From: a virus
Taxonomy: Duplodnaviria > Heunggongvirae > Uroviricota > Caudoviricetes
Direction: 5' to 3' (one strand)
Virus record (IMG/VR): IMGVR_UViG_3300013902_000267
Length of the DNA: 64,000 nt
The notes under the pieces were generated by a model. That model was not told the origin of the DNA. It did no database searches and saw only the letters and a list, made by a program, of their open reading frames with translations. A program made the position numbers and the translations under genes. This document shows, one piece after another, positions 1 to 64,000 of the stretch. Within the stretch, counting starts at the first letter, position 1, and every line of letters begins with the position of its first letter.

Positions 1-32
1 TATATATAAGATAGTAAGCTTATAGATTTTAT

Positions 33-103
33 TGGGATATAATGTAATGGTAACATGGAATACTCTGAATGTTCTCTTACTGGTTCGAATCCGGTTATCC
101 CAA
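33..103 (+). tRNA. tRNA-Gln (anticodon CUG)
   Basis: Manual cloverleaf fold. Acceptor TGGGATA/TATCCCA. D arm ATGT-AATGGTA-ACAT. Anticodon stem GAATA/TGTTC with loop CTCTGAA (U33, anticodon CTG, A37). T arm ACTGG-TTCGAAT-CCGGT. Discriminator A. Confidence 0.8.
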
Positions 104-222
104 CATATTCGTAATTTTTATTTTTTATTTTTTTTATTTTTAAAGGATTTATACATAAAGAGAAAAGGTTAATAAGATTTATTTCTTATTAACCTTTATT
201 ATTTTATTTCTTAAAATAAATA

Positions 223-846
223 TTAATCTTCATCATCCCAATAATCATAATATTCATTTGGATCATAATTTAATTCTTTATCTTCCTTAAAATTATCAAT
301 CACCTTAGAATTTTCAACAAATTCTTTTACTTTTTCTATAATATCTGCATCGTTAATCATTATTTCTTGAGTGCCATCTGTTAACATTAAACCATCAATA
401 TTTATTTTATCGATTTTACATTCAGTTTCATCTGGATCATCAGGTTGATCATAATCATGTGAACGCATACCTGGCGTATAATCAACCCAACAATCAATGT
501 CTGCATTAAATGCTAAACTTACGCCATAATCTTCCATTGAACGTGTTAATATTGTTGCTGTTTCATTCTTTGGATCAACATCTGGTATAATATTACACAT
601 TAAACAATCGTCATCTTGATCATATTGCTCTATATATCCATTATCATTAAGAAGATCCATAATTAATGAATTAATTAATTCTTGTGGAAGTGATTCCATA
701 TCAGAAAGATCAATATCTCCATTTTCATCATAATACTTTGGATCAATATTAGATGATGTTATTATACCTTCATTAAGTGATTTCTTAAGTGCTGAAGCAA
801 TACCATTTACTAATGATTCATATAATGCTTTATTTTGTTTCTTCAT
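223..846 (-). CDS. hypothetical acidic protein (207 aa)
   Basis: Uninterrupted ORF ending with a D/E/Y-rich tail. No recognisable motif. Confidence 0.5.
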   Translation of the reverse strand: MKKQNKALYESLVNGIASALKKSLNEGIITSSNIDPKYYDENGDIDLSDMESLPQELINSLIMDLLNDNGYIEQYDQDDDCLMCNIIPDVDPKNETATILTRSMEDYGVSLAFNADIDCWVDYTPGMRSHDYDQPDDPDETECKIDKINIDGLMLTDGTQEIMINDADIIEKVKEFVENSKVIDNFKEDKELNYDPNEYYDYWDDED

Positions 847-942
847 AATTTCTATTAAATGCTAAATTATTTTTTATATTTATCATTTTTAAAACTATTT
901 AAAATAATTAATCTATAATAATTAAAATAAAAGGTTTGTTTT

Positions 943-1518
943 ATGAGTACACGTTGTAATTTACAAATACAAGATAATATAGAAGGAGAACATATATTAT
1001 ATCGACACTGTGATGGCATGCCAGATTCTGCAGGTAATGAAATAAAGAATTTCCTTAATGACTATGTAAAGAATACTAATACAACATATAATTATGAAGA
1101 AATTTCTAAAGGTATTATAGAACAGTTAGGATTTGAAGACGAAGGTAAAGTAGCAAAAGATATAAACTATTTTTATGAAATTGTTGTGCATCCAAATACA
1201 ATATTCTATACATGTTGGCATGTACCTGTATTTGGCAATTATGATATTGATAGTTTGGAGGATTATCCTGATTGTGAAGAACTAGAATGTGAGGAATTCA
1301 ATAAGTGTAATATACGAAAAGAAACTATTAATAAATCAACAGATGATATTGTTGATTCTAAAGAACTATTAAAATATGTAGATAGAAGAAATAAATTTCT
1401 TGATGAACTTTTAGATGAAGTTGAATTAAACGGTGGTATATCAAGAGATAAAATTATGAATATGTTAAAAGTAACATATGATCAGGGGTATAATTATAAT
1501 AGAGTAGATAATATTTAA
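943..1518 (+). CDS. hypothetical protein (191 aa)
   Basis: Uninterrupted ORF in a co-directional gene array. Cys/acidic-rich. Confidence 0.5.
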   Translation: MSTRCNLQIQDNIEGEHILYRHCDGMPDSAGNEIKNFLNDYVKNTNTTYNYEEISKGIIEQLGFEDEGKVAKDINYFYEIVVHPNTIFYTCWHVPVFGNYDIDSLEDYPDCEELECEEFNKCNIRKETINKSTDDIVDSKELLKYVDRRNKFLDELLDEVELNGGISRDKIMNMLKVTYDQGYNYNRVDNI

Positions 1519-1530
1519 TTTATAATTGTT

Positions 1531-1710
1531 ATGAAAAAATATTTAGAGATTCATTTGAAATATGAATTACCAGAAGATTATGATATTGATATTATAAATG
1601 ATGGTATTGATAATAAAGAAACATGGTCTTATATATTAGATTTAATGACAGATAATGAAAATAGAGAAAGTAAGGATACATGTAAATATACAACAGTTAA
1701 GATATACTAA
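1531..1710 (+). CDS. small hypothetical protein (59 aa), absent from the ORF track
   Basis: ATG at 1531 and TAA at 1708-1710. It fills the gap between flanking + strand genes. Confidence 0.35.
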   Translation: MKKYLEIHLKYELPEDYDIDIINDGIDNKETWSYILDLMTDNENRESKDTCKYTTVKIY

Positions 1711-1712
1711 AT

Positions 1713-2396
1713 ATGAAACATTACGATTCAATAGATAATATAAAATATAATACTGAATTAGTAGGAGAACAAGTATGGGCATTCAATAAATTAGATGGTC
1801 AGAATTTTTGTGCTAAATATTCTGTAAAGAAAAAGGAATTTACAAATTTTGGTTCAAGAAAATGTATGGTAGATGAGACATCAGAACAATTTGGTGATGC
1901 TGTACGTTATTTTAAATCACATAATTATTCATCTATATTAAGTAATATAGTTGAAAAACATAGAGTAAAGAAAGATATATTTTGTGGTGTTGATGAAATT
2001 ACATTTTTCTTCGAATGGTATGGAGAACATAGTTTTGCAGGATTTCATTCTGAAGAAGATAAAGATAATATGCATCTTGCATTAATTGATGTGTTCATCA
2101 AAAAGAAGGGATATATTGAACCAAAGATATATATGGATCTATTTAGAGATTGTGGAATAGAATTGCCGCAATTAGTTTATACGGGACCATTATCAAATGA
2201 TTTTATTAAAGATATTCAAGAAAATGACTGGACTGAACCAAATTGTAAATTTCCTTATGTAAAGGAAGGTGTTGTAATAAGGAGATCTACTATTTTAAAA
2301 GGACAACGAATGCCTAAAGTAAAAGTTAAAACAAAATGGTGGTTAACTGAATTACATAAAAGATATACAGAAGAAGAATGTAAATTATTAGAGTAA
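1713..2396 (+). CDS. minimal ATP-dependent polynucleotide (RNA) ligase-like nucleotidyltransferase
   Basis: Covalent nucleotidyltransferase motifs in the correct order: motif I NKLDGQN (KxDG), motif IV EGVVIRR, motif V KVKVKTK. Size 227 aa fits a stand-alone Rnl-type adenylyltransferase domain. Confidence 0.5.
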   Translation: MKHYDSIDNIKYNTELVGEQVWAFNKLDGQNFCAKYSVKKKEFTNFGSRKCMVDETSEQFGDAVRYFKSHNYSSILSNIVEKHRVKKDIFCGVDEITFFFEWYGEHSFAGFHSEEDKDNMHLALIDVFIKKKGYIEPKIYMDLFRDCGIELPQLVYTGPLSNDFIKDIQENDWTEPNCKFPYVKEGVVIRRSTILKGQRMPKVKVKTKWWLTELHKRYTEEECKLLE

Positions 2397-2398
2397 TT

Positions 2399-2851
2399 AT
2401 GACAACAGGTGAATTAGACGAAATTGTAAAAGATATTATTAATATTTTTGGTAAACATATAAAGCTTGCAAGTTTATCAGAAAAATCATATGCAACAGGA
2501 CATGAAAATTATTATGATATAGTGTTTGAGAATACTACATCATTTACTTCACGAATGTTCGGTTATCAATATAGAAAGTTCCTTAATAATCTTGCAAGTT
2601 TAACTAATGGTGAAACAAGAAAAACAAATTCATATAAAGGATTTGTATATTATTGGTTTCCTGGATTTATTTACAAGAAAAATAATTTAAGAATTGAATT
2701 TGGAAGGAAAGGTTGGAATAGACATAGTGGTGATGATTCAACTACATGTTTTTATATGACGACTAATAACAAATATATTATTGAAGAAATTGTTAATAAT
2801 ATATTAAGAGATAGAGATATACGTATTTTAAAGAAGAATGATTATGAATAA
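2399..2851 (+). CDS. hypothetical protein (150 aa)
   Basis: Uninterrupted ORF, translationally coupled to its neighbours. Confidence 0.45.
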   Translation: MTTGELDEIVKDIINIFGKHIKLASLSEKSYATGHENYYDIVFENTTSFTSRMFGYQYRKFLNNLASLTNGETRKTNSYKGFVYYWFPGFIYKKNNLRIEFGRKGWNRHSGDDSTTCFYMTTNNKYIIEEIVNNILRDRDIRILKKNDYE

Positions 2852-3491
2852 TAAACCAACATTAGTTGTTCCAAAAGGCAGACTATATAAAGGAATTAAA
2901 CATATGTTTAATTTATGTAATATTGATATGCCTGATGAGAATACTAGACAATATTATTTCCCTGATTGGAGTGATGATTGTGCATTATTTATAGCAAAAC
3001 CTAAAGCAATACCAGAATTAATTGCAAGTAAATTCTGTGAATTCAGTATGTGCGGATATGATATTATAAAGAATAGTGAATATGAAAATGATATAGAGCT
3101 CATTAAACACACAGGACTAAATAGAGTAAAAGTATGTTTAGCTTCACGATATAATATTGATGAATTGTGTCATATGAATAAACCAGTTATTTGTGCCACA
3201 GAATTTGATGTGTTAGCAAATCATTATTTTACAAAATTAGGAATTCCACATTATATATTAAATACAGCAGGTTCAACAGAAGGATATATTGATATTGGTG
3301 CAGATTGTATTATTGATGTTGTAGAAACAGGGAAAACACTTAAAGAAAATAATATTAATATATTAGATACACTGATTGATACTGATACATGTATATTTGA
3401 ACATGCATCATTAATGGATGCAATGTTACCATCAAATATACAAATAATTTATGATCAATGGATTAATAAGACATGGGAAACGAGAATGTAA
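2838..3491 (+). CDS. ATP phosphoribosyltransferase (HisG)-like protein
   Basis: N-terminal LVVPKGRL resembles the HisG IAxPKGRL block. The C-terminal block TAGSTEGYIDIGADCIIDVVETGKTLKENNI closely matches the HisG PRPP-binding signature (SVElAPxxGlADAIvDLVsTGxTLxaNgL). Confidence 0.55.
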   Translation: MIMNNKPTLVVPKGRLYKGIKHMFNLCNIDMPDENTRQYYFPDWSDDCALFIAKPKAIPELIASKFCEFSMCGYDIIKNSEYENDIELIKHTGLNRVKVCLASRYNIDELCHMNKPVICATEFDVLANHYFTKLGIPHYILNTAGSTEGYIDIGADCIIDVVETGKTLKENNINILDTLIDTDTCIFEHASLMDAMLPSNIQIIYDQWINKTWETRM

Positions 3492-3934
3492 AATATATAG
3501 TAGAATTTGATGGTAATGATGGCACAGGAAAAACTTATACGATAAAAGTATTATCAAAAGTTTTTTCTAACTGTATTTTTATAGATAGAGGATTATTCAG
3601 TAAAGCAACATTGCTATCAGACGAAAATGATGAAATGTATAAGTATATTGATGATAATATTGATATGAATAGAATTTATATTATATTGGATGATTATCCA
3701 GAACATTGTCAAATGCTTATAAAAAGAAGAGGAGATTCTATTGAAGAGAAATATCATACAATAGAAGATTTAGAGTATTATCGTAAACAATTTACAAACT
3801 TATATGGTTATTGTTGTAAAAAGAATTATGATAATGTTTATTTAGTTACACGATTATTACCAGATCATGTTCAGGTAATGATTGATATTATTAAGAAATT
3901 TACTAATTTTAATAAGGAAAATAATAATGAGTAA
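3473..3934 (+). CDS. P-loop (deoxy)nucleoside monophosphate kinase-like protein
   Basis: Walker A motif EFDGNDGTGKTY is of the thymidylate-kinase type (xDGxxGxGKT). 153 aa. Confidence 0.45.
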   Translation: MGNENVKYIVEFDGNDGTGKTYTIKVLSKVFSNCIFIDRGLFSKATLLSDENDEMYKYIDDNIDMNRIYIILDDYPEHCQMLIKRRGDSIEEKYHTIEDLEYYRKQFTNLYGYCCKKNYDNVYLVTRLLPDHVQVMIDIIKKFTNFNKENNNE

Positions 3935-4577
3935 AATAATTATTGGTACCAGTAATCCAGGTAAGATTAGAGAAATTGCATCTATTCTTTCACCATTAGG
4001 ATATGAGATTGAACCGCATGCATTGGATGTTGATGAAACAGGAAAGACTATTAAAGATAATGCTATTATAAAAGCAAAAGCATATAGTAATGTATTTCCA
4101 GATACTTATGTTATTGCAGAAGATAGTGGATTAGTCGTTCCTAAATTGAATAATCTTCCTGGTCCGTATTCAGCAAGATTTCATGAAATTACAATAGATG
4201 ATAATTTGAATGTTATAAATGTTCCACATGAAGAATTTACTACGGATAAATCTGAACATGATAAACTTAATAATGAGAAGTTGTTGAAGTATATTAAAGA
4301 TATTCCGTTTGATGAGCGTGCAGCATATTTTGAAGTATGTTTTGTCATTGCAAAGAATGGAATTATTCAAGAAACATTTAGTGGTTATTCATATGGTTAT
4401 ATAGCAGATGAATTACGTGGAACAAATGGATTTGGTTATGATCCATTGTTTATTGGTGAGAATACATTTGGTAAGACATATGCAGAACTAGATTCTGCAA
4501 GAAAGAATTTAAAGAGTCACAGAAAGCAAGCATTGAAACAATTGGGCCTTTGGGTTTCACAGAATATAGAGAATTAA
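3927..4577 (+). CDS. non-canonical purine NTP pyrophosphatase (ITPase, Ham1/RdgB family)
   Basis: Start is ATG 3927 (MSKIIIGTSNPGK), overlapping the upstream stop. Family motifs present: TSNPGK, AEDSGL, PGPYSARF, GFGYDPLF, KSHR. Confidence 0.75.
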   Translation: MSKIIIGTSNPGKIREIASILSPLGYEIEPHALDVDETGKTIKDNAIIKAKAYSNVFPDTYVIAEDSGLVVPKLNNLPGPYSARFHEITIDDNLNVINVPHEEFTTDKSEHDKLNNEKLLKYIKDIPFDERAAYFEVCFVIAKNGIIQETFSGYSYGYIADELRGTNGFGYDPLFIGENTFGKTYAELDSARKNLKSHRKQALKQLGLWVSQNIEN

Positions 4578-4583
4578 TAATAT

Positions 4584-5075
4584 ATGAAGAAATTTATTTT
4601 TCCAGGTTCATTTGATCCTTTTACAAATGGGCATAAAGCAATAGTAGATCAGACATATAAATTGTGTGATGAATTTATTATAGCATTAGCGACAAACTTA
4701 AAGAAAGGAGAAGGACTTATTAAACGTCCTGAGCGTATTAAGTTAATTAAAGAGATTTTTAAAGATTATCCGAATGTAAAGGTAATTGATATGACAGATA
4801 CCTTGATTTCTGATTATTGTAAAAAGAATGGAGTTTCTTATATTGTTAGAGGTATCAGAAATTCGGAAGACTTTACATATGAAAAATCATTGGCAGCTAC
4901 TAACCATTATTTGGCAGGTGTAGAAACAATGTTGGTAATGGGTTTTTGCGAACCATATAATATTGATATTTCATCTACATTCGTTAGAGAATTGGTACAT
5001 TATAAATTACCTATTGGTGAGTTTGTTCCACCAGTTGTTGAACAATATATTAAAGATAATAATTTAACATGGTAA
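4584..5075 (+). CDS. phosphopantetheine adenylyltransferase (CoaD)-like class I nucleotidyltransferase
   Basis: FPGSFDPFTNGH is the PPAT-type (T/H)xGH motif. VRGIRNSEDFTYEKSLAATN matches the CoaD RGLRxxxDFEYE block. An NMN/NaMN adenylyltransferase role cannot be excluded. Confidence 0.6.
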   Translation: MKKFIFPGSFDPFTNGHKAIVDQTYKLCDEFIIALATNLKKGEGLIKRPERIKLIKEIFKDYPNVKVIDMTDTLISDYCKKNGVSYIVRGIRNSEDFTYEKSLAATNHYLAGVETMLVMGFCEPYNIDISSTFVRELVHYKLPIGEFVPPVVEQYIKDNNLTW

Positions 5076-5938
5076 ATAAGATTCAAGAAGAAGATTTAAA
5101 AGCAGTTGAGTATTGTAAAACTGTATTATATCCTAAATGGAATATCAAAGATTTGTATTCTATAGATTTTGATACATTTAGAAAAATGCCGTTGGTTGTA
5201 GAAGGTGAAAGTAAAGAGATACGTGCATTGGATGATGATTATTGTATCATTTATTTTAAACCTACAATTTATTCATTTACATATAATAGAACTGGTATTG
5301 TAGAAGGAAGTAATATTCCACGTGTTCATGTAAGTAAAGTATTGTGTGAGTTACTTAAAGAAAATGGTATTAAACATGCATATCTAGATTATGGTGATGA
5401 ATTTGTATTAGCACGCATAATTAAAGATACACCTAATATTGAAGTTGTTGTAAAAGCAAATCATACAGGTACAAGTAAACATAGATATTTTGGTATGGGT
5501 AAATCACATGTAAGAATGTCACATCCATATTATTCGGGAATGAAAATTAAAGACATGGAACCATATCCAGCACCTATTGTAAGATTTGATTGGCGAAATC
5601 CATTTTGGGAACCAAATACACATAAGATGTTAGCTGATGAAGTTATGTGCGATGATCAAGCAGATTATTATATTGATGTTAAGAAAGCAAAGAAAACTGC
5701 AGCACTAACATTCAGTGTATTAAGTGATTTTCTTGCAAGTAAAGATATTGTTATTTATGATTTGTGTTTGTTTATATCAGAAGATGGTGAAACAGTATAT
5801 GGAGAAATTTCACCAGATTGTGGAAGATATAGACATTATGATTTAGGAAGTCTTGATAAGGATGTATGGCGTGCAGGAGGTTCATCAGATCAGGTATTGG
5901 AGAAGTGGAATTTACTGTATAAAATGATTACACAATAA
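5069..5938 (+). CDS. SAICAR synthetase (PurC)-like protein
   Basis: Colinear matches to PurC blocks: VVEGESKEIRALDDD (GKxKxVY...D), VVVKANHTGTSKHRYFG (VVRNRAAGSLVKRLG), and IYDLCLFISEDGETVYGEISPDCGRY (DFKLEFG...GDEFSPDxSR). Confidence 0.55.
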   Translation: MVNKIQEEDLKAVEYCKTVLYPKWNIKDLYSIDFDTFRKMPLVVEGESKEIRALDDDYCIIYFKPTIYSFTYNRTGIVEGSNIPRVHVSKVLCELLKENGIKHAYLDYGDEFVLARIIKDTPNIEVVVKANHTGTSKHRYFGMGKSHVRMSHPYYSGMKIKDMEPYPAPIVRFDWRNPFWEPNTHKMLADEVMCDDQADYYIDVKKAKKTAALTFSVLSDFLASKDIVIYDLCLFISEDGETVYGEISPDCGRYRHYDLGSLDKDVWRAGGSSDQVLEKWNLLYKMITQ

Positions 5939-5940
5939 TT

Positions 5941-6177
5941 ATGAGAAAATACGAATGTGAGATTGAAGATTATCATGGACATTTCTTTCACCATCGGTTT
6001 GAAGCAAACGATGATAATGAAGCGTTGGATAAAGCAAATGACCATGGTTATAGATATTATGCTAATGATGATACTTTATATTATGTAGAAGGAGATTATG
6101 TTGATTATAGTAATATAAGTACAGATCATTATAAAGAGAATATAAAGAAGTACCATCAAATATGGACTTCAATTTAA
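5941..6177 (+). CDS. hypothetical protein (78 aa)
   Basis: Uninterrupted ORF, start coupled to the upstream stop. Confidence 0.45.
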   Translation: MRKYECEIEDYHGHFFHHRFEANDDNEALDKANDHGYRYYANDDTLYYVEGDYVDYSNISTDHYKENIKKYHQIWTSI

Positions 6178-6183
6178 ATAGTA

Positions 6184-6216
6184 TATTTAAAAGTCACTAA
6201 AATAAAAACTTTAGTG
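6184..6216 (+). terminator. rho-independent terminator-like hairpin
   Basis: AAGTCACTAAA-ataaaaa-CTTTAGTGACTT followed by a T-run, directly after the 5941..6177 stop. Confidence 0.55.
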
Positions 6217-6263
6217 ACTTTTTCTATTATTATATATGAATTATAATTTAAACTATAAGATAA

Positions 6264-6647
6264 ATGAATTTAATTACAAATATAAAGAAATCATACAAAC
6301 ATATACCATATACATTTAAACATTGGAAGATGGTATTGAAATTAGAGAAGAAATATATAGGCTATTATAAATATCCTTTTCATGATTTAGATAAATTGTT
6401 CATGTATATATTCTTCCCTTATTTAGGAACAAAGATAATTCAGAAAATTCATACAAAGTTTGCTAATCATCATTTACGTAAATATAAGAAACATATGAAT
6501 TTTGATGAAGCTATTCTTGATTGGGAATCTGCAAGGTTTACAAAACCTGATAAACCATTGGATGCGTGGGATACATATCAAAAATATTTTACGGAATTTT
6601 CAAATGAACTTTTACCTATATTTGAAAAATTTAACTTGAAACATTAA
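6264..6647 (+). CDS. hypothetical protein (127 aa)
   Basis: Uninterrupted ORF. Confidence 0.45.
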   Translation: MNLITNIKKSYKHIPYTFKHWKMVLKLEKKYIGYYKYPFHDLDKLFMYIFFPYLGTKIIQKIHTKFANHHLRKYKKHMNFDEAILDWESARFTKPDKPLDAWDTYQKYFTEFSNELLPIFEKFNLKH

Positions 6648-6869
6648 AGACTTTATTTATATACGTTTATATAAAATACATAATGATTTTGTTTTAGAAG
6701 AACATTTATAAAAACTGTTTTAATAATTAGTGTAAAAGTGAGCACACAGAAAAAGAGAATTATGATAATTTCTGTAGAGCATGGATCAATACCAGCATTA
6801 TATAATGTACAGTTTATAGCAACGAATGTTCGAAATTTAAATTAACTATATGTCTAACATTCTTAATTT

Positions 6870-6939
6870 TTATTATTGGTAATAAGTGGCAAAACATGCT
6901 AGGAATAGTAAGTTATCGGTTCGAACCCGATATAATAAA
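6870..6939 (+). other. tRNA-like element (possible degenerate tRNA)
   Basis: Perfect 7-bp acceptor pairing TTATTAT/ATAATAA. Canonical T arm ATCGG-TTCGAAC-CCGAT. No convincing D arm or anticodon arm could be folded by eye. Confidence 0.3.
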
Positions 6940-7154
6940 GATAGAAAATGGATGATAGTTAATGATGCTAGATATAACGCTTATTATAGAAGTATTATAG
7001 GATTTGATTGAAGTGTGGATGTTTATTATACCTGTTCTATTTTTTAATAAAACAAATGTCCCTATAGATTGAAACATGGATTGAGATGAATATAATATGA
7101 TGTAATTTTAAGTTTGTTATATTTAGCATTAATTTTTTAATAAGAATTATTAAT

Positions 7155-7598
7155 ATGTATATGTTACGATTACAAGATTTACCAGATGGTGCAATAGTTC
7201 AATTATACTATAGGTCTTACGAAGAAGGATATGGACGTAGTAAACCAATGTTTAGAACATATATTATATCATTTAATGATAATACTATAATTTTTTCAAA
7301 TGTAGAATCTAAATACGAAGGTAATTTTAGTTTTTATTTAAATCAAACAGCACAATATATACATTTTGATCCAACAGACATAAATAATATTAATAATTTT
7401 GGATTTGATAAAAACTATATTATTGTATATGGAATTTATACATTTGATGATTCTAATAATAAAGTAAAAATGCCATATTCAATGAAAGGCAAGTATAAAA
7501 TGAACATATACAATACAAAATGTATATATCAAGAAGATATATCAAAAATTGCAGGGGATGAAATACAAGCTTACAATAGACGATACAAATATTATTAA
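7155..7598 (+). CDS. hypothetical protein (147 aa)
   Basis: Uninterrupted ORF. Confidence 0.45.
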   Translation: MYMLRLQDLPDGAIVQLYYRSYEEGYGRSKPMFRTYIISFNDNTIIFSNVESKYEGNFSFYLNQTAQYIHFDPTDINNINNFGFDKNYIIVYGIYTFDDSNNKVKMPYSMKGKYKMNIYNTKCIYQEDISKIAGDEIQAYNRRYKYY

Positions 7599-8109
7599 TA
7601 TAAACATATTACCCGGTGCAAAATTTGAATGTACAATATATAAAGGCAACGGACATTATGAAAGTTCATATGGAACTATTATGAAATGCAATGATAGATT
7701 AGTATTAATGTTGTGTGGACTTTTGTTTTTTGGATATGACTATCATTCTTGGAATAGTATTCATACTTATAATAAAAAACATTATCTGTATTATAATTAT
7801 TATAAGAATGATAACGATAGTATGAAAATAAAAGGTATTGTATGGTATTTAGATTTTGAAAAATATCCAGATAATTTTGGATTGTCTCCAAAATTATTTG
7901 TTGTTACTGATATATGGTTTAATAATATACATATATATAAAAGTAATTATATGTTGAAGAAATACAAACCAAGTTTAAAACCAAATTATATACATGAAGC
8001 AAATGAAAATTGTAAATGTTTTAAATATTGCGGTGGTAGTGTATATTCATCGGAAAAGTTAGAGGAATATGCAGAAGTAATACCTAATAAAAATTATAAT
8101 TATGAATAA
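7549..8109 (+). CDS. hypothetical protein (186 aa)
   Basis: Uninterrupted ORF overlapping its neighbours. Confidence 0.45.
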   Translation: MQGMKYKLTIDDTNIININILPGAKFECTIYKGNGHYESSYGTIMKCNDRLVLMLCGLLFFGYDYHSWNSIHTYNKKHYLYYNYYKNDNDSMKIKGIVWYLDFEKYPDNFGLSPKLFVVTDIWFNNIHIYKSNYMLKKYKPSLKPNYIHEANENCKCFKYCGGSVYSSEKLEEYAEVIPNKNYNYE

Positions 8110-9580
8110 TATTAAAGAAAATAATTTTTTCATTCCTAGAAAAATTGCTGTAGGATTTGTAAAAAGAGCAAATACATATTCAGGAAAGTTATCTTATATT
8201 ACTTATTATGATAATACTAATAAATTACGTAAGGACGTATCTTGGAATGGTTGGAGAGATAAAAATATAGAACCTGTATATACGGATAATATTCCAACAA
8301 CAGGTTTTATTATTAATAAACGTGCAGGAGGCGAAAAATGGGGATGGAACCAAAGAGCAACATATGCGCGTATATATGATCCAAGAGGGTTTGAATTTGA
8401 GATAACTATAGATAATCTTCTTTGGATTCTGGAATATACTAATTCAGAAAACAAGGAATTAAAAGGACAATTTGTATATAGTTGGTATGGAACTGAACTT
8501 GTACTTATGCCTATTGTTTCATCTGATTATGAAGAATCTAAACGTTTATCTGAACAACAATATAATAAAACATCGTTTAAAGAACGCGATTTAATTCCTG
8601 GAACACTTTATAAAATGAAAGGTAAGGAATTAAATGAATTGGTATATATTGGTAAAGTAAAAGTATCTACTGAATTCAATATGTCTTATGTTAATAAATT
8701 AGCATTTGTACCTATACAGGATTCTTGGAAGTTATATTCACATTATGATAAAAATATCAACAGATCTGATTTCTTTATATTTAAAAGTGTTTCGTCTGTT
8801 ATAGCAGAAATGCAACAAAATTATTTTAGTGACGATATTGTAAAAGAATATCTACATAGATTTGATATGTGCGCGTATTCATATAATTTCTGGAATAATT
8901 TTGGTAATTTCATTGATAAATTTGTTTCTGACCATCCATGTATAATGAATGATTATAAAAAACCATATAAGATAGAATATAATAGATATAGCACAGAGAA
9001 GAATAATTATAATAATATTATTGATAAATTCGAATATAATGGTATAAAGTTAGATTCATTAAGAATTATTCCTGAATGGTTAATCCAAACAGACAGAGAA
9101 CACATATTTTATGAAAATACAAGTGTATTAAAATCAGTTATATCCGATGATGGTAAATCCGTATTGATAAAAGATCAATATCCTACTATAGAAAAGATTA
9201 ATACATTTAATAGGATTGTATATAAACGAATGTATGATTTCATGAATATTGATTTAAATACAAATACATTTAATAAAATATGTGATCCCGGATTGTGGGA
9301 TGAATATAGAGGTCATCATTCTTGCGAAGTATCAAATATTATATATAAGCATCCATCAGAAACTACAGATGTTCAGAAAGCAAGAGAAATTAATACTCAG
9401 GTTTCATTAAATGATAACAGAACATTCTTATATTATATAACGAAGGATAATTATATATCTATATCATTACAGGAAATGATACGGAATCATCGTTATATGA
9501 AATTCGGTTTCTCGAATGGTATAGATGAGAATAAATGGGTAACATTAGATGTAATATTGTTACCAAAAAAGATTAAGTAA
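8102..9580 (+). CDS. hypothetical protein (492 aa)
   Basis: Long uninterrupted ORF with no in-frame TAG. Confidence 0.5.
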   Translation: MNNIKENNFFIPRKIAVGFVKRANTYSGKLSYITYYDNTNKLRKDVSWNGWRDKNIEPVYTDNIPTTGFIINKRAGGEKWGWNQRATYARIYDPRGFEFEITIDNLLWILEYTNSENKELKGQFVYSWYGTELVLMPIVSSDYEESKRLSEQQYNKTSFKERDLIPGTLYKMKGKELNELVYIGKVKVSTEFNMSYVNKLAFVPIQDSWKLYSHYDKNINRSDFFIFKSVSSVIAEMQQNYFSDDIVKEYLHRFDMCAYSYNFWNNFGNFIDKFVSDHPCIMNDYKKPYKIEYNRYSTEKNNYNNIIDKFEYNGIKLDSLRIIPEWLIQTDREHIFYENTSVLKSVISDDGKSVLIKDQYPTIEKINTFNRIVYKRMYDFMNIDLNTNTFNKICDPGLWDEYRGHHSCEVSNIIYKHPSETTDVQKAREINTQVSLNDNRTFLYYITKDNYISISLQEMIRNHRYMKFGFSNGIDENKWVTLDVILLPKKIK

Positions 9581-9601
9581 TTTTTTTATTTCAAAATAAT
9601 T

Positions 9602-9624
9602 ATGTATCTTTGTATTGTTAATAA
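9602..9624 (+). promoter_or_regulatory. conserved 23-nt promoter-like motif ATGTATCTTTGTATTGTTAATAA
   Basis: Near-identical copies lie upstream of at least four other genes in the window. It contains TATCTTTG, which matches the Bacteroidetes sigma-A -7 consensus TAnnTTTG. It sits 34 nt upstream of ATG 9658. Confidence 0.5.
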
Positions 9625-9657
9625 ACAAAAAGTATAAACAATTAAAAATATATAATT

Positions 9658-10149
9658 ATGGCAACAAATAAAAAGAATACAGTTAAGAAGTATATGCTTT
9701 CCCAAAATTTACCTTTTGGTAATTTAAAAGCAGGCATGATTTTCTCTTATGATACTATTACAAAAACTGCGGTATTTCCAAATGGACAAGAGATCTCACC
9801 ATTTGATGTAACAGATAAGAATTTCGTTAAGTCTGTCGCAGATGTAAAGTTTAATGTAGGTGATTGTGTCATTTATCATACACGATTGTATAAGATTACT
9901 GATATTAACTATGTAACAGGTCGTTGTAAGCTTTTAGAGTTTTACGCAAATAAAGAGGTTGATTTTGTAAGTCATTCTGTATTGACAGCAGCACAAGTTT
10001 ATTGGTTTGTTAATTCGTCTGGAACTGTTTCATCATCATATATTGGCAAACAACCAGATGCAGACTTATGGAGAGCAAAAACAAAGAACATGTTTAATAC
10101 CAAGGAGGAGTGTCAGAAGTATAAGAATATTGTTCTTAAAAGTAAATAA
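9658..10149 (+). CDS. hypothetical protein (163 aa)
   Basis: Uninterrupted ORF preceded by the conserved promoter motif and followed by a hairpin. Confidence 0.5.
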   Translation: MATNKKNTVKKYMLSQNLPFGNLKAGMIFSYDTITKTAVFPNGQEISPFDVTDKNFVKSVADVKFNVGDCVIYHTRLYKITDINYVTGRCKLLEFYANKEVDFVSHSVLTAAQVYWFVNSSGTVSSSYIGKQPDADLWRAKTKNMFNTKEECQKYKNIVLKSK

Positions 10150-10198
10150 AGAATATTTTTCAAATTTAAAATTTTAAATTAATATTTTATTTAACTCT

Positions 10199-10232
10199 TA
10201 AAGAGATTTGTAGTGATTACAAGTCTCTTTTT
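10199..10232 (+). terminator. terminator-like hairpin
   Basis: AGAGATTTGTA-gtgat-TACAAGTCTCT followed by TTTTTT. Confidence 0.5.
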
Positions 10233-10270
10233 TCTTTTTAATAAATATATAAAATATAAAAGAAGTATTA

Positions 10271-10863
10271 TGCCAACAATGATGCCATTAATGGATAAAG
10301 ATACCGTAAGATATATAACATAGAATATTACACCAGAAGAAACTAAATATGTAGCTGATATAAAATCTACTATTGATGATACAAAGTGTGAACCAGAGAA
10401 ATGTGATGATGTTATATATCTTACTAAGATTATCGCTTTTTATACTAAATTTACAAATCTTGCAAATACAACACCTAATAATCAATATAAGATGCATATT
10501 CAAGATTTTATGTGGAGATTACAGCAATATAAGGAAGATATATTTGAAGTTGTTCAATCTATCATAGGAGTTTTAAATGGTTCCGATATTACAAAGATTG
10601 AATTACCTATAAGTGATAATCCATTAGAGATTATAAATGAATTAAAACAATGTGTACAAAATTGGTTTACACTTCATACAGATGATATTGAATATGAAGG
10701 CGCTAGATCATTAACTAGTTCATTCCTTTCTGTAATTCATAAGTTTGTTTACCTTTTTAGATTAGATAAATGCTCGACTGCTGATTATGGTCAGGATTAG
10801 AAATTACCAAATCCTGATGCAGGATTATGTGGAGTAAACGGAGCATATGCAGTAAATTTTTAA
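10271..10863 (+). CDS. hypothetical protein with in-frame TAG codons; needs a -1 shift at a T-run (10438-10441) for continuity
   Basis: Frame from ATG 10271 reads MPTMMPLMDKDTVRYITQNIT... up to the T5 run. The -1 frame continues ...YTKFTNLANTTPNNQYKMHIQDF... through TAG 10798 to TAA 10861-10863. Confidence 0.35.
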
Positions 10864-10874
10864 TATGATATAAT

Positions 10875-11828
10875 ATGAATCCTATAAATCAACCATCATC
10901 TAGAAATTACAATATCAATGGTAGTACAAGAAATAATGGGTTCTTATATAAAATTATGCCTTTATCATTTAATTTACAATAGAGAGGAAATGATTTTAAA
11001 GTTAAAAAATACAATAAGTGTAAATTTAATATCGGCGATAATGTAAGAGGATTGTGTTTGGAAGATAAGAAAGAACATTCAGGACGAATTACTAATATCT
11101 TATACAGTACAAATACAGAAGTTCCTTATTTAGTTTATATCATTGATAATAAGACAAGATAGAAATTATCATTAAACTTTAGTTCGCTAGAATTTAATAA
11201 TTCTAAAATTGATGAGTCATATGGGTTTGATGTTGCCATTAAACTATATGAAACATTAAATAAAGATAAATATAATAAATTAAAACTTTAGAATAGAATG
11301 GTAAATTCAATAAAAGTTTTACTTGAAGAATATTTTAATAATACAGAACAAATGGATATGTTGTTAAATGATTATTAGAAACAACAGAAAAAAGCAAGTA
11401 AAGCATATGATTCACGTCAAGAGTTTTTAAAATCAATATTAGGTAAAGTAACATATAACAAATATCAAAATAAAGGTATGTTTGCTCCTATTCCTTTATC
11501 TGCATTGCATTTAACATTCGAAGATTTTTATTATTTGTTTCCAGAGAATAATATTAAGATGAGACCAATGGATAATGAAGCAGGTGTAGAGAAAGTAAAG
11601 AAACTTATTGCACGTATTAATAAGGAATATCCTAATAACGGTATTAGATTGTTAGATAATGGTGTTTCTTATACATTAAGTTCAAATCTTGTATTTAAGA
11701 GATTAGATAATATAATTGATTTTTTATAGATAATTCAGAAAAATGTTTTGAGGATTTCATCTGATAAAACAAATCCAACAGTTAATTGGAAGGCGATGAT
11801 AAAGAAATTCAGAAATTATCTACGATAA
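10875..11828 (+). CDS. hypothetical protein (317 aa), 5 in-frame TAG
   Basis: Single frame from ATG 10875 to TAA 11826-11828 with no TAA or TGA. It joins ORF-track fragment 11478..11729 to its upstream and downstream pieces. Confidence 0.55.
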
Positions 11829-11861
11829 TCAAATAAGTAAAATAAATTAATTAAAATAATA

Positions 11862-12365
11862 ATGATGATAACTACAAACATAAGTAACATTCCAGACGCA
11901 TGGGATGGTTATTTTGAACAATAGGTTAATAAGTTCACGCCTTCTGTTGAAGTTCCTAAGCCTTGGAGACATCCGGTTGGACCTGAACCTATGATGAAAC
12001 CTTGCAAGCATCATAAGACATAGTTTATTATAAAACATAAACCTGCTACATTACCAAATGGACCAGAACATGGATGTAACGTATGTGATCCATATCATCC
12101 AAATTTGTATGATCATATGAATATGCCTTGTTTTAATCAACATAAACCATATGGTATCGCTACTAATAGATTAATGAGTCCATTTGAAGATGATGATAGA
12201 CCTGATTGGCATGAATTCCATGCTAAGAATCGTAAACCTATGATGTTTGAAGAAGTTATAGATGAAAATGGTTGTTCACATGGTCCTCATGGAACAATTA
12301 ATGTTAGACCAGTTGAACCTGCTGATGATGAAGCAGATGAGATTGAAGATGAAGTAACAGTTTAA
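11862..12365 (+). CDS. Cys/His/Pro-rich small protein (167 aa), 2 in-frame TAG
   Basis: Continuous frame containing ORF 12105..12365. Acidic C-terminal tail. Motifs HGCNVCDPYHPN and CSHGPHG. Confidence 0.5.
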
Positions 12366-12461
12366 AATGAAAATTAATTAATGATAGAAATATAAATTAT
12401 GCAAACATCAAGTAAAGTTTCATACGATAATTGGAGTGATTGGAATTTAGGAAATTAGATA

Positions 12462-13166
12462 ATGAATATAAGACCTGTTGGTACATATTGCTTCTGTGAA
12501 CATCATCATTGTCACCATCATCATCCTTGTGATTGTGTAGATTGTGAATTCTCAGAATCATATATTAAACCAGAATCTTGTTGTCATCATCATCCGCATC
12601 CACCAGTACCATGTCCACCACATCATTGTGATTGTCATGATCCACATTTATTTCCAATTGATCAAGATAATGATGGATTTGTAGAAAGTGATATGATTCA
12701 TAAACATCCAGAACCATATATTCCAGAACCATTACCAGGAGAAATTGGAGATAAAGAAGATGATACAACAAATAGAATGGAAGTAGGTGACGAAGTTGAT
12801 GATATTGATGATTCAACAAATTATTATGGTTCAAATTTAGTTGTAAGTATTCCTAAAGAAATTCAACCAGTAGAAACATCAGATGAAATTGATTCTATTT
12901 TAGATGAAGATACACAAGATGATATGGTAACTACTGATGAAGATGGTTATCATACATTAAGTGATGAAGTTCCAGCAGAAGAAGATAATTGGGAAACATC
13001 AAAAATGATTGATACTAATACATCTAAAATTATTGAAGAAACACCAGTTCCTGAATAGGAATTAAAGGAAGTTGAAACTATTCCATCTGTAGAATCAGTA
13101 GAAGAGAAACCCACACGTGGACGTAGAAGAGTTAATCGTGGAGGAAGACGTAAAAAAGAAGAATAA
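12462..13166 (+). CDS. His/Cys-rich acidic protein (234 aa), reads through TAG 13056
   Basis: CHHHHPCDCVDC...CCHHHPHPPVPCPPHHCDCHDPH metal-binding-like clusters. The frame continues past TAG to TAA 13164-13166 and adds a basic RGRRRVNRGGRRKKEE tail. Confidence 0.55.
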
Positions 13167-13182
13167 TTTTTATTCTATATAT

Positions 13183-13225
13183 AATAGAAAAGAGACTTAG
13201 AACAAAAATACTAAGTCTCTTTTTA
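13183..13225. terminator. bidirectional terminator hairpin between convergent genes
   Basis: AGAGACTTAG-aacaaaaatac-TAAGTCTCT flanked by A/T runs on both sides. Confidence 0.5.
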
Positions 13226-13262
13226 TTTTTTATAAACATTCACATTTAATTTTACTATAAAA

Positions 13263-13889
13263 TTAAAGCATACATTCATCCCACCAGTCAGCGCGGAAAG
13301 TCATATCACAAGACATCAAATCTGTACTGTCATAATTAAGTGTAGGACCAGGTACACCTGTTGTAGGGAAAATGTAATAGAATACCCATTGCCAATATGG
13401 ATTACCAGCACGATCTTGCATAGTAATAGTCATTGATGGCGCCACGTAATCTTTCTTAAGGCCTTCACGACCTGTAAGAGGATCATAAATAAGGTCAACC
13501 CATTCACGAAGGAACTTATATGTGTAGTTCTCAGGTGAACCGTTATCATATGAAAGGTTAAGGTTAAAGTGTAATGTCAAGTCGACATTAGTTCTATCTG
13601 GTTTTGCACCAGCGAATGAACGTTGTGCAAATTTATACTTTTGCTCTGTTGCGTTAGCACCAAATGAAGTAGAAATCTGACCAACACTTTGTACACCTTC
13701 AAGAATAATATTCAAACGTTCATCATCTGTTGTATCAACCATACCTTGAGGACAACTTAATTGAACAGTAAACAAGTTCAAATATATAGGTTCCCATAAT
13801 GAGGTAGATACACGGCTATTTCTAAAATGTGATAATCCTAACAAACCTGGAGATTTCTTAGGTAAAGTAGGTCCATTTGTTACTGCCAT
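13263..13889 (-). CDS. hypothetical protein (208 aa), possible virion or tail-tube-like
   Basis: Uninterrupted ORF on the opposite strand inside the + late module. It is visibly GC-richer than its surroundings and has no TAG. Weak resemblance to phage tube proteins only. Confidence 0.4.
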   Translation of the reverse strand: MAVTNGPTLPKKSPGLLGLSHFRNSRVSTSLWEPIYLNLFTVQLSCPQGMVDTTDDERLNIILEGVQSVGQISTSFGANATEQKYKFAQRSFAGAKPDRTNVDLTLHFNLNLSYDNGSPENYTYKFLREWVDLIYDPLTGREGLKKDYVAPSMTITMQDRAGNPYWQWVFYYIFPTTGVPGPTLNYDSTDLMSCDMTFRADWWDECML

Positions 13890-14042
13890 ATTATTATTAA
13901 AGTATATTTTATTTTATTTATCTGTGAAAAATAGGTAGATTAAATGTAGACAAAAATATTTTTTTATAGTATAAATTAAGAATTTAAAAAAAATAGAGAT
14001 AAATAATTAAGTTCAAAAAATAAATTTTAAATAAAGAAGAAA

Positions 14043-14219
14043 ATGAAGAAGATTTTATTTGTACTTGCTGCTGTTGTAACAATGAGTTTCGCTTCTTGTG
14101 GTAACAAGACTACTACATGTGGAACAGCAAATGATTCAACTGCAACAGATACTACAGTTGTTGATTCTACAGCTACAGATTCAACTGCAGCTGATTCTAC
14201 AGTTTGTCCTATGTAATTC
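14043..14219 (+). CDS. small lipoprotein (58 aa)
   Basis: MKKILFVLAAVVTMSFASCGN has a signal peptide and lipobox Cys, then Thr/Asp/Ser repeats. The ORF-track call 14027..14221(-) is the antisense frame of this gene. Confidence 0.45.
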
Positions 14220-14389
14220 ATAAGACAAACTTTATTTTAGAGAAGATTATTGTGTAATTAAAATATAACCTAATATAAGGTTTATATTAAACTAATTTTA
14301 GAGATATACTAAATATATTCATTTATATTTGGTATATCTTTTTTTATTTAATAAATATTTAAAATTTATTTAACTGAATTATATAATAT

Positions 14390-15286
14390 ATGGCAACATG
14401 GAATCAAGCAGTTCAATAGATGGGTAAGTTTTATCAATAGAATATACATACATATCAAGGAGGTAAATCAGGACATGCGACAGGTGCTAGACGTTCTTAT
14501 TCATGTCCTTTAGTTGGACACAGTGTAGGAGATGATTGTTCAGGATTTACTTCTGCGTGTTTATAGTTATTTGGAGCATTTCCAGGCTCATATATTGTTT
14601 CATCTAGTGGTTTTGCATCAACATCTGGTGCAACAGCCGCATATTTAAGAAAAGCTGGATTTTCACCGTTAAGATATATTAGTTACTCATCTTTATAGCC
14701 ATATGATATTGTTGCAAGAAATGGACATGTTGAAGTATTTTGTGGTATGAAGGGAAGTTCACCAATGTCATACGCATGGGGAAATATTCATGATGGCATA
14801 AATGGACATGTTGGTATGCCATGTTGGTTTTCTAAACAGTCTTATTCTATTGTATGGAGAAATTCTGGTGTAAGTATAGATACACCATTAGATTTTTCTT
14901 CAGTGTCTGGCGGTTCATTACAACAATAGATGAATTCTGGATATGGTACAGGTGGAACATTAAATGGGTAGACAGGTTCATAGTTTAATTATACATCAAA
15001 TACATATCCTGTTCATGATGAATATGAAACTATTTCATCTGGTAATGGTTCAAAATCTGTATTTGAAATTGTAGGTGAAAATACATTACGTATGGCATAT
15101 ACAAATTCATCATATATACAACAATTAGATTCATCTAATTATTAGTTAAAAAATACTCGTATATATTCAACTAATGATGCATCTATAATATTAGATGAAT
15201 TATCAATACCATTAGATCCATTTGATACGAGTGTTAATACATTAGATTCAAGTGTTATTGATAATTCAGTTAAAACAAATAATTAA
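14390..15286 (+). CDS. NlpC/P60-family cell-wall peptidase (298 aa), about 9 in-frame TAG
   Basis: Continuous frame from ATG 14390 to TAA 15284-15286. It carries the catalytic Cys motif GDDCSGFTS (DCSGF) and the His motif NGHVEVF. Its C-terminal module is shared with the next gene. Confidence 0.6.
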
Positions 15287-15292
15287 TAATAT

Positions 15293-16333
15293 ATGGCTGG
15301 CAAGAAATTACTTAATGGTGTTTATATAACAAAGAAAATAATGGAAGCTTTTAATCTTAAAGATTATCAGGCTGCTGGATTTGCTGGTTGTTTTATGGAA
15401 GAATCTGGTTGTGATCCCGGTGCATATAATGCCGCTGAAAAATCTGGAAGATTTAAAGGTTCATCAGCGAACGGTGCAGGTTATGGTGCAGGTCTTGCAT
15501 AGTGGTCTAATGCATGGAAACGGTAGATATAGAGATAGTTTAATAATTCAAGGCCTATAGAAAATTGGACATTAGATTAGCAAATAGCTATTGTTACTAA
15601 AGGCTGTTCATAGTCTTTTGTAAATTTATTAAGAAAATGTACATCAGTAGGTTAGTCTACAGATATTGTTTTAAGAGGATATGAAAATGGTTCTGCAGGT
15701 AAAGGTACTAAATTACGTTCATAGCAATCAATGAAAGCATATACGTGGTGTAAGACATCATATATGGCAGATGGTAGTAGACGTACGTTTAGTGATGGAT
15801 ATATTGGTGCATTAACATGTAGAACATCATGGGCTAATGCAGTTTTAAGTAAAATGGGATCAGTTAATCTTGCAGATTTATCCGGATTAGGAACAGAAGT
15901 AGGTGGAGGATTAGGTGATGATGGCTCTTTTGGTTCTACTGGTGGAGGAGGAACTGGAGATTCAAACGCATATCCTGTTCATGATGAATATGAAACATTT
16001 ACTGGACAAGGTGGAAATATATTTGCAAATGCAAAAGATAATGCATTTCAATTAGCTGCTGATGCATCAAAATCTAAATTTTCATCTAAAGATTCTGAAG
16101 CATCTAAGCATACACGTATATATTCTACAAATGATTCTTGTATTGTTTTAGATGAATTAAGTATACCATATGATCCAAATGATCCAACTATTGAATATGC
16201 AAATCAAAATGTAAAAGCGGAAGATGTTAAGAAAGATACATCTACTAATGCAAAAGATAATACTAAAGACACATCTACAAATAAAAGTACAAATAAATCT
16301 AATACTACAAAAAAGACAACTAAATCTAAATAA
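15293..16333 (+). CDS. lysozyme-like (phage tail lysozyme-type) protein (346 aa), multiple in-frame TAG
   Basis: N-terminus AGFAGCFMEESGCDPGAYNAAEKSGRF...GYGAGLAQWS resembles the phage tail-lysozyme GNxxxESxxxP block. ORFs 15293..15502 and 15731..16333 are in the same frame and are joined only through TAG codons. Thr/Lys-rich tail. Confidence 0.5.
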
Positions 16334-16335
16334 TT

Positions 16336-19300
16336 ATGATTACAATAAATGGTATTAAATATTTAAAAAAAGGAGAGACATCAAATGATAAAACAATAAC
16401 GCATTATTATTATACAGATTCATTAAAGAAAACTTATAACATAATATATAATGGCAAAAATGCTAAATTATATACAGATACTAAAGTATACAAGGATTCT
16501 GATACAAATTAGATTATAAAGAAAGATTTCTTTAATTATACTATTGATTACGGAACAGGAAAATATGGAGGTGTTTGTTATTCAAAATCAGATGAAGATA
16601 AGATATTAGGTATGGTCGATTCTGATAGTAATATAGATGGAAGTTCTAATGGAGATTCTACAACTGATGGTGATAATAGTTCAAACTCTGGAAATAATTC
16701 TGATGATTCTGATAATAATGACGGTAATAGTTCAAATAATGGTAATGGAACAGGTGATGATACAAATGATTCTGATAGTAATGGATCTGGTAATAAAGAT
16801 ACTAATAATAAAGGTATATTTGAGGATTCAATGGGTAATAAAGATAAAGATAATCCTCGAAGTTCATTACCATTAGGAGCAGATATTAAAGATCCTGATG
16901 TTACAGGTTTTAGCATTGATGAAGTAACAGCGCCACATCCACGAGAAAACAATTGGTATAATAAAGGTTCTGTTTGTCCAATAATACGTATAAATGATCA
17001 TTATTTTTCTGATACTGAAATATAGCATTTTTCTATGGAAACTGGATATTATAAGAATTTTTATGATTATCAAGTATACCAAGCACCGTTAACAGGTGTT
17101 TTACCAACTATGAGGCTTATTGTTACAACAACAGATCCAGGTTTATTAAAGAAAGATTTTATAAAGCAAGGTGATAGATGTAATGTATTTTTCTAGAGTA
17201 ATCATTCTATGATTAAATCTATGAGATGTGATTTCAGAATTACTAATGTTGTAACAGATTAGTTAGATTAGACGTAGTATTAGAAATATCAAACATAGAT
17301 TATAACAGGTGAACTTTATGTCCCGGATTTAAGAAATGAAGAAACTCGTTATAATTTTAATGGTTCATCAAGAGATGCTATGATGGATTTGGCAAAGAGA
17401 TTAAGATTAAGTTTTTTCTTTTGTGATCCTGATGATACTAATGATAAAATGGTTTGGTGTAATTGTAAAACACCTGAAATGTTCATTCATGATTTAACAA
17501 CGCATGCATGGAAAAATTCTATATCATTCTTTGAATCTTGGATTGATCCACGTTATGGATTATCTTTTATGAATATTAATAGATTATTAGGTGAAGATGG
17601 ATTTGATGAATCAATAGATATGACATTCTGGACTAATACATTTATTAATAATAGATCAGTTGATGGAAAATCTGCAAATGAAACAGATACAGAATAGAAA
17701 AATAGTACACATATTCAAACAAAATGTTTTACTAATATTATTAATGATAATGAATCTGCTACAGTATATCATGTTAATAGTTGGAGATTGGTTAATAATG
17801 CATAGGAAATACAAGATTTTGTTGGATTGAATTGTAAAATGCAATATTCATCTGTTAATCCTGGATTATTATCAGATGAGAATAATAATCCAAATTATAG
17901 TGTAGAATTTTCATTATGTTTAAATAGAACTAAATTTGATCCAACTAAAAAGGATAATGATTTTTATGTATTATTAGGACCTGGTAGAAATATGACATAT
18001 GCGAGTGGCGATGCCGCCATGGGAACATCTGAAACACAATCTTCAAATAAAAATGAACCTGAACAAGTTACAAATCAAATGTCTGATGGTGATGCAGATG
18101 CAATGGATAGTACAGGAAATAATATGATGTCTTCTGGTAATACACATCAATTTTATGAAGTTGCTTATGAACATAATATGAGAAATTTACTATAGTTATA
18201 GAAATAGTATTTACTTGTAGAATTAAATGGTGCAAACTTAAGTATTGTTCGCGGTGAAAAAATGCCTATTGTATTAATGGATTTAAATAAAGCAGAACAA
18301 GCTATTAGAACTAGTCAAGCACGTACAAAAATAGAAGAATGTATGTATGAAGCTGAATCCGGTTGGTATATAATTGATGGTATTGAATGGGTTTTTGATC
18401 CTGATAATGATTAGGGACAAGGTACAAACTGGCGAACTAATGTGAAATTAGTTAGAAGAGAATGGCCAATACCATCAAAAATAAAAGATGCAAATGGTAA
18501 TACTGTTTCAAAAAATGTCGCAAATAGTATTGTTTTGGTAGATATTGGAAACGGACAATAGATAAGAATGGCTTATTATGATGCAGTAAAGAAATATAGT
18601 TAGGAAATAAAAAATGGTGATGTCAAAATATTAGGTGGAACAACATCTGAAGACGCAGTTGTAATTGGTCAGAAAAAACAAAACATATCTTCAACTAATG
18701 ATGAATAGAATTCAGATGATCTAGAAGAAAGTGGTAAATTATATACTGCAAATGGTGTAGAGACTGTAAGTGCAGTTAATTTTAATCTTGATTTAATGGA
18801 TCAATATGTAAAAGATTCTGATTATGTTGGTTAGTCTACAATACCTTTAACTGGTTTGAAAGATTTTATGAAAAATATTTATAAAACAATATTATCTGAA
18901 TCCGATAATAAATGTAAATTGGTATCTGGAAGACGGTGGGCAGTAGATGAATATGGTAATAAGGTAAATGGAAATGCGTTTGTAAAGAAATATGATTATT
19001 ATAAATGTATGAATGCTATAGGTGAAGTAATGTATTTTAAAAAAAATAATTCAAGTCATTTATATGGTGAAGCTATTGATATTATTAATAATGGTATAGA
19101 TTTTACTGAACTTATGACTAATGTAATAATGAAATCACCTGCGATATTAAAATTATTTTATGATAATGGTGTTTCTGCTTATATAGAGCAAGCAAAGGAT
19201 GATACAGGCGCAACTACTAAACATTACCATATTGGAACTGATACAATAAAACAACGAGAATTTTGGGAATCTGTTAAAGCTATATTAGGTTCTGATATGA

Positions 19301-19425
19301 TTCCAGGAACTATGATAACATTTATGAACTATATGACAAAAAATACATAGAGAACAACAGAATTCTCTGTAAGTAGTGAAATAGACGAAAACACATTACA
19401 AAAAAATAGTAATAATGATAAATGA
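16336..19425 (+). CDS. large tail-associated protein (about 1029 aa) with C-terminal M15 (VanY/L-Ala-D-Glu) peptidase; roughly 25 in-frame TAG
   Basis: ORF fragments 16612.., 17380.., 17827.. and 18856.. are all in the frame of ATG 16336. There is no TAA or TGA until TGA 19423-19425. The protein has a Ser/Asp/Asn/Gly low-complexity region. The C-terminus carries SSHLYGEAIDI (H-x6-D) and KHYHIG (H-x-H), the M15 zinc motifs. Confidence 0.6.
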
Positions 19426-19431
19426 AAATAA

Positions 19432-19461
19432 GGGAATAGATATTTGTAATCTATTCCCTTT
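19432..19461. terminator. bidirectional terminator hairpin
   Basis: GGGAATAGAT-atttgtaa-TCTATTCCC followed by TTTATT, between convergent genes. Confidence 0.55.
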
Positions 19462-19467
19462 ATTATA

Positions 19468-20433
19468 TTAAATATGTTTTCTTTTTAATATTTGAATAAA
19501 TTCATCTTCAGTTATTTGAGCACCTGCTGCACCTTCATGTCCTCCACCATGATAATATTCTTGAAGATATTTACCACAATGGAATTCATGTGTATCTGTA
19601 GGATTATACAATGAAATTGCCCACATACCATCAGGTAATCTCTTAAATACAATACCGTTTTTGATTTTATCTTTACATGTTTTAAATATCTGTGAATTTG
19701 TTGGTTTCTGAATAAACAAAGCACATGCAGATCGATTATCAAATCCTACAGTCCATGTAAAATCACCATATGAATTAATGAGGTTCTTATTGTTTCTATC
19801 AATAATCTCTGATTCTAACTTACCTAATTCTTTAAGTTTCCCTAGTTCACATGCTAATTCTTCTGGTTTTGCTTGATATATTATATAATATACATGATTA
19901 ATAATTTCACTTACATTTAAATCATATTTATTATTAACACCAATGTTTACATATCTACAAAAATCAAAATTAATATTCTCCGCATCATAACTCCAGCTAT
20001 CCCATGCAGACAATACTTTAAACAAATCCGGTATTCTTCCAATAAAATTATACAAATAGCTAAAAGCATTATATAATGCAGAATGATCGATTGTCCTTAA
20101 ACCCTGAATATCGTCAAAATGTAATTCTTTTGAACTATTAATCATAGGCGCATGATGGTCAAACCAATATAGTTTATCACCAAAATGTTTTTTCAGTTTA
20201 AGCATTGTTTCTGCTGTATCAAACGAAATATCTGATATATAAACATAATCATATACACCTATAATATCATTTTGAATATTTAAGTTCTCCATCCCATTAT
20301 AATCTTCACCTAATAGTGTGATCATATTTGGATGTATTCCTTTTTCAATTACAAGAAAATTATATATGATAGCCATCGAAAATAAACCATCATTATCTTC
20401 CTTGTGATATATAATTAAATATTTGTCATCCAT
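19468..20433 (-). CDS. DHH/DHHA1-family phosphoesterase (RecJ/NrnA-like)
   Basis: Motifs present: YHKEDNDG (DxD), WFDHHAP (DHH), GGGHEGAAGA (DHHA1 GGGH). Confidence 0.7.
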   Translation of the reverse strand: MDDKYLIIYHKEDNDGLFSMAIIYNFLVIEKGIHPNMITLLGEDYNGMENLNIQNDIIGVYDYVYISDISFDTAETMLKLKKHFGDKLYWFDHHAPMINSSKELHFDDIQGLRTIDHSALYNAFSYLYNFIGRIPDLFKVLSAWDSWSYDAENINFDFCRYVNIGVNNKYDLNVSEIINHVYYIIYQAKPEELACELGKLKELGKLESEIIDRNNKNLINSYGDFTWTVGFDNRSACALFIQKPTNSQIFKTCKDKIKNGIVFKRLPDGMWAISLYNPTDTHEFHCGKYLQEYYHGGGHEGAAGAQITEDEFIQILKRKHI

Positions 20434-20445
20434 TATATTATTAAT

Positions 20446-20631
20446 TTAATAATTAGTTTTCTGTTTCTCTAACATTTCTATTGCTTTTGCTTGTCTATCT
20501 ACTGTCTCTTGAAGTTGTTCACACTTATATTTGTAATAATGAGCTTCACCAGCTGCAATCAATATACAAACACATGTAAGTCCCAATATATAAATATCAA
20601 GCTTATTAAAAATCTTTTTTATTGTTTCCAT
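20446..20631 (-). CDS. small membrane protein (61 aa)
   Basis: One predicted TM segment. Confidence 0.4.
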   Translation of the reverse strand: METIKKIFNKLDIYILGLTCVCILIAAGEAHYYKYKCEQLQETVDRQAKAIEMLEKQKTNY

Positions 20632-20642
20632 TTAATATATAA

Positions 20643-21344
20643 TTATTTTGATAAAGTACAATTATTAAAGAAAGTACAATATGATATATTAACTATATCA
20701 TTATATATAATTGTATCAACAAGTTCATCATATCTCAAAAGAGATGCTATGAAATTTTTATTATTCTGAAATTTAACACCTGGTTGCAATATCTTCGTTT
20801 CATAATGCATCCATATATTAACATTATTAAACTTATTTTTTAATATATCTATATACTTATGATAATCATCAAATGTATTAAATACACCTTTAAATAATGT
20901 ATCTATTATGTTAATATCATTGAAATCAACACTATTTAATAAATTTAATTCATCTGTATTACATGTTTCATATATTACATTATTATCTTTATCATATGAT
21001 TTTGTATTATATAAAATAAGTTGTATATCCTTTTCAGTTGTATTAATTATTTTTATATTTCTAACTATCAACGGACATGATATAATATATGATATAGGAC
21101 ATAGTATGCAGTTCTTTTTAATATTACTATCAAATATTAATGTAACACCACCATCTGAATATTCTATATCATCTATATTATGAACAATATTAATGTTTAT
21201 ATTATAATCATTCTTTTGTTTCTTTAATTTCAGTATATCATCTTTCCATCTTTTGAATTCTAATTCTCTTTGTTCATTTAGAACCTTTGAACCAACAGAT
21301 TCATTATTTACTATGTTATCAAATTCTTCGTCAAATAAATTCAT
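20643..21344 (-). CDS. hypothetical protein (233 aa)
   Basis: Uninterrupted ORF. Confidence 0.5.
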   Translation of the reverse strand: MNLFDEEFDNIVNNESVGSKVLNEQRELEFKRWKDDILKLKKQKNDYNININIVHNIDDIEYSDGGVTLIFDSNIKKNCILCPISYIISCPLIVRNIKIINTTEKDIQLILYNTKSYDKDNNVIYETCNTDELNLLNSVDFNDINIIDTLFKGVFNTFDDYHKYIDILKNKFNNVNIWMHYETKILQPGVKFQNNKNFIASLLRYDELVDTIIYNDIVNISYCTFFNNCTLSK

Positions 21345-21435
21345 ACCTTTTTAAAATTAATCAATAATTATATAGAAAAATGATGAAAAAGTTATATATT
21401 TTCTTAAAAATATTGATATTTTAACAATAAAAAAT

Positions 21436-21467
21436 GATTCCAGTAGAAGTATACTGGAATCATTAAA
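21436..21467. terminator. terminator hairpin downstream of nrdD
   Basis: AATGATTCCAGTA-gaagta-TACTGGAATCATT immediately 3' of the nrdD stop (minus strand). Confidence 0.5.
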
Positions 21468-21489
21468 ATATTAAAATAAAATAGTTAAA

Positions 21490-21579
21490 TTAAATATTTT
21501 CTTTTGGTAAATAAACACGTGTCTTTTGTTCTTTCTGACGTCCATCAGACCAATTCGAAATTTTAGTTAAATCACAATA
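21490..21579 (-). CDS. nrdD: nrdD exon 6 (approximate)
   Basis: YCDLTKISNWSDGRQKEQKTRVYLPKENI*. Joined to exon 5 it gives RIIG-YCDL...NWSDGRQ, matching the class III RNR RVCGYLG...NFNPGK...RV C-terminus. Confidence 0.5.
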   Translation of the reverse strand, partial: YCDLTKISNWSDGRQKEQKTRVYLPKENI

Positions 21580-21818
21580 TACCCGAACTTTCATTCTATT
21601 TTAAAGGGGTTAGACTATACCACTAACTTCTTGAGTTACATCTTGGTAGTCGTTGAGGGCTTTTATTTGTTTCGTATCAAATAACTATCCCTGCTGATTA
21701 TCCATTGTTATATCATTAGAATTTTTACACTTTGGTATCTAATGCTTTAGGAACTTCCAGCATATTCGATGTTTGCTATATATGTCACCATATATAGGGG
21801 CATTTAATTAAAAATTTA
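21580..21818 (-). mobile_element. group I intron 5 in nrdD (ORF-less, about 240 nt)
   Basis: Minus-strand CTCAACGACTACCAAGATG (R) and GGTATAGTCTAACCCC (S). It splits the glycyl-radical motif between RIIG and YCDL. Confidence 0.55.
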
Positions 21819-22152
21819 CCCGATTATTCTGTCATATAAACTTACATGAACTGATCCACACTTTGGACATACACTAAATGGTGTCTTTGAAATATATCCA
21901 CAATCTTCACATTTACAATTAGGAACATTAAATGTCCAATATTGACAACCATTCTCTGCCGCAAATTTCATAATGTGAACAATCTGTTTCTTAGACAAGT
22001 GCTCTGACAAATTGAGATGCGCTGCTGAACCACCATCCAAAAAATCTCCAATATAGTTCTTACCATGTAAGGTAATCTTATCAAAGATTGACAATGTTTT
22101 ATCATTTGGTTTGAATATGTAAGACGCATACAGGTTAGTGTCTGTTGGTACC
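21819..22152 (-). CDS. nrdD: nrdD exon 5 (approximate)
   Basis: ...NCKCEDCGYISKTPFSVCPKCGSVHVSLYDRIIG is the zinc ribbon plus the start of the glycyl-radical motif. The ORF-track start is TTG. Confidence 0.5.
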
Positions 22153-22191
22153 CAATCAACTCTGTTACATGATTACATAATAATTTTAATA

Positions 22192-22479
22192 TTATTGTTG
22201 AATGTAATCTGATTTATTAATATATTCATTTAGATTTATTAAACCTGCATGAATTTTCCTATGACAATTTGAACATACACATACACATTTTTTTATTTCT
22301 TCATATAGTTTTTCTTTACCTCTCCCTCGATGTTTACCTATTGTAAAATCTTTTTCATTTGGATCTATATGATGAAAATCTATACAACATGGTTCATATT
22401 CACTACATATTATACATGGATTCTTTAATGAATATAACCATTCTGTTTTTCTTTTTTGTGAACGCTTATTTTTGTTCAT
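22192..22479 (-). CDS. small HNH endonuclease (95 aa)
   Basis: CIICS...FHHIDP...CSNCHRKIH HNH / zinc-finger motif. Confidence 0.6.
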   Translation of the reverse strand: MNKNKRSQKRKTEWLYSLKNPCIICSEYEPCCIDFHHIDPNEKDFTIGKHRGRGKEKLYEEIKKCVCVCSNCHRKIHAGLINLNEYINKSDYIQQ

Positions 22480-22612
22480 TATGTATTTCAGGATGTGCTT
22501 TTCTCATCTATTTCCTATATAATTTTCTACATTCTTTACATACTGCACGTCCTTTTTCAAACATTTCTATAGACAATTCTTTACCACATTTATTACATAT
22601 TTTTGTTGTCAT
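22466..22612 (-). CDS. small zinc-ribbon ORF (48 aa, 1 in-frame TAG), possibly an N-terminal extension of the HNH protein
   Basis: MTTKICNKCGKELSIEMFEKGRAVCKECRKLYRK(Q)MRKAHPEIHNEQK. It overlaps the HNH start in another frame. Confidence 0.3.
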
Positions 22613-22912
22613 ATATATTAAATTATGTTTTATTATTTATCACCGGAACATGACAAAAATAACATAACCCAATTATATTAATAAACGCTTAATTATTTCT
22701 AATCAAGTCTCTATGTTACCATAGAGTTCGGACTATTGCATAGTTTTGTTTCACAACAAAACTCCTTTTTATTTAGTCTCTCAGGCTGCCCATAACATTG
22801 TTGTTATTGCTTGCCCCTCGTTATCCTTACTACCGGTACCTAAGGTAATAAAATGTAAGGAACTTCGAGTCAATTAAAAAAGGTTTTACATGGACATTGT
22901 TATTGTTGTCTA

Positions 22913-23395
22913 TCCATCTTCAGAATCCCAATTATAATTCTTTATTGCCAAACTTTCAGCTGGTATACATTCAGTATTGAACGTTAACTTATGACCGTTA
23001 AATGTACCTGCAGCTTCTTGATTCTTTTGCTTTATATATCCAAATATTGTTTGACAAAGTTTTTCATAATGAGGATTTACATTACAAGTAATTCCTAAGA
23101 ATTCTGCCATTTGATTAAGACCATTCAAACCAATTGTTAAATATTGCTTATTCAAATTAATAAACCCTGCTTTATATACAGGTAATAATCCTGCGTCATA
23201 CATATCCCAAAGAAGTTCATTATATGCTGTATGATATTTATATACTCTATCAAGAATATTACCAAAATATTCGCACATATCATCATAATGCTCTTCTACA
23301 TTTTCTTTTGTTACTCCAGATTTCTTAACACTGTTAAACCAGTCTTGAGTTATGCGACTAAGATTCAGGGTTATCACACTTTTACTTCCTGTTTG
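22913..23395 (-). CDS. nrdD: nrdD exon 4 (approximate)
   Basis: ...RKRQTGSKSVITLNLSRITQDW...LNKQYLTIGLNGLNQMAEFLGI...FNTECIPAESLAIKNYNWDSEDG. The exon ORF stops at a TAG beside the intron. The ORF-track start is GTG, not a true initiator. Confidence 0.5.
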
Positions 23396-24600
23396 ACGTT
23401 TTCTCCATATATTTCTATATGGTCCGGGTCATATCTTATGTTTATTTAAATAATAAACATTGCACTATTTCGGCATTTAAAACGATTCGTTTCCTAAAAC
23501 GTTACTACGTATCAATAGTAGTCCTACTCCACCTGCTCATCACTTAGGGGATGACCTCCACACACATTAATAATTTTTATATGTTCTACCTATTAACATA
23601 TTCCTAAAATTATTCATTAAATAATTTTTATATTTACCGATTTTTAATTCTTCAATAGATTTGCCATTATTATATTGTTCTCTTAAATAAACAACTTCAT
23701 CTTTAGATAACAATGGTAACTTCTATTTACATTTATCAGTTCTAATAGGCATTTTTACATGCATATATGATTTTCCAAATAATATTTTATTAAATCCACT
23801 CCATGAATATAAATTACTATATTCTTTAAAAATATCATCTTCTTTTTCACCATTTACAAAATATCTTATTCTTATGTTTAATACTTCTTCATCAGATAAA
23901 TTCTTAGAATTTGCATGCATATTTCCTCTACGTGTTCTTCGATCTGATTTATAAAAATCATTTACTTTATCTGTATTATATTCTATACCAATTTCAGGTC
24001 TTGTATAATAATGCCAATATTTTGAAAATCCACTTTTTGACATTCTATCTTTATACATTTCATATACTTCTCCAAAAGTATATTTCATAGAATAACGTAT
24101 TTTTCTTAATTCTAATAATTCATTATCATTTAATATTGCTTTGGGATGCTCCTCCCCAACTTTTATTATAGTTGCAGAATGTCCACCCAATGTAGAATTA
24201 TATCCATTATTATAACTATCATATAATTTAATGTAATATATTTCTTTATTATCAGCTTCATCCTAATTAGGAACATTATCTTCTAATATTGAAAAATTTG
24301 ATTCATTAATATTATATTTTCTCATTGCTCTATATAATTTATAATCACTATGTTTCATATCATTTAAATGTTCTCTTACTCTTATATGATAATGATGTGT
24401 CTACCCAATATATACTTTTCCATTAGGAAATGATATTTTATAAATTGTAAATATTTTATTCATATATTATAAATGTAAAATTATAACATATTTATATTAA
24501 CTTGGCTCGGTATTACCATGCATATAGTTTCACAACTTATGTTTAGGCTTCACCGATGCATTAATATCGCTATATTAATACATTGCTTGATTAGCAATTA
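23396..24600 (-). mobile_element. group I intron 3 in nrdD, carrying a GIY-YIG endonuclease ORF
   Basis: R-like GGAGTAGGACTAC and S-like AAGATATGACCCGG on the minus strand near 23425-23530, 3' of the ORF. Confidence 0.5.
23723..24463 (-). CDS. GIY-YIG homing endonuclease (246 aa), 2 in-frame TAG
   Basis: N-terminal IYKISFPNGKVYIG(Q)T...RVREH GIY-YIG motif, with a TAG inside the YIGxT block. C-terminal GEEHPKAILNDNELLELRKIRY DNA-binding module. ORF 23723..24190 is only its C-terminal part. Confidence 0.65.
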
Positions 24601-25440
24601 AGCACATAAAGGACCCAAGTTGATCCCTAAATTTCCATTTGTGAAGTTGAATTCCTTTGTTTGTATCTTATTCTTAAGTCTGCAGTTATGTGTTATATTT
24701 CCATTAGGCATTAAGAAATATGGTTCAAGATTCTTATCGCAGAGTTCTACACAATAATAATCTTTTGGTTCATCAAGATTTACAACTTCAACCTTTGTAA
24801 TTTTTCTTATAACAATGTCTTGATCTACATCTTTAAAATCATTTCTAAACATACCCATATATTGTCCATACTCAAAGATAAGTTGATCTCCTGTTTGAAG
24901 CAAATATGCTTGCTTATCTTTAATCATCTTATCATCATCAATAATAGGGAATATATGATCCGGTGTAACTCTCATTACATTTCGTGATTCATCCGGATTA
25001 AAATCGTCTGGAGCGAAATAAATTCTTACTTCTTGAACTGCTTCTGCTTTTACAAACTTAGCATTTACCCATTCACCTGTACATTTACCTGTTGTACCAT
25101 TAAAATTCATATGATATACATTAATAATTTCATCCTTATGCTTTTCATATGCATTTTTAAATGACTCAACCATATATGCGTTTGAACCTGCGTTTTCTTC
25201 CATATTACAAGGTTCTACATACATGAATGGAGTATCACCATCGAAACAACAACTTGATAATGAATCAACTGTATCTGACATATATGTAAAGAATGAATGA
25301 CCTCTTGCATATTCATCCGCCACAAAATCTGCAGATTCCTTATCAAGGAATTCTCCATCCTTATATACTAATGCGAAACTTTCCCATTTATATTCTATAT
25401 AGTTCGTTACACTATATACGTTCATAATAATGAACTGCTT
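24601..25440 (-). CDS. nrdD: nrdD exon 3 including a mini-intein (approximate boundaries)
   Basis: ...GHSFFTYMSDTVDSLSSC, then the intein, then CRLKNKIQTKEFNFTNG... Removing the intein reconstitutes SCCRL. Confidence 0.5.
24685..25248 (-). mobile_element. mini-intein (188 aa) inserted at the nrdD SCCRL active-site motif
   Basis: Begins with Cys1 in CFDGDT (intein block A). Ends ...DYYCVEL...PYFLMPNGNITHN (blocks F and G, terminal HN), immediately followed by extein Cys (CRL). No endonuclease domain is visible. Confidence 0.6.
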
Positions 25441-26214
25441 TATGTTACCATAAAGATTAGACTATATCACAATCCTATAAATATAGGATTCTCCCCATTT
25501 CCACTCACTTGAGTGTACTTCCTTTCGGAATAGTCGTTGAACCTTATTATATAAATGAATATTTATGACCATAATATAATCTATTTGCATTTATCGATTT
25601 TACTAATCCTGATATACATGCAGTTCCTCCAATATTTTTAATAACTTCGGACATTGATGAATATATTATATTATTATCTAAACATTTTATTTTCTTTGGA
25701 AACGTTTTTCCCTTCATCGTATTACCAAATGTTTTAATAGAATATAATTCATTCTCTGATTGTGTGCACCATTCTAAATTATCTACTCTATTATCTGATC
25801 TATTACCATTTAAATGATTTACAAATGGTTTATTTTCAGGATTTGGTATAAATTCTTGAGCAACAAGTCTATGACATAAATATCTAGTTTTAATAGAATT
25901 TTGCATTAATGATATTCTTAAATAACCATCTAATGTATATTCTACTTTTAATGGTTTACCTTTATACGGACGTAATCCACCCCATCTACAAGGCACCATT
26001 CTATCTTTACTTCTGAAATTACCTAAATTACTAACTTCAAATGCGCCATCATATCCTGTTATACTTTTCCAAATTTCTTCCATAATATTCTCTTATATAA
26101 TCTTGGTTGCTGATTATCTAATAACTTCGCATATTTATTAGAGTTCCCAGCAGTTAAAGGAGTTTTTCAATAATAAATTACTTTATTATGCCGCAGATTG
26201 ATTTACGGGGAAGG
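25441..26214 (-). mobile_element. group I intron 2 in nrdD, carrying an HNH endonuclease ORF
   Basis: R-like GTTCAACGACTATTCC and S-like GTGATATAGTCTAATC on the minus strand at 25450-25535. Confidence 0.55.
25547..26083 (-). CDS. HNH homing endonuclease with NUMOD4-like N-terminus (178 aa)
   Basis: WKSITGYDGAFEVSNLGNFRS (NUMOD4-like). NHLNGNRSDNRVDNLEW is an HNH_3-type motif. Confidence 0.65.
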   Translation of the reverse strand: MEEIWKSITGYDGAFEVSNLGNFRSKDRMVPCRWGGLRPYKGKPLKVEYTLDGYLRISLMQNSIKTRYLCHRLVAQEFIPNPENKPFVNHLNGNRSDNRVDNLEWCTQSENELYSIKTFGNTMKGKTFPKKIKCLDNNIIYSSMSEVIKNIGGTACISGLVKSINANRLYYGHKYSFI

Positions 26215-26452
26215 TGATTATCGTACGAAGACGTTCCTTATTAAACCATATCATGAAGTCTTTCTGTAACCATGAAACACTTTCCCAACATGGTCTTGTT
26301 CCTTCTTCATCAGGAAATACAAATTCACCAAACATACCTTCAAAGAACGGTTTATCAAAATAAGAGAAATTTACAACATTTTTTCTTCTACATAAATCGT
26401 TACTTTATGTACGTTACTATTTGTAACTGCTCTATGATTTCCATAGACGATT
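26215..26452 (-). CDS. nrdD: nrdD exon 2 (approximate)
   Basis: Open frame ...NVVNFSYFDKPFFEGMFGEFVFPDEEGTRPCWESVSWLQKDFMIWFNKERLRTIITFPV between two intron cores. Confidence 0.4.
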
Positions 26453-27839
26453 AACGAATTTCACGTTAAAAGGGTTTGTTTAAACCGTTTAGACTATATC
26501 ACCAAATTTAATTTTCTTAAATTTGCACCTACACTTCCATAACACTTGTTATGTACTCTACTAACTCATTTAAAGTTTTCGATAGTCGTTGAACTTTTAT
26601 CCTTGTAGGATAATTAGCTGCGTATGATTACCCAATCTTTATCGTTTTTACAATCTGATAGCCGTTATACTATCTGCTACTATCTATGTTACCATGATAT
26701 GCTGTAGATAAAGCTCTAAGGGACTTCCCGCAATTCAAGGTGTTTATTAACGTCAGCACATGTAATTTCTCTTATAATTTAATTATTACCAAAATTATGT
26801 ATTTTATACATGTGACAATTTTTACAATATGTTATAAGATTATCTATGTTATTAAGTTCTTTATTTTTTATCGCTAAATTAAATAATTCATCAAAATTAT
26901 CAGTAGGATTTAATTCTGGATGTTCTGATAATAAATTATGAAATAATATTTTAAATGGAACTATATGATGAACTTGAAGATTTTCATGACAACCGCATAG
27001 CTAACAAGTATTATGATCTCTCTCTATAACTTCTGGAACTAATCGATTAAAATATGTTCTTATTTTATTACCTAATCTTGTAGTATCTGTTGTATATGGA
27101 ATATTAGTAATATTTAAACTATTTAATACTCTATTAATTACAGCTATTGTACAATTATATCTCCGTGCCAATTCTGTTTTTGATATTGACTATTCAATAT
27201 ATAAATTATATAATTTTTTATAATCATTAAAATCTTCTGGTATTTCTTTTTTATGATAATTCCACATAGATTCTGCAAAAGTACGTCTTTTAATCCCATT
27301 ATGTTTTAAATGACTTCTTATAGTAGTTGCTGAACAGTTAAATATTTTACCTATTTCTACTGTAGATTTACCATCATTATATAATTTTATTATTTCCTAA
27401 TCATTTGTATCATCATATTGTTCATAAACTTCATAATTAGTATTTTTTATATTATATTTTTTAAAATATCTATTAATAGTACCTTTATGACATTTATATA
27501 TTTCTGAAATTTCTTTCATTGTTAAACCATTATTAACATAATTTATTAAATCTTCTTTTTTAATTATTAATTTAGATTTTTCAATATTCCATTTTCTTAA
27601 ATATTCTTTAATATTTGCTAATGTTGTATTTCCTTCTTTAGCACACTATTTTCGTGTTAAACCTTTAATAACATAATTTTCATATAACCAATCTCTATCT
27701 TTTGTAAAATATCTATAATTAGACATAATTTCAGATATGTAAAATTACATACAGGATTATGTAATTTTTAATTTATTTTAGTTTATGCTGACTATAATCC
27801 TCTGGAGGCCGCAGGTTGGTTAATTGAATACACGACCTA
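26453..27839 (-). mobile_element. group I intron 1 in nrdD, carrying an HNH homing endonuclease ORF
   Basis: Minus-strand AATTGCGGGAAG (P element), GTTCAACGACTATCG (R) and GGTGATATAGTCTAAAC (S) lie 3' of the ORF. Confidence 0.6.
26779..27726 (-). CDS. HNH homing endonuclease (315 aa) with repeated HTH modules; 4 in-frame TAG
   Basis: C-terminal C(Q)LCGCHENLQVHHIVPF...NLITYCKNCH HNH motif, where the first CxxC includes a TAG codon. Three GxxxxEIxxxxxxxxxTI HTH-like repeats. ATG at 27726, TAA at 26779. Confidence 0.65.
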
Positions 27840-28901
27840 TTGAAAGAATTGTTGAATACATGAACCAATAGTTCTTGTACCATCACCTATCTTAATAGGA
27901 TTCGTAAAATCTTTTATTGAACCTTCAACATCATATTGTGATAATTCTTTCTCATATGCTTCAAGTTCTTCATCTGTTAACTCTCTTTCTGAATTATAAA
28001 CAAGTTCATCACGAAGTTTGTTTAATTCGTCTGAACCAAAATCATGTTTTCTCAATGTATCTACATCTTTACACCAATAATTAGATTCATTAAGAAGTTT
28101 CCTATATTTAGGCCCAATCTTATAAAATTCTTTACTATGCAAATGATAATCTTCACCAAACTCTTTTCTTGCAAAATAATCAAAATAAACAAGAAATTCC
28201 GATGTTGCAACTGCACCTGCAAATTGAGCAGCAACTGCAAATACAAGATTTACATACATACCACAATAAGAATCAAGATTTTGTGGATGACATGAAAGAC
28301 CTCCTATTTTTTCTAAACCATTATGAAGGAATGGATACATAGTTATACTTGTGCAATACGGACTTATGGCACCAGCGAAGCTAGACTCATCGTTCTTATA
28401 TATAATATGGTTTTTTAAATCTTTTTGATATTGTTTTGCTTTAAAATTTGGATATAGTTCTTTAAGTTTCCTTGTAATCATACCTCTGCTTACAAGAATA
28501 TTATCAGCTTTATGAATTTCAGCATTTAATACACCGATATTCTTAGAAGAAACATTAGAATTATCATCTACAGTACTATTTGCAGTATTAGATGCATTCT
28601 TATATCTTTCAATAAATGCTTCCTTATTAGCAACCCATTCTCTAATTTCCTTTTTCTTGTTACGATAAAGAATAAATTCTTTCGCAACTTTAGGATAATC
28701 ATGAGAATACAAACTTGTTTCAATTTGATCCTGTATTTCCTCTACAGGAATACCATCATATGGTGTTATTGAGTTTGCAATATTAGCTATAGTATCTTTA
28801 GTATACTTAGTTTTCGTAGACTTAAACGCCTCACGAATCGCTCGTTTAACTGTCTAAACACTATAGTTCTCAAAACTACCATCACGTTTCGTTACCTTCA
28901 T
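27840..28901 (-). CDS. nrdD: nrdD exon 1 (approximate 3' boundary)
   Basis: ATG at 28901. ATP-cone, then the YCTSITMYPFLHNGLEKIGGLSCHPQNLDSYCGMY region. Contains in-frame TAG. The exon ORF closes at a TAG next to the intron. Confidence 0.55.
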
Positions 28902-29038
28902 ACTTAGTTTTCTTTCTATTTTATTTTTGGTAAAATATTTATTCTCGACTATGAGAATTTTTCAAAATATTATTTTATATATTATATAAAAAAATGCAAA
29001 TGAAGTCTTATAACAAACATCATTTGCATTAAAATATT

Positions 29039-29758
29039 TTAATTATTTTTAAAAATTTTTTCTTTCCAATAATTAAAGTCAATATCTTTGATTTGATATT
29101 GAATTAAATTTCCAGTTAATACATCAGAAAGTTTTACAGGTTTATAATCATTTCCATCAACACCAACATCATATGTCATTGCTTTTTCTTTTAATTTCTT
29201 AGCAATATTTGCATCTGTACCTGTATATGTTTCAACATTCTTTGGTGTATGCAGATGTCCATGTATATTGAACTTTCCTAAAAATTGACCATCACAATGT
29301 GGATAATGTGAAACTGTAAATTGAAGAATTATTTTATCTTTATAATCGTCATATATTTGTACAATAAGTTCTGTACTCCAATATACTTTACTATTCTCAT
29401 TATATGGCATCATATTCCTTCTTTGCAATACATTCTTTACATCATGATTTCCAATAATATTATAAATCTTTTCAGCATTAATATTATTAACCATTTCATC
29501 ATATGTACTTACATTACTAAATATAAAATCACCACAATTTATAAGTATTGGATTAACGCATTCAGATAAAGTTTCATTAAGATTATCAAATAAAACTTTA
29601 TTCATTTCTTGTACATCTTTAAATGGTCGATTACAATATTTTATTATATTTGCATGATTTGCATGTATATCACTAGTAAAAAATATTCTATTTATATCAG
29701 ATACTTTAAACTTTAATATATGCGGCCCCATTACTACTGTTTTCTTTTCTTGCTTCAT
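29039..29758 (-). CDS. calcineurin-like metallophosphoesterase
   Basis: Motifs DIHANH, GDF, GNHD, HGHLH. Confidence 0.65.
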   Translation of the reverse strand: MKQEKKTVVMGPHILKFKVSDINRIFFTSDIHANHANIIKYCNRPFKDVQEMNKVLFDNLNETLSECVNPILINCGDFIFSNVSTYDEMVNNINAEKIYNIIGNHDVKNVLQRRNMMPYNENSKVYWSTELIVQIYDDYKDKIILQFTVSHYPHCDGQFLGKFNIHGHLHTPKNVETYTGTDANIAKKLKEKAMTYDVGVDGNDYKPVKLSDVLTGNLIQYQIKDIDFNYWKEKIFKNN

Positions 29759-29761
29759 TAT

Positions 29762-30016
29762 TTACCAAAATCCCCTTTTATAATCTTCATATTCTACATA
29801 ACATCTTTCTACATTCCTAAATAGAATTTTAAAATAACGTGGAAGTTCATCATACATTAATGCTAAACATTGATCTACACTTAATGGATCAACTATATAT
29901 TCATGTCCAGATAATTCCCAACATTTAGTTATAAGTTTTGCTTCACTTTCAACATAATCACACATAAATGGAGCAATCCATATATTACCAGAGTTCTTAA
30001 TTGTTACAATTCTCAT
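29762..30016 (-). CDS. hypothetical protein (84 aa)
   Basis: Uninterrupted ORF. Confidence 0.45.
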   Translation of the reverse strand: MRIVTIKNSGNIWIAPFMCDYVESEAKLITKCWELSGHEYIVDPLSVDQCLALMYDELPRYFKILFRNVERCYVEYEDYKRGFW

Positions 30017-30018
30017 TA

Positions 30019-30822
30019 TTACATATTTCTAAATGAAGTTTTTGGATCAAAACCTGCATTTATAATTTTTGTTTTATTATCAGGTAAGCATTCAGGTTCT
30101 TTCTTTGTTTCCCAAAGAAAATTCTCTATATCTATATAAACATTCTGTTCATTCGTTATTCTACTTCTATTTGAACCTAATACATCAAACTTTTGTTTTA
30201 CAAATATAGGATTAATTGTTAATCCTGCATTACCATCAAGATAGTGAGAAATATCATCTGATTCATTAGCATACATAAAAGTAGGTGATTCAAGCTTTCT
30301 GAATATATCTGGATTCTCTATTTTCCAACTTTGTTTTTCAAATTCAAATTTAGGAATATACCACCTACTATTTCTATCATACAATTTATCAATATGAAGC
30401 TTTTCTCTTAATCCATTTTTCTTACAATATTCATCAAATTTACATTGGACCTTATTATAAATTTTATCCCACAAATTCTTATCATGTACATATTCTTCAG
30501 CAACTGGTATAGGATTTAATTCAATAGGGACATATGTATTTCTTGTAATTTTATGCATAATTACATAAAATGGACATATATAGATATAAGGATAAAATCC
30601 ACATACAATAGATTCCATCCATGCTACATAATCTTCTTTAAATCCATATGTATGAAAATAAAGATGTCCATAATCATGAATTTCCTTTATAATAGATTTA
30701 TATTTTTTATCATCTTTATCTATTTGTATAGGATTACGTACATAGGTAATACTTTCATCTGGTTTACCAAGAATAAATCCAAATGAATCATAAAAATCCT
30801 TATATTTTGATACTATTTTCAT
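30019..30822 (-). CDS. hypothetical protein (267 aa)
   Basis: Uninterrupted ORF. Confidence 0.5.
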   Translation of the reverse strand: MKIVSKYKDFYDSFGFILGKPDESITYVRNPIQIDKDDKKYKSIIKEIHDYGHLYFHTYGFKEDYVAWMESIVCGFYPYIYICPFYVIMHKITRNTYVPIELNPIPVAEEYVHDKNLWDKIYNKVQCKFDEYCKKNGLREKLHIDKLYDRNSRWYIPKFEFEKQSWKIENPDIFRKLESPTFMYANESDDISHYLDGNAGLTINPIFVKQKFDVLGSNRSRITNEQNVYIDIENFLWETKKEPECLPDNKTKIINAGFDPKTSFRNM

Positions 30823-30827
30823 AATGA

Positions 30828-31280
30828 TTAAACTTTCATTTCTTTGTTAGATTCTGCAATATAAAGTTTCATATGTGTAAATATCATATATCCCCTATAT
30901 ACAGTATCTAAATTTTCATTTTCGTAAAAATGCTTTACTGCATTCTTCCTTTGTTCTTCACGTATTTCATCTATTCCTCTCCATTGAGATTCAGACCTAT
31001 ATGTATATTCATTAAATTTAAATCCATATGAATATTGTTCATATAAATCATTATTTAGTTTTCGAACGTGATTATATATATTTTCCCAAAGTTTCTTATC
31101 TATCCGTTTATTTGCATTCATAAAAAGATAAATCATGTCATAATTATCTTCTATATATGTAGCAAATGTTTCTTTAATATATGGCTGAAATTCTTCATAT
31201 GGATGATGTTTCTTTGGACGACCTCGTTTTCTTTTAACCGGTTGTTCAATAATTTCTTCAGTATCTTTAATTTCTTCCAT
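30828..31280 (-). CDS. hypothetical protein (150 aa)
   Basis: Uninterrupted ORF with a basic KRKRGRPKK segment. Confidence 0.45.
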   Translation of the reverse strand: MEEIKDTEEIIEQPVKRKRGRPKKHHPYEEFQPYIKETFATYIEDNYDMIYLFMNANKRIDKKLWENIYNHVRKLNNDLYEQYSYGFKFNEYTYRSESQWRGIDEIREEQRKNAVKHFYENENLDTVYRGYMIFTHMKLYIAESNKEMKV

Positions 31281-31282
31281 TT

Positions 31283-31477
31283 TTACTTTGCAAACTTTAA
31301 TTTCATAATAAGTTCATCCACTAATTCACCTGGAACATCATTCACTTTAATATATTGATTATCAAACTCAGACCATACACATGTGCATTCAGTCCACTTC
31401 AATACATCAATTAACTTTTGAACCATATCCTTTGAAAGTGATACTTGATTATTATTTCCTTTAAGTGTAAAATCCAT
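31283..31477 (-). CDS. hypothetical protein (64 aa)
   Basis: Uninterrupted ORF. Confidence 0.4.
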   Translation of the reverse strand: MDFTLKGNNNQVSLSKDMVQKLIDVLKWTECTCVWSEFDNQYIKVNDVPGELVDELIMKLKFAK

Positions 31478-31598
31478 TATCGTTTTAATTTAAGTTATTA
31501 ATATACATATATTACTTTAAAAATATTGATTTGTTTACTCATATAAAATAAAAAATCTCTAATAATCTTTCAAAATTATTAGAGATAAAAATATAAAA

Positions 31599-32393
31599 TT
31601 ACTTTCCAAGAATTAAATTAGGAATTCCGTGACTACCAACATATGTTTTTGGTAGTTCTCCTGTCCATTTTTCAATTGCCATTTTTTGAATAAGCAAAGG
31701 TGTAAGAGACTGTTCTTTCAACTTATTTGCTTTAGCTTCTGCTTCTGCAAGAACAATCTTTTTCTTTGCTTCTGCTTCTGCCACGCGTATCTCATTGCTG
31801 ACTCGCATTTCATCTTGTATAGCTTTGTTTTTAGCATTAATAGCTTCTTCATAAGATTTCGGATAACCAATACCTGGTGTTAGTTGCTGAAGAATAAAAT
31901 GTTCTTTTGCAAATGATTTTCTAACTCTATCCTCAAATGATTTATCAACTGATTCTCGATTTGATACAATCTGATCTGCTGTATACTTGTTGAATTCAAT
32001 ACGAGCAGCGTCTCTAATATATACATATAATGTATTCTTTACAATATCATCAAGTTGCTTACGATATTTCTTAAATATAATAGGCGATTTCCCATCTTCT
32101 ATTTTTACAAGAACTGCTGGATCAACTGTAAATTTTGTTCCATCTTTACTGTTTACTTCAAATGATGGATAATCTACTGTCTGAATATATGTAGGATATT
32201 CAAATACGTCATTCGTAAATGGACAATACCATTTAACGCCTGTACATAGACTTACTTCACCCACACCCTTATCATCACCATAAAGATTTACATAAATACC
32301 TTCACACCCTGCGTCTATCCTCTCATACCAGCAAGATGTCAAACTCATACATGCTATAATAGCAACAATAAAATTCAATAGAATTTTCTTCAT
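31599..32393 (-). CDS. SPFH/band-7 (prohibitin/HflKC-like) lipoprotein
   Basis: Signal peptide with lipobox (MSLTSCW). C-terminal coiled coil with an AEAEAKKKIVLAEAEAKANKL repeat typical of stomatin/HflC. Confidence 0.5.
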   Translation of the reverse strand: MKKILLNFIVAIIACMSLTSCWYERIDAGCEGIYVNLYGDDKGVGEVSLCTGVKWYCPFTNDVFEYPTYIQTVDYPSFEVNSKDGTKFTVDPAVLVKIEDGKSPIIFKKYRKQLDDIVKNTLYVYIRDAARIEFNKYTADQIVSNRESVDKSFEDRVRKSFAKEHFILQQLTPGIGYPKSYEEAINAKNKAIQDEMRVSNEIRVAEAEAKKKIVLAEAEAKANKLKEQSLTPLLIQKMAIEKWTGELPKTYVGSHGIPNLILGK

Positions 32394-32418
32394 ATAAAAT
32401 TATATTTTAAATAGTTAA

Positions 32419-32670
32419 TTAATGTTGTATATTCTTATTCATTTCTTTTTGTCTCTTCATATATCTAATATAAAAATCATTATAATATCGCAATACAATA
32501 ATACAGCAATATATAGTAAATAATATAACAAATAACGCTACAATATTTAAAATCGTAGATGTTACAGAAAGTAATGTAGGTATTGCATATCCAAACATTA
32601 CAACCAGCAGAATAATAAATCCTGATGTTACTGTATAAATTCCTAATTTTCTAAGTGGATTATGATACAT
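32419..32670 (-). CDS. small 2-TM membrane protein
   Basis: Two hydrophobic helices. Adjacent to the SPFH gene and a possible NfeD-like partner. Confidence 0.4.
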   Translation of the reverse strand: MYHNPLRKLGIYTVTSGFIILLVVMFGYAIPTLLSVTSTILNIVALFVILFTIYCCIIVLRYYNDFYIRYMKRQKEMNKNIQH

Positions 32671-32779
32671 AGTTTTAATTTTTATAATTATAATTTTATA
32701 TAATTATTTATTACATTTGTCTACTTTTAATATAAAGAAAAGAGAATAACAAGTTAATGTTATTCTCTTCAATATAAAA

Positions 32780-34816
32780 TTACTTTTCAATCATCTTAAT
32801 AGATCTCTTAACGAATTTCGCTAAATCTTCACCTTGAAGCAAACCATACTGCAACAATGCAATATCAATCAACTCGTGAATATGATTATCTGTATGTGCA
32901 TGATTATTGATGATTTCTTTCTTCTTCTCTAGGACTTTATCAAGTTCTTCCTTAATAGGTTTCTTTGCATCATCATTTTCTGCGTTTTCAAGGCGTGAAT
33001 TAATGTCTTTAACTTGTTCATTAATTTCATTAATTGCAGGTCCAATTTCTTTTTCTGCAATCTTAATAATTTTCTTAACAACCTTTGAATCTGCATTAAT
33101 TACAAATTTAATATTTGCATTATCCTCAAGATACATACCAGCATTATTAAGCATAGACATTTCTTTCATACGACGGAAGAACTCATCTGCGATAATAGTA
33201 ATAGGCAAAGCATCCTTGCCATCTTGCTTAACCTGGAATTGATGTGTAATCTTAGGAAGATTCAAATCAATACAATCAAACAAAGAAATAAGCATACTAA
33301 TAATATTATCAGAAATTGGTTTAACTTTCTTTGTATCATCTTCTTTCTGAATAAGTTCCTCTGGTACTGCAGAGTCAATTCTCTTAAATGTTACATTCTT
33401 ATCCTGAAGTTTCATCTCGAATGTATGAACTTCAAATGCACCATATTGACTATTAAACAACAAGATGTTATATCCATATTCCTTCAATGCTTCAATATAT
33501 GTATATTGTGTAGCAGTATCATATGTATAAAGATATACAATCTTTCCATTCTTATCTTTCTGTGTCTCTAATACCTTATCATAATATTCATCAAAAGTAT
33601 ACATCTTATTATCTGTATCAACAAGAAGAATAATATCCTTTGCCTTGTCAAAAATATTAGGCTCCGTTACAACACCAAGGTTAATAAATGTTTTAATCGT
33701 CTCCCATTTCTTTTCATATGTTTCACGATCTTTCTTCATAAGAGTTCTCAATGAACTCATTACCTTATTTGTAATATGTGAACTAATCTTCTTAACATTC
33801 GCATCATTCTGAAGAACTGATCTTGAAACATTCAAAGGAATATCAGGGGAATCAATCACACCATGAAGAAGACTCAAATAATCTGGCAATACACCATCAA
33901 CATCATCTGTAACGAATACGCGGTTACAATACAAATTCAAATGTCTACGTTCAAAAATAGGATGTTTTTGATCGAATGCTGGGAAATAAAGAATACCCTT
34001 AAATGTAAATGGTGTATCAATATTAATATGAATCCAGAAAAGAGGGTCAGGTCTACCAGGAAATGTATCCTTATAAAACTTAATATAATCTTCATCTTTA
34101 AGTTCTGATGCAGACTTCAACCACAATGGTTCATCTCTTGTAATCAAATTTTCTGTAGGCTCTGGATATGTAACTTCACCTGTAGACGCATCTGTTGTAG
34201 GTGCAGGAATATCTTTAAGATAAATCTTTACAGGAAGATATTCAGCATATTTCTTAAGAAGTTCAGAAAGTTTTGAATTATTTACATATTCCTTATACTC
34301 ATCAGAAATATGCATAATTACATCTGTACCAACAGTTTCTTTATCATCATCTACAAGAGTAAATTCTGTTGTTCCTTCACAAGTCCAACGACATGCTGTT
34401 GAACCTTCCTTATAACTCTTTGTGACAATCTCAACCTTTGAACTCACCATGAAACTTGAATAGAATCCAAGTCCAAAATGTCCAATAATCTGAGTATCTT
34501 TATATTTCTCAAGAAAATCATTAGCACCCGAAAATGCAATCTGATTAATATACTTCTCTACTTCATCAGCAGTCATACCGATACCCATATCAGATACAGT
34601 AATAGTATTATCTTCATGATTAATAGATACTGTAACTTTCAAATCATCGGGATTTGCATTATACTCATTTGCGCTAATAACCTTAACAAGTTTCTCTGTT
34701 GCATCAACTGCATTACTAACAATCTCACGGATAAAAATATCCTGATCGTTGTACATGAACTTTTTTATCAATGGAAAAATATCCTAACTAGTAACTCCAA
34801 TATTACCTTTTTGCAT
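32780..34816 (-). CDS. htpG: Hsp90-family chaperone (HtpG), 678 aa, N-terminus extended through a TAG codon
   Basis: DIFIREIVSNAVDA, GHFGLGFYSSFMV and ~660 aa of colinear Hsp90 layout. The true start is ATG 34816 (MQKGNIGVTS(Q)DIFPLIKKFMYNDQ...). The ORF track starts at an internal Met after a TAG. Confidence 0.8.
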
Positions 34817-34900
34817 ATTTAATTATCAATAAAATTTTTATTTAATTATTATACTCTAATATAAGTTAATTGTTTGAATTATTTTAAAATAAAAAAGGGT

Positions 34901-34929
34901 ATAACCTTTAGAGTTATACCCTTTAAAAA
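34901..34929. terminator. hairpin GGGTATAAC-ctttaga-GTTATACCC
   Basis: 9-bp stem flanked by A- and T-runs in the htpG upstream region. Confidence 0.35.
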
Positions 34930-35495
34930 TTAATAGTATGTTTTTAATAATTATTCAAAATCTAAAAGTCCAATAAAATCTCCGCTTTAAATTAACCTCC
35001 AATAACACAGGGACATTCATTACTCATTAATCATCCAATTAATCTATAATACTATTTTCATCTCATTTTCAACTCCTAAACTTATATCAAACTTTTATTT
35101 TAAAATAAAAATCTTTATAAAAATTATCATCTCATTTTCAATTCCAATATATTACTTCATAATCTTCAAATTAACTTTCTTGGGTATAATACTACTGTAC
35201 TATTAAAATAAAGTTTCAATAATACCTTCCTAATAAACTGAAATAACTAATAAATAGTATCTAATTTATGTTTTTACTTGATTTATGGGATTATCAGAAA
35301 TATGTATATTGTTTATTCTTAAATATATTTAATCGTTCATATTCTATTATATATTACTACAACTATACATATATTCATATCATATTTCTAATTATAAATA
35401 TCTATTGATACTTATCTGATAAAGGAAATGGTCATAAAATCATAATGGTTTAGCCTATAGATTCAGTTATACTATTATTTTTTATATTATATCTT

Positions 35496-35921
35496 TTACT
35501 TATTAGTACTATCCTCTTTATTATTTTGAGCAATATCTTCATTCATCATTCGATAAATACGCTCAGGTGATTCATTGAATGTTGCAGACTCAATTGTCTC
35601 ATTATTAAAGTAAATAGTTGATACATACTTTCCAGATTCCTCTGTTTGAGAAATAACAGAAATAATATCTGTATTTACAATCATTACAGAATTATCGTCA
35701 TTCGAATGAAGCTTCAAAAAATCTGTATTACCAAAATCAATAATATTTTGATAAATTTTCTCGGGTGTTTCATTCACTGTAATACTATCAATATTATCAT
35801 CATCAAAATATACAGTTGTTACTTTATCTTCTGTACATACAATACTAATCTTATTAATACGTATAATAATAACACTGTTATCTTCCTTTGAATGAAGTTT
35901 CAAAAACTTATTTGTTGACAT
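35496..35921 (-). CDS. protein with two tandem ~60-aa repeats (FlbD-like pattern)
   Basis: FLKLHSKEDNSVIIIRINKISIV...VNETPEKIYQNI is duplicated as FLKLHSNDDNSVMIVNTDIISVI...FNESPERIYRMM. Confidence 0.4.
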   Translation of the reverse strand: MSTNKFLKLHSKEDNSVIIIRINKISIVCTEDKVTTVYFDDDNIDSITVNETPEKIYQNIIDFGNTDFLKLHSNDDNSVMIVNTDIISVISQTEESGKYVSTIYFNNETIESATFNESPERIYRMMNEDIAQNNKEDSTNK

Positions 35922-36016
35922 ATTTGTTATTTAGTTTATATTACTTTATTAAATTCAAATTACAATAATCATATAATGTAAATTAGATAAAGTCTATAAT
36001 TTATTTAAAATATTTT

Positions 36017-36421
36017 TTACTTACAAGGAATCCAATTAAACTCCATAGAAAATACTTGCAATCCTGGTTCATACTTAATATGATACATTTTGCAATCATT
36101 TCTATTTAATGTAAATATAGTTCCTTGTGGTCCTTCTACTTGCTTAAGAATTAATACATTAAGAAGTTGACTTTTTGATGTATAAATAAACTTCTTACAT
36201 ATATATTTCTTAACTATTTCTCTTGATCCACAAACTGACTTTTGCCTAAGCATATACTTTTGTCCAATAACAAACTTTTTGTTAACAAGAGCTTTTGCAT
36301 TATTCTTTGCCTCTTGTTTTGATAATTCAACAATAGGTTCAATTAATGCGTCTTGCTCTTGTTCTTGCTTAGTCTTTAGTTCAGATTTTTTTGGACTCGC
36401 TTCCATCAAAAAAAATCCCAT
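36017..36421 (-). CDS. hypothetical protein (134 aa)
   Basis: Uninterrupted ORF. Confidence 0.45.
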   Translation of the reverse strand: MGFFLMEASPKKSELKTKQEQEQDALIEPIVELSKQEAKNNAKALVNKKFVIGQKYMLRQKSVCGSREIVKKYICKKFIYTSKSQLLNVLILKQVEGPQGTIFTLNRNDCKMYHIKYEPGLQVFSMEFNWIPCK

Positions 36422-36438
36422 AACTATATATACTAAAA

Positions 36439-37560
36439 TTACTTTTTATCTGTATCTGTCAATGATACTTCAAGTTGACGTGCAAATTCACGCAAATGAT
36501 GCTCATATTCTTTTCGCTCCTCTGCACCACGTTCATGAATATTCTTAACTTCCTGAATAGTCTGAATAAGTTCCTGAGTTGTGTCCTTAAGTGTATCAAG
36601 TTTAATAACCGATTCCTCACTTGCCTTTGCAACATTAACAGAATTCATATGCAATGCCTTTGCATTTTCACGAAGGATCTTATTCGTTGTATCAGTAATT
36701 CTTTGTTGTGCCTCAATAGAATTTTTCTGATTATTCATAATGATACTAATAGAAATCTGATTCTTCCACAACGGTAAAACATTATTTACAATATTATCAG
36801 ACTTATCTGCAATTGCAATATTATTTTGCTGAGTTGCTCTAATCTGAAGAAGATTCTGCGTCAATACATATTCAGTTGTCTCCATATCAACAACCTTCTT
36901 CTGGATCTGATTCAAGAAATTCTGAGTATCATTAATCTCATACATTTCATAATCATTTGCATGTGCCTTCATATTTTCAAGTTCATCCTTTACTGCTTGC
37001 TCACGAATTTTAGCAGCCAAAATCAACTCTCGTATTTGCTCAATATATGATACATTAGCATCAAAAATAACATTAAGTGTTGAGTTATCTCTCAATGCAA
37101 CAGTACGTGCTTGGTCAATCTTTTCACCAATCTTAGATACACTATCCTTAATAGTATCATATTTTGTCATAATAGACTCAACAGAAGTCATCATCTTTCC
37201 AATAATAGGGAAATTACGCCAAAACTTCTTCCATCGTGTATTAGTATTAATCTCATCAATATCAATAAGATTAAGTTGTCCAAGAAGTTCATTTGTCAAC
37301 TGAACAACAACAGATGAATTATCGCCACGAACAGAATTCAAAAGGTTATCACCATTTCGAGAAATAACAGAGCTAAGTTCCTTACCATATGATGTAACAG
37401 TTGTCATATCATGTCGATCAAGTTTCTCTGTCTTTTGTAGATACTTTTGCTTTTCATCAGCAGACATAACAGCAATACGCTGATCATAGTTATACTGATT
37501 TTGAGTAAGGGTTTCTACTTGTCCCTTCTCATTAAACATTGCTACTTTTGTATTATCCAT
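36439..37560 (-). CDS. TelA-like (toxic anion resistance family) coiled-coil protein
   Basis: 373 aa, highly helical, Q/N/E-rich. Overall resemblance to TelA/KlaA only. Confidence 0.35.
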   Translation of the reverse strand: MDNTKVAMFNEKGQVETLTQNQYNYDQRIAVMSADEKQKYLQKTEKLDRHDMTTVTSYGKELSSVISRNGDNLLNSVRGDNSSVVVQLTNELLGQLNLIDIDEINTNTRWKKFWRNFPIIGKMMTSVESIMTKYDTIKDSVSKIGEKIDQARTVALRDNSTLNVIFDANVSYIEQIRELILAAKIREQAVKDELENMKAHANDYEMYEINDTQNFLNQIQKKVVDMETTEYVLTQNLLQIRATQQNNIAIADKSDNIVNNVLPLWKNQISISIIMNNQKNSIEAQQRITDTTNKILRENAKALHMNSVNVAKASEESVIKLDTLKDTTQELIQTIQEVKNIHERGAEERKEYEHHLREFARQLEVSLTDTDKK

Positions 37561-37633
37561 TAACTTTAGTAATTTAAAATTATTAATTAAAATTTACATT
37601 AATATATATAATAACTTATTAAAAATGTTTAAT

Positions 37634-38197
37634 TTACCAACCACATTTTTCAGTTATTAACTTTAATTTGTCTTTCTCCTCTTTTTTCAATGCATCAACT
37701 TCTTCTTTTACCATATGTGGATCATCATATATTTGAATTTTAGGTAAAACTTTTTTATTCTTATTACGACCCCACATTTCATTTAGATATTTGCTATATT
37801 TAGACATCGCTTCAAATCTATAATCAGGTGCATATCTATTATTATTTGTTGCAATATAATATAATTCTTCCTTTTTCTTATCAACGAAATCTTCTAATGT
37901 TTTGTTATTACCTATATATCTTTCCAATAATCTATAATTAAAAGATGTATTTTGAATATTATCCGGAGTAATAGTATTTGCAAGAATTTTTTTACGTTCT
38001 CTATCAATAACAATATATCTAAGTTCACATACGTTAAGTTCTTCGATAAAATTATCACAAACAGACTTATCATCAAATTCTTCTGCTTGTTCATTATCTG
38101 AATTTTGTGGAATACCGTAATTATTGATAGATCTAATCTTATCTATATAAATAACTACATATCTCTTATGCCATAAATATCTTCTATAATTATTCAT
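37634..38197 (-). CDS. hypothetical protein (187 aa)
   Basis: Uninterrupted ORF. Confidence 0.45.
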   Translation of the reverse strand: MNNYRRYLWHKRYVVIYIDKIRSINNYGIPQNSDNEQAEEFDDKSVCDNFIEELNVCELRYIVIDRERKKILANTITPDNIQNTSFNYRLLERYIGNNKTLEDFVDKKKEELYYIATNNNRYAPDYRFEAMSKYSKYLNEMWGRNKNKKVLPKIQIYDDPHMVKEEVDALKKEEKDKLKLITEKCGW

Positions 38198-38202
38198 AAT
38201 AA

Positions 38203-38982
38203 TTAAACTTTATCTTGACTAAATATATTATATGAAATATTAAATTCTTTCTCGTTATTTGTTATATTTTTAATAGTACCGAATTCATCTATCATAAATC
38301 CAGCTCTACAATCCAAACATGCATATGTTTCTCTAAATATAGGTGTTTCTTGTTGTTGTGTATGTCCAAATATCTGATAATAAATATCATCTAATTTATT
38401 ATCTTCATATTGTAATTCGCATTCATCAGCCCAAAGTATTGAACCGTATTTAGAATACCCTCCACGTGCATATCCTACATAATCAAAAACTTTTGCTAAC
38501 TTTTGATTATCATGTTTCCGTATAAGTTCATTTAAATATGTAATAGAATCATAAATATTCTTATGTTTTATTTCACCTACATATTCGTTTTTCCATTGAT
38601 TACCAATACATGAATGACTAAATGTTACCATACAATCATTTATCATTCTGTATGTAACTACTTTAAAATATTTTATATTATCAATAAACAATTTACGATA
38701 TTCATCAGCATGCTCATAATCATATCGCGATCTAGATAAAAATTTCTTGCTGATATATTGTATATCATGATTTCCTAATAATAGTGTTACTTTATCAATA
38801 TTTTTAGATTTAAAATCAAGAATTTCTTTGAAATTACTTATAGCATCATCTATAGTTATTCCTTCATATCTATATGGATCCAAATAATCACCTAAGAATA
38901 TAATTTCATCACATTCTTGATTCACACATTCTTTCCAAAATGTACGTCCATGAATATCCGGTATAATTATAATTTTACTCAT
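38203..38982 (-). CDS. Ser/Thr phosphatase-like metallophosphatase (lambda PPase/ApaH-like)
   Basis: IPDIHG, GDYLD and GNHD motifs. Confidence 0.65.
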   Translation of the reverse strand: MSKIIIIPDIHGRTFWKECVNQECDEIIFLGDYLDPYRYEGITIDDAISNFKEILDFKSKNIDKVTLLLGNHDIQYISKKFLSRSRYDYEHADEYRKLFIDNIKYFKVVTYRMINDCMVTFSHSCIGNQWKNEYVGEIKHKNIYDSITYLNELIRKHDNQKLAKVFDYVGYARGGYSKYGSILWADECELQYEDNKLDDIYYQIFGHTQQQETPIFRETYACLDCRAGFMIDEFGTIKNITNNEKEFNISYNIFSQDKV

Positions 38983-39035
38983 TAAATAAAATACTTTTAT
39001 AAATTATATTCATTAGATGATTATTTGTTTGATAA

Positions 39036-40082
39036 TTATTCAGATACATTATCTTTCATAACTTCATGATATTGTTCCTTTGCATATTCTTGCATATCAG
39101 GAACGTCATCTGTTTCATCAATAATTTCAATATTGAGTATTGTTTCGATAACATCCTCCAATGTTACAATACCTCTAAACGTTCCATATTCATCAGTAAT
39201 TGCAGAAATATGTTCATGATTCTTTACCATATCATTAAATATATCTGATACATCTGTAGTATCAATATAGTTATGAATATCATGGACATAATCAGAAATC
39301 TTAATATCCTCCTTTGTTAAATCCAATTCATTCTTAAGAATATAACCACTACAATAGTTATTCATATTCATACAAGGAATACGAGAGAATGTATCACCAT
39401 TAGAAAGATATTTATATAAATCTGTATCTTTATGAACTGTTATATAATCCGCAATAGTTTCAACAACAGTTGCAGGCGTCATAATATCTTCAGCTTTATA
39501 TTGATTAAGTTTCAATATACGTTGAATAATCATATTCTCTTTCTTATCAATTACTCCCTCTTTTGCACCTTCATCTGTCATTGCAATAATCTCTTCACGT
39601 GAAATAGCAACAGCATTATCATTACTAATAAGACGTGTTACAAAATTAAGAATCTTAACCAGTGGATATGTAATATAAATCATTATATTAATTACACGAG
39701 TAACATACAATGTAATATTTTTCCAATAATTTGCACCTATAGTTTTTGGTAAAATCTCAGCAAACATAAGAATCAATACTGTAAATATTGCTGATATGAT
39801 ACCTATAAATGAAGCGCCATCAATACCTTGTTCAACTGCATATGCTGATGCAGCTGAACCAACAATAGATGCACCTACTGTATTTGCAATAGTATTAATA
39901 ATAAGGATAGCAGACAATGGTTTATCCATATTTTCCTTAAAATTTCTTAATATATCTGCCCCAGATTTTCCTTTAAGTGTAGATACAAAAGACATAGGTG
40001 TAGAAGACAAACATGCTTCACATAACGAGCAAATTGCTGATACCACAATGGCAATCAACATATAAATTATAATTGTTTCCAT
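39036..40082 (-). CDS. CNNM/CorC-family membrane protein (DUF21 + CBS pair)
   Basis: Four N-terminal TM helices followed by tandem CBS domains (ILKLNQYKAEDIMTPATVV..., ...EHISAITDEYGTFRGIVTLEDVIE). Confidence 0.6.
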   Translation of the reverse strand: METIIIYMLIAIVVSAICSLCEACLSSTPMSFVSTLKGKSGADILRNFKENMDKPLSAILIINTIANTVGASIVGSAASAYAVEQGIDGASFIGIISAIFTVLILMFAEILPKTIGANYWKNITLYVTRVINIMIYITYPLVKILNFVTRLISNDNAVAISREEIIAMTDEGAKEGVIDKKENMIIQRILKLNQYKAEDIMTPATVVETIADYITVHKDTDLYKYLSNGDTFSRIPCMNMNNYCSGYILKNELDLTKEDIKISDYVHDIHNYIDTTDVSDIFNDMVKNHEHISAITDEYGTFRGIVTLEDVIETILNIEIIDETDDVPDMQEYAKEQYHEVMKDNVSE

Positions 40083-40087
40083 TTAGC

Positions 40088-40396
40088 TTAATCTTTTTTA
40101 TAATAATCATTCAGCCAATCACATTTTTTAAGATAATGGATATATTCACCATTACGGAATGATCCCTCTAAATATTGTGTATCATCCCATGTTTCTTCAT
40201 GTGTATAACCTGTCTGAAGACTATGACATAATACTCTTACATCATTACATTCATCTTCATTGAAATCAGTTAATAATGTAAATACCATATCACCTTCACC
40301 ACCACCATTACGGAATGTATAACCAGTTTTCAGATATTGAGGACGAGACCAGAAATCTGAATGATTCATAGGATAGAATTGTACTTTATTACTCAT
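40088..40396 (-). CDS. hypothetical protein (102 aa)
   Basis: Uninterrupted ORF. Confidence 0.45.
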   Translation of the reverse strand: MSNKVQFYPMNHSDFWSRPQYLKTGYTFRNGGGEGDMVFTLLTDFNEDECNDVRVLCHSLQTGYTHEETWDDTQYLEGSFRNGEYIHYLKKCDWLNDYYKKD

Positions 40397-40434
40397 AATT
40401 ATTTTATTTTTAATTGTTTAATATACCATATTAA

Positions 40435-40698
40435 TTAGAATGGCAGTTCAGATTCAATAACACCTGGCTCTCCTAATGGGAGAAAATCCATACATGTATT
40501 AGTATTAAATACACGATCAAATGCATACATTACAGAAAACTTTACAAACTCATCCTTATCAACAATAAGATCTGATGTTTCCTGCTGAATATATGATGCT
40601 TCTGCAACTAATGTATTTAATGTATCATTATCAGTTAATTCTTTATTAAAACGATTCTTATATTCGTTTTTAATCATTTCTATTAATGTTGTATTCAT
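40435..40698 (-). CDS. hypothetical protein (87 aa)
   Basis: Uninterrupted ORF preceded by a degenerate copy of the promoter motif. Confidence 0.45.
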   Translation of the reverse strand: MNTTLIEMIKNEYKNRFNKELTDNDTLNTLVAEASYIQQETSDLIVDKDEFVKFSVMYAFDRVFNTNTCMDFLPLGEPGVIESELPF

Positions 40699-40724
40699 AT
40701 TTCTTATTTTTTATAATTGAATTA

Positions 40725-40745
40725 TTACATCACAAAGATACACAT
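40725..40745 (-). promoter_or_regulatory. degenerate copy of the conserved promoter motif
   Basis: ATGTGTATCTTTGTGATGTAA on the minus strand, about 27 nt upstream of start 40698. Confidence 0.3.
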
Positions 40746-40810
40746 ATTTTTTAAAACAAAAAAATGATGATACTATATTTTTCAATATAATACCATCATT
40801 TAATATTTAA

Positions 40811-41974
40811 TTATTGTTCGTCAATATAACTATTTGAATCATCATTATCAATATTTTCAGATTGTTCATCTTCAATATTAGTTATACTCTTTAATATATT
40901 ATCTTTATATTTTTTATTTATACATTTATTTAATATATATGGTTCCATAGTTTCCGATCTACTAAACATAAATCCATTTGATTCATATAAATTTGAATTC
41001 TTTTTACATAAAGCAGATATTCTAGAAAATGCAACACCTGTTATCTTTTCCGCATCTTTTAATTTATTACATTTATATAACAATTTTCCGTTTAAATTAA
41101 ATACATTTACTCCTTTTTGTGTTAATAATATATCTTTATTTTTATAATTTACACAATAATTATATATTTCATTAGTCCATTTTCTAGTTAATGTAGGTAA
41201 CTAATATTTTATTATATAATTTTCATAATAATATTTAAAAATAGTTCTTGCTTTCTTAGATGATATAATATAATAACCAAAATTTTTTGTTTTATCTTCT
41301 ATAAAAATATTTGATGTTTTATCCTATAATATTTCTTCAAATCTTTGTTTTATATATAATAGTGTTTCATATGTTCCTACACAACTTATATATAAACGTT
41401 TACTTTTATGTCTATTTTCATTATATACTCCTATAGAACCATCTCCATCTATTACACCTATAATAAAGCAATCCTTATATATAGTTTCTAATATTGGTGG
41501 TATATATACATTCGTTTTCTATTTAGTAATATTAAAATTTTTATATAAATCATTCACTATCTACTCAGATAAAATATGAAAACTTACATTTTTAAATTTT
41601 TTATTATTTAAAATATTATAACCATAATATAATTTATATGTTGATGATATATTATATTTCAACTATTTTAAAAAATTCTCATCTTTTATTGATAATTTTA
41701 TATTCAAATTTTTATTTGTTTTATCTATAGAACCATCGGCAGCTATAAACCCTGCATAGTAAGAATTTATCGGATTTATTAATGAAAAATAATTATCATT
41801 AACATTATAAATACGTTCTCCTTTAATATTTTTCTTTAGTTGTAAATTATATACCTTTTTCCAATATGTTAAATTCTTACAAATTTTACCGGTAATTTCT
41901 TTTGATGCAACCTATTCTGAAATATTTTTATTATTTGCATAATCTATAATTTCCTATAATATATTTTTATCCAT
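40811..41974 (-). CDS. double-motif LAGLIDADG homing endonuclease (387 aa), 7 in-frame TAG
   Basis: YYAGFIAADGSI and CFIIGVIDGDGSI motifs. Continuous frame from ATG 41974 through ORF-track fragment 40811..41083. The C-terminus duplicates the C-terminus of the upstream ligase gene. Confidence 0.7.
40860..40886. repeat. 27-nt direct repeat GATTGTTCATCTTCAATATTAGTTATA (copy 1; copy 2 at 42066-42092)
   Basis: Identical 27-mers encode ITNIEDEQS at the C-termini of both the LAGLIDADG gene and the RNA-ligase-like gene. Confidence 0.6.
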
Positions 41975-42043
41975 TTATTAAAAAATATTTTATATATTTA
42001 TATAAAATATGGAAGCATTTAAACTTAAATGCTTCCATAAATA

Positions 42044-43555
42044 TTAATTAGTTTCATTTTCTGATGATTGTTCATCTTCAATATTAGTTATACCTGCATC
42101 TAATTCTTTTTCTTCCTTATTAACAAAACGATAGCACTTCAATTTGAATGCACGAGGTATCATATCATCTATTTTAATTACAACACCTTCATGTGGAACT
42201 TTATTATTACATTCAGGTGATAACATTTCCATATAAAAATTCTTATCACTTGACATCTTATTCCAAAAATTTTCGTGCCAATGATTAGTTATATCAAGCT
42301 CAGGATACAAATCTTTAGCTTTACCATAATAATATTCAATTACAGGTGTTAATTCATGTTGAATACACCATACTTGTACTTCTCGTGGTGAAAATTCATG
42401 TACATCTCCATCAACATTTGTTAAAGTAATACGATATATCATTATCTTAAAATGCTTTCCATATGTATACTCTTCACCAGACTTTAAAGGTACACATCCA
42501 TAATCATATCCCTTTTGTATATAATTATTATTTGGAAGATAACCTACAATTTCTGCATAAATCATCATTCCCTTTATCATGTGTGGCTTTAATACATTAA
42601 ATGCTTCACCCCATATATCAAAATTATAGAATCCCTTATGATATACATTACCATTTTTTTCAGATTCCTTCATTATATACTGGTTTTTTATAACAGTTCT
42701 TGATGAATATAAATAATCATAATCATTAAATTCATAACCTGTTAAAAATTTCGCAATTTTCTGCTTTATAGTTAATTGTTTCTTACATAAAACATAACCA
42801 ACACAAAGAGAAGTACCGTGCCATTTAGAACTTATATGTATATAATCATTAGGTTGAACAACAAATGGAACCTTCTTAACAAGTGCAGTGTCGTAATGGA
42901 ACCTAAATTGTTCTGGTATAACTCTGTTAAATCTCTTTAACTTTCGTTGTCTTCTCTTATATCTAGATTGATCACCTCCAGTTTTATTTCTCTTTATAAA
43001 TATCTTTGGTATAAATTTCTTTGATAACCAAAATGATTTACCATTATGTTCAATAGTATCAAACCATGTTCCATCCTTTATATCATTCTCATTAACTTCT
43101 ATATTAAAATTATCTAATATAAAATTAAGAACTACTTGTAATTCTATCAAGAAACCATCTGATACACCATTAGGTAAAAATACTTTTTCAACTTCTCCAG
43201 TAGATGGATCAATTTTATCCATTGTTGCTCGTAGTCTAATGGACTTCACTCTACCATTATCATCAAATAACCCAGTTTTATTAGGATTACTATTCATTTC
43301 ATTTTTACGATATAAATTAGCATATCTTAAAAATTCAGGATTTATTTGTGTACTTGATGGAAAGAATACATATTTTCCTGGTTGTGAATCCTTACTTACT
43401 ATAACATTATAAATTGTATCTCCACCTATTCTACAACACTTTAACTTGTTAACTTCAGGATTAGGATGTGGAGAGAAATCCTCTTCCTTGATATAAATTA
43501 CACGTGAAACATAATTAGGGTGTAATTCACTTTCCTTCGACTTAATAAACTTCAT
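42044..43555 (-). CDS. RNA ligase-like nucleotidyltransferase with long N-terminal extension (503 aa)
   Basis: ISSKWHGTS (KxHGT, Rnl2-type motif I), HEGVVIKID (motif IV EGxVxK), FKLKC (motif V). Confidence 0.45.
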   Translation of the reverse strand: MKFIKSKESELHPNYVSRVIYIKEEDFSPHPNPEVNKLKCCRIGGDTIYNVIVSKDSQPGKYVFFPSSTQINPEFLRYANLYRKNEMNSNPNKTGLFDDNGRVKSIRLRATMDKIDPSTGEVEKVFLPNGVSDGFLIELQVVLNFILDNFNIEVNENDIKDGTWFDTIEHNGKSFWLSKKFIPKIFIKRNKTGGDQSRYKRRQRKLKRFNRVIPEQFRFHYDTALVKKVPFVVQPNDYIHISSKWHGTSLCVGYVLCKKQLTIKQKIAKFLTGYEFNDYDYLYSSRTVIKNQYIMKESEKNGNVYHKGFYNFDIWGEAFNVLKPHMIKGMMIYAEIVGYLPNNNYIQKGYDYGCVPLKSGEEYTYGKHFKIMIYRITLTNVDGDVHEFSPREVQVWCIQHELTPVIEYYYGKAKDLYPELDITNHWHENFWNKMSSDKNFYMEMLSPECNNKVPHEGVVIKIDDMIPRAFKLKCYRFVNKEEKELDAGITNIEDEQSSENETN

Positions 43556-43657
43556 ACTAGATTTAATTTTATTTTCCTATGTCATTCTTTAGTTCGAGTC
43601 TCCACTACTCACGTATCACCAGATTATTTTTTAATAGGAAAATAATCAAACCTATTA

Positions 43658-43930
43658 TTAATATTTAGAAAACTGTTCATTCAGAACAGATAATTCTTTT
43701 TCTTTCTTAAAAATTAGCTTATCTAGGAAATCATCCATCATTCTCATTTCATCTTGATTTAGAATAATGTCAATATATGGTTTTCCATAATGATATGTTT
43801 GATAATCACTTTTCATTATCCATTCAATATCATGCAACTTTTTTAATTCTTTACATGCGGATATAATACCTTTAGTCTTTAATATTCTTTCATGTAAAGA
43901 ATTAATTTTTTTTAAAGTATCTTCATTCAT
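43658..43930 (-). CDS. hypothetical protein (90 aa)
   Basis: Uninterrupted ORF. Confidence 0.45.
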   Translation of the reverse strand: MNEDTLKKINSLHERILKTKGIISACKELKKLHDIEWIMKSDYQTYHYGKPYIDIILNQDEMRMMDDFLDKLIFKKEKELSVLNEQFSKY

Positions 43931-43933
43931 AAT

Positions 43934-44425
43934 TTAAAATAGTTTAACGGACGCATTAGTATCCATTCTTTCCTTCATACCATTATTATAATAATCAGCC
44001 AAAATTTCAGCTTTAATTTTAGGTGACAATACTTTCCGTACTACATAATCATAATTAAAATTAAAGAATTCATTTATAGCTATTACCATTTCATATGCAG
44101 ATAATGTCTTCACCTCTGCTAATTTATTTTTCATGTAATAGAAGATTTTCCCTGTTTCTTCCTTAGGTATTTTTGGAACGACGAATGTAGATGTATCAAC
44201 TTTATATTGTTCTGCAAATGGAGATTCTATCCATATGCTATATAATTTTTCTGCTGTATCTTTCCTTTCATGCAACAAGACTATATCATCTGTCATCGCA
44301 TAATCATACTAATCTGCGACTAAAGGAGATACAGTCATTGTTTGACTTGAAAGATCTGCATTATAGTCTGAACTCGCAAAATACCCATCATTACTAAGCA
44401 TCTTCTATGTATTAATTCTTGCCAT
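43934..44425 (-). CDS. hypothetical protein (163 aa), 2 in-frame TAG in N-terminal extension
   Basis: ATG 44425: MARINT(Q)KMLSNDGYFASSDYNADLSSQTMTVSPLVAD(Q)YDYAMTDDIV..., continuous with ORF 43934..44296. Confidence 0.45.
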
Positions 44426-44491
44426 ATAATGTTTGATATTTTTTCTTTTACTATAATTATATGATAAAAATAGCAAATTGTTTATAATATT

Positions 44492-46000
44492 TTACATAGA
44501 AAATAAATCTTGTGCTTGTATTTGTGTTTCAGTTAATCCTAATTGCGGAGTACTCATAGAATCAGATGCACCGGGACGAATACCAACAGATGAAGAATAA
44601 TTATTTGAATTATTATGTTGGTAATTATTATCTCCTTTATGCTTATCTTTTACTAATCCATCCAATGAAACATTCTCAGGAATAATATTTTCCTCAAGAT
44701 TCTCTTCAATTCTTAAATATGTAGGATTAAAATCAAATTTCTTCTTATCTCCCATGTGTCCAGAATTACGTATTGCTACTGCTTTCAAATAATATGTATT
44801 ATCTACACGCATTAAAGATGACTGAATAATACCGAACAAACTATCAACAGTTGCGATAAGACCTCCAGATTCTGAAACGTTACTCATACCAATATCAGTA
44901 GAATCATATGCAGTTCTATTTGTCTGTGTTAATGATACAACACACCAATTATTTCTCTGAGCCATCGCACGAACATCCTCGCAGATAGATTTAATCTTTA
45001 AATATGTACTTTCAGAATTTGGATTCTTTGCGTCTTTCATAATATTAACATAATCAATGAAAATGTTCTTAAACTTAAATGGTTTATCTTCTGTAGATAA
45101 CTCTTCTTCTTGCTTAAGTAAGAATGACTCAATATCATAAACAGTTGCAGATGATGTAGGGAACTCTTCTATAATAAACTTACCTGGATTAATAAGTGAA
45201 TTCATATAAAATTCCTTCATTTTCTGCATCATAAGATTTGTGTCTGATGCATACTTATCATATTCTTCAATTGGAATATTAAAAAGATTTGAACCTATAC
45301 GTTGTGCTACAAGCTGATAAGCCATCTCCAATGTAATATATGCAGAATTCTCACCATTTCTTACAGAATTCGCACATAGGTTACAAAGCCACATAGATTT
45401 ACCAACTTTAGGTGACCCCATAAATACATTAAGAGTCTTATTTGCCCATCCGCCTTTCAAACATTGATCAACAAAATTATAACCTGTTTTCCTTGTTTCA
45501 AGTTCAGTTTGTTTATGATTAATTGGGTCAAAGAAATCATGTCCTTTAGAATTATTTAATGTAAAATTAGTTTCACTCTGAAATAATGATTTTATATGTT
45601 GTACAATTTCTGCACAATTTTCAAATGTAACTTCAGATTCTGTTGTCTTTACATATTCAATAACTCTTCGGAGACCTGTCATTAAATTCTACCATTCGCC
45701 AAATGCTACTGTATTCTGTTCCAACCATTCATCTGTATATTGACTAACCATATCACGAGTTTGCCATAATGTATGAATTTGATCTTCTGTTACTTTATCA
45801 TCTTTAGCTGCTAATCTAATAAGATCTATTGTTTGTTGCTCAGTTGGTTCTGCTCTAAAATCTAATATATGCGGTTTAACCACATCAAATATAATTTTTA
45901 ATGCAGGATTAGTAAAATATCTTCCTTTAAAAGACTATACAAGATTTAAATTCTTAATTATATAAAAGAATATGACGTTTTCAAGATACGTATTATTCAT
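44492..46000 (-). CDS. DnaB/gp4-like replicative DNA helicase (502 aa), 2 in-frame TAG
   Basis: ORF 45689..45883 ends in TAG and reads through into ORF 44492..45682. Walker A GSPKVGKS, then ITLEM (DnaB SLEM-like) RecA-fold. The N-terminal extension continues to ATG 46000 through another TAG. Confidence 0.6.
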
Positions 46001-46125
46001 AAATAAATTATTCTACCTTTGTTTTAATTTATAGTGAGTAAAAGTATTAAAGTTTATTAGCAATTCAAAAATTAAGAAAATTATATATAGTTTTGTAAAA
46101 CTATAAAAATTTCTCAATTTTTATA

Positions 46126-46938
46126 TCATTTTATTGGAATTTTTGATGTTTTTTCAAAGATTTTTCTATTGTTTTCATCATTAAGTATATACCCACTGTG
46201 AATAACAAATTTATCTCTATCAAACTCCCCATATTCATCTGATTTCATATGAACAGTTTCCTTATATACAAATCTTCCATATTTCTTTCCATCATCAAAT
46301 GTATTCCAATCAATATCAGTTGATTCTTTCAAAATATCTATAAGTTCATCTGCTTTCTTTGATGTACATTCCTTATGTGACAAATAAGTTCTTACTGTTT
46401 GTTGCTTGCTGTTTCTTATACAATCAAGTTGTCTATATAAGAACCATGTATAAACATCATTATATGATGGAACATTCCATGCTTTACAATCGAACTCATG
46501 TAATTTTATATTATTAATAATATCAATAAGTTCAGATTTACTGAATTGCTCTTTACATGTTCTATTAATTGCTTCAATAATCATTAATTGATTAAACTTA
46601 GATGTTGCCATTGATGCACATAGTGGTAATATTTTCTCCAATCTATAACCAAAAAATGAATCTGTTTCTGGTGTATCAAAATCCGTAATAACAAGAGATA
46701 TTTCATCTGACTGGACATATGCGAATTTACATCCTTGTATACATTCACATAAATATCTTGCGGTTTCATTCATAATATTAATGAATGTATCATCAAATGG
46801 TTTCTTGAAATATTTTTTAATGGTTGATGAAAATGATCTACCGTCTAACATAACCATTACATAACTATTTGGCATTAACTTATAATCTGTTAAACCACGA
46901 AGATATAGCATTCTATCTTCAATATTCTTAAATTTCAT
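46126..46938 (-). CDS. Thg1-like protein (tRNA-His guanylyltransferase family; 3'-5' polymerase)
   Basis: MKFKNIEDRMLYLRGLTDYKLMPNSYVMVMLDGRSFSSTIKKYFKKPFDDTFINIMNETARYL matches the Thg1 N-terminal signature (KFEYV..., vvRxDGxxFxxF, kPxD...LMn.aA). The start is probably the internal ATG 46938. Confidence 0.55.
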   Translation of the reverse strand: MKFKNIEDRMLYLRGLTDYKLMPNSYVMVMLDGRSFSSTIKKYFKKPFDDTFINIMNETARYLCECIQGCKFAYVQSDEISLVITDFDTPETDSFFGYRLEKILPLCASMATSKFNQLMIIEAINRTCKEQFSKSELIDIINNIKLHEFDCKAWNVPSYNDVYTWFLYRQLDCIRNSKQQTVRTYLSHKECTSKKADELIDILKESTDIDWNTFDDGKKYGRFVYKETVHMKSDEYGEFDRDKFVIHSGYILNDENNRKIFEKTSKIPIK

Positions 46939-47025
46939 AATTATACAAATATAATAAAAGGATATTATCAAATAAATCAAATATTTGGTAATATCCTCAT
47001 GTTATTAAAAATTAAATATTCATTA

Positions 47026-47262
47026 TTAATATACAAATTGAATCTTTGATTCAGCCATATTTGTGATACGCCATGAGAACATAGTACCACTCATTTGCTC
47101 AGTTACCTTGTGTTCACAATTTGTAACATTTGTAGCCTCAACAAGATGCACTTCCTTAATTTTCTTAGGCTTACCATTATCTGGATTTTCTCCATCAATA
47201 ACAACAGTACACATATAGAACTTATTGCCTTCTGATGGTTGCATTACTTTCATGTCTTCCAT
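47026..47262 (-). CDS. hypothetical protein (78 aa)
   Basis: Uninterrupted ORF. Confidence 0.45.
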   Translation of the reverse strand: MEDMKVMQPSEGNKFYMCTVVIDGENPDNGKPKKIKEVHLVEATNVTNCEHKVTEQMSGTMFSWRITNMAESKIQFVY

Positions 47263-47457
47263 AAATTAAACAATTAAATTTGATTTTTTACTTCTTGCTT
47301 ATCCTTCTTAGTTTTAGTTTTTAAATTAATTATTTTTAAAAACCTATGTTTCTTGTTTCATAGACACACTACTTTTTAGTATAGTTATTATTTATAACTT
47401 CTGTCATCCATAGTTAGTATCTCCACAAGCGTAAATTCGGTAAAACTCAACCCTATT

Positions 47458-47772
47458 TTAAACTATTAAATTTAATTTTTTCTCTTCTTGCTTATCATTT
47501 TTATTCTTCATATTCTTTCTACTTTCAAAAAGTTTCTTATCATATGGACTTAATTCCCTACAATTAGCACATATAAAAACTTTCAATGGAACTTGTGTAG
47601 TTTCTGAACCTTGACCAATAAGCATGCCAGGAACTTTCTTAAAAATAATACCAGGTATAAAAACCTCACATCCACAATTTGGACATACTTCTGAAGGATA
47701 ATCTAACGGATTTACCGCTGGCATATTTGCATTAGTACCAGCGGCATTTCCAAATAGTTTGCTATTTTCCAT
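47458..47772 (-). CDS. zinc-ribbon protein (104 aa)
   Basis: CPNCGC...CANC pair of CxxC motifs. Confidence 0.45.
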   Translation of the reverse strand: MENSKLFGNAAGTNANMPAVNPLDYPSEVCPNCGCEVFIPGIIFKKVPGMLIGQGSETTQVPLKVFICANCRELSPYDKKLFESRKNMKNKNDKQEEKKLNLIV

Positions 47773-48881
47773 TAGTCAACTTTATTTTCTTCTTTTTCTG
47801 CATCAGCTGCAGCTTCTTCAGCCTCACGACGTGCAATAACAGCATCACGTTCATCAGATGGTACATCTGACAAAATTACACGATTCTTCTCAATCTTATG
47901 TACATATACCTGTACATTTGCACCTGCAGGAATTTCATTATTTCTCATTGCCTCGCGAGTCTCATCCTTTACAAGTGTCTTATGCAACATACCTGTAATA
48001 AACTCGTCAAGCTCGACGAACACACCAAATGAGGTTGTACCTGTTACTTTACCCTCAAATACATGGTCCTTATCATTCTCCAACAAATCCTCAAGTTCAC
48101 GAAGCTTGACTGGAAGCATTGTTCTCAAGAACTTCTTACGTGATACAACAAAACCATAATTTGGATCATAAGATTCAATCATAACCTCAAACTTAGTACC
48201 AACCATGCTCTCAAAATCAGTTACACGGTTAGCTGCTGCCATTGAACCAGGCATAAATGCCTTAACCGTATTCATAATATCAACAACAAATCCACCCTTA
48301 TTAGTAGACAAAATTGTTGCGTAATATGCCTTAGACTTCTTGGTAATCTGTTCCTTCATCTCTCTCTCAAGAGTTTCAACATAACCATTCCAGATAGACG
48401 CTTTCTCAACATCACCCTCTGTAATCTTAGCATTCAAATCCATACCAAGAAGTTGTTCCTTAAACTTAGGGTCCTTCAATGCGGTTACAAACATATCCTT
48501 ATCCATTGTCTTATCATCACCGACATTGAACTGATTAAAGAACTGATGTTCCTTATTAAGATCAACGATAACATTGTTAGAACCACCATTAATTGTCAAC
48601 ATCAATGTATCATCATCAATAGGATCAATATCAGAAATATGCACAAGTGCATTCTTAATAAGTTCCTTACTACCAATTACATGAACATTTGCATATGCAT
48701 CATACAAATCCTGTGCATAAGATTCATGACTATAAACTTTCTCGTTATTCTTTGTCTTAATATTCTTATTTACCTTAAGTGAAGTACCATTCCATCCATC
48801 ATCATATGGACTCCAATCAAATGAACCCGGTGTTGGTTCGCCCCATTCATAACGTTGGGTCAACTCATTAAATTTCGCCAT
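47772..48881 (-). CDS. RNA-binding protein with two S1 domains
   Basis: GFVVDIMNTVKAFMPGS and GKVTGTTSFGVFVELDEFITGMLH S1-fold signatures. Acidic C-terminal tail. Confidence 0.5.
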   Translation of the reverse strand: MAKFNELTQRYEWGEPTPGSFDWSPYDDGWNGTSLKVNKNIKTKNNEKVYSHESYAQDLYDAYANVHVIGSKELIKNALVHISDIDPIDDDTLMLTINGGSNNVIVDLNKEHQFFNQFNVGDDKTMDKDMFVTALKDPKFKEQLLGMDLNAKITEGDVEKASIWNGYVETLEREMKEQITKKSKAYYATILSTNKGGFVVDIMNTVKAFMPGSMAAANRVTDFESMVGTKFEVMIESYDPNYGFVVSRKKFLRTMLPVKLRELEDLLENDKDHVFEGKVTGTTSFGVFVELDEFITGMLHKTLVKDETREAMRNNEIPAGANVQVYVHKIEKNRVILSDVPSDERDAVIARREAEEAAADAEKEENKVD

Positions 48882-48950
48882 TAAATATTCGTTTTTAAAA
48901 AATTAAACTTAAAATTATCAAAAATTAAAAATTATTAAATATTAAATTAA

Positions 48951-49829
48951 TTACTGTTGTACTGTTGAAAGAACAGTAAATGATGTTTGATCAGTTGATT
49001 CAATTCTTACCTTTTGCTTTGAATCATTAGGTAATGTAATAATAATACTCTCTGCATCACCTTTAAGATTTACTGCTGTAAAGAAATTACTTCTGTAAAT
49101 AGGTATTGCATTTTCTGCACCTGTACCATCTTTCAAGAAACCAAGCAAATAATCATAAGATTCATTTGTATCATCATACGCATAAAGTGCCCATTTGCCT
49201 GTACCTTCATCAATCTTTGTATAGAACTTAATAATATCTTTCTTTGCATCTGTAACAAAAATAGAAGAAATATTAGTAAGATTCTTCAATACATTCATTG
49301 AAATCTCAAATGACATAGGATTTGCAATAACATTAATTCTATCAAAGAAAAGTTCATCTGATACTTGTTCAAACTCAGATATATTGCAATCCTTTACCTT
49401 CATTGTATTTGTACGAGATTTAAGTCTAATAGACTGTGCATGGAACTCATCTCCTACATGTCCCTTATAAACATCAAAATCTACATTCAATTGAAAATCT
49501 GTATCCTTGAAAATATCGATAACGGAAATAAATCGTGGAAGAATCATAAAGATACCAATCTTAATTCTTACATTATATTTCTCATTCCATTCATCAAGAG
49601 AATATGCAACATTATCATTATCTCTGATATTCAAAATTTCCAATCCAGCATTTTCAAAAGAAATCTTTGCATATTTAACTACAGTATGATCTGCAGTAAA
49701 ACCCTTTGAAACAAAGCATTGTTCTTTCAAATCACATTCTATGAGAAGTGAACTTTGGATTTCCTTAAAGGCTTTCAACCATGTAGAAAATCCTGCAGTT
49801 GTTCCTTTATTCTTAAATACTAAATTCAT
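48951..49829 (-). CDS. hypothetical protein (292 aa)
   Basis: Uninterrupted ORF preceded by a 300-nt AT-rich leader. Confidence 0.45.
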   Translation of the reverse strand: MNLVFKNKGTTAGFSTWLKAFKEIQSSLLIECDLKEQCFVSKGFTADHTVVKYAKISFENAGLEILNIRDNDNVAYSLDEWNEKYNVRIKIGIFMILPRFISVIDIFKDTDFQLNVDFDVYKGHVGDEFHAQSIRLKSRTNTMKVKDCNISEFEQVSDELFFDRINVIANPMSFEISMNVLKNLTNISSIFVTDAKKDIIKFYTKIDEGTGKWALYAYDDTNESYDYLLGFLKDGTGAENAIPIYRSNFFTAVNLKGDAESIIITLPNDSKQKVRIESTDQTSFTVLSTVQQ

Positions 49830-50134
49830 TATTAAATTATGTTAAAATTAAACGTTTATAATTATTAGATATTTAACTTAATAACAACATATACAAACTT
49901 TATAATATATGTGAAGTTAACCTAAGAAACTATATTATAATATAGAAGATAATTATCTAAATCTTATCTTATCTTTTTTTTAAAAATATAAATTAATTTA
50001 AATTCTATATGCATAATTTATAAACTAAATTCTTCCAATGACTTAAATTTATAAATACATAATGTATATAAAATAAATATATTCATATTTTAATATTTTA
50101 TTTATTATATTGATTAACTTATAAAAAGTTTATA

Positions 50135-51073
50135 TTAAATTCTTGAAAAATTTTTAATAATTGAATTTATACGTTTTGTATGTTTTAATTGTTGTTGTGT
50201 AGTTGGCCATTTAGTATATCCTCTGCTAAACCATGTATGAACAGCAATTAAATTTGTATCATAAAATTCATTTTTAATATCATTGCTATATATCGCTGAT
50301 GTTAATCCCGATAAATCAAATGTACAATTATTTTTTACAAAATCTGAATCATATAAATCTGTACCAAACAAATAATATATAGGTGTATCAGATAAAATTA
50401 CTAATGCTTGCTACAATATATAATATGGTTCAAAATTAGGTTCTTCTTCATCTTTATAACTATATGGAATTTGATGGGGTTCAATTTTATTATCAGGATC
50501 ATCTCTTACTGTTTTACAATAAGGTGTCTCATGATTTGGTAAATCAACTCTTGTTTCTCGAAATATCTTTGCATTAGAAATCATTTTCATTGATTCTCCA
50601 TTCATATACTTATATAAATCTTTATCTTTATTGTTTATTAATTTATTGATAAATTCTTTATATAAAGTATTAGGATTTTTCTCAAATTCGTTTGATATAT
50701 ATGTAATTATATTATTAAAAGAAATATTTTTATCTCTTAATAATTTAATATTCCAAAAACTTAAAAAAGTATTAATCATAAAACGACTATGATTCCTATG
50801 ACAAAATACCCCACCATCTTGAGGACCTGCTATACAACAACCACTTTGTACAAAATTCTTAAATTCTTTTATTAAAGATTCAAAATCATTAATAAAACAA
50901 TCCTCATCTATATAAATTACATAATCAAAATTTTTATTAGATAACATATAACTAAACATTAATAAAAATGCATCTAACCCATAAAATGGCTTGTTATCTT
51001 TTATACCTGGAATAACCCAAAAATTTTGAATAGGTATATATTCTATATATGTCTTTAATGACGGTATTAACAA
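50135..51073 (-). CDS. hypothetical protein, possible glycosyltransferase-like (312 aa), TAG read-through
   Basis: ORF 50411..51073 ends in TAG (50411-50413) and continues in frame into ORF 50135..50371. YIDEDCF DxD-like motif only. Confidence 0.4.
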
Positions 51074-51209
51074 TGAACTAGGTAAACATATTGAATTTGT
51101 TACAAAGCATACTTTATTCTATGATAACCATGTTTTAATCTCTACTATATTATCCATTTAAATAAAATTAAATTATTGTATATATTTTACTTTAAATTAA
51201 TAATAAAGT

Positions 51210-51518
51210 TTACAATGTTGATATATTAAAGCCACAATAACTCAATAAAATTACTATACGGATAAAATCTTGCATTTTAACATTTTCAAAATCTTTAACT
51301 TGCTCAAGATGTATCTTTAATAATTTTATATCTAATGGTTTATTTTCCTTATATAGTTTATATACATAATCATAACATATTTCAAAAAGTTCTTTTTCAC
51401 TTTTAGGCATATCACCATTAAGAATAGTATTCTTCATTTCTAAAGAATAATGGTCAAAGTCCATTTTCTCAAGGGACTTTGACCATTCATTAAAATCTTG
51501 TTTATTTGTTGTGTTCAT
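51210..51518 (-). CDS. hypothetical protein (102 aa)
   Basis: Uninterrupted ORF. Confidence 0.45.
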   Translation of the reverse strand: MNTTNKQDFNEWSKSLEKMDFDHYSLEMKNTILNGDMPKSEKELFEICYDYVYKLYKENKPLDIKLLKIHLEQVKDFENVKMQDFIRIVILLSYCGFNISTL

Positions 51519-52227
51519 AATACTTTCTATACTCTTTGTATAATTTATCTATAATCAATTGGTTATCTAAATTTTCAATATGAATTTCATTTACCATTGC
51601 ACATAATTTCCATAATTCATATTGATTAATACCAGATTTTTCATAATCATGATACCATGTAGTTTCAGGAAACATCCATCCATCATCCTCGCCAATACCA
51701 AATATATGAATATCATTATGTAATTTATCTATAATTAATGATACACCACCATATGATTGACAATGACTATTATATGTAAAATGGTAAAGTCTTATAGAAG
51801 CTTCATCATAAAACCCTTTATCATAACAACCAAATGAATCCATCATATTACCTAAATAACACGGATCATAATCATATTCATATTTAACTTCTGCTAAATC
51901 ATTATACCAACGTGGTTGTCGATTTTTAATAACACCTATTTGAATAAGTTTATCTTCAATATCCTTATTATAAGGCCAATATTGCCATAAACAATTGCAT
52001 CCATAATGAGTTAATTCAGCAAATTTATATATATCATTCTGAATACATTCAAAGAATGGTGCATATTGCGTTTTATCTATATTATTTTCTTCAAAATATT
52101 TAAGATCATAACCACAACAACTACCATCTGCATCGGCAAGTAAATCTTCTTTCTGTTTATCAGATAATTCAGTTTTATTAAATATATATGGTAACCATTC
52201 AGAGCCTTTATTATAATCTAGAATCAT
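51502..52227 (-). CDS. hypothetical protein (241 aa)
   Basis: Uninterrupted ORF, Cys/Tyr/Trp-rich. Confidence 0.45.
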   Translation of the reverse strand: MILDYNKGSEWLPYIFNKTELSDKQKEDLLADADGSCCGYDLKYFEENNIDKTQYAPFFECIQNDIYKFAELTHYGCNCLWQYWPYNKDIEDKLIQIGVIKNRQPRWYNDLAEVKYEYDYDPCYLGNMMDSFGCYDKGFYDEASIRLYHFTYNSHCQSYGGVSLIIDKLHNDIHIFGIGEDDGWMFPETTWYHDYEKSGINQYELWKLCAMVNEIHIENLDNQLIIDKLYKEYRKYYEHNK

Positions 52228-52478
52228 ATGGTACCTCCTTTCTTTATTAATATAGGTTTATAATAATCCTGAAAAAATTCAGGACATGCTAAAGGATTAA
52301 ATTCATTAGCTTTACGTAAATCTATATTTTCCCTTACATTTTTACAAAAAGGTTTAAGTACAGAAATTATATCATCTTCAAATATCTTTTCGCCTGTATT
52401 AATATCAACTAAACCAGTCCATGCAACATCTGATCTTTCAGATACCCATTGATTATTTTTATTTAGCCATGTTCTCAT
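52224..52478 (-). CDS. hypothetical protein (84 aa)
   Basis: Uninterrupted ORF. Confidence 0.45.
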   Translation of the reverse strand: MRTWLNKNNQWVSERSDVAWTGLVDINTGEKIFEDDIISVLKPFCKNVRENIDLRKANEFNPLACPEFFQDYYKPILIKKGGTI

Positions 52479-52600
52479 TGTATAATTATCTTTTAGTTTT
52501 ACATTTAATTATACAAGATATTGAATAGAACAATAAATATATATATTCTATCCAATATCAGGCAGCCAGTTTCATTTATAGTTTGAAACAAACTTTTTAT

Positions 52601-52738
52601 TTATCGTACATCACCAGTAAAAATTGCCCATATAAACTGAAGTACCATTCCGATAACTCCAAATACTACAGGAATAATTACACATGCAAGTGCAAATACA
52701 GCAATCGCTATGATGATACCAAGTAAAAACATTATCAT
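52601..52738 (-). CDS. small hydrophobic membrane peptide (45 aa), absent from the ORF track
   Basis: MIMFLLGIIIAIAVFALACVIIPVVFGVIGMVLQFIWAIFTGDVR*, preceded by a degenerate promoter motif. Confidence 0.35.
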   Translation of the reverse strand: MIMFLLGIIIAIAVFALACVIIPVVFGVIGMVLQFIWAIFTGDVR

Positions 52739-52777
52739 AATCTTTATATTTAAATTGTTAATATTTATGTTTATTAT

Positions 52778-52800
52778 TTACATTACAAAGATACATAATA
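52778..52800 (-). promoter_or_regulatory. degenerate copy of the conserved promoter motif
   Basis: ATTATGTATCTTTGTAATGTAAA on the minus strand, about 40 nt upstream of start 52738. Confidence 0.3.
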
Positions 52801-52834
52801 TTTTCCTAAATAAAAAATATATTACCTAAAATTA

Positions 52835-53368
52835 TTAAGAATTTAAATAATTATGAAATGAACCATCATCAGAATCTCCAATAAGATTGTTCAATACATG
52901 CCAATACTCAAGATAACGCTTTGCTTTCTCCATATCCTGTGTTTCTTTCTCCTTATGGTCAGATCTCCAAATATACTTAAATGAATTCAACTTACAGAAA
53001 TCCATTGTTGCTTGTTTTCCAAATGTCTGAAGCATAGCTTCTATACATTGTAAGCCATTACCACCAGCGCCATAATGATTTGGATGTTCAACAACATTCA
53101 AATTCTGTGTACTAAAAATAGGATTTAATTTTGTCTTATGTAATTGTAAATGTGCAGGTTCATCCTTAAATACAATCTTCTCATAATTCAACGGTTCTCT
53201 ATTCTATTCAGCTACATTATCACTAATAGGTTCACCACATTTCTCGTCATTATCTGTTGCAACTTCATCGGTTCTATTAGAAACAAATACAATATCTTTA
53301 TCATCCTTTGTACGTGTAGGTTCACCATATACAGGTTCCTATGTACGAGTTTCCTTATTATAACTCAT
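52835..53368 (-). CDS. DUF3310-family phage protein (177 aa), 2 in-frame TAG in N-terminal extension
   Basis: HPNHYGAGGNGLQCIEAM...KYIWRSDHKEKETQDMEKAKRYLEYW fits the DUF3310 pattern. The true start is ATG 53368 (MSYNKETRT(Q)EPVYGEP...VAE(Q)NREPLNYEK...). Confidence 0.5.
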
Positions 53369-53413
53369 ATTATATCAATTAGTTTTCATTTATAATTATA
53401 CAGTAAAAATAAA

Positions 53414-53884
53414 TCATTGTTTAATAGATTTTAACGAAATTAATGTAGTTCCAGATAAATCTATTAAATCTTTTTCTTTTGATGAAAAATCTAATATATG
53501 TTGTGTATGAGTTTCTTTAATTATACCATCGTTTTCCTATATAGGTTCAGGTTCAATTAAATAAGATAACTATTCATTATTATCTTTTTTATGTATCATA
53601 TATAATGTATTCTGTTCTAACGCATCTTCTATTGAAAGTTCTTTAGTTGAACCATCAGCAAAATATGTTACGCTTGGTATTGGTGCATCTAAATCATAAT
53701 ACGTCTAAATAATATCATATTTAGACGTATCTATATCATTTATACTTTTAATATTAGTTAAATCATCTTCATCATTATTTTCATCTACAATATCTGACGT
53801 AATATCATTAACTCCTGTAAATTTTACTAATAGACAAAGAATAACAAAAAAACCTATACTTATTGATATTACTGGATCTATCAT
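53414..53884 (-). CDS. N-terminally membrane-anchored acidic protein (156 aa), 3 in-frame TAG, absent from the ORF track
   Basis: MIDPVISISIGFFVILCLLVKF..., then an acidic region. Continuous frame from ATG 53884 to TGA 53414-53416. Confidence 0.45.
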
Positions 53885-53913
53885 AATCTCTTATTTTATT
53901 AAATTAATAATTA

Positions 53914-54147
53914 TTATTTACTCTCAAAATTAATAGTTGATACATCTTCCACTTTTTCTTTTAAACTATCAACTGTTATTGTATGTGTATTCTGTTGCTC
54001 TTGTAATGAGTCTACAATGAATTCCTGTGTTTGCTTAATATGCTTTAGCTTCTCTTCATAATCAATACGGAGACGATTTGCAATTACAAGCATCATTATA
54101 AATCCTAATACAAATAAAACAATAAATACTGTTACTATTATATTCAT
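53914..54147 (-). CDS. small membrane protein (77 aa)
   Basis: N-terminal TM helix. Confidence 0.45.
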   Translation of the reverse strand: MNIIVTVFIVLFVLGFIMMLVIANRLRIDYEEKLKHIKQTQEFIVDSLQEQQNTHTITVDSLKEKVEDVSTINFESK

Positions 54148-54264
54148 ATTATTTTCTAATTAAAATTTTACTTTTTATTTATAGTATATTAAATCAATAA
54201 AGTTTATATATTAAAATAAAAAATGGATAGATAGTTAAACGAAAAAACTATCTATCCATCATAA

Positions 54265-55302
54265 TTATGCTTGATACGAATACTTGTCAAACAATGATTC
54301 AATATTAGAGGGATGCACAGCATTTATGCCGATTTCATTGCATTTTTTCAATGTATCATGGAAATCATCTATAAGACATACATCCTTAACATTCCACTTC
54401 ATTTTATGAGCAAACTGCTCAATAAAAACGTGCTTATAATTTTTATTTCCGACAAACATTCGGTTCTCAACAGGAATCTCTGGGAAATATTTATCAAGCC
54501 ATTCATTCTTCTCATTCCACGCTATTGAATTAGCACATGCAGTCACAATATAAACATTCTTCATGTCATAATGTTTCTTAACAAAATCAATGATATGTTT
54601 AACAGGCTTCAAATTTTTAAATAGTTCGCTACTTACAAAATCTGAATTTCCGTTAATATCAAGTTTTGCCTTGCCATAACAAGCTAATGTACCATCCATG
54701 TCAAGAAGTAAATACTTATTGGTAAAATAATCAACGCGAATGAATTCATCTACCAATGGGATGTACTTATTCTTACATGCTTCAATACGTAAATTTTTCT
54801 TATAAATATCTTCAATTGGAACTTTACGAGTTCTTCCTTGAAGTCTATTTATACAAACTTCTACAGGAGTATCAAAGAATATACAAGTAATCTTATCTAC
54901 ATTTTTATTTCTTAAATAATCTATAATACTAAGATTATAATGATTATTAATTCCACCGCCGTCAAGAATAACATTACAATTAATCTTTGAACTATCTGCA
55001 ATAGCAAAAATTATTTTTCGTGTTATTTGAACCGACTCTTCATGAACAACTTCCGGATGTTCATCAGTATAACCTTTTAACAATGGTTTAATTTCATCAG
55101 CAGAAATTACTATTGTTTCATTTATACAAAGATTATCTTCAATTGTCTGAATAATTTTATCTAAATTACATTCATCAAATGGTTTATCTAAAATAGATGT
55201 TAACCATTCAATGAGATGCAAAATATTTGGATAATTCTCTTGAAGATATGTACTTTTACCAGATGCAGGCAAACCGAGGAAGTACGAGAACTTACTGATC
55301 AT
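54265..55302 (-). CDS. P-loop kinase fused to HAD phosphatase (polynucleotide kinase-phosphatase-like)
   Basis: N-terminal Walker A GLPASGKST, as in T4 Pnk GCPGSGKST or NadR-type kinases. C-terminal LLLDMDGTLA is the HAD motif I DxDGT. Domain order matches T4 PseT. Confidence 0.55.
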   Translation of the reverse strand: MISKFSYFLGLPASGKSTYLQENYPNILHLIEWLTSILDKPFDECNLDKIIQTIEDNLCINETIVISADEIKPLLKGYTDEHPEVVHEESVQITRKIIFAIADSSKINCNVILDGGGINNHYNLSIIDYLRNKNVDKITCIFFDTPVEVCINRLQGRTRKVPIEDIYKKNLRIEACKNKYIPLVDEFIRVDYFTNKYLLLDMDGTLACYGKAKLDINGNSDFVSSELFKNLKPVKHIIDFVKKHYDMKNVYIVTACANSIAWNEKNEWLDKYFPEIPVENRMFVGNKNYKHVFIEQFAHKMKWNVKDVCLIDDFHDTLKKCNEIGINAVHPSNIESLFDKYSYQA

Positions 55303-55327
55303 AACTAAAATATAATTTAATTTTTAA

Positions 55328-56911
55328 TTAGTCAACAGTTCCATCAAGAAGTTTATGAACTGCATCTTGACGAGTCTTTCGGATTTCAGCAAGTGTAAAC
55401 TCTCTTACTAACTTACCATCTTCAAAAACAGTCTTCAATTCATTCTTATCTGATGCTTCCTCTTCAGGCGTTACACGATCAACTGGTACATACTTACCAT
55501 TACCATCTTTTACAACCATAAGAAGTCCACGATGTGATTTCTTTGGCATACCGCATACTGTTTTAGGATCCTTATAAATTTCTATAGGTTTGCCATTAAC
55601 TTTACACCATGTAGACTTACAGGCTATGCCTAAAGAATCTCTGGATCGTACATTATAAGTAAAGCTTCCTATACCTTCAATAAGGTTAGTTGCTGCGAAA
55701 CCCTTATCTTCAAGTTGAGAATATGTATCCTTTTGGCGTTTCATATTAATTGAGTCTCCATAAAGAAGTCCAATATGTGGATCAAGAATTTTATATCCTT
55801 TTTCATTAAATGTTCCACCGAACGTATTCCAAAGAAATTCATAAGAACCCATCTTTACAAATGGATCTTCTGCTTCCGGATCACCACAAATAATTTTAAC
55901 AGGATCACCACTATCAGGACGAATTACTACACGCCCATTACGAGACATAATTTGTTCTTTATACTTAGGAACAATCTTTGTCAAGAAATACCAATAATCA
56001 TAACCATCTGCAACAATTGAAATAATACCATCTGGAAATTCATCAAGCATATTCTTAAAATAAACTTCATCATTTGGCTTACCTGTTTCATCTGTTGCAT
56101 TAGAGCACTCAATAGAATGTTCAGTAGCTGGAACAGTTGCAGCTATCAATTCTTTTTTAGGATCTGCATTATAATAATACTCAATCATCTTAATTGCTGG
56201 AACTGTTTCAGAACCACAAAAAGAAGTAAGATGTGCCATACCAGAAACAATAGATGCTTCAAATGAACTCATTCCTCTCATAGAGAAATCATGACATAGA
56301 AATGCAAGATTAGACATATCGTTAGGATTATAAAAACCAGTTTTCATAGCATGTCTAACAAGTTCACGTTTAAATACATCAGCTGTTGTTGCAGAAGTAA
56401 TTGGAAGCCAAAGGACATTTGAAGTCAAAGACTCCAAATAATTTGTGAGCCAAGCAAAATCAGGATGTGTATTTGTGATTGTTAAAATAGGGCATCCGAT
56501 TGGACAATATGAACCTTCAGGAAGTGCCTTAATACGAATAGGAAGATAACCAAGTTTATGCAATGCAATAATATGATCAACCCCTACTTTCTTTGCAACT
56601 GCTTCTCCTAGAAATGTAGTTGTCAAATCTGTATAAGTTTTTCGTACAGTATCTTCATCAAGATTAAAGAAATAATTATTAAATGTATTAATAAGATACT
56701 TCTTAATAAAATACTGAATACCAAACACAACTGCTCCCTCTGTAGCTTCCGGAAAATATTTATTACTACGAGGAGTAAAGTTACTGAAAAGTTGCGTCAT
56801 TCCCTTAGGGTACATACAGTGATGACCAAGCTTGTAGCCATCTGTCATAAGCATTGCATTAAGAAGTATGTCTTCTACCAATACATGCTGTGAATCTTTT
56901 ACGTTTGTCAT
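55328..56911 (-). CDS. nadV: nicotinamide phosphoribosyltransferase (NAMPT/NadV family)
   Basis: 527 aa with TDGYKLGHH, HDFSMRG, RPDSGD and GYDYWY-type blocks colinear with NAMPT. Confidence 0.75.
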   Translation of the reverse strand: MTNVKDSQHVLVEDILLNAMLMTDGYKLGHHCMYPKGMTQLFSNFTPRSNKYFPEATEGAVVFGIQYFIKKYLINTFNNYFFNLDEDTVRKTYTDLTTTFLGEAVAKKVGVDHIIALHKLGYLPIRIKALPEGSYCPIGCPILTITNTHPDFAWLTNYLESLTSNVLWLPITSATTADVFKRELVRHAMKTGFYNPNDMSNLAFLCHDFSMRGMSSFEASIVSGMAHLTSFCGSETVPAIKMIEYYYNADPKKELIAATVPATEHSIECSNATDETGKPNDEVYFKNMLDEFPDGIISIVADGYDYWYFLTKIVPKYKEQIMSRNGRVVIRPDSGDPVKIICGDPEAEDPFVKMGSYEFLWNTFGGTFNEKGYKILDPHIGLLYGDSINMKRQKDTYSQLEDKGFAATNLIEGIGSFTYNVRSRDSLGIACKSTWCKVNGKPIEIYKDPKTVCGMPKKSHRGLLMVVKDGNGKYVPVDRVTPEEEASDKNELKTVFEDGKLVREFTLAEIRKTRQDAVHKLLDGTVD

Positions 56912-57106
56912 AAAATAATTTGTTTAAATTTTAATTTGATTACAATAATAATTTGTTTGTTTAATTATCTTGTAATCATTATTTATATATATTATTAATT
57001 AAATTGTTTATAAAATTCATATTAAAAAAATAACATCCTATTTTCACAAACAAGATGTTAATAATTCAAAGACATATTTATTTGAAAATTAAGTTGCGAA
57101 ATTAAT

Positions 57107-57652
57107 TTATGCAGCCTGTCGAACTTCCCAATCAATAATATCAACAACATACTTTTCTTTGTTGATAGAAATTGACTTAATATTTTTAAGTGAAAGTGTT
57201 CTATACTCAATAACAGAAGTACTTGCCTTTTTCTTTGGCATGAATCTCTTCATATACACTTCATCTTCTGCAGAAATCTTCTCACCATTAAGAATAATAT
57301 TATTCTTTGAATAATTATTAGGAATGTAAATCAAACATACATTACCTGTACTAATATATTGCATAACAACATTCTTTACAAGATGACGGCGATTTGTATC
57401 TGTTGCCTTATAATCCTCACCAAGAATCTTACTCATTGTCTTTTCATAATCCTGTCCAAAATGGAAAGTAACTGAGAAATCTGTGCGTGGTTGAAATCCA
57501 TCCTTAATATGTTCCTTAGGAAGACCATCTGTATTAAACTTATTCAACTTAATATCAGACTCACCATATACAGTGACATACTTACCGTTGCACTTTGCGT
57601 TAGACATAAGCTCGATAAACTCATCTACTGTTGTAATAATATTGTTGTTCAT
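57107..57652 (-). CDS. hypothetical protein (181 aa)
   Basis: Uninterrupted ORF with the conserved promoter motif 36 nt upstream. Confidence 0.5.
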   Translation of the reverse strand: MNNNIITTVDEFIELMSNAKCNGKYVTVYGESDIKLNKFNTDGLPKEHIKDGFQPRTDFSVTFHFGQDYEKTMSKILGEDYKATDTNRRHLVKNVVMQYISTGNVCLIYIPNNYSKNNIILNGEKISAEDEVYMKRFMPKKKASTSVIEYRTLSLKNIKSISINKEKYVVDIIDWEVRQAA

Positions 57653-57687
57653 ATTCTTTATATTTTTAATTGTTCAACTTAATTGTT

Positions 57688-57710
57688 TTATTAACAATAC
57701 AAAGATACAT
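57688..57710 (-). promoter_or_regulatory. conserved promoter motif (minus-strand ATGTATCTTTGTATTGTTAATAA)
   Basis: Identical to the copy at 9602-9624. TTTG lies 17 nt upstream of TAtcTTTG. Confidence 0.5.
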
Positions 57711-57888
57711 GTTTTATTTCAAATAAAAAAATATTAGAAGAAAAAATTAAATATTTTCTCTTAAAAATTTATCGATAAGTTTTTTAACACTATTACATTT
57801 ATATTGTGTTTCTACATAACTACCTGTCCAATCAGTATGAACATGAAAATTCTCAAGAAACCAGTTTGCAATCTTTTCTTTATCCATA

Positions 57889-58188
57889 TCAATAATCTTC
57901 TGCATCTCGTGAAACTCTCATATTCTTTAAATCATTAATGAGTTTTTCACACTCTTTTAACAATACATATATAGTAGAAATAATTATCACTATAATAAAT
58001 AATAATATTCCTAATGCTATATAAAACCCTGAATCTTCATAATTAGAAATAAACTTAAAACATGTAATTATATATGTAAAAGTAAATGGTATTACTAAAC
58101 ATAAAATCCAATTTATTATATGTCTCCATACATGTTTCTCTATATATTCGTTTCTCTCTTTATGTGATTTAAACCATTTATTTTCCAT
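57889..58188 (-). CDS. membrane protein (99 aa)
   Basis: Two TM helices. Confidence 0.45.
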   Translation of the reverse strand: MENKWFKSHKERNEYIEKHVWRHIINWILCLVIPFTFTYIITCFKFISNYEDSGFYIALGILLFIIVIIISTIYVLLKECEKLINDLKNMRVSRDAEDY

Positions 58189-58229
58189 ATTTCCTATTTC
58201 TTTTTTACATCATCAATAGTTAGAATACG

Positions 58230-58415
58230 TCACTTTTTAATATAAAATTTCTTTATAGATGGAGATTCCTGTATTTCTTCAAATAATGAACATGGACTAA
58301 ACCAATTATGTACAGTCTTAGCATATTCCATTGCTGTCTCTTCTGAATCGCAAACTGCAGATAATTCACGATTATATTCGTCACATGTACGATAAACTTC
58401 TACAACTTCTTTCAT
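58230..58415 (-). CDS. hypothetical protein (61 aa)
   Basis: Short ORF. Confidence 0.35.
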   Translation of the reverse strand: MKEVVEVYRTCDEYNRELSAVCDSEETAMEYAKTVHNWFSPCSLFEEIQESPSIKKFYIKK

Positions 58416-58434
58416 AATTATATGTAATTTAAAA

Positions 58435-58623
58435 TTAATTATTCAAATGTATATCATTAATACATAAAGGGATAAAAATATAAAATATATTTTCTATATA
58501 TAATGATAAAATCAAATTCCATAAATTATCTATAGTTAACATATTATAATACCAAAATCCCAATATAGTTAGTACGCTACCTATGATAGAACATAAAATA
58601 GTAAATTTATATATTTGTTTCAT
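58435..58623 (-). CDS. small membrane protein (62 aa)
   Basis: Hydrophobic. Confidence 0.35.
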   Translation of the reverse strand: MKQIYKFTILCSIIGSVLTILGFWYYNMLTIDNLWNLILSLYIENIFYIFIPLCINDIHLNN

Positions 58624-59009
58624 TCTTTAATTTTTCTACCTAAAATATTTTTTAACATCCATACCAACATATTAAATGCAACCAATAATTTATTTTCTGT
58701 ATCATCAGTCTCTTCTGAATGAACTATATTATCACCTTTCATATTTTCAAGTTTCACCGAATAACTATCAATAACCATATAATATTCTGTACTCATAGTC
58801 AAATCTTCAATACGACGGTATAAATCTTGAAGAGTATATGTATAATAACCTAATTTATACTTAACTAATTGTTCACAATAATCTTTGTGCATATTTACAT
58901 TATATTGATTTTTACCAATATAAATTAATGAAGCATCTGAAATATCAAGTCCAAGCTTCACCAATATATCCATATTATCTTTTGATAATGTAATTGTATT
59001 CTCTTTCAT
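58620..59009 (-). CDS. hypothetical protein (129 aa)
   Basis: The ORF-track start at 59030 is TTG. The first ATG is 59009 (MKENTITL...). Confidence 0.45.
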   Translation of the reverse strand: MKENTITLSKDNMDILVKLGLDISDASLIYIGKNQYNVNMHKDYCEQLVKYKLGYYTYTLQDLYRRIEDLTMSTEYYMVIDSYSVKLENMKGDNIVHSEETDDTENKLLVAFNMLVWMLKNILGRKIKE

Positions 59010-59020
59010 ATATATAATTT

Positions 59021-59043
59021 TTATTAACAATACAAAGATACAT
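59021..59043 (-). promoter_or_regulatory. conserved promoter motif
   Basis: Minus-strand ATGTATCTTTGTATTGTTAATAA, 11 nt upstream of ATG 59009. Confidence 0.45.
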
Positions 59044-59147
59044 ATTTTATTTTAAATAAAAAAGAGATATAACAAAATAATCTGTTATACCTCTTATAAA
59101 ATATATCTTAAAATAATAAAAAATTACATAATATATTGTAAAAGCAT

Positions 59148-60137
59148 CTATGTTTCCTCATCAGCTTTTAATTTTGGATATGCAGCTCTAAGTATCTGTA
59201 ATACACGTGTTTCTGTCATTCCATGTTCTTCTGCAACTTGCCATGTATTCTTTTCACCACGTCCATTAATACCATAGCAATCACATACAATTTCACCATC
59301 TCTTTCACCAAGAACTCTCTTTACATTATCTTCAAGTTCTCTTTCAAGATCAGCGTTATTAAGATTACTATCAGGGTCTTTAAATGTCCTATTAGCTGTT
59401 ACATCACCTAATGTTGTTTTAGAATCATCATCATCCCCGTATGATTTATCCAAACTATTTGCACGTGTATTTGCTTCCATTGTTTGTGCAAATGTTTCAT
59501 ATTTCAAATCTGGATGTTTCTTTACGAGAACATTATAAATATCATCAATATCAGGTTCATAACCATTCTTATTATATAATTGATCCTTGATACGAGCGGC
59601 TTCACGAGCAATACTACCCATATTACGGGGAACTGCCATATGTCCACCTACCTCATCAACAGCAGTCATAATTTCTCTACGAATATACCAAATAGCATAA
59701 GAAACAAAACGTACATCTTTACCTGGCAAACTTGGATCATATGTATCTGCTGCTTGCATAAGTCCTATATTTCCATATTGAATCATATCTTCCTTTGGTA
59801 TATTAATATTTTTATACTTATTGACAACAGAAATAACAAATGGAAGATTTGCGGACACCAACTTATTCTTTGCCTTTTCAATTTCTCTCTTATTATCAGA
59901 ATGTTGAATAATATCAGCAAGTTTCACTTCATCTGCATGTGATAATTGTTTTTTCTTATTAATAGCATGTAAATATGCAATAGTAGACTTTGCTGTATTT
60001 TCATCCTGTGTAATAGCAAAATCATCATGCAAATCCATATGCATTCCATTATTAGCTTCATTGAGTTTCTTTCTAATAGTCTTAGAAACATTTCTCATGA
60101 TACTTTCATACAATGTCTTCTTTTCATTTAACTTCAT
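59148..60137 (-). CDS. sigma-70 family RNA polymerase sigma factor
   Basis: Region 2: LPFVISVVNKYKNI...QYGNIGLMQAADTYDP...RFVSYAIWYIRREI. Region 4 HTH: TWQVAEEHGMTETRVLQILRAA. Confidence 0.7.
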   Translation of the reverse strand: MKLNEKKTLYESIMRNVSKTIRKKLNEANNGMHMDLHDDFAITQDENTAKSTIAYLHAINKKKQLSHADEVKLADIIQHSDNKREIEKAKNKLVSANLPFVISVVNKYKNINIPKEDMIQYGNIGLMQAADTYDPSLPGKDVRFVSYAIWYIRREIMTAVDEVGGHMAVPRNMGSIAREAARIKDQLYNKNGYEPDIDDIYNVLVKKHPDLKYETFAQTMEANTRANSLDKSYGDDDDSKTTLGDVTANRTFKDPDSNLNNADLERELEDNVKRVLGERDGEIVCDCYGINGRGEKNTWQVAEEHGMTETRVLQILRAAYPKLKADEET

Positions 60138-60189
60138 ATCTTGATAAAAATTATTTCAATATTTTAAATATTTATCTTAAAATAAAAAT

Positions 60190-60220
60190 AGAGAATAGTT
60201 ATCGCAACTACTCTCTATTT
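60190..60220. terminator. hairpin downstream of the HAD gene
   Basis: AGAGAATAGT-tatcgcaact-ACTCTCT (near-perfect) flanked by A/T runs. Confidence 0.35.
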
Positions 60221-60231
60221 ATAATTATCTA

Positions 60232-60789
60232 TTATTCTATATTTAATATTTGTTTAATCTTTACTATGTCATCCTGTGTTATACCTGAATAACTATCTAT
60301 TTTTATAAAGTTATCCTGTTGATATGTCATCATATCATCATCGTCATCTACTATACAATAATCTATTCTTAATTCATCATCTTTAAATTTAAAATAATCT
60401 TCATCATAAAATTGTTTATAGTTTCGCACATTTGTATTTCCGCTATACATAAGGAAATAATGAATTTCATTTCCTCTTATTGAGTGTTCATCATGATATT
60501 TTGGTGTTATACCTACTATATATTTAATTAAACATTTCAAATCTTTATACTTATCAAACGCATATTTTGTTGCTTCTAATGAAATCTCTCTCCATGACGA
60601 TGATATAACTAATCTTACATTATAATTCTCACATAATTGTTCTATAAGTTTTACTGCATTTTTGTCTACAAAATGATCACCATTTTCTTCATTTATATAT
60701 TTCTTTCCTTCCTTTGTAAAACACCAATTCGCATATTGTTCAGAATTCAAAACACCGTCTATGTCTAAAAATAATATTTTTATATTCAT
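60232..60789 (-). CDS. HAD-superfamily phosphatase (5'-nucleotidase / polynucleotide 3'-phosphatase-like)
   Basis: N-terminal LFLDIDGVLN (DxDGxL motif I), about 185 aa. Confidence 0.6.
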   Translation of the reverse strand: MNIKILFLDIDGVLNSEQYANWCFTKEGKKYINEENGDHFVDKNAVKLIEQLCENYNVRLVISSSWREISLEATKYAFDKYKDLKCLIKYIVGITPKYHDEHSIRGNEIHYFLMYSGNTNVRNYKQFYDEDYFKFKDDELRIDYCIVDDDDDMMTYQQDNFIKIDSYSGITQDDIVKIKQILNIE

Positions 60790-60792
60790 TTA

Positions 60793-61116
60793 TTAATCTT
60801 CATCAAAATTATCATATATTGAAATCTTATTCTTCCTACGTTCTTTCTTAGGTTCTATACAAGGAAAACAATACTCTCCTACATGCTTTATATATCTTTC
60901 ATTCGTATATGTTGGTTCACCTTTAAAATTAAAATTCCGTTGTTCACCATATGCAATATGTTTCTTTTTCTTCCATTTAACAACTTTATCTTTCTGTACT
61001 TCTATATCTTGTAAATCCTTATGTTTATTCTTTACTTTAAATTTTTTATCACATTCTACTACAAAACTAGATGAACCCTTATTTACTTTATGTGTTTGAT
61101 GATAACTTCTTGACAT
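60793..61116 (-). CDS. basic hypothetical protein (107 aa)
   Basis: Lys-rich ORF. Confidence 0.45.
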   Translation of the reverse strand: MSRSYHQTHKVNKGSSSFVVECDKKFKVKNKHKDLQDIEVQKDKVVKWKKKKHIAYGEQRNFNFKGEPTYTNERYIKHVGEYCFPCIEPKKERRKNKISIYDNFDED

Positions 61117-61132
61117 AATATAAATTTTTTAT

Positions 61133-61444
61133 TTATAATCTTTCTATATTTATAACTTTATCTGCTAATAATGGTTTTAATGTTTTATTAAACGTGTTTT
61201 CACTTATAGAAATTTTTTTATATCTTAATTTATATTCTCGTGTATTACTTTCAAAAGGATTATTTACTTCATATTTTAATTCAGAAGCAAAATATATTGT
61301 ATAATATATATTTGGTCTAACAGAATCATATGTTCTACTTATATTCTTTTCTATATATACAATGGATTTAATAGGTAAAATTATATTACTACATTTTATA
61401 TATTCTATATTATTTCCTTTACTATGATTTTTAAATTTTATCAT
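61133..61444 (-). CDS. hypothetical protein (103 aa)
   Basis: Uninterrupted ORF. Confidence 0.45.
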   Translation of the reverse strand: MIKFKNHSKGNNIEYIKCSNIILPIKSIVYIEKNISRTYDSVRPNIYYTIYFASELKYEVNNPFESNTREYKLRYKKISISENTFNKTLKPLLADKVINIERL

Positions 61445-61448
61445 TTTA

Positions 61449-61853
61449 CTAAATATATCTTAAATCATCTGCATAATCGCACATATCTAAAAATTCATTT
61501 TGAAGTTCACTATCTATAATAGTAAATGCTCTGACTTCATCATATGATTTCTTGTCTGGAATAACATCACACCAATCTGCATCCACATCATATACTTTAT
61601 GCGTCGCTGTAGACATAACACGAATCATTGTTTTTTCTTTATATTCTTGTGTATATCCTAACGGTCCATATTCGTTAACTAATACTGTTTTCTTAAATGG
61701 CTTCATAATACATACAAGTCTTGTATTCATTTCATCTTTCTCACATGAATACATTCCTGGTATAAGCAATACTCTTTTACCTGTTGTTACATTTATATTA
61801 TATTCACAGTTACTTCTGAGAAATATCAAATCACCAATATTAAAGCACATCAT
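61449..61853 (-). CDS. hypothetical protein (134 aa)
   Basis: Uninterrupted ORF with the promoter motif 36 nt upstream. Confidence 0.5.
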   Translation of the reverse strand: MMCFNIGDLIFLRSNCEYNINVTTGKRVLLIPGMYSCEKDEMNTRLVCIMKPFKKTVLVNEYGPLGYTQEYKEKTMIRVMSTATHKVYDVDADWCDVIPDKKSYDEVRAFTIIDSELQNEFLDMCDYADDLRYI

Positions 61854-61888
61854 AATTCTTTATATTTTTAATTGTTTATATTCTTATT

Positions 61889-61911
61889 TTATTAACAATA
61901 CAAAGATACAC
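61889..61911 (-). promoter_or_regulatory. conserved promoter motif
   Basis: Minus-strand GTGTATCTTTGTATTGTTAATAA. Confidence 0.45.
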
Positions 61912-62091
61912 ATTATTTTTGATATAAAAAAGAAAACATAAAGAAATATCAATTTTTATAGTAAAAACAATTAAAATTCTATAGAAATCTTATTAAATTT
62001 TATAATATTTTTTAAACAAGTATAGATAAGAAAAGTCTACCATGACTTACATCATAATAGACTTATAGTACATCTTTAAAAATAATATCTG

Positions 62092-62187
62092 TGGATATAG
62101 ATGGACTCGAACCACCATGTATCTGCCCTAGAATTATGATACAAACTAACATCATATTAGTCGCGTTTACCATTTCGCCATATATCC
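62092..62187 (-). tRNA. class II (long variable arm) tRNA, 95 nt, tentatively Ser(UGA)-like
   Basis: Acceptor GGATATA/TATATCC. D arm GCG(A)-AATGGTAA-(A)CGC. Anticodon stem ACTAA/TTAGT with loop TATGATG (anticodon TGA but A at position 33). Variable arm TGTATC-14 nt-GATACA. T arm GGTGG-TTCGAGT-CCATC. Alternative folds are possible. Confidence 0.5.
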
Positions 62188-62193
62188 ATATAG

Positions 62194-62266
62194 CAGGCCT
62201 GATGAGATTCGAACTCACAACAACATGATTAAAATTCGTGTGCTCTACCAATTGAGCTACAGGCCC
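62194..62266 (-). tRNA. tRNA-Lys (anticodon UUU)
   Basis: Acceptor GGGCCTG/CAGGCCT. D arm GCTC-AATTGGTA-GAGC. Anticodon stem CACGA/TCATG (one mismatch) with loop ATTTTAA. T arm GTGAG-TTCGAAT-CTCAT. Discriminator G. Confidence 0.7.
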
Positions 62267-62378
62267 AAAGTTCTATTTTAAATTTCCACGCAATAGAACT
62301 CCGAAGATTTGTAGATCTGTGTTCATGGTACTTAATCTAATGCTTGTTTTTAATACTGACGTGTTAACCTCTTCACCA

Positions 62379-62437
62379 AATCCCCGATTAAATAATATGT
62401 AATAGAGGGGATTCATGGGTTCGAACCATGGATAATC
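62379..62437 (+). other. tRNA-derived or tRNA-like structured element (T arm plus flanking 7-bp inverted repeat)
   Basis: AATCCCC-21 nt-GGGGATT immediately followed by a canonical T arm CATGG-GTTCGAA-CCATG and then GATAATC. No full cloverleaf on either strand. Confidence 0.3.
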
Positions 62438-62931
62438 AGTAAAATCATGATATATCACGAATGACACCATGACAATCTACGTTAACTGTAATACTAAAGC
62501 TCTTGACTCAATGCTAACGCTAAAATCTAGGATTCTGTTTATGCTAAATGTAATCAAGCTAATGCTTTAGTCAATTTACATATGTTATATATGATATTAT
62601 ATTCAAAGTCTATTATTCATATCAAAAATATTTTTAAGAAATAAATATCATAAATGAATCGATAACATTTATTATATAATATATGAATAAGAATTATAAC
62701 AAACTATATGAAGAAATGATGTCAGATATTTCAGTTATCGTTAAAAAGAAAATAAATGAAGCATATGACAATCAGCTTCTCGAAGAATATGGTGCAAAGG
62801 ATATGTTTAATGATATTATGAAAGAAGCATCAAAAGAAGGTAAAATCTTTTATAAGCATCTTAAATAGTTTATAATTTATATCATCAAAAAATTACAAGA
62901 GACAGATCAATATAAAAAAGCTGAAAAACTT

Positions 62932-63897
62932 ATGAATGCGTATGTTCAGAAAGTACAGAAATATATTGATGAACATAAGAAGATTACTCCGAGACGTATG
63001 TTGAAAATTACTGTTGCTGTATTGACAATGTATGGAGGTGTTTCAATGATACAAGATTGTAAATAGATGATTAAATCTTTATAGGGTAATGTTGAAACTT
63101 ATGAATAGAAAGTAGAAAATGTACCGGATGAAAAGCAACAAGAAGTAATAGTAGAAGAACCTGAAGATTTTGTTGTTGAAGTTAAAGATGAAGCAAAAGA
63201 AAAATTAAGTGTCAAGAAAGTATCTACTGAAGATATTAATAATACACCTGAAAAGAAATTTAAGGAAGACAAGAATTTCAATTTTAAGTCAAGCAACGAG
63301 GCTCGCGAATTTATTAAACATCATGAGTTATGCTTACTTTACCCTTATTACGCAAAACCCGAAGAGGAAGCAAAAGGAATGGTAACTATTGGTTATGGTC
63401 ATGTTGTATTGGAATCAGATGGTGAATTATACAAGAAAGTATAGCAATTAAAAAAGAAAGGCTTAATTAAACAATCATTTGTTACAAAAAATGGTAAAAC
63501 TATTTTAAACCCTAATCATTGTAAAACCATTATAACAAAGACTGACGCAGATAAATTATTTTAGAAAGATATTAAGATTGCTGAATAGCGTGCATATAGA
63601 ACTATACAAAATATGCCTACTGATGATGATAATGTTAAATATTATATGTTATATAATCAAAAAATAAGAGATGGTTTAACATCATTATGTTATAATGCTG
63701 GATAGCTTAAACATGAAAAATATACATTCATAACAAAAGGTCTTGCAAAATCTAGATATGATTATCAAGCATAGAAAATAAATGCAGGTGATTATAATGT
63801 ATCCTTTAAATATTTCAAGAATATTAAAGATAATCCTAACAGAAGAAATGAGGAATATAAGTTATTCTTTATGAACGCAAATAAGTCTATGTCATAA
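62932..63897 (+). CDS. GH24 (T4 e-type) lysozyme with N-terminal signal-anchor (SAR-endolysin-like), 321 aa, about 8 in-frame TAG
   Basis: EAREFIKHHELCLLYPYYAKPEEEAKGMVTIGYGH matches the T4L EGxxLxxYxDxxGxxTIGxGH block. ITKTDADKLF(Q)KDIKIAE matches T4L ITKDEAEKLFNQDV. N-terminal TM segment ITVAVLTMYGGVSMI. The frame is also open, through a TAG, back to ATG 62683, giving a possible 404-aa form. Confidence 0.65.
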
Positions 63898-63921
63898 TAA
63901 AAAATAAATTTTAATTAAATA

Positions 63922-64000
63922 TATGAAAAAATTATTTGAAGCAAAATAGAAGCCATTAGTTGTTTATAATCCTGCTGATATTTTCATGAAATATAATATG
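63922..64000 (+). CDS. 5' end of a gene truncated by the window edge
   Basis: ATG 63922 MKKLFEAK(Q)KPLVVYNPADIFMKYNM..., which already contains a TAG. Confidence 0.3.

What the first reader, a model, noticed from the sequence alone, without database searches (positions are those of the whole stretch)
21490..28901. nrdD is interrupted by five group I introns and one intein, about 7.4 kb for an expected 2.1 kb coding sequence
NrdD-homologous segments occur in six pieces on the minus strand: ATP-cone, SCCRL, VITLNLSRI, FNTECIPAES, zinc ribbon, RIIG/Y glycyl-radical motif, and the NWSDGRQ tail. They are separated by sequences containing P, Q, R and S group I core elements. The same R/S-like pairs recur five times: GTTCAACGACTA... 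and ...GATATAGTCTAA... The last intron splits the glycyl-radical motif between G and Y. Four introns carry endonuclease ORFs. T4 nrdD famously carries one intron. Five introns plus an intein in one phage gene is an extreme case.
Basis: partly seen in the sequence, partly recalled or inferred. Interest (0 to 1): 0.85.

Follow-up and report, generated by a model that had tools for sequence, protein, structure and literature searches.

The report
Phage nrdD: five introns, one intein
The anaerobic ribonucleotide reductase gene (nrdD) of Prevotella megaphage Lak-B7 is cut into six pieces by five mobile group I introns and also carries a protein-level intein, which is an unusually crowded and previously unreported example of a well-known kind of selfish genetic element.

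Summary
The finding holds up. The window is Prevotella megaphage Lak-B7. On the minus strand, 28901-21490 is one nrdD gene in six exons.

Sister Lak phages carry intron-less alleles, and these fix all five intron boundaries to the nucleotide:
- I1 27784-26377
- I2 26204-25385
- I3 24622-23397
- I4 22911-22157
- I5 21817-21573

Every intron follows a U, ends in G and splits a codon. Each has a P1 helix with a U.G pair next to a P10 guide. I1, I2, I4 and I5 also have a complete P3-P9 core. For I3, P3 and P6 remain tentative.

In-silico splicing gives a 2958-nt ORF with three in-frame TAG codons. Lak phages read TAG as Gln. Removing a 188-aa mini-intein at SSC|CRL leaves a 797-aa protein. It scores above the curated NrdD cut-off and is under strong purifying selection (dN/dS 0.057).

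Four introns carry HNH or GIY-YIG homing endonuclease ORFs.

Caveats:
- Rfam's group I model never reaches its gathering score. Four introns score 24-43 bits on intron-sized slices. I3 scores nothing and was confirmed by covariation with an Enterococcus phage intron.
- Splicing is inferred, not observed.
- The kind is known. Jug and crAss-like gut phages and Brochothrix phage A9 have multiply split genes. This is therefore a new, extreme member, not a new mechanism.

The parts
21490..28901 (-). Whole nrdD locus (7412 nt): six exons, five group I introns, one intein-coding segment.
   Evidence: 100% identical to Prevotella phage Lak-B7 MK250026.1. In-silico splicing gives a 2958-nt ORF.
27785..28901 (-). 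Exon 1 (1117 nt): ATP-cone and the N-terminal half of NrdD. Has in-frame TAG codons at 28856-28854, 27839-27837 and 27794-27792.
   Evidence: Pfam ATP-cone 9.7e-18. The second and third TAG codons align with CAA (Gln) in Lak-A1, and the first is TAG in both phages.
26377..27784 (-). Intron I1 (1408 nt). The ORF sits between the 5' splice site and the internal guide sequence (IGS). The ribozyme core is at 26778-26377 and has P7.1/P7.2.
   Evidence: Absent from Lak-A1. RF00028 28.3 bits, E=2e-5, full model. P1 is 8 bp, GUCAGCAU/GUGCUGAC; P10, P3-P9 verified.
26779..27726 (-). I1 homing endonuclease ORF, 315 aa: repeated HTH modules plus a C-terminal HNH domain. Four in-frame TAG codons.
   Evidence: Pfam HTH_28, HNH_2 and HNH. 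phrog_8446 HNH endonuclease 3e-31. ORF defined.
26205..26376 (-). Exon 2 (172 nt), FVNFSYFDKP...RTIITFPV.
   Evidence: Continuous alignment to T. maritima NrdD 4COI.
25385..26204 (-). Intron I2 (820 nt), subgroup-IA-like with P7.1/P7.2. The ORF sits in the P6 loop.
   Evidence: Absent from Lak-A1, A2 and C1. RF00028 29.3 bits, E=2e-5 on the 3' core. Helices verified. The 3' core is 81-85% identical to Staphylococcus, Bacillus and Enterococcus phage sequences.
25547..26083 (-). I2 homing endonuclease ORF, 178 aa, NUMOD4 + HNH_3. No TAG codons.
   Evidence: Pfam NUMOD4 3e-14 and HNH_3 9e-12. phrog_59 8e-39.
24623..25384 (-). Exon 3 (762 nt). Contains the intein-coding segment.
24685..25248 (-). 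Mini-intein, 188 aa: CFDGD...TPDH...NGNITHN, followed by Cys+1. It is inserted between the two Cys of the SSCCRL finger-loop motif.
   Evidence: Exactly absent from about 47%-identical NrdD homologues. Pfam Intein_splicing 26.7 bits, E=5.5e-6, below the gathering score (GA) of 35.8. Present in all 15 Lak records. Another NrdD (P0014) has a LAGLIDADG-containing intein at the same ...THN|CRL site. dN/dS 0.15.
23397..24622 (-). Intron I3 (1226 nt). A GIY-YIG ORF lies between the P4-P6 domain and P7. P7 is GGUCA/UGACC instead of GACUA/UAGUC.
   Evidence: Absent from Lak-C1. No Rfam hit. Homologous to the intervening sequence in the split DNA polymerase gene of Enterococcus phage EF1. 8 of 21 pairs show compensatory changes and 98.8% of cells are paired. 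The 5' core is 98% conserved against 88% for the ORF.
23567..24463 (-). I3 homing endonuclease ORF, 298 aa, GIY-YIG (motif YIG-Q(TAG)-T). Three in-frame TAG codons.
   Evidence: Pfam GIY-YIG 1.7e-4. phrog_7168 homing endonuclease 3.5e-20.
22912..23396 (-). Exon 4 (485 nt), QTGSKSVITLNL...FNTECIPAES...DSEDG.
22157..22911 (-). Intron I4 (755 nt). The compact core is at 22911-22700 with no P7.1/P7.2. The ORF lies 3' of P9.
   Evidence: Precisely absent from Lak-B3, B5 and B6, which are otherwise 99% identical. RF00028 42.6 bits, E=8e-10, full model including P1. Helices verified. The core is found only in six Lak-B genomes.
22192..22612 (-). I4 HNH endonuclease coding region, split over two frames: 22612-22466 (zinc-ribbon N-terminus) and 22479-22192 (HNH core). 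Probably frameshifted or decaying.
   Evidence: phrog_2255 HNH 1e-22 for the 95-aa part. phrog_1035 endonuclease VII-like 6e-7 for the 48-aa part.
21818..22156 (-). Exon 5 (339 nt): C-terminal zinc ribbon (CEDC...CPKC) and RIIG.
21573..21817 (-). Intron I5 (245 nt, no ORF). Splits the Tyr codon of the glycyl-radical motif RIIG|Y.
   Evidence: Absent from Lak-A1, A2 and C1. RF00028 24 bits, E=2.6e-4. P1 is GGGU/GCCC, followed directly by a 6-bp P10, UUAAAU/AUUUAA. P2-P9 verified.
21490..21572 (-). Exon 6 (83 nt), (Y)LTKISNWSDGRQKEQKTRVYLPKENI plus stop.

Best explanation
The locus is one functional class III ribonucleotide reductase gene (nrdD) of Prevotella megaphage Lak-B7. Six self-removing mobile elements have colonised it.

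Inferred mechanism, by analogy with characterised phage group I introns and inteins:
1. The 7.4-kb region is transcribed as one pre-mRNA.
2. Each of the five group I ribozymes folds. Its internal guide sequence pairs with the last bases of the upstream exon (P1, with a U.G wobble at the splice site).
3. Free guanosine cleaves after that U. The freed exon 3'-OH then attacks after the intron's terminal G, with the P10 pairing aligning the downstream exon.
4. Five such events yield a 2958-nt ORF.
5. The ORF is translated with TAG read as glutamine (Lak genetic code 15), giving a 985-aa precursor.
6. The 188-aa mini-intein excises itself: Cys1 acyl shift, transfer to Cys+1, then cyclisation of the C-terminal Asn. 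This recreates the SSCCRL finger loop and leaves a 797-aa NrdD.
7. The HNH and GIY-YIG endonucleases encoded in I1-I4 cut intron-less alleles in co-infecting phages. This drives homing and explains the patchy distribution of the introns among Lak lineages.

Shown here: exact boundaries, ribozyme core pairings, an intact conserved spliced ORF, purifying selection, and presence/absence polymorphism.

Inferred: actual RNA and protein splicing, endonuclease activity, and timing.
For: Identity of the region: Lak-B7.

Intron boundaries and distribution:
- Intron-less alleles define every boundary. Lak-A1 keeps only I3. Lak-C1 keeps only I1. Lak-B3, B5 and B6 lack I4.
- All five sites have U at -1 and G at the intron 3' end, and all interrupt codons (phases 1, 2, 2, 1, 1).

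Ribozyme structure:
- Script-verified P1 and P10 for all five introns, and P3-P9 for I1, I2, I4 and I5. In I3, P3 and P6 remain tentative.
- RF00028 on intron-sized slices: I4 42.6 bits, I2 29.3, I1 28.3, I5 24.0, with E from 8e-10 to 3e-4.
- I3 aligned with its relative in Enterococcus phage EF1 gives 8 of 21 pairs with double compensatory changes. Three of these are in P7. Slid controls give 1 or fewer.

The spliced product:
- TIGR02827 667.5 bits against a cut-off of 568.3. Pfam NRDD 1e-80 plus ATP-cone.
- Continuous alignment across the junctions to T. maritima NrdD 4COI.
- Extein dN/dS is 0.057 at dS 0.92 between B7 (five introns) and A1 (one intron).

Genetic code: TAG aligns with CAA in Lak-A1. 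Code 15 for Lak is published (PMC6784885).

Intein:
- Absent exactly in homologues.
- C1, TxxH, HN and C+1 are present. Pfam Intein_splicing E=5.5e-6.
- A LAGLIDADG-type intein sits at the same site in another NrdD.

Endonucleases.

Mobility: I1 is 97% identical between B7 and C1, while the flanking exon 1 is 87% identical.
Against: - No RNA or protein data: splicing is not observed.
- RF00028 never reaches its gathering score of 50 bits. It finds nothing on the whole window or on the 8.5-kb region, and nothing for I3 even on a 1.2-kb slice.
- The intein's Pfam score (26.7) is below the gathering score (35.8). A single-sequence AlphaFold model was unusable (pLDDT 41).
- P1 and P10 of I2 are short (4 and 3 bp).
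- P3 and P6 of I3 are only tentative.
- In I1 the ORF lies between the 5' splice site and the guide sequence, so P1 must form across about 1 kb.
- The I4 endonuclease is out of frame.
Confidence: 0.9

Rival explanations
1. The gene is functional, but one or more of the five introns (most plausibly I3, I2 or I1) no longer self-splices efficiently. Such an intron would depend on a protein cofactor or on particular conditions, so splicing would act as a bottleneck or regulator of NrdD production rather than being constitutive.
For: - I3 has no Rfam hit and an atypical P7. Its P3 and P6 are unresolved.
- I2 has weak P1 and P10 pairings.
- I1 needs a P1 that spans about 1 kb.
- All RF00028 scores are below the gathering score.
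Against: - Strong purifying selection on the exons (dN/dS 0.057) requires all five to be removed.
- The I3 core is 98% (5') and 92% (3') conserved, with compensatory changes, while its ORF drifts to 88%.
- Core helices are intact in all five introns.
Confidence: 0.12
2. The pieces are not spliced. nrdD is a split gene whose fragments are translated separately and assemble, as reported for Aeromonas phage Aeh1 nrdA split by mobE.
For: - Endonuclease ORFs lie between the fragments.
- Split but functional RNR genes are known (PMC3653736).
Against: - All five interruptions fall inside codons.
- E2 (57 aa) and E6 (27 aa) have no start codon context.
- The breaks cut through the catalytic motifs (RIIG|Y, TFPV|E).
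- Ribozyme cores with P1 and P10 flank every break.
- I5 has no ORF at all.
Confidence: 0.02
3. nrdD in Lak-B is a decaying pseudogene overrun by mobile elements, as proposed for Campylobacter phage Cpt10 nrdA.
For: - Six insertions in one gene.
- The I4 endonuclease ORF is frameshifted.
- Precedent in PMC3653736.
Against: - The spliced frame is intact over 2958 nt.
- It scores above the curated equivalog cut-off.
- dN/dS is 0.057.
- The same architecture is kept in nine independently assembled Lak-B genomes and in IMG/VR contigs.
Confidence: 0.02
4. Metagenome assembly artefact that joins unrelated intron and nrdD fragments.
For: The genome is a MAG (metagenome-assembled genome) (header; PMC6784885).
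Against: - The same structure is present, at 99% or higher identity, in nine curated Lak-B genomes from different baboons and in three IMG/VR contigs from other samples (L007, L008, L024).
- Exact splice-rule boundaries would not arise from misassembly.
Confidence: 0.01

Closest known systems
Phage T4 nrdD (sunY) group I intron encoding I-TevII
   Same: [quoted passage not shown] It is variably present among relatives and mobile by homing (PMC2988022).
   Different: T4 has one intron and no intein, and uses the standard code. Lak-B7 has five introns of at least three structural types, HNH as well as GIY-YIG endonucleases, and TAG-recoded ORFs. No BLAST similarity to T4 was seen.
Jug (jumbo gut) phage nrdD, split by group I introns and inteins (PMC12880540)
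   Same: Huge gut phages of Bacteroidota. nrdD is fragmented in most genomes (up to four fragments shown) by group I introns, endonuclease ORFs and Intein_splicing domains. Splicing is supported by metatranscriptomes for some introns.
   Different: Jug phages use the standard code and the published example has four fragments. Here there are six exons plus an intein in a code-15 Lak megaphage, and every boundary is fixed by an intron-less allele.
Brochothrix phage A9 nrdE (three introns plus an intein) and B. subtilis SPbeta bnrdE (intron plus intein) (cited in PMC3653736)
   Same: Coincidence of group I introns and an intein in one phage ribonucleotide reductase gene.
   Different: These are class Ib RNRs (nrdE) in Firmicutes phages, with fewer introns.
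Zeta-group crAss-like phage genes, for example an MCP split into five fragments (PMC7886860)
   Same: Gut Bacteroidota phages with a very high density of group I introns and inteins, combined with stop-codon recoding. The 100-190-kb IMG/VR contigs carry an I2-type intron at the same nrdD nucleotide; I suspect they belong to this group but did not test it.
   Different: A different gene and phage clade. At most four intervening sequences are reported in one gene.
Intervening sequence in the split DNA polymerase gene of Enterococcus phage EF1 (MF001358)
   Same: The 3' ribozyme core is 85-91% identical to I3 over 87 nt. The layout is the same (5' core, ORF, 3' core), and EF1 has canonical R/S elements that covary with I3's P7.
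   Different: The host gene (DNA polymerase), host phylum (Firmicutes) and ORF differ. EF1's record annotates only 'hypothetical protein' there.

Membership tests
Group I self-splicing intron | Conserved catalytic core: P3-P8 pseudoknot domain with P7 (G-binding helix) and the P4-P6 domain, in canonical order. | tested here: met
   - P3, P4, P5, P6, P7, P8 and P9 were located and base-pair-checked for I1, I2, I4 and I5.
- I3: P4, P5, P7, P8 and P9 check out. P3 and P6 are tentative.
- I3's P7 and three peripheral helices are supported by 8 compensatory pairs against EF1 and Lak-A1.
Group I self-splicing intron | Score at or above the Rfam RF00028 gathering threshold (50 bits). | tested here: not met
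   - Whole window at gathering: no hit.
- 8.5-kb region at E up to 10: no hit.
- Intron-sized slices: I4 42.6, I2 29.3, I1 28.3 and I5 24.0 bits, all significant for the slice but below 50.
- I3: none.
Group I self-splicing intron | 5' splice site after a U that forms a U.G wobble in P1 with an internal guide sequence; intron ends in G; P10 pairs the guide with the 3' exon. | tested here: met
   All five: U at -1 and G at the 3' end. P1 is 4-8 bp with a terminal U.G, and P10 is 3-12 bp immediately 5' of the P1 strand.
Group I self-splicing intron | Precise removal restores a continuous host reading frame; intron-less alleles exist. | tested here: met
   Intron-less alleles for each site in Lak-A1, A2, B3 and C1. 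Spliced ORF of 2958 nt. Continuous alignment to 4COI.
Group I self-splicing intron | Guanosine-dependent self-splicing of the transcript. | not testable with these tools
   Needs in vitro transcription with a GTP-labelling assay, or RT-PCR or RNA-seq from infected cells.
Intein (Hint-domain protein splicing element) | Terminal nucleophiles and blocks: Cys/Ser at position 1, TxxH (block B), C-terminal His-Asn, Cys/Ser/Thr at +1. | tested here: met
   Read from the translation: C1 (CFDGDTPF), RVTPDHIFP, DYYCVEL...NGNITHN, followed by Cys of CRL.
Intein (Hint-domain protein splicing element) | Pfam Intein_splicing (PF14890) at or above the gathering score. | tested here: not met
   26.7 bits, E=5.5e-6, against a cut-off of 35.8. 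It covers profile positions 60-155. No PDB sequence hit. The AF2 single-sequence model was unusable.
Intein (Hint-domain protein splicing element) | An in-frame insertion at a conserved host site that is exactly absent from orthologues. | tested here: met
   - In more than 30 NrdD homologues at about 47% identity, the alignment jumps from precursor aa 476 to 659-664 on contiguous DNA.
- T. maritima has ASCCRL uninterrupted.
- Another NrdD (P0014) carries a LAGLIDADG intein at the same THN|CRL site.
Class III (anaerobic) ribonucleotide reductase NrdD | Full-length match to curated NrdD models, plus the glycyl-radical motif, C-terminal zinc ribbon and finger-loop Cys. | tested here: met
   TIGR02827 667.5 bits (cut-off 568.3) and NF006127 620.9 bits (cut-off 545). 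Pfam NRDD 1e-80 and ATP-cone. RIIGY, CEDC...CPKC and SSCCRL are present in the spliced product.
Homing endonucleases (HNH, GIY-YIG) | Catalytic-domain profile match for the ORF embedded in the intron. | tested here: met
   - I1: HNH_2 and HNH plus HTH; phrog_8446 3e-31.
- I2: NUMOD4 and HNH_3; phrog_59 8e-39.
- I3: GIY-YIG 22.2 bits, marginally below the Pfam cut-off of 22.6; phrog_7168 3.5e-20.
- I4: phrog_2255 1e-22, but the ORF is split over two frames.
- Activity was not tested.
Genetic code 15 (TAG = Gln) usage | In-frame TAG at positions where orthologues have Gln codons. | tested here: met
   Codons 355 and 370 are TAG in B7 and CAA in Lak-A1. Codon 16 is TAG in both. GIY-YIG motif is 'YIG-TAG-T' where Q is usual, which is from my own knowledge of the family. 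Code 15 was reported for Lak in PMC6784885.

The most novel reading that the evidence does not exclude
Lak-B nrdD may be the most densely invaded protein-coding gene so far seen in any phage: six self-splicing elements in one gene.

nrdD in gut Bacteroidota phages also acts as a shared landing pad:
- At least seven intron sites occur within the Lak clade and at least nine with the related 100-190-kb gut phage contigs.
- Ribozyme cores are exchanged with Firmicutes phages.

Both the host gene (TAG at codon 16) and two of the intron endonucleases (4 and 3 TAGs) contain recoded stops. Production of NrdD and of the homing enzymes could therefore be gated by the phage's switch to code 15, coupling intron mobility and dNTP supply to the infection stage.
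Probability: 0.3. Interest if true: 0.6.

Novelty: new member of a known kind. Interest (0 to 1): 0.5.

Why it matters
- It corrects the annotation of a flagship megaphage. The Lak genome records are unannotated. The original papers report only tRNA introns, low coding density and expressed 'intergenic' regions (PMC6784885, PMC8346664). About 4.5 kb of that apparently non-coding DNA here is ribozyme plus homing-endonuclease sequence.
- It gives nucleotide-exact boundaries for five introns and one intein, with natural intron-less controls. That makes it a ready system for studying homing, intron competition and splicing order in an uncultured, alternatively coded phage.
- It shows that Rfam's single group I model at default thresholds misses all five introns in AT-rich phage DNA. 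This matters for intron surveys.
- It documents near-identical ribozyme modules in phages of Bacteroidota and Firmicutes hosts.
- It adds no new mechanism.

Tried and rejected
1. Rfam at gathering on the whole window, and at E up to 10 on 21000-29500, gave nothing. Only intron-sized slices gave RF00028 hits. I3 never hit.
2. I rejected it. In Lak-A1 the A-to-G change in GACUA is compensated by U-to-C in the adjacent local hairpin (ACUAC...GUAGU). The EF1 homologue places the true P7 at GGUCA/UGACC.
3. P6 of I3 as GCC/GGU overlaps P7 and was dropped. P3 and P6 of I3 remain tentative.
4. I first assumed that Lak-A2 has a different intron at the I1 site. It actually sits 45 nt upstream, in the Tyr codon of QQVV|YSINQP.
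5. The S-like motif at 44287(-) was checked as a possible further intron. It lies inside an ORF with no Rfam hit, so it is chance.
6. Intein structure: the single-sequence AlphaFold2 model had pLDDT 41 and was not used for a fold search. The PDB sequence search found no intein. tblastn against phage records found the intein only in Lak.
7. A literature search for a published description of Lak nrdD introns found none. A search for the T. maritima radical-Cys numbering found nothing.

Full report
**Source and observation**

Region 21400-29000 is 100% identical to Prevotella phage Lak-B7 (MK250026.1). It is 99.2-99.9% identical to the other eight baboon Lak-B genomes. All of these records lack annotation. 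Lak phages are about 550-kb megaphages that read TAG as glutamine (PMC6784885).

**Boundaries from natural intron-less alleles**

BLAST of the locus against Lak-B3, A2, C1 and A1 (loci L001-L004) shows clean presence/absence blocks:

| Phage | Intron content |
|---|---|
| Lak-B3, B5, B6 | lack only I4 |
| Lak-A1 | only I3 |
| Lak-C1 | only I1 |
| Lak-A2 | I3, plus a different intron 45 nt upstream of the I1 site |

Reading the junctions gives unique solutions that obey the group I rule: the exon ends in U and the intron ends in G. The introns are:
- I1 27784-26377
- I2 26204-25385
- I3 24622-23397
- I4 22911-22157
- I5 21817-21573

The exons are 28901-27785, 26376-26205, 25384-24623, 23396-22912, 22156-21818 and 21572-21490. 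All five introns interrupt codons (phases 1, 2, 2, 1, 1). I5 splits the Tyr codon of RIIG|Y.

**The spliced gene**

- Joining the exons gives a 2958-nt ORF with no TAA or TGA and three in-frame TAG codons (codons 16, 355 and 370).
- Codons 355 and 370 are CAA in Lak-A1.
- After removal of residues 476-663, the 797-aa product scores 667.5 bits on TIGR02827 (cut-off 568.3). It also matches Pfam NRDD (1e-80) and ATP-cone.
- It aligns without breaks across the I1, I2, intein and I5 junctions to T. maritima NrdD 4COI.
- Between B7 (five introns) and A1 (one intron), extein dN/dS is 0.057 at dS 0.92. The gene is under strong purifying selection, so the insertions must be removed.

**Are they group I introns?**

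Rfam at default thresholds finds none. On intron-sized slices RF00028 gives:

| Intron | Bits | E-value | Coverage |
|---|---|---|---|
| I4 | 42.6 | 8e-10 | full model, including P1 with the 5' exon |
| I2 | 29.3 | 2e-5 | 3' core |
| I1 | 28.3 | 2e-5 | full model |
| I5 | 24.0 | 3e-4 | model positions 60-148 |
| I3 | none | - | - |

All scores are below the 50-bit gathering score.

I then located and base-pair-checked the helices:
- Each intron has a P1 of 4-8 bp with the splice-site U.G wobble.
- The P10 strand lies directly 5' of the guide sequence. For example, I5 has UUAAAU-GCCC pairing with exon AUUUAA and GGGU.
- P4-P5-P6 have the usual J4/5 and J5/4 context.
- P7 is GACUA/UAGUC in I1, I2, I4 and I5.
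- P8 and P9 often carry GNRA loops.
- I1, I2 and I3 have extra hairpins between P7 and P3' (P7.1/P7.2, subgroup-IA-like). I4 and I5 do not.

**I3**

- Its 3' core is 85-91% identical over 87 nt to a sequence in Enterococcus phage EF1. That sequence lies between two pieces of a split DNA polymerase gene, just after an internal ORF.
- EF1 has canonical CGACUA ... AAGAUAUAGUC. I3 has GGUCA ... AAGAUAUGACC, which is three compensatory pairs in P7.
- On an alignment of B7, Lak-A1, L023 and EF1, 21 proposed pairs are 98.8% paired, and 8 show changes on both sides. Slid controls give 31-53% paired and 1 or fewer such pairs.
- I3's 5' core is 98% conserved and its 3' core 92% conserved between B7 and A1. 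Its ORF is 88% conserved and the flanking exons 83-86%.
- An ORF-less relative with canonical P7 occupies another nrdD site in a Lak-like contig (L028).

**Intein**

- Residues 476-663 are CFDGDTPF...RVTPDHIFP...DYYCVEL...NGNITHN, followed by Cys. They lie between the two Cys of SSCCRL.
- More than 30 NrdD homologues at about 47% identity, from 100-190-kb phage contigs, lack exactly this block on contiguous DNA.
- Pfam Intein_splicing gives 26.7 bits, E=5.5e-6, below the gathering score.
- A search of 1.8 billion representative proteins finds only 14 relatives. These include NrdD fragments with the same insertion. They also include a NrdD (P0014) with a LAGLIDADG-containing intein at the same ...THN|CRL site.
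- The intein is in all 15 Lak records and in no other phage record. Its dN/dS is 0.15.
- In the 4COI alignment the +1 Cys corresponds to chain residue 330. From memory, that is the proposed thiyl-radical cysteine. I could not confirm this in the library.

**Endonucleases**

With TAG read as Gln:
- I1 encodes a 315-aa HTH-repeat plus HNH protein with four TAG codons.
- I2 encodes a 178-aa NUMOD4/HNH_3 protein.
- I3 encodes a 298-aa GIY-YIG protein with three TAG codons, including YIG-Q-T.
- I4 encodes an HNH protein split over two frames.
- I5 has no ORF.

ORF positions differ:
- I1: between the 5' splice site and the guide sequence.
- I2: in the P6 loop.
- I3: between the P4-P6 domain and P7, probably in the P6 loop.
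- I4: 3' of P9.

**Mobility and wider context**

- I1 is 97% identical between B7 and C1, while exon 1 is 87% identical. This fits recent lateral spread.
- I4 occurs in only six of the nine Lak-B genomes.
- Other Lak-like contigs use two further sites, codon 358 and codon 887/888.
- More distant gut phage contigs carry introns at the very nucleotide used by I2, and at codons 829/830 and about 185.
- Ribozyme cores of I1, I2, I3 and I5 share 70-91% identical stretches with introns of Staphylococcus, Bacillus, Enterococcus, Listeria, Clostridioides and Vibrio phages.

**Novelty**

- The Lak papers describe tRNA introns only.
- Multiply split genes are known in several systems:
  - Jug phage nrdD, four fragments, with partial RNA-seq support (PMC12880540).
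  - Zeta crAss-like MCP, five fragments, with recoding (PMC7886860).
  - Brochothrix A9 nrdE, three introns plus an intein, and SPbeta nrdE (PMC3653736).
- Five introns plus an intein exceeds each of these. I did not find a higher count for a phage gene in the library, but I have not searched it exhaustively.

**Verdict**

This is an extreme, previously undescribed member of a known kind. Splicing itself remains to be shown experimentally.

Noticed in passing
window 28856-28854, 27839-27837, 27794-27792 (minus strand); also seven TAGs inside the I1 and I3 ORFs: In-frame TAG codons in nrdD and in two intron endonuclease genes. Two of the exon TAGs are CAA in Lak-A1. Codon 16 is TAG in both lineages, so NrdD synthesis depends on TAG decoding. 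The I2 and I4 ORFs have no TAG.
   Followed up: partly
window about 28145-27900 (NrdD residues about 253-334): An in-frame segment of about 82 aa (KEFYKIGPKYRKLL...IKIGDG). It is absent from T. maritima NrdD and from several 49-52%-identical phage homologues. It has no intein termini, so it looks like a lineage-specific insertion of unknown role.
   Followed up: partly
window 22612-22192 (minus strand): The I4 HNH endonuclease is split into two overlapping frames: a zinc-ribbon N-terminus and the HNH core. This is either a decaying gene or one that needs a frameshift. I4 is also the intron with the narrowest distribution (six Lak-B genomes).
   Followed up: partly
L002 (Lak-A2) about 3667-5037; L011 10072-10416; L028 about 10072-10415 and 12027-12312; L023 5124-6205: Other Lak-clade phages carry group I introns at two nrdD sites that are empty in Lak-B7. 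One is in the Tyr codon of QQVV|YSINQP, 45 nt upstream of I1. The other is at FLDG|GSAAH (codon 887/888). ORF-less forms of 345 and 286 nt exist.
   Followed up: partly
L037, L039, L040, L043, L044 (IMG/VR contigs of 99-188 kb): nrdD genes only 36-49% identical to Lak's carry introns at the same nucleotide as I2 (TTCCCxGT|...). The 5' end of L040's intron is nearly identical to I2. Further sites occur at codons 829/830 and about 185.
   Followed up: partly
L005 (Enterococcus phage EF1 MF001358) 1675-2664: An unannotated group I intron related to I3 appears to split the DNA polymerase gene. The record calls the internal ORF and the downstream exon 'hypothetical protein'.
   Followed up: partly
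window 62091-62187 (minus strand), next to tRNA-Lys 62193-62266: A 96-nt tRNA-like gene. Rfam scores it as tRNA (45 bits), but default ARAGORN does not call it. With introns allowed, ARAGORN gives a doubtful Asn(gtt) with a long variable arm. It may be the intron-containing tRNA reported for baboon Lak phages (PMC6784885).
   Followed up: partly
window 44287-44279 (minus strand): An exact GATATAGTC S-like motif outside nrdD. It lies at the start of a 120-aa ORF and has no Rfam support, so it is judged a chance match.
   Followed up: yes
window 26377-27784 versus L003 (Lak-C1) 5216-6620: Intron I1 is 97% identical between Lak-B7 and Lak-C1, although the surrounding exon 1 is only 87% identical. 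This suggests recent lateral transfer of the intron between Lak lineages.
   Followed up: yes

What the first reader, a model, noticed from the sequence alone, without database searches (positions are those of the whole stretch)
22153..27839. Four intron-borne homing endonucleases of two families (three HNH, one GIY-YIG) in nrdD, all using TAG codons
Each of introns 1-4 encodes an endonuclease: HNH with triple HTH repeats (26779-27726); HNH with a NUMOD4-like N-terminus (25547-26083); GIY-YIG (23723-24463); and a minimal HNH (22192-22479) plus a zinc-ribbon ORFlet. The TAG usage shows they are translated by the phage's recoded system, not recent imports from a standard-code source.
Basis: partly seen in the sequence, partly recalled or inferred. 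Interest (0 to 1): 0.6.

Follow-up and report, generated by a model that had tools for sequence, protein, structure and literature searches.

The report
Intron homing endonuclease genes in Lak nrdD
The anaerobic ribonucleotide reductase gene of a Lak megaphage (Prevotella phage Lak-B7) is interrupted by five self-splicing introns and an intein, and four of the introns carry homing endonuclease genes. This is an ordinary kind of selfish DNA, notable here for its density and because two of the genes can only be read in the phage's altered genetic code.

Summary
The window is Prevotella phage Lak-B7. Its nrdD gene runs on the minus strand from 28901 to 21490. It is split by five introns (I1-I5) and also holds a 188-aa mini-intein. 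Splicing at U|...G| boundaries restores one 985-aa open reading frame. Each intron is precisely absent from at least one other Lak genome.

Profile searches confirm all four endonuclease genes:
- **HEG1:** four HTH repeats plus a zinc-finger HNH domain.
- **HEG2:** NUMOD4 plus HNH_3.
- **HEG3:** GIY-YIG. Its ORF runs to 23567, not 23723.
- **HEG4:** the "minimal HNH" and the zinc-ribbon ORFlet are two halves of one gene, broken by a +1 frameshift.

"All using TAG" is wrong. HEG1 has 4 in-frame TAG codons, HEG3 has 3 and the zinc-ribbon half has 1. HEG2 and the HNH half have none.

Where TAG occurs it is a sense codon for Gln. It aligns to the invariant Gln of CQLCG and to the Gln most relatives have in YIGQT. 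It never co-occurs with in-frame TAA or TGA. dN/dS is 0.13-0.16. An exon tract linked to I1 swaps CAA for TAG.

The HEG2/I2 family sits at the same nrdD site in phage contigs with no in-frame TAG, so "not an import" cannot be shown for it.

Verdict: real, partly mis-described, and a new member of a known kind.

The parts
27785..28901 (-). nrdD exon 1 (ATP-cone and N-terminal NRDD part). It has in-frame TAG at codons 16, 355 and 370.
   Evidence: Codon 370 is TAG in B7 and C1 but CAA in Lak-A1.
26377..27784 (-). Intron I1 (1408 nt), a group I intron. The 5' exon ends in U and the intron ends in G. P1 is formed by exon GUCAGCAU and guide GUGCUGAC (26759-26752). The ribozyme core lies at 26789-26471.
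   Evidence: Absent from Lak-A1. Rfam Intron_gpI 28.3 bits, E 2e-5 in a restricted search. P1 shows two compensatory double changes in L012.
26779..27726 (-). HEG1, 315 aa: four HTH repeats plus a zinc-finger HNH domain. TAG codons start at 27648, 27399, 27192 and 27003. The gene lies in loop L1 of intron I1.
   Evidence: dN/dS 0.125 against the Lak-C1 copy.
26205..26376 (-). nrdD exon 2
25385..26204 (-). Intron I2 (820 nt), a group I intron. The endonuclease ORF lies in the P6 loop.
   Evidence: Absent from Lak-A1, A2 and C1. Its 3' half is 81-85% identical to Herelleviridae introns that score 88-97 bits for Intron_gpI. The consensus fold has 51 pairs, 28 with compensatory changes.
25547..26083 (-). 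HEG2, 178 aa: NUMOD4 plus HNH_3 (same domain pair as I-HmuI). No TAG codon.
24623..25384 (-). nrdD exon 3, which contains the mini-intein at 24685-25248.
24685..25248 (-). Mini-intein, 188 aa (Cys1 ... His-Asn | Cys+1), inserted in SSC|CRL. It has no endonuclease domain.
   Evidence: (Intein_splicing 5.6e-6, below the cut-off)
23397..24622 (-). Intron I3 (1226 nt), probably group I. Visible elements: P1 AGGGAU/GUCCUU, P4-P6 motifs, J8/7-like AAGAUAUGACC, and a P9 hairpin with a GAAA loop.
   Evidence: Absent from Lak-C1. Rfam is not significant. Conserved and covarying helices appear in L019/L020 and A1.
23567..24463 (-). HEG3, 298 aa: a GIY-YIG endonuclease with a long C-terminal region. TAG codons start at 24403 (the Q of YIGQT), 24265 and 23725.
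   Evidence: dN/dS 0.16 against Lak-A1.
22912..23396 (-). nrdD exon 4
22157..22911 (-). Intron I4 (755 nt), a group I intron. The core lies at 22921-22709 and the ORFs lie downstream of P9.
   Evidence: Absent from Lak-B3, B5, B6, A1, A2 and C1. Rfam Intron_gpI 42.6 bits over the full model, E 8e-10 in a restricted search.
22466..22612 (-). HEG4a: the zinc-ribbon N-terminal half of a zinc-ribbon-HNH endonuclease. One TAG codon starts at 22510. It ends at a TAA after CAAAAA.
   Evidence: phrog_2255 positions 52-98. Aligns with the N-termini of crAss001 gp8 and SUSP1 HNH.
22192..22479 (-). HEG4b: the HNH catalytic half (95 aa), in the +1 frame relative to HEG4a. No TAG codon.
   Evidence: phrog_2255 positions 96-175, E 1e-22. 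The frameshift is identical in Lak-B1 and B2.
21818..22156 (-). nrdD exon 5, ending in ...YDRIIG (the glycyl-radical Gly).
21573..21817 (-). Intron I5 (245 nt), an ORF-less group I intron in the Tyr codon that follows the glycyl-radical Gly.
   Evidence: Absent from Lak-A1, A2 and C1. Partial Rfam Intron_gpI hit, 24 bits, E 2.6e-4.
21490..21572 (-). nrdD exon 6 with its TAA stop.

Best explanation
The finding lies in the nrdD gene (class III ribonucleotide reductase) of Prevotella phage Lak-B7.

**Structure.** The gene has been colonised by five group I introns and one mini-intein. Introns I1-I4 each carry a free-standing homing endonuclease gene on the same strand:
- **HEG1:** four HTH repeats plus a zinc-finger HNH, in loop L1.
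- **HEG2:** NUMOD4 plus HNH_3, in the P6 loop.
- **HEG3:** GIY-YIG, apparently in the P6 loop.
- **HEG4:** zinc-ribbon plus HNH, downstream of P9, now split by a +1 frameshift.

**Inferred mechanism.**
1. The introns self-splice from the nrdD transcript and restore a 985-aa precursor. Protein splicing then removes the intein to give a 797-aa NrdD.
2. The endonucleases are translated from their own start codons.
3. In mixed infections they cut intron-less nrdD alleles near the insertion site.
4. Recombinational repair copies the intron and a short stretch of flanking exon into the cut allele.

**Genetic code.** HEG1 and HEG3 can only be made when TAG is read as Gln, so they depend on the Lak code change. 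They have evolved within TAG-recoded phages. HEG2 carries no such mark and belongs to an intron/HEG family shared with phage contigs that show no TAG recoding. HEG4 is probably decaying.

**Shown versus inferred.**
- Shown: boundaries, presence/absence, families, TAG as sense, purifying selection, and exon tracts linked to the introns.
- Inferred: splicing, cleavage and homing activity.
For: **Source and gene**
- The window is 100% identical to Lak-B7.
- Exons joined at U|...G| boundaries give one ORF. It matches NRDD at 1e-80 plus ATP-cone, and aligns across every junction with T. maritima NrdD, PDB 4COI.
- All five breaks fall inside codons. Reading on unspliced meets TAA or TGA within 0-9 codons.

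**Presence/absence among Lak genomes**

| Genome | Introns present |
|---|---|
| A1 | I3 only |
| C1 | I1 only |
| A2 | I3 plus another intron 43 nt upstream of the I1 site |
| B3, B5, B6 | I1, I2, I3, I5 (no I4) |
| B7 | all five |

**Group I evidence**
- Rfam: I4 42.6 bits, I1 28.3 bits, I5 24 bits.
- I2 is homologous to bona fide introns, with 28 compensatory pairs.
- The I1 P1 helix covaries with its exon.

**Endonuclease families:**

**TAG is a sense codon**
- Q242 in CQLCG is invariant. YIGQT has Gln in most homologs.
- The frames hold 0 TAA/TGA but 4 and 3 TAG, while off-frame stops are mostly TAA.
- dN/dS is 0.125 and 0.16.
- The A1 copy of HEG3 has 6 TAG, three at new sites.

**Mobility**
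- C1 and A1 exons differ at 28 nt. Eleven of these lie in the 18 nt 5' of the I1 site, where C1 equals B7. The changes are all synonymous if TAG = Gln.
- Seven more differences flank the I3 site.
- HEG dS (0.11 and 0.48) is well below exon dS (0.89).
- Homologs of HEG1, HEG2 and HEG3 all sit inside split nrdD genes of other phages.
Against: - No RNA data were available, so splicing is not demonstrated.
- Rfam scores for I1, I4 and I5 are below the family's gathering score of 50 bits and were obtained only in restricted searches. The whole-window search found nothing.
- I3 has no significant Rfam match.
- The Pfam GIY-YIG score is 0.4 bit below the cut-off.
- HEG4 is frameshifted in all six genomes that carry I4, so at least one of the four is probably not an active enzyme.
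- The synonymous cluster 5' of I1 overlaps the exon half of P1. It could therefore reflect selection for splicing as well as co-conversion.
Confidence: 0.85

Rival explanations
1. The TAG-containing endonuclease ORFs are decaying pseudogenes. On this view TAG is a true stop there, and the ORFs are relics of past invasions.
For: - HEG4 is frameshifted.
- The homing-cycle model predicts that an endonuclease gene decays after its intron becomes fixed (my own knowledge).
- HEG1 and HEG3 would be truncated to 26 and 20 aa under the standard code.
Against: - The frames contain only TAG and never TAA or TGA across 315 and 298 codons, although off-frame TAA outnumbers TAG about 4:1.
- dN/dS over the whole frames is 0.125 and 0.16.
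- TAG aligns with Gln in homologs.
- The host gene nrdD itself needs TAG read-through at codon 16 and at a conserved Gln, which is CAA in Lak-A1.
Confidence: 0.05
2. The insertions are not introns. They would be free-standing endonuclease cassettes that split nrdD into separately translated pieces, as in some T4-like phages with split nrdA or gene 39.
For: - Gene callers on related contigs report separate NRDD fragments.
- In Jug phages one nrdD gap showed no splicing reads.
Against: - All five breaks fall within codons.
- There are no start codons at the fragment starts. Exon 2 is only 57 aa and exon 6 only 27 aa.
- Boundaries follow the U|...G| rule.
- Group I cores are detected or covary.
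- I5 has no ORF at all.
Confidence: 0.04
3. I2 with HEG2 was acquired by the Lak-B lineage comparatively recently from a phage that uses the standard code. This is the opposite of the first reader's claim for this element.
For: - HEG2 has no TAG.
- Among the 15 published Lak genomes, I2 occurs only in Lak-B. It also occurs in one Lak-like contig.
- The same intron with a 65-71% identical HEG sits at the identical site ..TTCCCCGT|AAA.. in contigs L015 and L017, which have no in-frame TAG in 11 genes each.
- The I2 core is 81-85% identical to introns of Staphylococcus, Bacillus and Enterococcus phages.
Against: - HEG2 has only three Gln codons. At 19% TAG usage, zero TAG has a probability of about 0.5.
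- The nearest non-Lak-like HEG is only about 72% identical.
- Against L015, the HEG's nucleotide identity (70%) is no higher than that of the flanking exons (63-70%). Nothing therefore dates the transfer as recent.
Confidence: 0.3
4. The break in HEG4 is a programmed +1 ribosomal frameshift at CAA-AAA-UAA-G. On this view a full zinc-ribbon-HNH enzyme is still made.
For: - The shift site is an A-run followed by a stop codon.
- The same sequence is found in six independently assembled genomes.
- I4 is polymorphic among Lak-B genomes with identical flanks.
Against: - The six genomes are nearly identical over I4, so a shared sequence is uninformative.
- No stimulatory element was identified.
- Homologs are plain single ORFs.
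- Lak-B genomes recombine extensively, which can spread or remove an intron without an active enzyme.
Confidence: 0.07

Closest known systems
Phage T4 nrdD (sunY) group IA intron encoding I-TevII
   Same: The host gene is the same. It is a group I intron carrying a free-standing homing endonuclease of the GIY-YIG family, like HEG3. The extra intron of Lak-A2 interrupts the homologous Tyr codon (T|AT) at the T4 site.
   Different: - T4 has one intron; Lak-B7 has five plus an intein.
- None of the B7 introns is at the T4 site. I1 lies 43 nt downstream of it.
- HEG3 shows no significant pairwise similarity to I-TevII (best E 0.075) and sits at a different site.
- The Lak endonuclease genes contain recoded TAG.
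I-HmuI / I-HmuII-type NUMOD4 + HNH_3 intron endonucleases of Bacillus phages SPO1/SP82, and the Herelleviridae group I introns
   Same: HEG2 has the NUMOD4 + HNH_3 architecture. The I2 ribozyme core is 81-85% identical over about 125 nt to Herelleviridae introns that score 88-97 bits for Intron_gpI.
   Different: The host gene (nrdD) and the host phage (a Bacteroidota megaphage) differ. Protein identity to Firmicutes-phage HNH_3 proteins is at most 47%. Nicking activity is assumed from the family and was not tested.
Fragmented nrdD of Jug phages and intron/intein-rich genes of crAss-like phages
   Same: These are gut Bacteroidota phages with nrdD split by group I introns, HNH and GIY-YIG endonuclease genes and inteins. 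Splicing was confirmed there by metatranscriptomes (PMC12880540).
   Different: Jug phages use the standard code. Here two of the endonuclease genes require TAG=Gln. I found no paper describing the Lak nrdD introns.
Recoded group I intron endonuclease of Agate phages (Borges et al., bioRxiv 10.1101/2021.08.26.457843)
   Same: An intron-borne endonuclease gene in an alternatively coded gut phage that is enriched in the reassigned stop codon. It was proposed to delay endonuclease production. HEG1 and HEG3 likewise use TAG for 7 of 10 Gln-type codons, against 3 of 33 in the nrdD exons.
   Different: The codon (TGA to Trp there, TAG to Gln here) and the phage clade differ. Here the host gene nrdD also carries TAG at codon 16, so recoding cannot separate endonuclease timing from NrdD timing.
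crAss001 gp8 and Felixounavirus/Suspvirus zinc-ribbon-HNH endonucleases (phrog_2255)
   Same: The conceptually fused HEG4 aligns end to end at 38-42% identity, with conserved CxxC...CxxC, HH and CxxCH...H motifs.
   Different: Those proteins are single, free-standing ORFs, often among tRNA genes. HEG4 is intron-borne and split by a +1 frameshift.

Membership tests
HNH endonuclease (beta-beta-alpha-metal fold; Pfam PF01844/PF13391): HEG1 | Profile match, plus the CxxC...HH...N...CxxCH...H motif | tested here: met
   - HNH_2 at 26.9 bits (cut-off 21) and HNH at 21.6 bits (cut-off 21.4).
- phrog_8446 at 3e-31.
- C241, Q242, L243, C244, G245, H253, H254, N296, C301, C304, H305 and H310 are invariant in 12 homologs.
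HNH_3 / NUMOD4 homing endonucleases (I-HmuI-like): HEG2 | An N-terminal NUMOD4 motif followed by an HNH_3 domain | tested here: met
   - NUMOD4 at 53.3 bits (cut-off 23.4) and HNH_3 at 44.8 bits (cut-off 24.8).
- phrog_59 at 8e-39.
- All 120 homologs listed, of 7360 found, carry both domains.
GIY-YIG nuclease (PF01541): HEG3 | Profile match | tested here: inconclusive
   - The Pfam score is 22.2 bits against a cut-off of 22.6, E 1.7e-4.
- phrog_5123 'homing endonuclease with GIY-YIG motif' scores 4e-13 and phrog_7168 scores 3.5e-20.
- Most homologs carry a precomputed PF01541 match.
GIY-YIG nuclease (PF01541): HEG3 | The catalytic set: GIY Tyr, YIG Tyr, Arg, His, Glu and Asn | tested here: met
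   Y8, Y18, G20, R28, H32, E74 and N89 are invariant in a 13-sequence alignment. The equivalence to I-TevI residue numbers is from my own knowledge.
Zinc-ribbon-HNH endonuclease (phrog_2255): HEG4 | A single polypeptide with an N-terminal CxxC...CxxC ribbon and a C-terminal HNH | tested here: not met
   Both halves match adjacent parts of the same profile (positions 52-98 and 96-175). They lie in different frames, and the first half ends at a TAA. The sequence is related to this family, but the gene is not intact.
Group I intron (Rfam RF00028) | A covariance-model score at or above the gathering score (50 bits) | tested here: not met
   - The whole-window and 7.8-kb searches found nothing.
- Restricted searches gave I4 42.6 bits, I1 28.3, I5 24 and I3 8.7.
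- Long ORF insertions defeat the model.
- I2 could not be scored without its ORF, because custom sequences cannot be submitted.
Group I intron | U at the end of the 5' exon paired to G in P1, G at the intron 3' end, and P3-P9 core helices supported by covariation | tested here: met
   - U and G boundaries hold for all five introns.
- P1 helices with a U-G pair are found for I1, I3 and I4, with covariation for I1.
- The I2 core has 51 pairs, 28 compensatory, aligned with introns that score 88-97 bits.
- I3 is supported only by conserved motifs and a few covarying helices.
Group I intron | Self-splicing of the RNA | not testable with these tools
   No transcript data were available.
Homing endonuclease (mobile intron) | Intron-plus and intron-minus alleles in related genomes, with precise boundaries | tested here: met
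   Each of I1-I5 is precisely absent from at least one Lak genome.
Homing endonuclease (mobile intron) | Co-conversion of flanking exon sequence, and intron/HEG divergence lower than host-gene divergence | tested here: met
   - Eleven of the 28 C1-A1 exon differences lie within 18 nt 5' of the I1 site, where C1 equals B7. Seven more flank the I3 site.
- HEG dS is 0.105 and 0.475, against an exon dS of 0.89.
- No such signature exists for I4 (flanks identical). It was not examined for I2 or I5.
Homing endonuclease (mobile intron) | Site-specific cleavage of the intron-less allele | not testable with these tools
   This needs biochemistry.
Intein (noticed in passing) | Cys/Ser at position 1, a C-terminal His-Asn followed by Cys/Ser/Thr, and a splicing-domain profile | tested here: inconclusive
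   The sequence runs C...HN|C, and removing it restores the conserved SCCRL loop. Pfam Intein_splicing scores 26.7 bits against a cut-off of 35.8.

The most novel reading that the evidence does not exclude
The strong TAG bias of HEG1 and HEG3 is not just drift inside a recoded genome. The counts are 7 of 10 Gln-type codons in B7, 6 of 7 in the Lak-A1 copy of HEG3, and 9 of 16 in the Lak-A2 intron's endonuclease gene, against 3 of 33 in the nrdD exons. On this reading it is a selected gate that ties endonuclease translation to the level of the phage's TAG-suppressor tRNA. That would limit cleavage of phage DNA to a particular stage, or to cells where the code switch is complete. As a lesser variant, the HEG4 break would be a programmed +1 frameshift used the same way.
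Probability: 0.2. Interest if true: 0.6.

Novelty: new member of a known kind. Interest (0 to 1): 0.4.

Why it matters
- **Annotation.** The GenBank Lak records carry no annotation, and the Lak papers report only tRNA introns. This analysis gives exact exon, intron and intein coordinates for an essential nucleotide-metabolism gene that gene callers would report as six or more fragments. The Lak preprint also reports large, highly expressed intergenic regions; I did not test whether any of them are introns of this kind.
- **Genetic code.** It gives clean within-family evidence that TAG means Gln. Alleles swap TAG and CAA at a conserved Gln, and TAG sits at an invariant catalytic-motif Gln.
- **Natural experiment in intron homing.** Lak genomes together show six insertion sites and presence/absence in every combination sampled. 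Co-conversion tracts define candidate target sites.
- **Link to Agate phages.** The TAG enrichment in two endonuclease genes parallels a published observation in Agate phages and makes the "recoding gates selfish nucleases" idea testable.
- **Kind.** None of this is a new type of element.

Tried and rejected
- **Rfam on large stretches.** Gathering threshold on the whole window and E<=10 on 21300-29100 gave no intron hit. Only searches restricted to the ORF-free parts of single introns gave Intron_gpI matches.
- **Rfam on I3.** Two restricted searches failed. I then relied on manual motifs and alignment with I3-type introns from L019/L020. My assignment of P7 in I3 remains uncertain, and L021 does not support either candidate pairing.
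- **NCBIfam.** It gave nothing useful for HEG2-HEG4.
- **BLASTP self-comparison of HEG1.** It did not detect the HTH repeats. A small profile built from three repeats did.
- **Recent transfer of I2.** I looked for a sign that I2 moved recently between Lak-B and the non-recoded contig L015. HEG and exon identities are similar, so there is no such sign.
- **Suppressor tRNA.** I looked for a tRNA with anticodon CUA in the window and found none. Only Gln-CUG, Lys-UUU and an odd 96-nt tRNA-like gene are present.
- **Paralogs.** I found no paralogs of the four endonuclease genes elsewhere in the window.
- **T4 coordinates.** My first guess at the T4 nrdD coordinates was wrong, and so was my recollection that its intron encodes I-TevIII. 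The record says I-TevII.

Full report
**Source and gene**

The region 21400-29000 is 100% identical to Prevotella phage Lak-B7 (MK250026.1) and 99-99.9% identical to the other Lak-B genomes. The GenBank records carry no annotation.

I translated the minus strand with TAG kept open. This gave six pieces of an anaerobic ribonucleotide reductase, separated by stretches that hold the four reported ORFs.

**Boundaries from intron-less alleles**

I aligned the window against Lak-B3, A1, A2 and C1. Each intervening sequence turned out to be precisely absent from at least one relative.

| Intron | Window coordinates | Length | Absent from |
|---|---|---|---|
| I1 | 27784-26377 | 1408 nt | A1 |
| I2 | 26204-25385 | 820 nt | A1, A2, C1 |
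| I3 | 24622-23397 | 1226 nt | C1 |
| I4 | 22911-22157 | 755 nt | B3, B5, B6, A1, A2, C1 |
| I5 | 21817-21573 | 245 nt | A1, A2, C1 |

- In all five cases the upstream exon ends in U and the intron ends in G.
- All five breaks lie inside a codon. Reading on without splicing meets TAA or TGA within nine codons.
- Joining the exons gives a single 985-aa frame with three TAG codons.
- Removing a 188-aa Cys...His-Asn|Cys mini-intein from the SSC|CRL loop leaves 797 aa. This product matches Pfam NRDD at 1e-80 plus ATP-cone, and aligns across every junction with Thermotoga NrdD, PDB 4COI.
- I5 splits the Tyr codon right after the glycyl-radical Gly (RIIG|YL).

**Are they group I introns?**

Rfam found nothing on the whole window or on 7.8 kb. 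Restricted searches on ORF-free parts did better:
- **I4:** 42.6 bits over the whole model, E 8e-10, at 22921-22709. The P1 helix falls at the mapped splice site.
- **I1:** 28.3 bits, E 2e-5, with the typical AAUUGCGGGAA, CAACGACUA and GAUAUAGUCUAA elements.
- **I5:** 24 bits, E 2.6e-4, a partial match.
- **I3:** nothing significant.
- All of these scores are below the family's gathering score of 50 bits.

Other lines of evidence:
- **I2.** Its 3' half is 81-85% identical to unannotated DNA in Staphylococcus, Bacillus and Enterococcus phages. That DNA lies in split genes and scores 88-97 bits for Intron_gpI.
- **I2 covariation.** I aligned I2 with its ORF removed against these introns and against I2-type introns from three metagenomic contigs. 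The consensus fold has 51 pairs, 28 with compensatory changes. The ORF sits in the P6 loop.
- **I1 P1 helix.** Exon GUCAGCAU pairs with guide GUGCUGAC, which lies after HEG1, so the ORF is in loop L1. A Lak-like contig (L012) has GUCUGCUU paired with GAGCAGAC, which is two compensatory double changes.
- **I3.** It has a P1 with a U-G pair, P4-P6-like motifs, a conserved AAGAUAUGACC element and covarying hairpins shared with L019/L020. I rate it only as a probable group I intron.

**The four endonuclease genes**

*HEG1 (27726-26779, 315 aa)*
- Pfam HNH_2 and HNH are above their cut-offs, with several HTH families also matching. phrog_8446 scores 3e-31.
- A profile built from three HTH repeats finds a fourth copy at residues 15-48.
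- Homologs of similar length are numerous in metagenomes. The HNH zinc-finger residues are invariant among them.

*HEG2 (26083-25547, 178 aa)*
- It has a clear NUMOD4 + HNH_3 architecture.
- More than 7000 homologs were found.

*HEG3*
- It starts at 24463 and runs through three TAG codons to the TAA at 23567 (298 aa).
- Pfam GIY-YIG is 0.4 bit under its cut-off. PHROG matches range from 4e-13 to 3.5e-20.
- Most homologs carry PF01541, and the catalytic Tyr, Tyr, Arg, His, Glu and Asn are invariant.

*HEG4*
- The 95-aa ORF (22479-22192) has no Pfam hit but matches phrog_2255 positions 96-175 at 1e-22. The zinc-ribbon ORFlet matches positions 52-98 of the same profile.
- A conceptual fusion aligns end to end with the single-ORF HNH proteins of crAss001 (gp8) and phage SUSP1.
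- The two halves are separated by a +1 shift at CAAAAA-TAA-G. The shift is identical in the two other I4-carrying genomes I compared, Lak-B1 and Lak-B2.
- I therefore read HEG4 as one gene that is broken, probably decaying.

**TAG usage**

| ORF | In-frame TAG | CAA |
|---|---|---|
| HEG1 | 4 | 2 |
| HEG2 | 0 | 3 |
| HEG3 | 3 | 1 |
| Zinc-ribbon half of HEG4 | 1 | 1 |
| HNH half of HEG4 | 0 | 3 |

None of the five ORFs has a CAG codon. So "all using TAG" is not correct.

Where TAG occurs it behaves as a Gln codon:
- HEG1 codon 242 aligns with an invariant Gln in CQLCG.
- HEG3 codon 21 aligns with the Gln of YIGQT in most homologs.
- nrdD codon 370 is TAG in B7 and C1, CAA in A1, and Gln in Thermotoga NrdD.
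- No TAA or TGA interrupts either long frame, although off-frame TAA is about four times as common as TAG.
- dN/dS is 0.125 for HEG1 (B7 against C1) and 0.16 for HEG3 (B7 against A1).
- The A1 copy of HEG3 has six TAG codons, three at new positions. The endonuclease gene of the extra Lak-A2 intron has nine.

HEG1 and HEG3 together use TAG for 7 of 10 Gln-type codons. The nrdD exons use it for 3 of 33 (Fisher p = 3.5e-4), and the window as a whole for 19%. This echoes the recoded intron endonuclease that Borges et al. reported in Agate phages. However, nrdD itself has TAG at codon 16, so recoding cannot separate endonuclease timing from NrdD timing here.

**Evidence of mobility**
- The exons of C1 and A1 differ at only 28 of 2958 positions. 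Eleven of these fall in the 18 nt just upstream of the I1 site.
- In that tract the I1-bearing C1 is identical to the I1-bearing B7: TCC AGA GGA TTA TAG TCA, against AGT CGT GGT CTG CAA TCT in A1. All changes are synonymous if TAG is Gln.
- Seven more differences flank the I3 site and again group alleles by intron status.
- Part of the I1 tract is the exon strand of P1. Selection for splicing may therefore contribute alongside co-conversion.
- Synonymous divergence of the endonuclease genes (0.105 and 0.475) is far below that of the exons (0.89).
- I4 is polymorphic within Lak-B with identical flanks. Given the broken HEG4, the extensive recombination reported among Lak-B genomes may explain that polymorphism as well as homing does.

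**Wider distribution**
- Homologs of HEG1 (64% identity), HEG2 (91%, 71% and 65%) and HEG3 (55% and 49%) all lie between NRDD fragments in other contigs.
- The I2-type intron sits at exactly the same site (..TTCCCCGT|AAA..) in L015 and L017. Each of those contigs has eleven called genes with no in-frame TAG.
- For HEG2 the claim "not an import from a standard-code source" therefore cannot be made. Nothing dates a transfer as recent either.
- L015 also carries an intron with an HNH_3 ORF at the I5 site.
- The extra intron of Lak-A2 interrupts the Tyr codon homologous to the one split by the T4 nrdD intron, which encodes I-TevII.

**Literature and novelty**
- The Lak papers describe an alternative code and tRNA introns. 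They do not mention introns, inteins or endonuclease genes in nrdD.
- nrdD split by group I introns and endonuclease genes is known in T4 and in Jug phages. Intron- and intein-rich genes are known in crAss-like phages.
- This is therefore a new, well-resolved member of a known kind. It is of moderate interest, mainly for its density (five introns plus an intein in one gene, with a sixth site in a sister genome) and for the TAG-dependent endonuclease genes.

Noticed in passing
window 24685-25248 (-): A 188-aa mini-intein (Cys1...His-Asn|Cys+1) without an endonuclease domain. It is inserted in the SSC|CRL loop of NrdD and is present in all Lak alleles examined. Its dN/dS against A1 is 0.15.
   Followed up: partly
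window 21573-21817 (-); L015 about 5735-6680: The ORF-less intron I5 splits the Tyr codon after the glycyl-radical Gly (RIIG|YL). In an unrelated contig with no TAG recoding, the same site holds an intron with a 243-aa HNH_3 ORF.
   Followed up: partly
L002 (Lak-A2) about 3667-5036; L024 (T4) 4813-5845: Lak-A2 has a sixth nrdD intron site 43 nt upstream of I1. Its endonuclease gene encodes a 345-aa HTH-repeat/HNH protein with 9 TAG codons. It interrupts T|AT of the Tyr codon homologous to the one interrupted by the T4 nrdD intron that encodes I-TevII.
   Followed up: partly
window 26752-26759 and 27785-27792 (-); L012: The guide sequence of I1 lies downstream of the HEG1 ORF, so the whole 948-nt ORF sits in loop L1 of the ribozyme. 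The P1 helix covaries with the exon in a Lak-like contig.
   Followed up: yes
window 22902-22907: The only difference in I4 between Lak-B7 and Lak-B1/B2 is an extra 6-nt AACAAT tandem copy, 5-10 nt into the intron and inside the P1 loop.
   Followed up: no
window 62092-62187 (-): Rfam calls a 96-nt tRNA (45 bits) that ARAGORN does not report. It has a long extra arm or insert (UGUAUC...GAUACA). It may be one of the intron-containing or unusual tRNAs reported for Lak phages. No tRNA with anticodon CUA is present in the window.
   Followed up: partly
window 29039-29758 (-): A Metallophos-like phosphoesterase ORF lies directly upstream of nrdD. The same neighbour occurs in the Lak-like contigs L012 and L016, which is useful for recognising Lak relatives.
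   Followed up: no
L005 (Staphylococcus phage CF5) 1777-2909: Four consecutive Rfam group I intron hits (50-97 bits) within about 1.1 kb, next to an 'intron encoded nuclease'. This is another densely invaded phage locus, and one of its introns is the nearest nucleotide relative of the I2 core.
   Followed up: no
L019/L020 (metagenomic contigs): A very heavily fragmented nrdD (ATP-cone piece, several small NRDD pieces, a GIY-YIG endonuclease gene with recoded stops, and further ORFs) in another recoded phage lineage. It may hold even more insertions than Lak-B7.
   Followed up: no

What the first reader, a model, noticed from the sequence alone, without database searches (positions are those of the whole stretch)
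24685..25248. Mini-intein inserted exactly at the catalytic SCCRL motif of NrdD, within an intron-split exon
Within exon 3 the sequence ...DSLSSC | CFDGDT...(188 aa)...NGNITHN | CRLKN... has Cys1 and block A at the start and blocks F/G with terminal His-Asn at the end. A Cys +1 follows. Excision reconstitutes the conserved SCCRL active-site motif. No endonuclease domain is present, so it is a mini-intein. The gene therefore depends on both RNA splicing and protein splicing.
Basis: partly seen in the sequence, partly recalled or inferred. Interest (0 to 1): 0.75.

Follow-up and report, generated by a model that had tools for sequence, protein, structure and literature searches.

The report
Mini-intein in Lak megaphage NrdD
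A 188-residue self-splicing protein element (a mini-intein) sits between the two essential active-site cysteines of the anaerobic ribonucleotide reductase of Prevotella megaphage Lak-B7, in a gene that is also cut by five group I introns. It is a real but fairly ordinary new example of a known kind of selfish element.

Summary
The window is Prevotella phage Lak-B7, and the gene is nrdD, which encodes the class III ribonucleotide reductase.

- **The segment.** It runs CFDGDT...NGNITHN, between Cys-1 and Cys+1. Intein-less NrdDs that are 70-84% identical read DSLSSCCRLKNK straight through this point.
- **The fold.** An AlphaFold model (pLDDT 85.5) matches only inteins/HINT domains in the PDB. 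The best match is the Pho RadA mini-intein (E 8e-10, TM 0.69-0.78).
- **Catalytic residues.** C1, T95-x-x-H98, H187, N188 and C+1 are invariant in relatives whose inteins are only 45-51% identical, while their flanking extein is 84-100% identical.
- **Selection.** Intein dN/dS is about 0.15.
- **No endonuclease domain.** A GenBank gut-phage record carries a 353-residue LAGLIDADG intein at the same site, so the Lak element looks like a reduced derivative.
- **Intron context.** It holds and is larger than described. Intron-less alleles in other Lak genomes define five group I introns. The gene also has three in-frame TAG (Gln) codons.
- **Oddities.** Curated intein HMMs miss it (Pfam 26.5 bits against a cut-off of 35.8). 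It also has Cys at block F position 4 and Thr at block G position 5, a class-3-like signature alongside a normal Cys1.

Verdict: a new member of a known kind, of moderate interest.

The parts
24685..25248 (-). Mini-intein, 188 aa (precursor residues 476-663): CFDGDT...NGNITHN
   Evidence: Translation. AlphaFold model with pLDDT 85.5. Foldseek PDB: top 49 hits are all inteins/HINT domains. Pfam Intein_splicing E 6e-6, below threshold.
25249..25251 (-). N-extein residue -1, Cys. Equivalent to T. maritima C329, the first Cys of SCCR.
   Evidence: PMC4493059.
24682..24684 (-). C-extein residue +1, Cys. It is the splicing nucleophile and the equivalent of the thiyl-radical Cys (Tm C330 / T4 C290).
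   Evidence: PMC4493059.
25216..25248 (-). Intein block A (CFDGDTPFMYV) with Cys1
   Evidence: Invariant C1, F2, G4, T6. Aligns with CFPGDTRILV of the Pab PolII intein.
24946..24972 (-). Intein block B (RVTPDHIFP): Thr95 (B:7), His98 (B:10), Phe100 (B:12)
   Evidence: Aligns with RVTPTHPF of the Pab and Pho CDC21 inteins.
24712..24762 (-). Intein block F (DYYCVELCDKNLEPYFL) with invariant Cys166 at position F:4
   Evidence: Aligns with DYYGITLSDDSDHQFLL of the Sce VMA intein.
24685..24705 (-). Intein block G (NGNITHN): Thr186 (G:5), His187, terminal Asn188
24623..25384 (-). nrdD exon 3 (762 nt, of which 564 nt are intein)
   Evidence: Contiguous with its neighbouring exons in Lak-C1. Junctions.
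27785..28901 (-). nrdD exon 1 (ATP-cone and N-terminal NrdD), with three in-frame TAG=Gln codons at 28854-28856, 27837-27839 and 27792-27794
   Evidence: Lak-A1 has Gln codons at two of the three TAG positions.
26377..27784 (-). Intron 1 (1408 nt), carrying an HNH plus HTH homing-endonuclease ORF at 27726-26779 with 4 TAG=Gln codons
   Evidence: Absent from Lak-A1. ORF and Pfam HNH_2/HTH hits.
26205..26376 (-). nrdD exon 2
25385..26204 (-). Intron 2 (820 nt), carrying a NUMOD4 plus HNH_3 endonuclease ORF at 26083-25547
   Evidence: Absent from Lak-C1, Lak-A1 and Lak-A2. Pfam. Rfam Intron_gpI 29.3 bits, E 2e-5, below threshold. Its 3' core is 81-85% identical to unannotated stretches of Staphylococcus, Bacillus and Enterococcus phage genomes.
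23397..24622 (-). Intron 3 (1226 nt), carrying a GIY-YIG-like endonuclease ORF at 24463-23567 with 3 TAG=Gln codons
   Evidence: Absent from Lak-C1. ORF and Pfam GIY-YIG at E 1.7e-4, 22.2 bits, just under the 22.6 cut-off.
22912..23396 (-). nrdD exon 4
22157..22911 (-). Intron 4 (755 nt), carrying a 95-aa ORF at 22479-22192 with paired CxxC motifs
   Evidence: Absent from Lak-B3 (which is otherwise 99% identical), Lak-C1, Lak-A1 and Lak-A2. The 95-aa ORF has no Pfam hit, so reading it as HNH-like rests only on its sequence motifs.
21818..22156 (-). nrdD exon 5 (zinc ribbon, ending ...LYDRIIG at the glycyl-radical Gly)
21573..21817 (-). Intron 5 (245 nt, no ORF), which splits the Tyr codon after the glycyl-radical Gly
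   Evidence: Absent from Lak-A1, Lak-A2 and Lak-C1. Rfam Intron_gpI 24 bits, E 3e-4, below threshold.
21490..21572 (-). nrdD exon 6 (YLTKISNWSDGRQKEQKTRVYLPKENI, then a TAA stop)

Best explanation
Window 25248-24685 (minus strand) encodes a canonical, cis-splicing, endonuclease-less HINT-fold mini-intein. It is inserted in frame between the two adjacent essential cysteines of the NrdD SCCR(L) motif of Prevotella megaphage Lak-B7.

**Proposed pathway (inferred).**
1. The nrdD pre-mRNA loses five group I introns.
2. The 985-residue precursor is translated, with three TAG codons read as Gln.
3. The intein folds and splices by the class 1 route:
   - Cys1 makes an N-S acyl shift onto the Cys(-1) carbonyl, assisted by Thr95 and His98.
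   - Cys+1, the future thiyl-radical cysteine, attacks that thioester to form the branched intermediate.
   - Asn188 cyclises with the help of His187 and releases the intein.
   - An S-N shift leaves ...DSLSSC-CRLKN... in a 797-residue NrdD.
4. NrdG can then activate the mature NrdD.

**Origin (inferred).** Lacking a homing endonuclease, the element is an immobile, vertically inherited remnant of a LAGLIDADG intein family that targets this same site. It persists because only exact excision restores the active site.

**What is shown:** the insertion, its boundaries, the fold, the conserved catalytic residues, purifying selection, and the intron-less and intein-less comparators.
For: - **Boundaries and frame:**
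- **Uninterrupted homologues:** intein-less NrdDs at 70-75% identity (P0016, P0017, P0024, P0040, P0043) read DSLSSCCRLKNK uninterrupted. crAss-like phage cr116_1 is 84% identical and contiguous across the junction. Every Lak genome shows a two-piece match split there.
- **Mature protein:** after in-silico RNA and protein splicing, the 797-aa product matches Pfam NRDD as one stretch (272 bits). It also scores 667.5 bits on NCBIfam TIGR02827, above the 568.3 cut-off.
- **Fold:** AlphaFold pLDDT 85.5, pTM 0.80. The top 49 Foldseek PDB hits are all inteins/HINT, led by the Pho RadA intein at E 7.8e-10, TM 0.69-0.78. BFVD hits are intein-bearing viral proteins.
- **Sequence:** Pfam Intein_splicing hits 8 of 9 family members, best E 2.8e-6. 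With the wider family profile, 13 of the 16 listed PDB matches are inteins, E 0.002-1.
- **Conservation:** C1, T95, H98, C166, T186, H187 and N188 are invariant across inteins 46-51% identical, while 84-100% of the flanking extein residues are identical.
- **Selection:** dN/dS is 0.15 for the intein against 0.05 for the exon-3 extein, Lak-B7 versus Lak-A1, Lak-A2 and Lak-C1.
- **Same-site relatives:** P0144, P0149, P0151 and P0039. GenBank MT835492.1 has a 353-aa intein with a LAGLIDADG_3 domain at SSC|C...THN|CR.
- **Essential cysteines:** PMC4493059.
Against: - No experiment or transcript/peptide data show splicing.
- Curated sequence models do not call it. Pfam gives 26.5-26.7 bits against a gathering score of 35.8. 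NCBIfam gives no intein hit at E <= 0.1.
- Block F position 4 is Cys, not the Asp typical of class 1 inteins (PMC4031507), so the details of catalysis may differ.
- No intein-less Lak allele exists to show recent mobility. All 15 Lak records carry it.
- No nrdG was found in the window, but that test was weak.
Confidence: 0.88

Rival explanations
1. It is a splicing intein, but with non-canonical or conditional chemistry.
- The invariant block-F Cys166, paired with Thr186, might act as in class 3 inteins and form a block-F branched thioester, either alongside Cys1 or as a back-up.
- Alternatively, the four clustered cysteines (-1, 1, F:4, +1) might form disulfides that block splicing under oxidising conditions. 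Maturation of the oxygen-sensitive NrdD would then be gated by redox state.
For: - Cys at F:4 and Thr at G:5 are invariant in all NrdD-inserted members, including distant ones (P0144, P0149, P0151, MT835492.1). Free-standing homologues have Gly at F:4.
- F:4 was assigned by alignment to the Sce VMA block F.
- The class 3 signature is Trp B:12, Cys F:4, Thr G:5. The W67F mutant of the MP-Be DnaB intein still splices partially (PMC2807308).
- Disulfides between active-site cysteines are known to make intein splicing redox-sensitive (PMC4031507).
Against: - Cys1, Thr B:7 and His B:10 are all present and invariant, which is enough for the class 1 route.
- B:12 is Phe, not Trp.
- +1 is Cys, whereas all but one of the class 3 inteins identified in PMC2807308 have Ser or Thr.
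- Structural neighbours are class 1 archaeal mini-inteins. Class 3 structures (6bs8, 6rix, 6zgq) rank 32nd and lower.
- Grafting WCT onto a class 1 intein did not give class 3 splicing (PMC7664689).
- No coordinates were available to measure Cys-Cys distances.
Confidence: 0.15
2. It is a dead intein, and the Lak nrdD is a decaying pseudogene burdened with selfish elements. No functional NrdD is made.
For: - The gene carries five introns, an intein and recoded stops.
- Some phage RNR genes riddled with inteins are thought to be degenerating, for example Campylobacter phage nrdA (PMC3653736).
- No nrdG was seen in the window.
Against: - The reading frame is intact through all six exons and the intein.
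- Extein dN/dS is about 0.05 and intein dN/dS about 0.15.
- Every splicing residue, the glycyl-radical motif RIIGY and the four zinc-ribbon cysteines are conserved in Lak-A, Lak-B, Lak-C and more distant metagenomic relatives.
- The spliced product passes the NCBIfam equivalog cut-off.
Confidence: 0.04
3. It is a HINT-type domain that does not ligate. Either it stays in the protein as an insertion, or it only cleaves, as bacterial intein-like domains do, giving a two-piece NrdD.
For: Free-standing homologues of this HINT domain exist that cannot be splicing out of NrdD (P0138 family). Split RNRs are known in phages (PMC3653736).
Against: - The element has the full intein set, including the +1 nucleophile and the terminal His-Asn. 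BIL domains lack the +1 nucleophile, and type B BILs also lack intein block G (PMC4031507).
- It lies between two adjacent residues that are both essential, in a motif conserved in uninterrupted homologues.
Confidence: 0.03

Closest known systems
LAGLIDADG-containing intein at the same NrdD SSC|C site in an unannotated human-gut phage record (GenBank MT835492.1; also metagenomic P0151)
   Same: Same insertion point (DSLSSC|C...ITHN|CR). Same block A (CF..DT) and the same block F/G signature (VYC...PYF.LP.G.ITHN). Pairwise E is 2e-7 for the C-terminal and 5e-4 for the N-terminal splicing regions. Its ORF also stops right after RIIG, as at intron 5 in Lak-B7.
   Different: It is 353 aa with a LAGLIDADG_3 endonuclease domain (Pfam 25.1 bits, cut-off 22.5). 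The Lak element is 188 aa with no endonuclease. Identity outside the splicing blocks is low.
Archaeal class 1 mini-inteins with solved structures (Pyrococcus horikoshii RadA intein 4e2t; Pab/Pho CDC21-1 6rpp/6rpq; Pab PolII 2lcj; TvoVMA 4o1s)
   Same: HINT fold (TM 0.6-0.78). Cys1, TxxH block B, terminal His-Asn, 168-185 residues, no endonuclease.
   Different: Only 12-17% sequence identity, and different host proteins. The Lak intein has an extra helix-containing segment (about residues 12-40) and Cys instead of Asp at F:4.
Intron plus intein coincidence in phage ribonucleotide reductase genes (B. subtilis SPbeta nrdE; Brochothrix phage A9 nrdE; Lactococcus phage 949 and Clostridium phage c-st nrdD; Jug jumbo gut phage nrdD)
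   Same: A phage RNR gene interrupted by both group I introns with homing endonucleases and an intein (PMC3653736; PMC12880540).
   Different: Here there are five introns plus the intein plus TAG recoding in one nrdD, in a Lak megaphage. No held paper describes this: a search for 'Lak phage' together with 'intein' found only papers on other phages. I could not compare insertion sites in the published cases.
Class 3 inteins (mycobacteriophage Bethlehem DnaB, Msm/Mch DnaB-1, AceL NrdHF)
   Same: Cys at block F position 4, Thr at block G position 5 (the THN ending), and a phage association.
   Different: Has Cys1, Phe instead of Trp at B:12, Thr at B:7, and Cys+1. Structural similarity is lower than to class 1 inteins.

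Membership tests
Intein (HINT superfamily, class 1 splicing) | HINT fold | tested here: met
   AlphaFold pLDDT 85.5, pTM 0.80. The top 49 Foldseek PDB hits are all inteins/HINT, best E 7.8e-10, TM 0.69-0.78.
Intein (HINT superfamily, class 1 splicing) | N-terminal nucleophile (Cys/Ser/Thr at position 1) in block A | tested here: met
   Cys1 in CFDGDT, invariant in the 8 relatives aligned.
Intein (HINT superfamily, class 1 splicing) | Block B Thr-x-x-His | tested here: met
   T95-P-D-H98 is invariant. It aligns to block B of the CDC21, VMA and PolII inteins.
Intein (HINT superfamily, class 1 splicing) | Penultimate His and C-terminal Asn (block G), followed by Cys/Ser/Thr at +1 | tested here: met
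   ...ITHN|C. H187, N188 and C+1 are invariant.
Intein (HINT superfamily, class 1 splicing) | In-frame insertion in a conserved host protein; homologues lack it and excision restores the conserved sequence | tested here: met
   Intein-less NrdDs read DSLSSCCRLKNK. The spliced product matches NRDD as one stretch and passes the TIGR02827 cut-off.
Intein (HINT superfamily, class 1 splicing) | Block F Asp at position 4 | tested here: not met
   Cys166 occupies F:4. [quoted passage not shown]
Intein (HINT superfamily, class 1 splicing) | Score above curated family thresholds (Pfam PF14890; NCBIfam intein models) | tested here: not met
   PF14890 gives 26.5-26.7 bits against a gathering score of 35.8, E about 6e-6. 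No NCBIfam intein model hits at E <= 0.1.
Intein (HINT superfamily, class 1 splicing) | Demonstrated protein splicing (ligated exteins plus free intein) | not testable with these tools
   Needs expression or proteomics. Purifying selection (dN/dS 0.15) is only indirect support.
Mini-intein | No homing-endonuclease domain between blocks B and F | tested here: met
   188 aa. No LAGLIDADG or HNH Pfam hit. The whole model is one HINT domain aligning to 168-174-aa mini-inteins. The same-site relative has a LAGLIDADG_3 domain.
Class 3 intein | No Cys/Ser/Thr nucleophile at position 1 | tested here: not met
   Cys1 is present and invariant. Definition from PMC2807308 and PMC7664689.
Class 3 intein | Trp at block B position 12 | tested here: not met
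   Phe100, invariant within the Lak-type family and in 11 of the 12 wider relatives.
Class 3 intein | Cys at block F position 4 and Thr at block G position 5 | tested here: met
   C166 and T186 are invariant in NrdD-inserted members.
Class 3 intein | Block F branched thioester intermediate | not testable with these tools
   Biochemical assay needed.
Bacterial intein-like (BIL) domain | Lacks the +1 nucleophile and occurs in variable, non-conserved proteins | tested here: not met
   Cys+1 is present, and the host is a highly conserved enzyme active site.
Class III ribonucleotide reductase NrdD (host protein) | Full-length match to the curated NrdD model, with ATP-cone, SCCR cysteines, zinc ribbon and the C-terminal glycyl-radical motif | tested here: met
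   After in-silico splicing: TIGR02827 667.5 bits (cut-off 568.3), Pfam NRDD 272 bits, ATP-cone 65 bits. CxxC...CxxC and RIIGY are present.
Group I introns (context) | Precise absence in close relatives, with an uninterrupted reading frame | tested here: met
   Each of the five is missing from at least one other Lak genome.
Group I introns (context) | U before the 5' splice site and a terminal G at the 3' end | tested here: met
   True of all five junctions. This is a weak criterion.
Group I introns (context) | Rfam RF00028 above its gathering score | tested here: not met
   Intron 2 scores 29.3 bits and intron 5 scores 24 bits, against a gathering score of 50 (E 2e-5 and 3e-4 in short-range scans). 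The 11-kb scan found nothing. Introns 1, 3 and 4 were not scanned individually.

The most novel reading that the evidence does not exclude
The intein is not a neutral parasite but a redox or anaerobiosis gate. Four cysteines converge on the splice site: Cys-1, Cys1, the family-specific invariant Cys at block F position 4, and Cys+1. Splicing might therefore proceed only in a reduced cytoplasm, possibly through a class-3-like block-F thioester despite the presence of Cys1. The oxygen-sensitive glycyl-radical NrdD would then be completed only when it can work. That would be a natural hybrid of class 1 and class 3 chemistry with a physiological role.
Probability: 0.12. Interest if true: 0.65.

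Novelty: new member of a known kind. Interest (0 to 1): 0.4.

Why it matters
- **Annotation.** The GenBank Lak records carry no annotation. Standard gene calling (code 11, no splicing) breaks this nrdD into fragments. This report gives a complete gene model: six exons, five group I introns, three TAG=Gln codons and one mini-intein. It shows the megaphage does encode an intact anaerobic RNR.
- **A missed intein family.** The intein belongs to a small, divergent, phage-borne family dedicated to the NrdD Cys-Cys site. Only 23 hits turned up among 1.8 billion representative proteins. Curated HMMs miss it, so it is a useful seed for better intein detection.
- **Possible tool.** It is compact, starts with Cys1 and ends with THN, and has a Cys-1/Cys+1 context with an unusual block F cysteine. 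That makes it a candidate for protein-engineering or mechanism studies.
- **Biology.** It adds one more case of selfish elements piling up in RNR active sites. That principle has been established since SPbeta and T4.

Tried and rejected
- **Rfam over 11 kb.** A permissive scan of 20000-31000 found no group I intron. Only short-range scans gave sub-threshold hits, so the intron calls rest mainly on intron-less alleles.
- **Narrow PDB profile.** A profile of the Lak-type family alone gave chance sortase hits at E about 0.07 and only one intein. Adding distant members was needed.
- **NCBIfam.** No intein model hit. The only match, LnsA, is spurious.
- **Word-indexed protein search.** Searching with the intein returned only Lak-like NrdD fragments. 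The exhaustive profile search was needed to find same-site inteins in other NrdDs.
- It was dropped.
- **nrdG.** tblastn of the window with two distant NrdG sequences found nothing. This is inconclusive.
- **Unavailable paper.** Tori & Perler 2011 (PMC3133030), on class 3 inteins that begin with Cys or Ser, is not held. That point rests on the remark in PMC2807308.
- **Rejected: native NrdD insertion.** Homologues lack the segment.
- **Rejected: class 3 intein.** It has Cys1 and lacks Trp at B:12.
- **Rejected: BIL domain.** It has the +1 nucleophile.
- **Not done.** I could not measure Cys-Cys distances, because model coordinates are not exposed.
Full report
**Source and orientation.** Window 21500-29000 is 100% identical to Prevotella phage Lak-B7 (MK250026.1). 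It is 99-100% identical to the other Lak-B genomes, and 86-90% identical over the matched parts of Lak-A and Lak-C. None of these records carries annotation. The gene concerned lies on the minus strand. Mechanical ORFs with NrdD similarity are scattered between 21816 and 28712 and alternate with endonuclease ORFs.

**Checking the observation.** They are preceded by ...TVDSLSSC and followed by CRLKNKIQTKEF. T. maritima NrdD (4coi) aligns with the upstream extein up to ...DSIDAVASCC and stops there.

**Gene model.** Other Lak genomes serve as natural intron-minus controls.
- Lak-B3, otherwise 99% identical, lacks 22157-22910.
- Lak-C1 joins 22911-23396 directly to 24623-25383 and then to 26205 onward.
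- Lak-A1 joins 26205-26376 to exon 1.
- Lak-A1, Lak-A2 and Lak-C1 all lack about 21573-21802.

Reading the junctions gives six exons: 28901-27785, 26376-26205, 25384-24623, 23396-22912, 22156-21818 and 21572-21490. The five introns are 1408, 820, 1226, 755 and 245 nt long. Every 5' splice site follows a T and every intron ends in G.

Four of the introns carry ORFs:
- Intron 1: HNH plus HTH.
- Intron 2: NUMOD4 plus HNH_3.
- Intron 3: GIY-YIG-like.
- Intron 4: a 95-aa ORF with paired CxxC motifs and no Pfam hit.

Rfam's group I model gives only sub-threshold hits: intron 2 at 29.3 bits (E 2e-5) and intron 5 at 24 bits (E 3e-4), against a gathering score of 50. The 11-kb scan gave none.

Exon 1 contains three in-frame TAG codons. 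Lak-A1 has Gln codons at two of those positions, which fits TAG being read as glutamine. The Jug phage paper notes that Lak phages use an alternative genetic code (PMC12880540). That the code is code 15 (TAG = Gln) is my own recollection of the Lak literature, not something I checked in a paper.

The precursor is 985 aa. With the intein removed it is 797 aa. That product matches Pfam NRDD in a single stretch (272 bits), has an ATP-cone, and passes the NCBIfam equivalog TIGR02827 (667.5 bits, cut-off 568.3). The zinc-ribbon cysteines and the glycyl-radical motif RIIGY are intact. However, the first 14 and last 8 residues of the mechanical ORF 24598-25425 are intron sequence.

**Is the 188-residue segment foreign to NrdD?** Yes.
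- A search with the intein-free sequence returned thousands of NrdDs. The best full-length ones are 70-75% identical and read ...TYISDTVDSLSSCCRLKNK(V/I)QTKEFNFTNGN... without interruption.
- Among GenBank phages, crAss-like cr116_1 is 84% identical and contiguous across the junction. All 15 Lak records give a two-piece match split exactly at SSC|C.
- Lak-like metagenomic relatives have the same insertion. Their inteins are only 45-51% identical to the Lak-B7 intein, while 84-100% of their flanking extein residues are identical. The change in conservation falls at the predicted boundaries.

**Is it a HINT domain?**
- Pfam Intein_splicing matches the C-terminal half at E 6e-6, below its gathering score (26.5 against 35.8 bits). 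Eight of nine family members behave the same way.
- NCBIfam intein models do not hit.
- An AlphaFold model built on eight family sequences is confident (pLDDT 85.5, pTM 0.80).
- Its 49 best Foldseek matches in the PDB are all inteins or HINT domains. They are led by the Pyrococcus horikoshii RadA mini-intein (E 7.8e-10, TM 0.69-0.78) and followed by the CDC21, TFIIB, PolII, VMA, DnaE, DnaB, RecA and Hedgehog domains.
- BFVD matches are intein-bearing viral topoisomerases, terminases, polymerases and RNRs.
- A wider sequence profile hits PDB inteins directly (E 0.002-0.1) and gives explicit block alignments: CFdgkt with CFPGDT of Pab PolII, irVTpdHifpv with IRVTPTHPFFV of the CDC21 inteins, and dvYciklkdeespyfllpngvithn with DYYGITLSDDSDHQFLLANQVVVHN of Sce VMA.

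**Catalytic residues and selection.** C1, T95, H98, H187 and N188 are invariant, and every intein-bearing relative retrieved has Cys at +1. Between Lak-B7 and Lak-A1, Lak-A2 or Lak-C1, the intein has dN 0.115, dS 0.77 and dN/dS 0.15. The exon-3 extein has dN/dS 0.05. The intein is therefore under purifying selection, about three times weaker than on the enzyme. This is what one expects of an element that must fold and splice but has no other job.

**The insertion site.** In T. maritima NrdD the motif is 328-SCCR-331, aligned with 288-MGCR-291 of T4. That makes the second Cys the counterpart of the T4 thiyl-radical Cys290. C329A and C330A are each inactive (PMC4493059). The Lak intein separates these two cysteines and uses the radical cysteine as its +1 nucleophile. 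Without exact excision and ligation the enzyme cannot be active.

**Mini-intein, and where it came from.** The segment has no endonuclease domain (188 aa, one HINT domain, no endonuclease Pfam hit). The exhaustive profile search found only 23 relatives among 1.8 billion representative proteins. They include inteins at the same site in other NrdDs:
- P0144: DSLSSC|CFDYNT...VITHN|CRLKN.
- P0149, a distant 885-aa NrdD: AMC|CFDGAQ...IVTHN|CRFSN.
- P0151, P0039 and P0014.

In each of P0144, P0149 and P0151 the Pfam NRDD match resumes at profile position 259. GenBank MT835492.1, an unannotated 121-kb human-gut phage scaffold, has a 353-aa intein at SSC|C...ITHN|CR with a LAGLIDADG_3 domain above threshold. 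Its splicing blocks resemble the Lak ones. The simplest reading is that a LAGLIDADG intein family homes to this site, and that the Lak lineage keeps an endonuclease-less derivative. All 15 Lak genomes carry it, whereas each of the five introns is absent from at least one Lak genome.

**Mechanism.** I commit to canonical class 1 splicing, as set out in the best explanation. All residues needed for it are present and conserved. The activity itself is inferred.

One feature deserves mention. Position 4 of block F, usually Asp in class 1 inteins, is an invariant Cys (C166), and block G position 5 is an invariant Thr. This holds in every NrdD-inserted member of the family, including the distant ones, while the free-standing homologues have Gly at F:4. 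Cys F:4 and Thr G:5 are two-thirds of the class 3 'WCT' signature (PMC2807308; PMC7664689). However, the element has Cys1, has Phe rather than Trp at B:12, has Cys+1, and sits structurally closer to class 1 inteins. It therefore fails the class 3 definition. Whether Cys166 is a spare nucleophile, a redox partner for the three other junction cysteines, or merely a tolerated substitution cannot be decided here.

**Comparison with what is known.** Inteins and group I introns in RNR genes are commonplace. RNRdb had curated more than 100 group I introns and about 80 inteins from its entries (PMC2795772). Known cases include:
- T4 nrdD, which has a mobile intron (PMC2988022).
- SPbeta nrdE, which has both an intron and an intein.
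- Brochothrix phage A9 nrdE, which has three introns and an intein.
- Clostridium phage c-st and Lactococcus phage 949 nrdD, which have putative inteins (PMC3653736).
- Jug jumbo gut phages, whose nrdD is fragmented by introns, endonucleases and Intein_splicing domains (PMC12880540).

I found no paper describing this for Lak phages. The finding is therefore a correct and well-bounded new member of a known kind. Two things are a little unusual: how many layers of interruption one gene carries, and how divergent the intein is.

**Verdict.** Confidence that this is a genuine, splicing-competent intein is about 0.88. Interest is moderate (0.4).

Noticed in passing
window 21573-21817 (minus strand): A fifth, ORF-less 245-nt intron splits the Tyr codon right after the glycyl-radical Gly (RIIG|YL). 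Lak-A1, Lak-A2 and Lak-C1 lack it. Without it the mechanical ORF appears to end at RIIG*. The NrdD ORF of GenBank MT835492.1 (L008) also stops right after RIIG, which suggests the same intron site there.
   Followed up: partly
window 28854-28856, 27837-27839, 27792-27794; intron ORFs 27726-26779 and 24463-23567: In-frame TAG codons occur in nrdD exon 1 (3), in the intron-1 HNH endonuclease (4) and in the intron-3 GIY-YIG-like endonuclease (3). Lak-A1 has Gln codons at two of the nrdD positions. A DNA-metabolism gene and its homing-endonuclease genes therefore both depend on TAG being read as Gln.
   Followed up: partly
window 21573-27784 compared with L001-L004: The intron content of nrdD differs between Lak genomes. 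Lak-B7 has five introns. Lak-B3 (and, judging by the same 90% coverage, Lak-B5 and Lak-B6) lacks intron 4. Lak-C1 keeps only intron 1 and Lak-A1 only intron 3. Lak-A2 has intron 3 plus a different insert at the intron-1 site. The intein is present in all 15 genomes.
   Followed up: yes
L006 5001-5633 (ENA ERZ28612944 scaffold_82, 150 kb) and L007: A free-standing 210-aa ORF is homologous to the Lak intein. It has Cys after a 6-residue leader, TPNH in block B and Gly at F:4, and it ends ...ISHD|SSVVDC. It lies 33 nt upstream of an uninterrupted MGCR-type nrdD followed by nrdG in another gut phage. Several such ORFs exist (P0140, P0141, P0146, P0147, P0150). What a stand-alone HINT domain next to nrdD does is unexplained.
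   Followed up: partly
L008 1951-5139 (GenBank MT835492.1): An unannotated human-gut phage scaffold encodes an NrdD with a 353-aa LAGLIDADG intein at the same Cys|Cys site. It is probably the mobile form of this intein family.
   Followed up: partly
window 25428-25555: The 3' core of intron 2 is 81-85% identical at the DNA level to unannotated stretches of Staphylococcus (CF5, qdsa001), Bacillus and Enterococcus phage genomes. This suggests a group I intron lineage shared across very different phage hosts.
   Followed up: no
L006 1-155: The same crAss-like contig carries a DNA methylase gene with precomputed Intein_splicing and Hint_2 hits, so it is another intein-bearing gene nearby.
   Followed up: no
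whole window: No NrdG activase was detected in the 64-kb window by tblastn with two distant phage NrdG sequences. The test was weak, and the gene may lie elsewhere in the 551-kb genome.
   Followed up: partly
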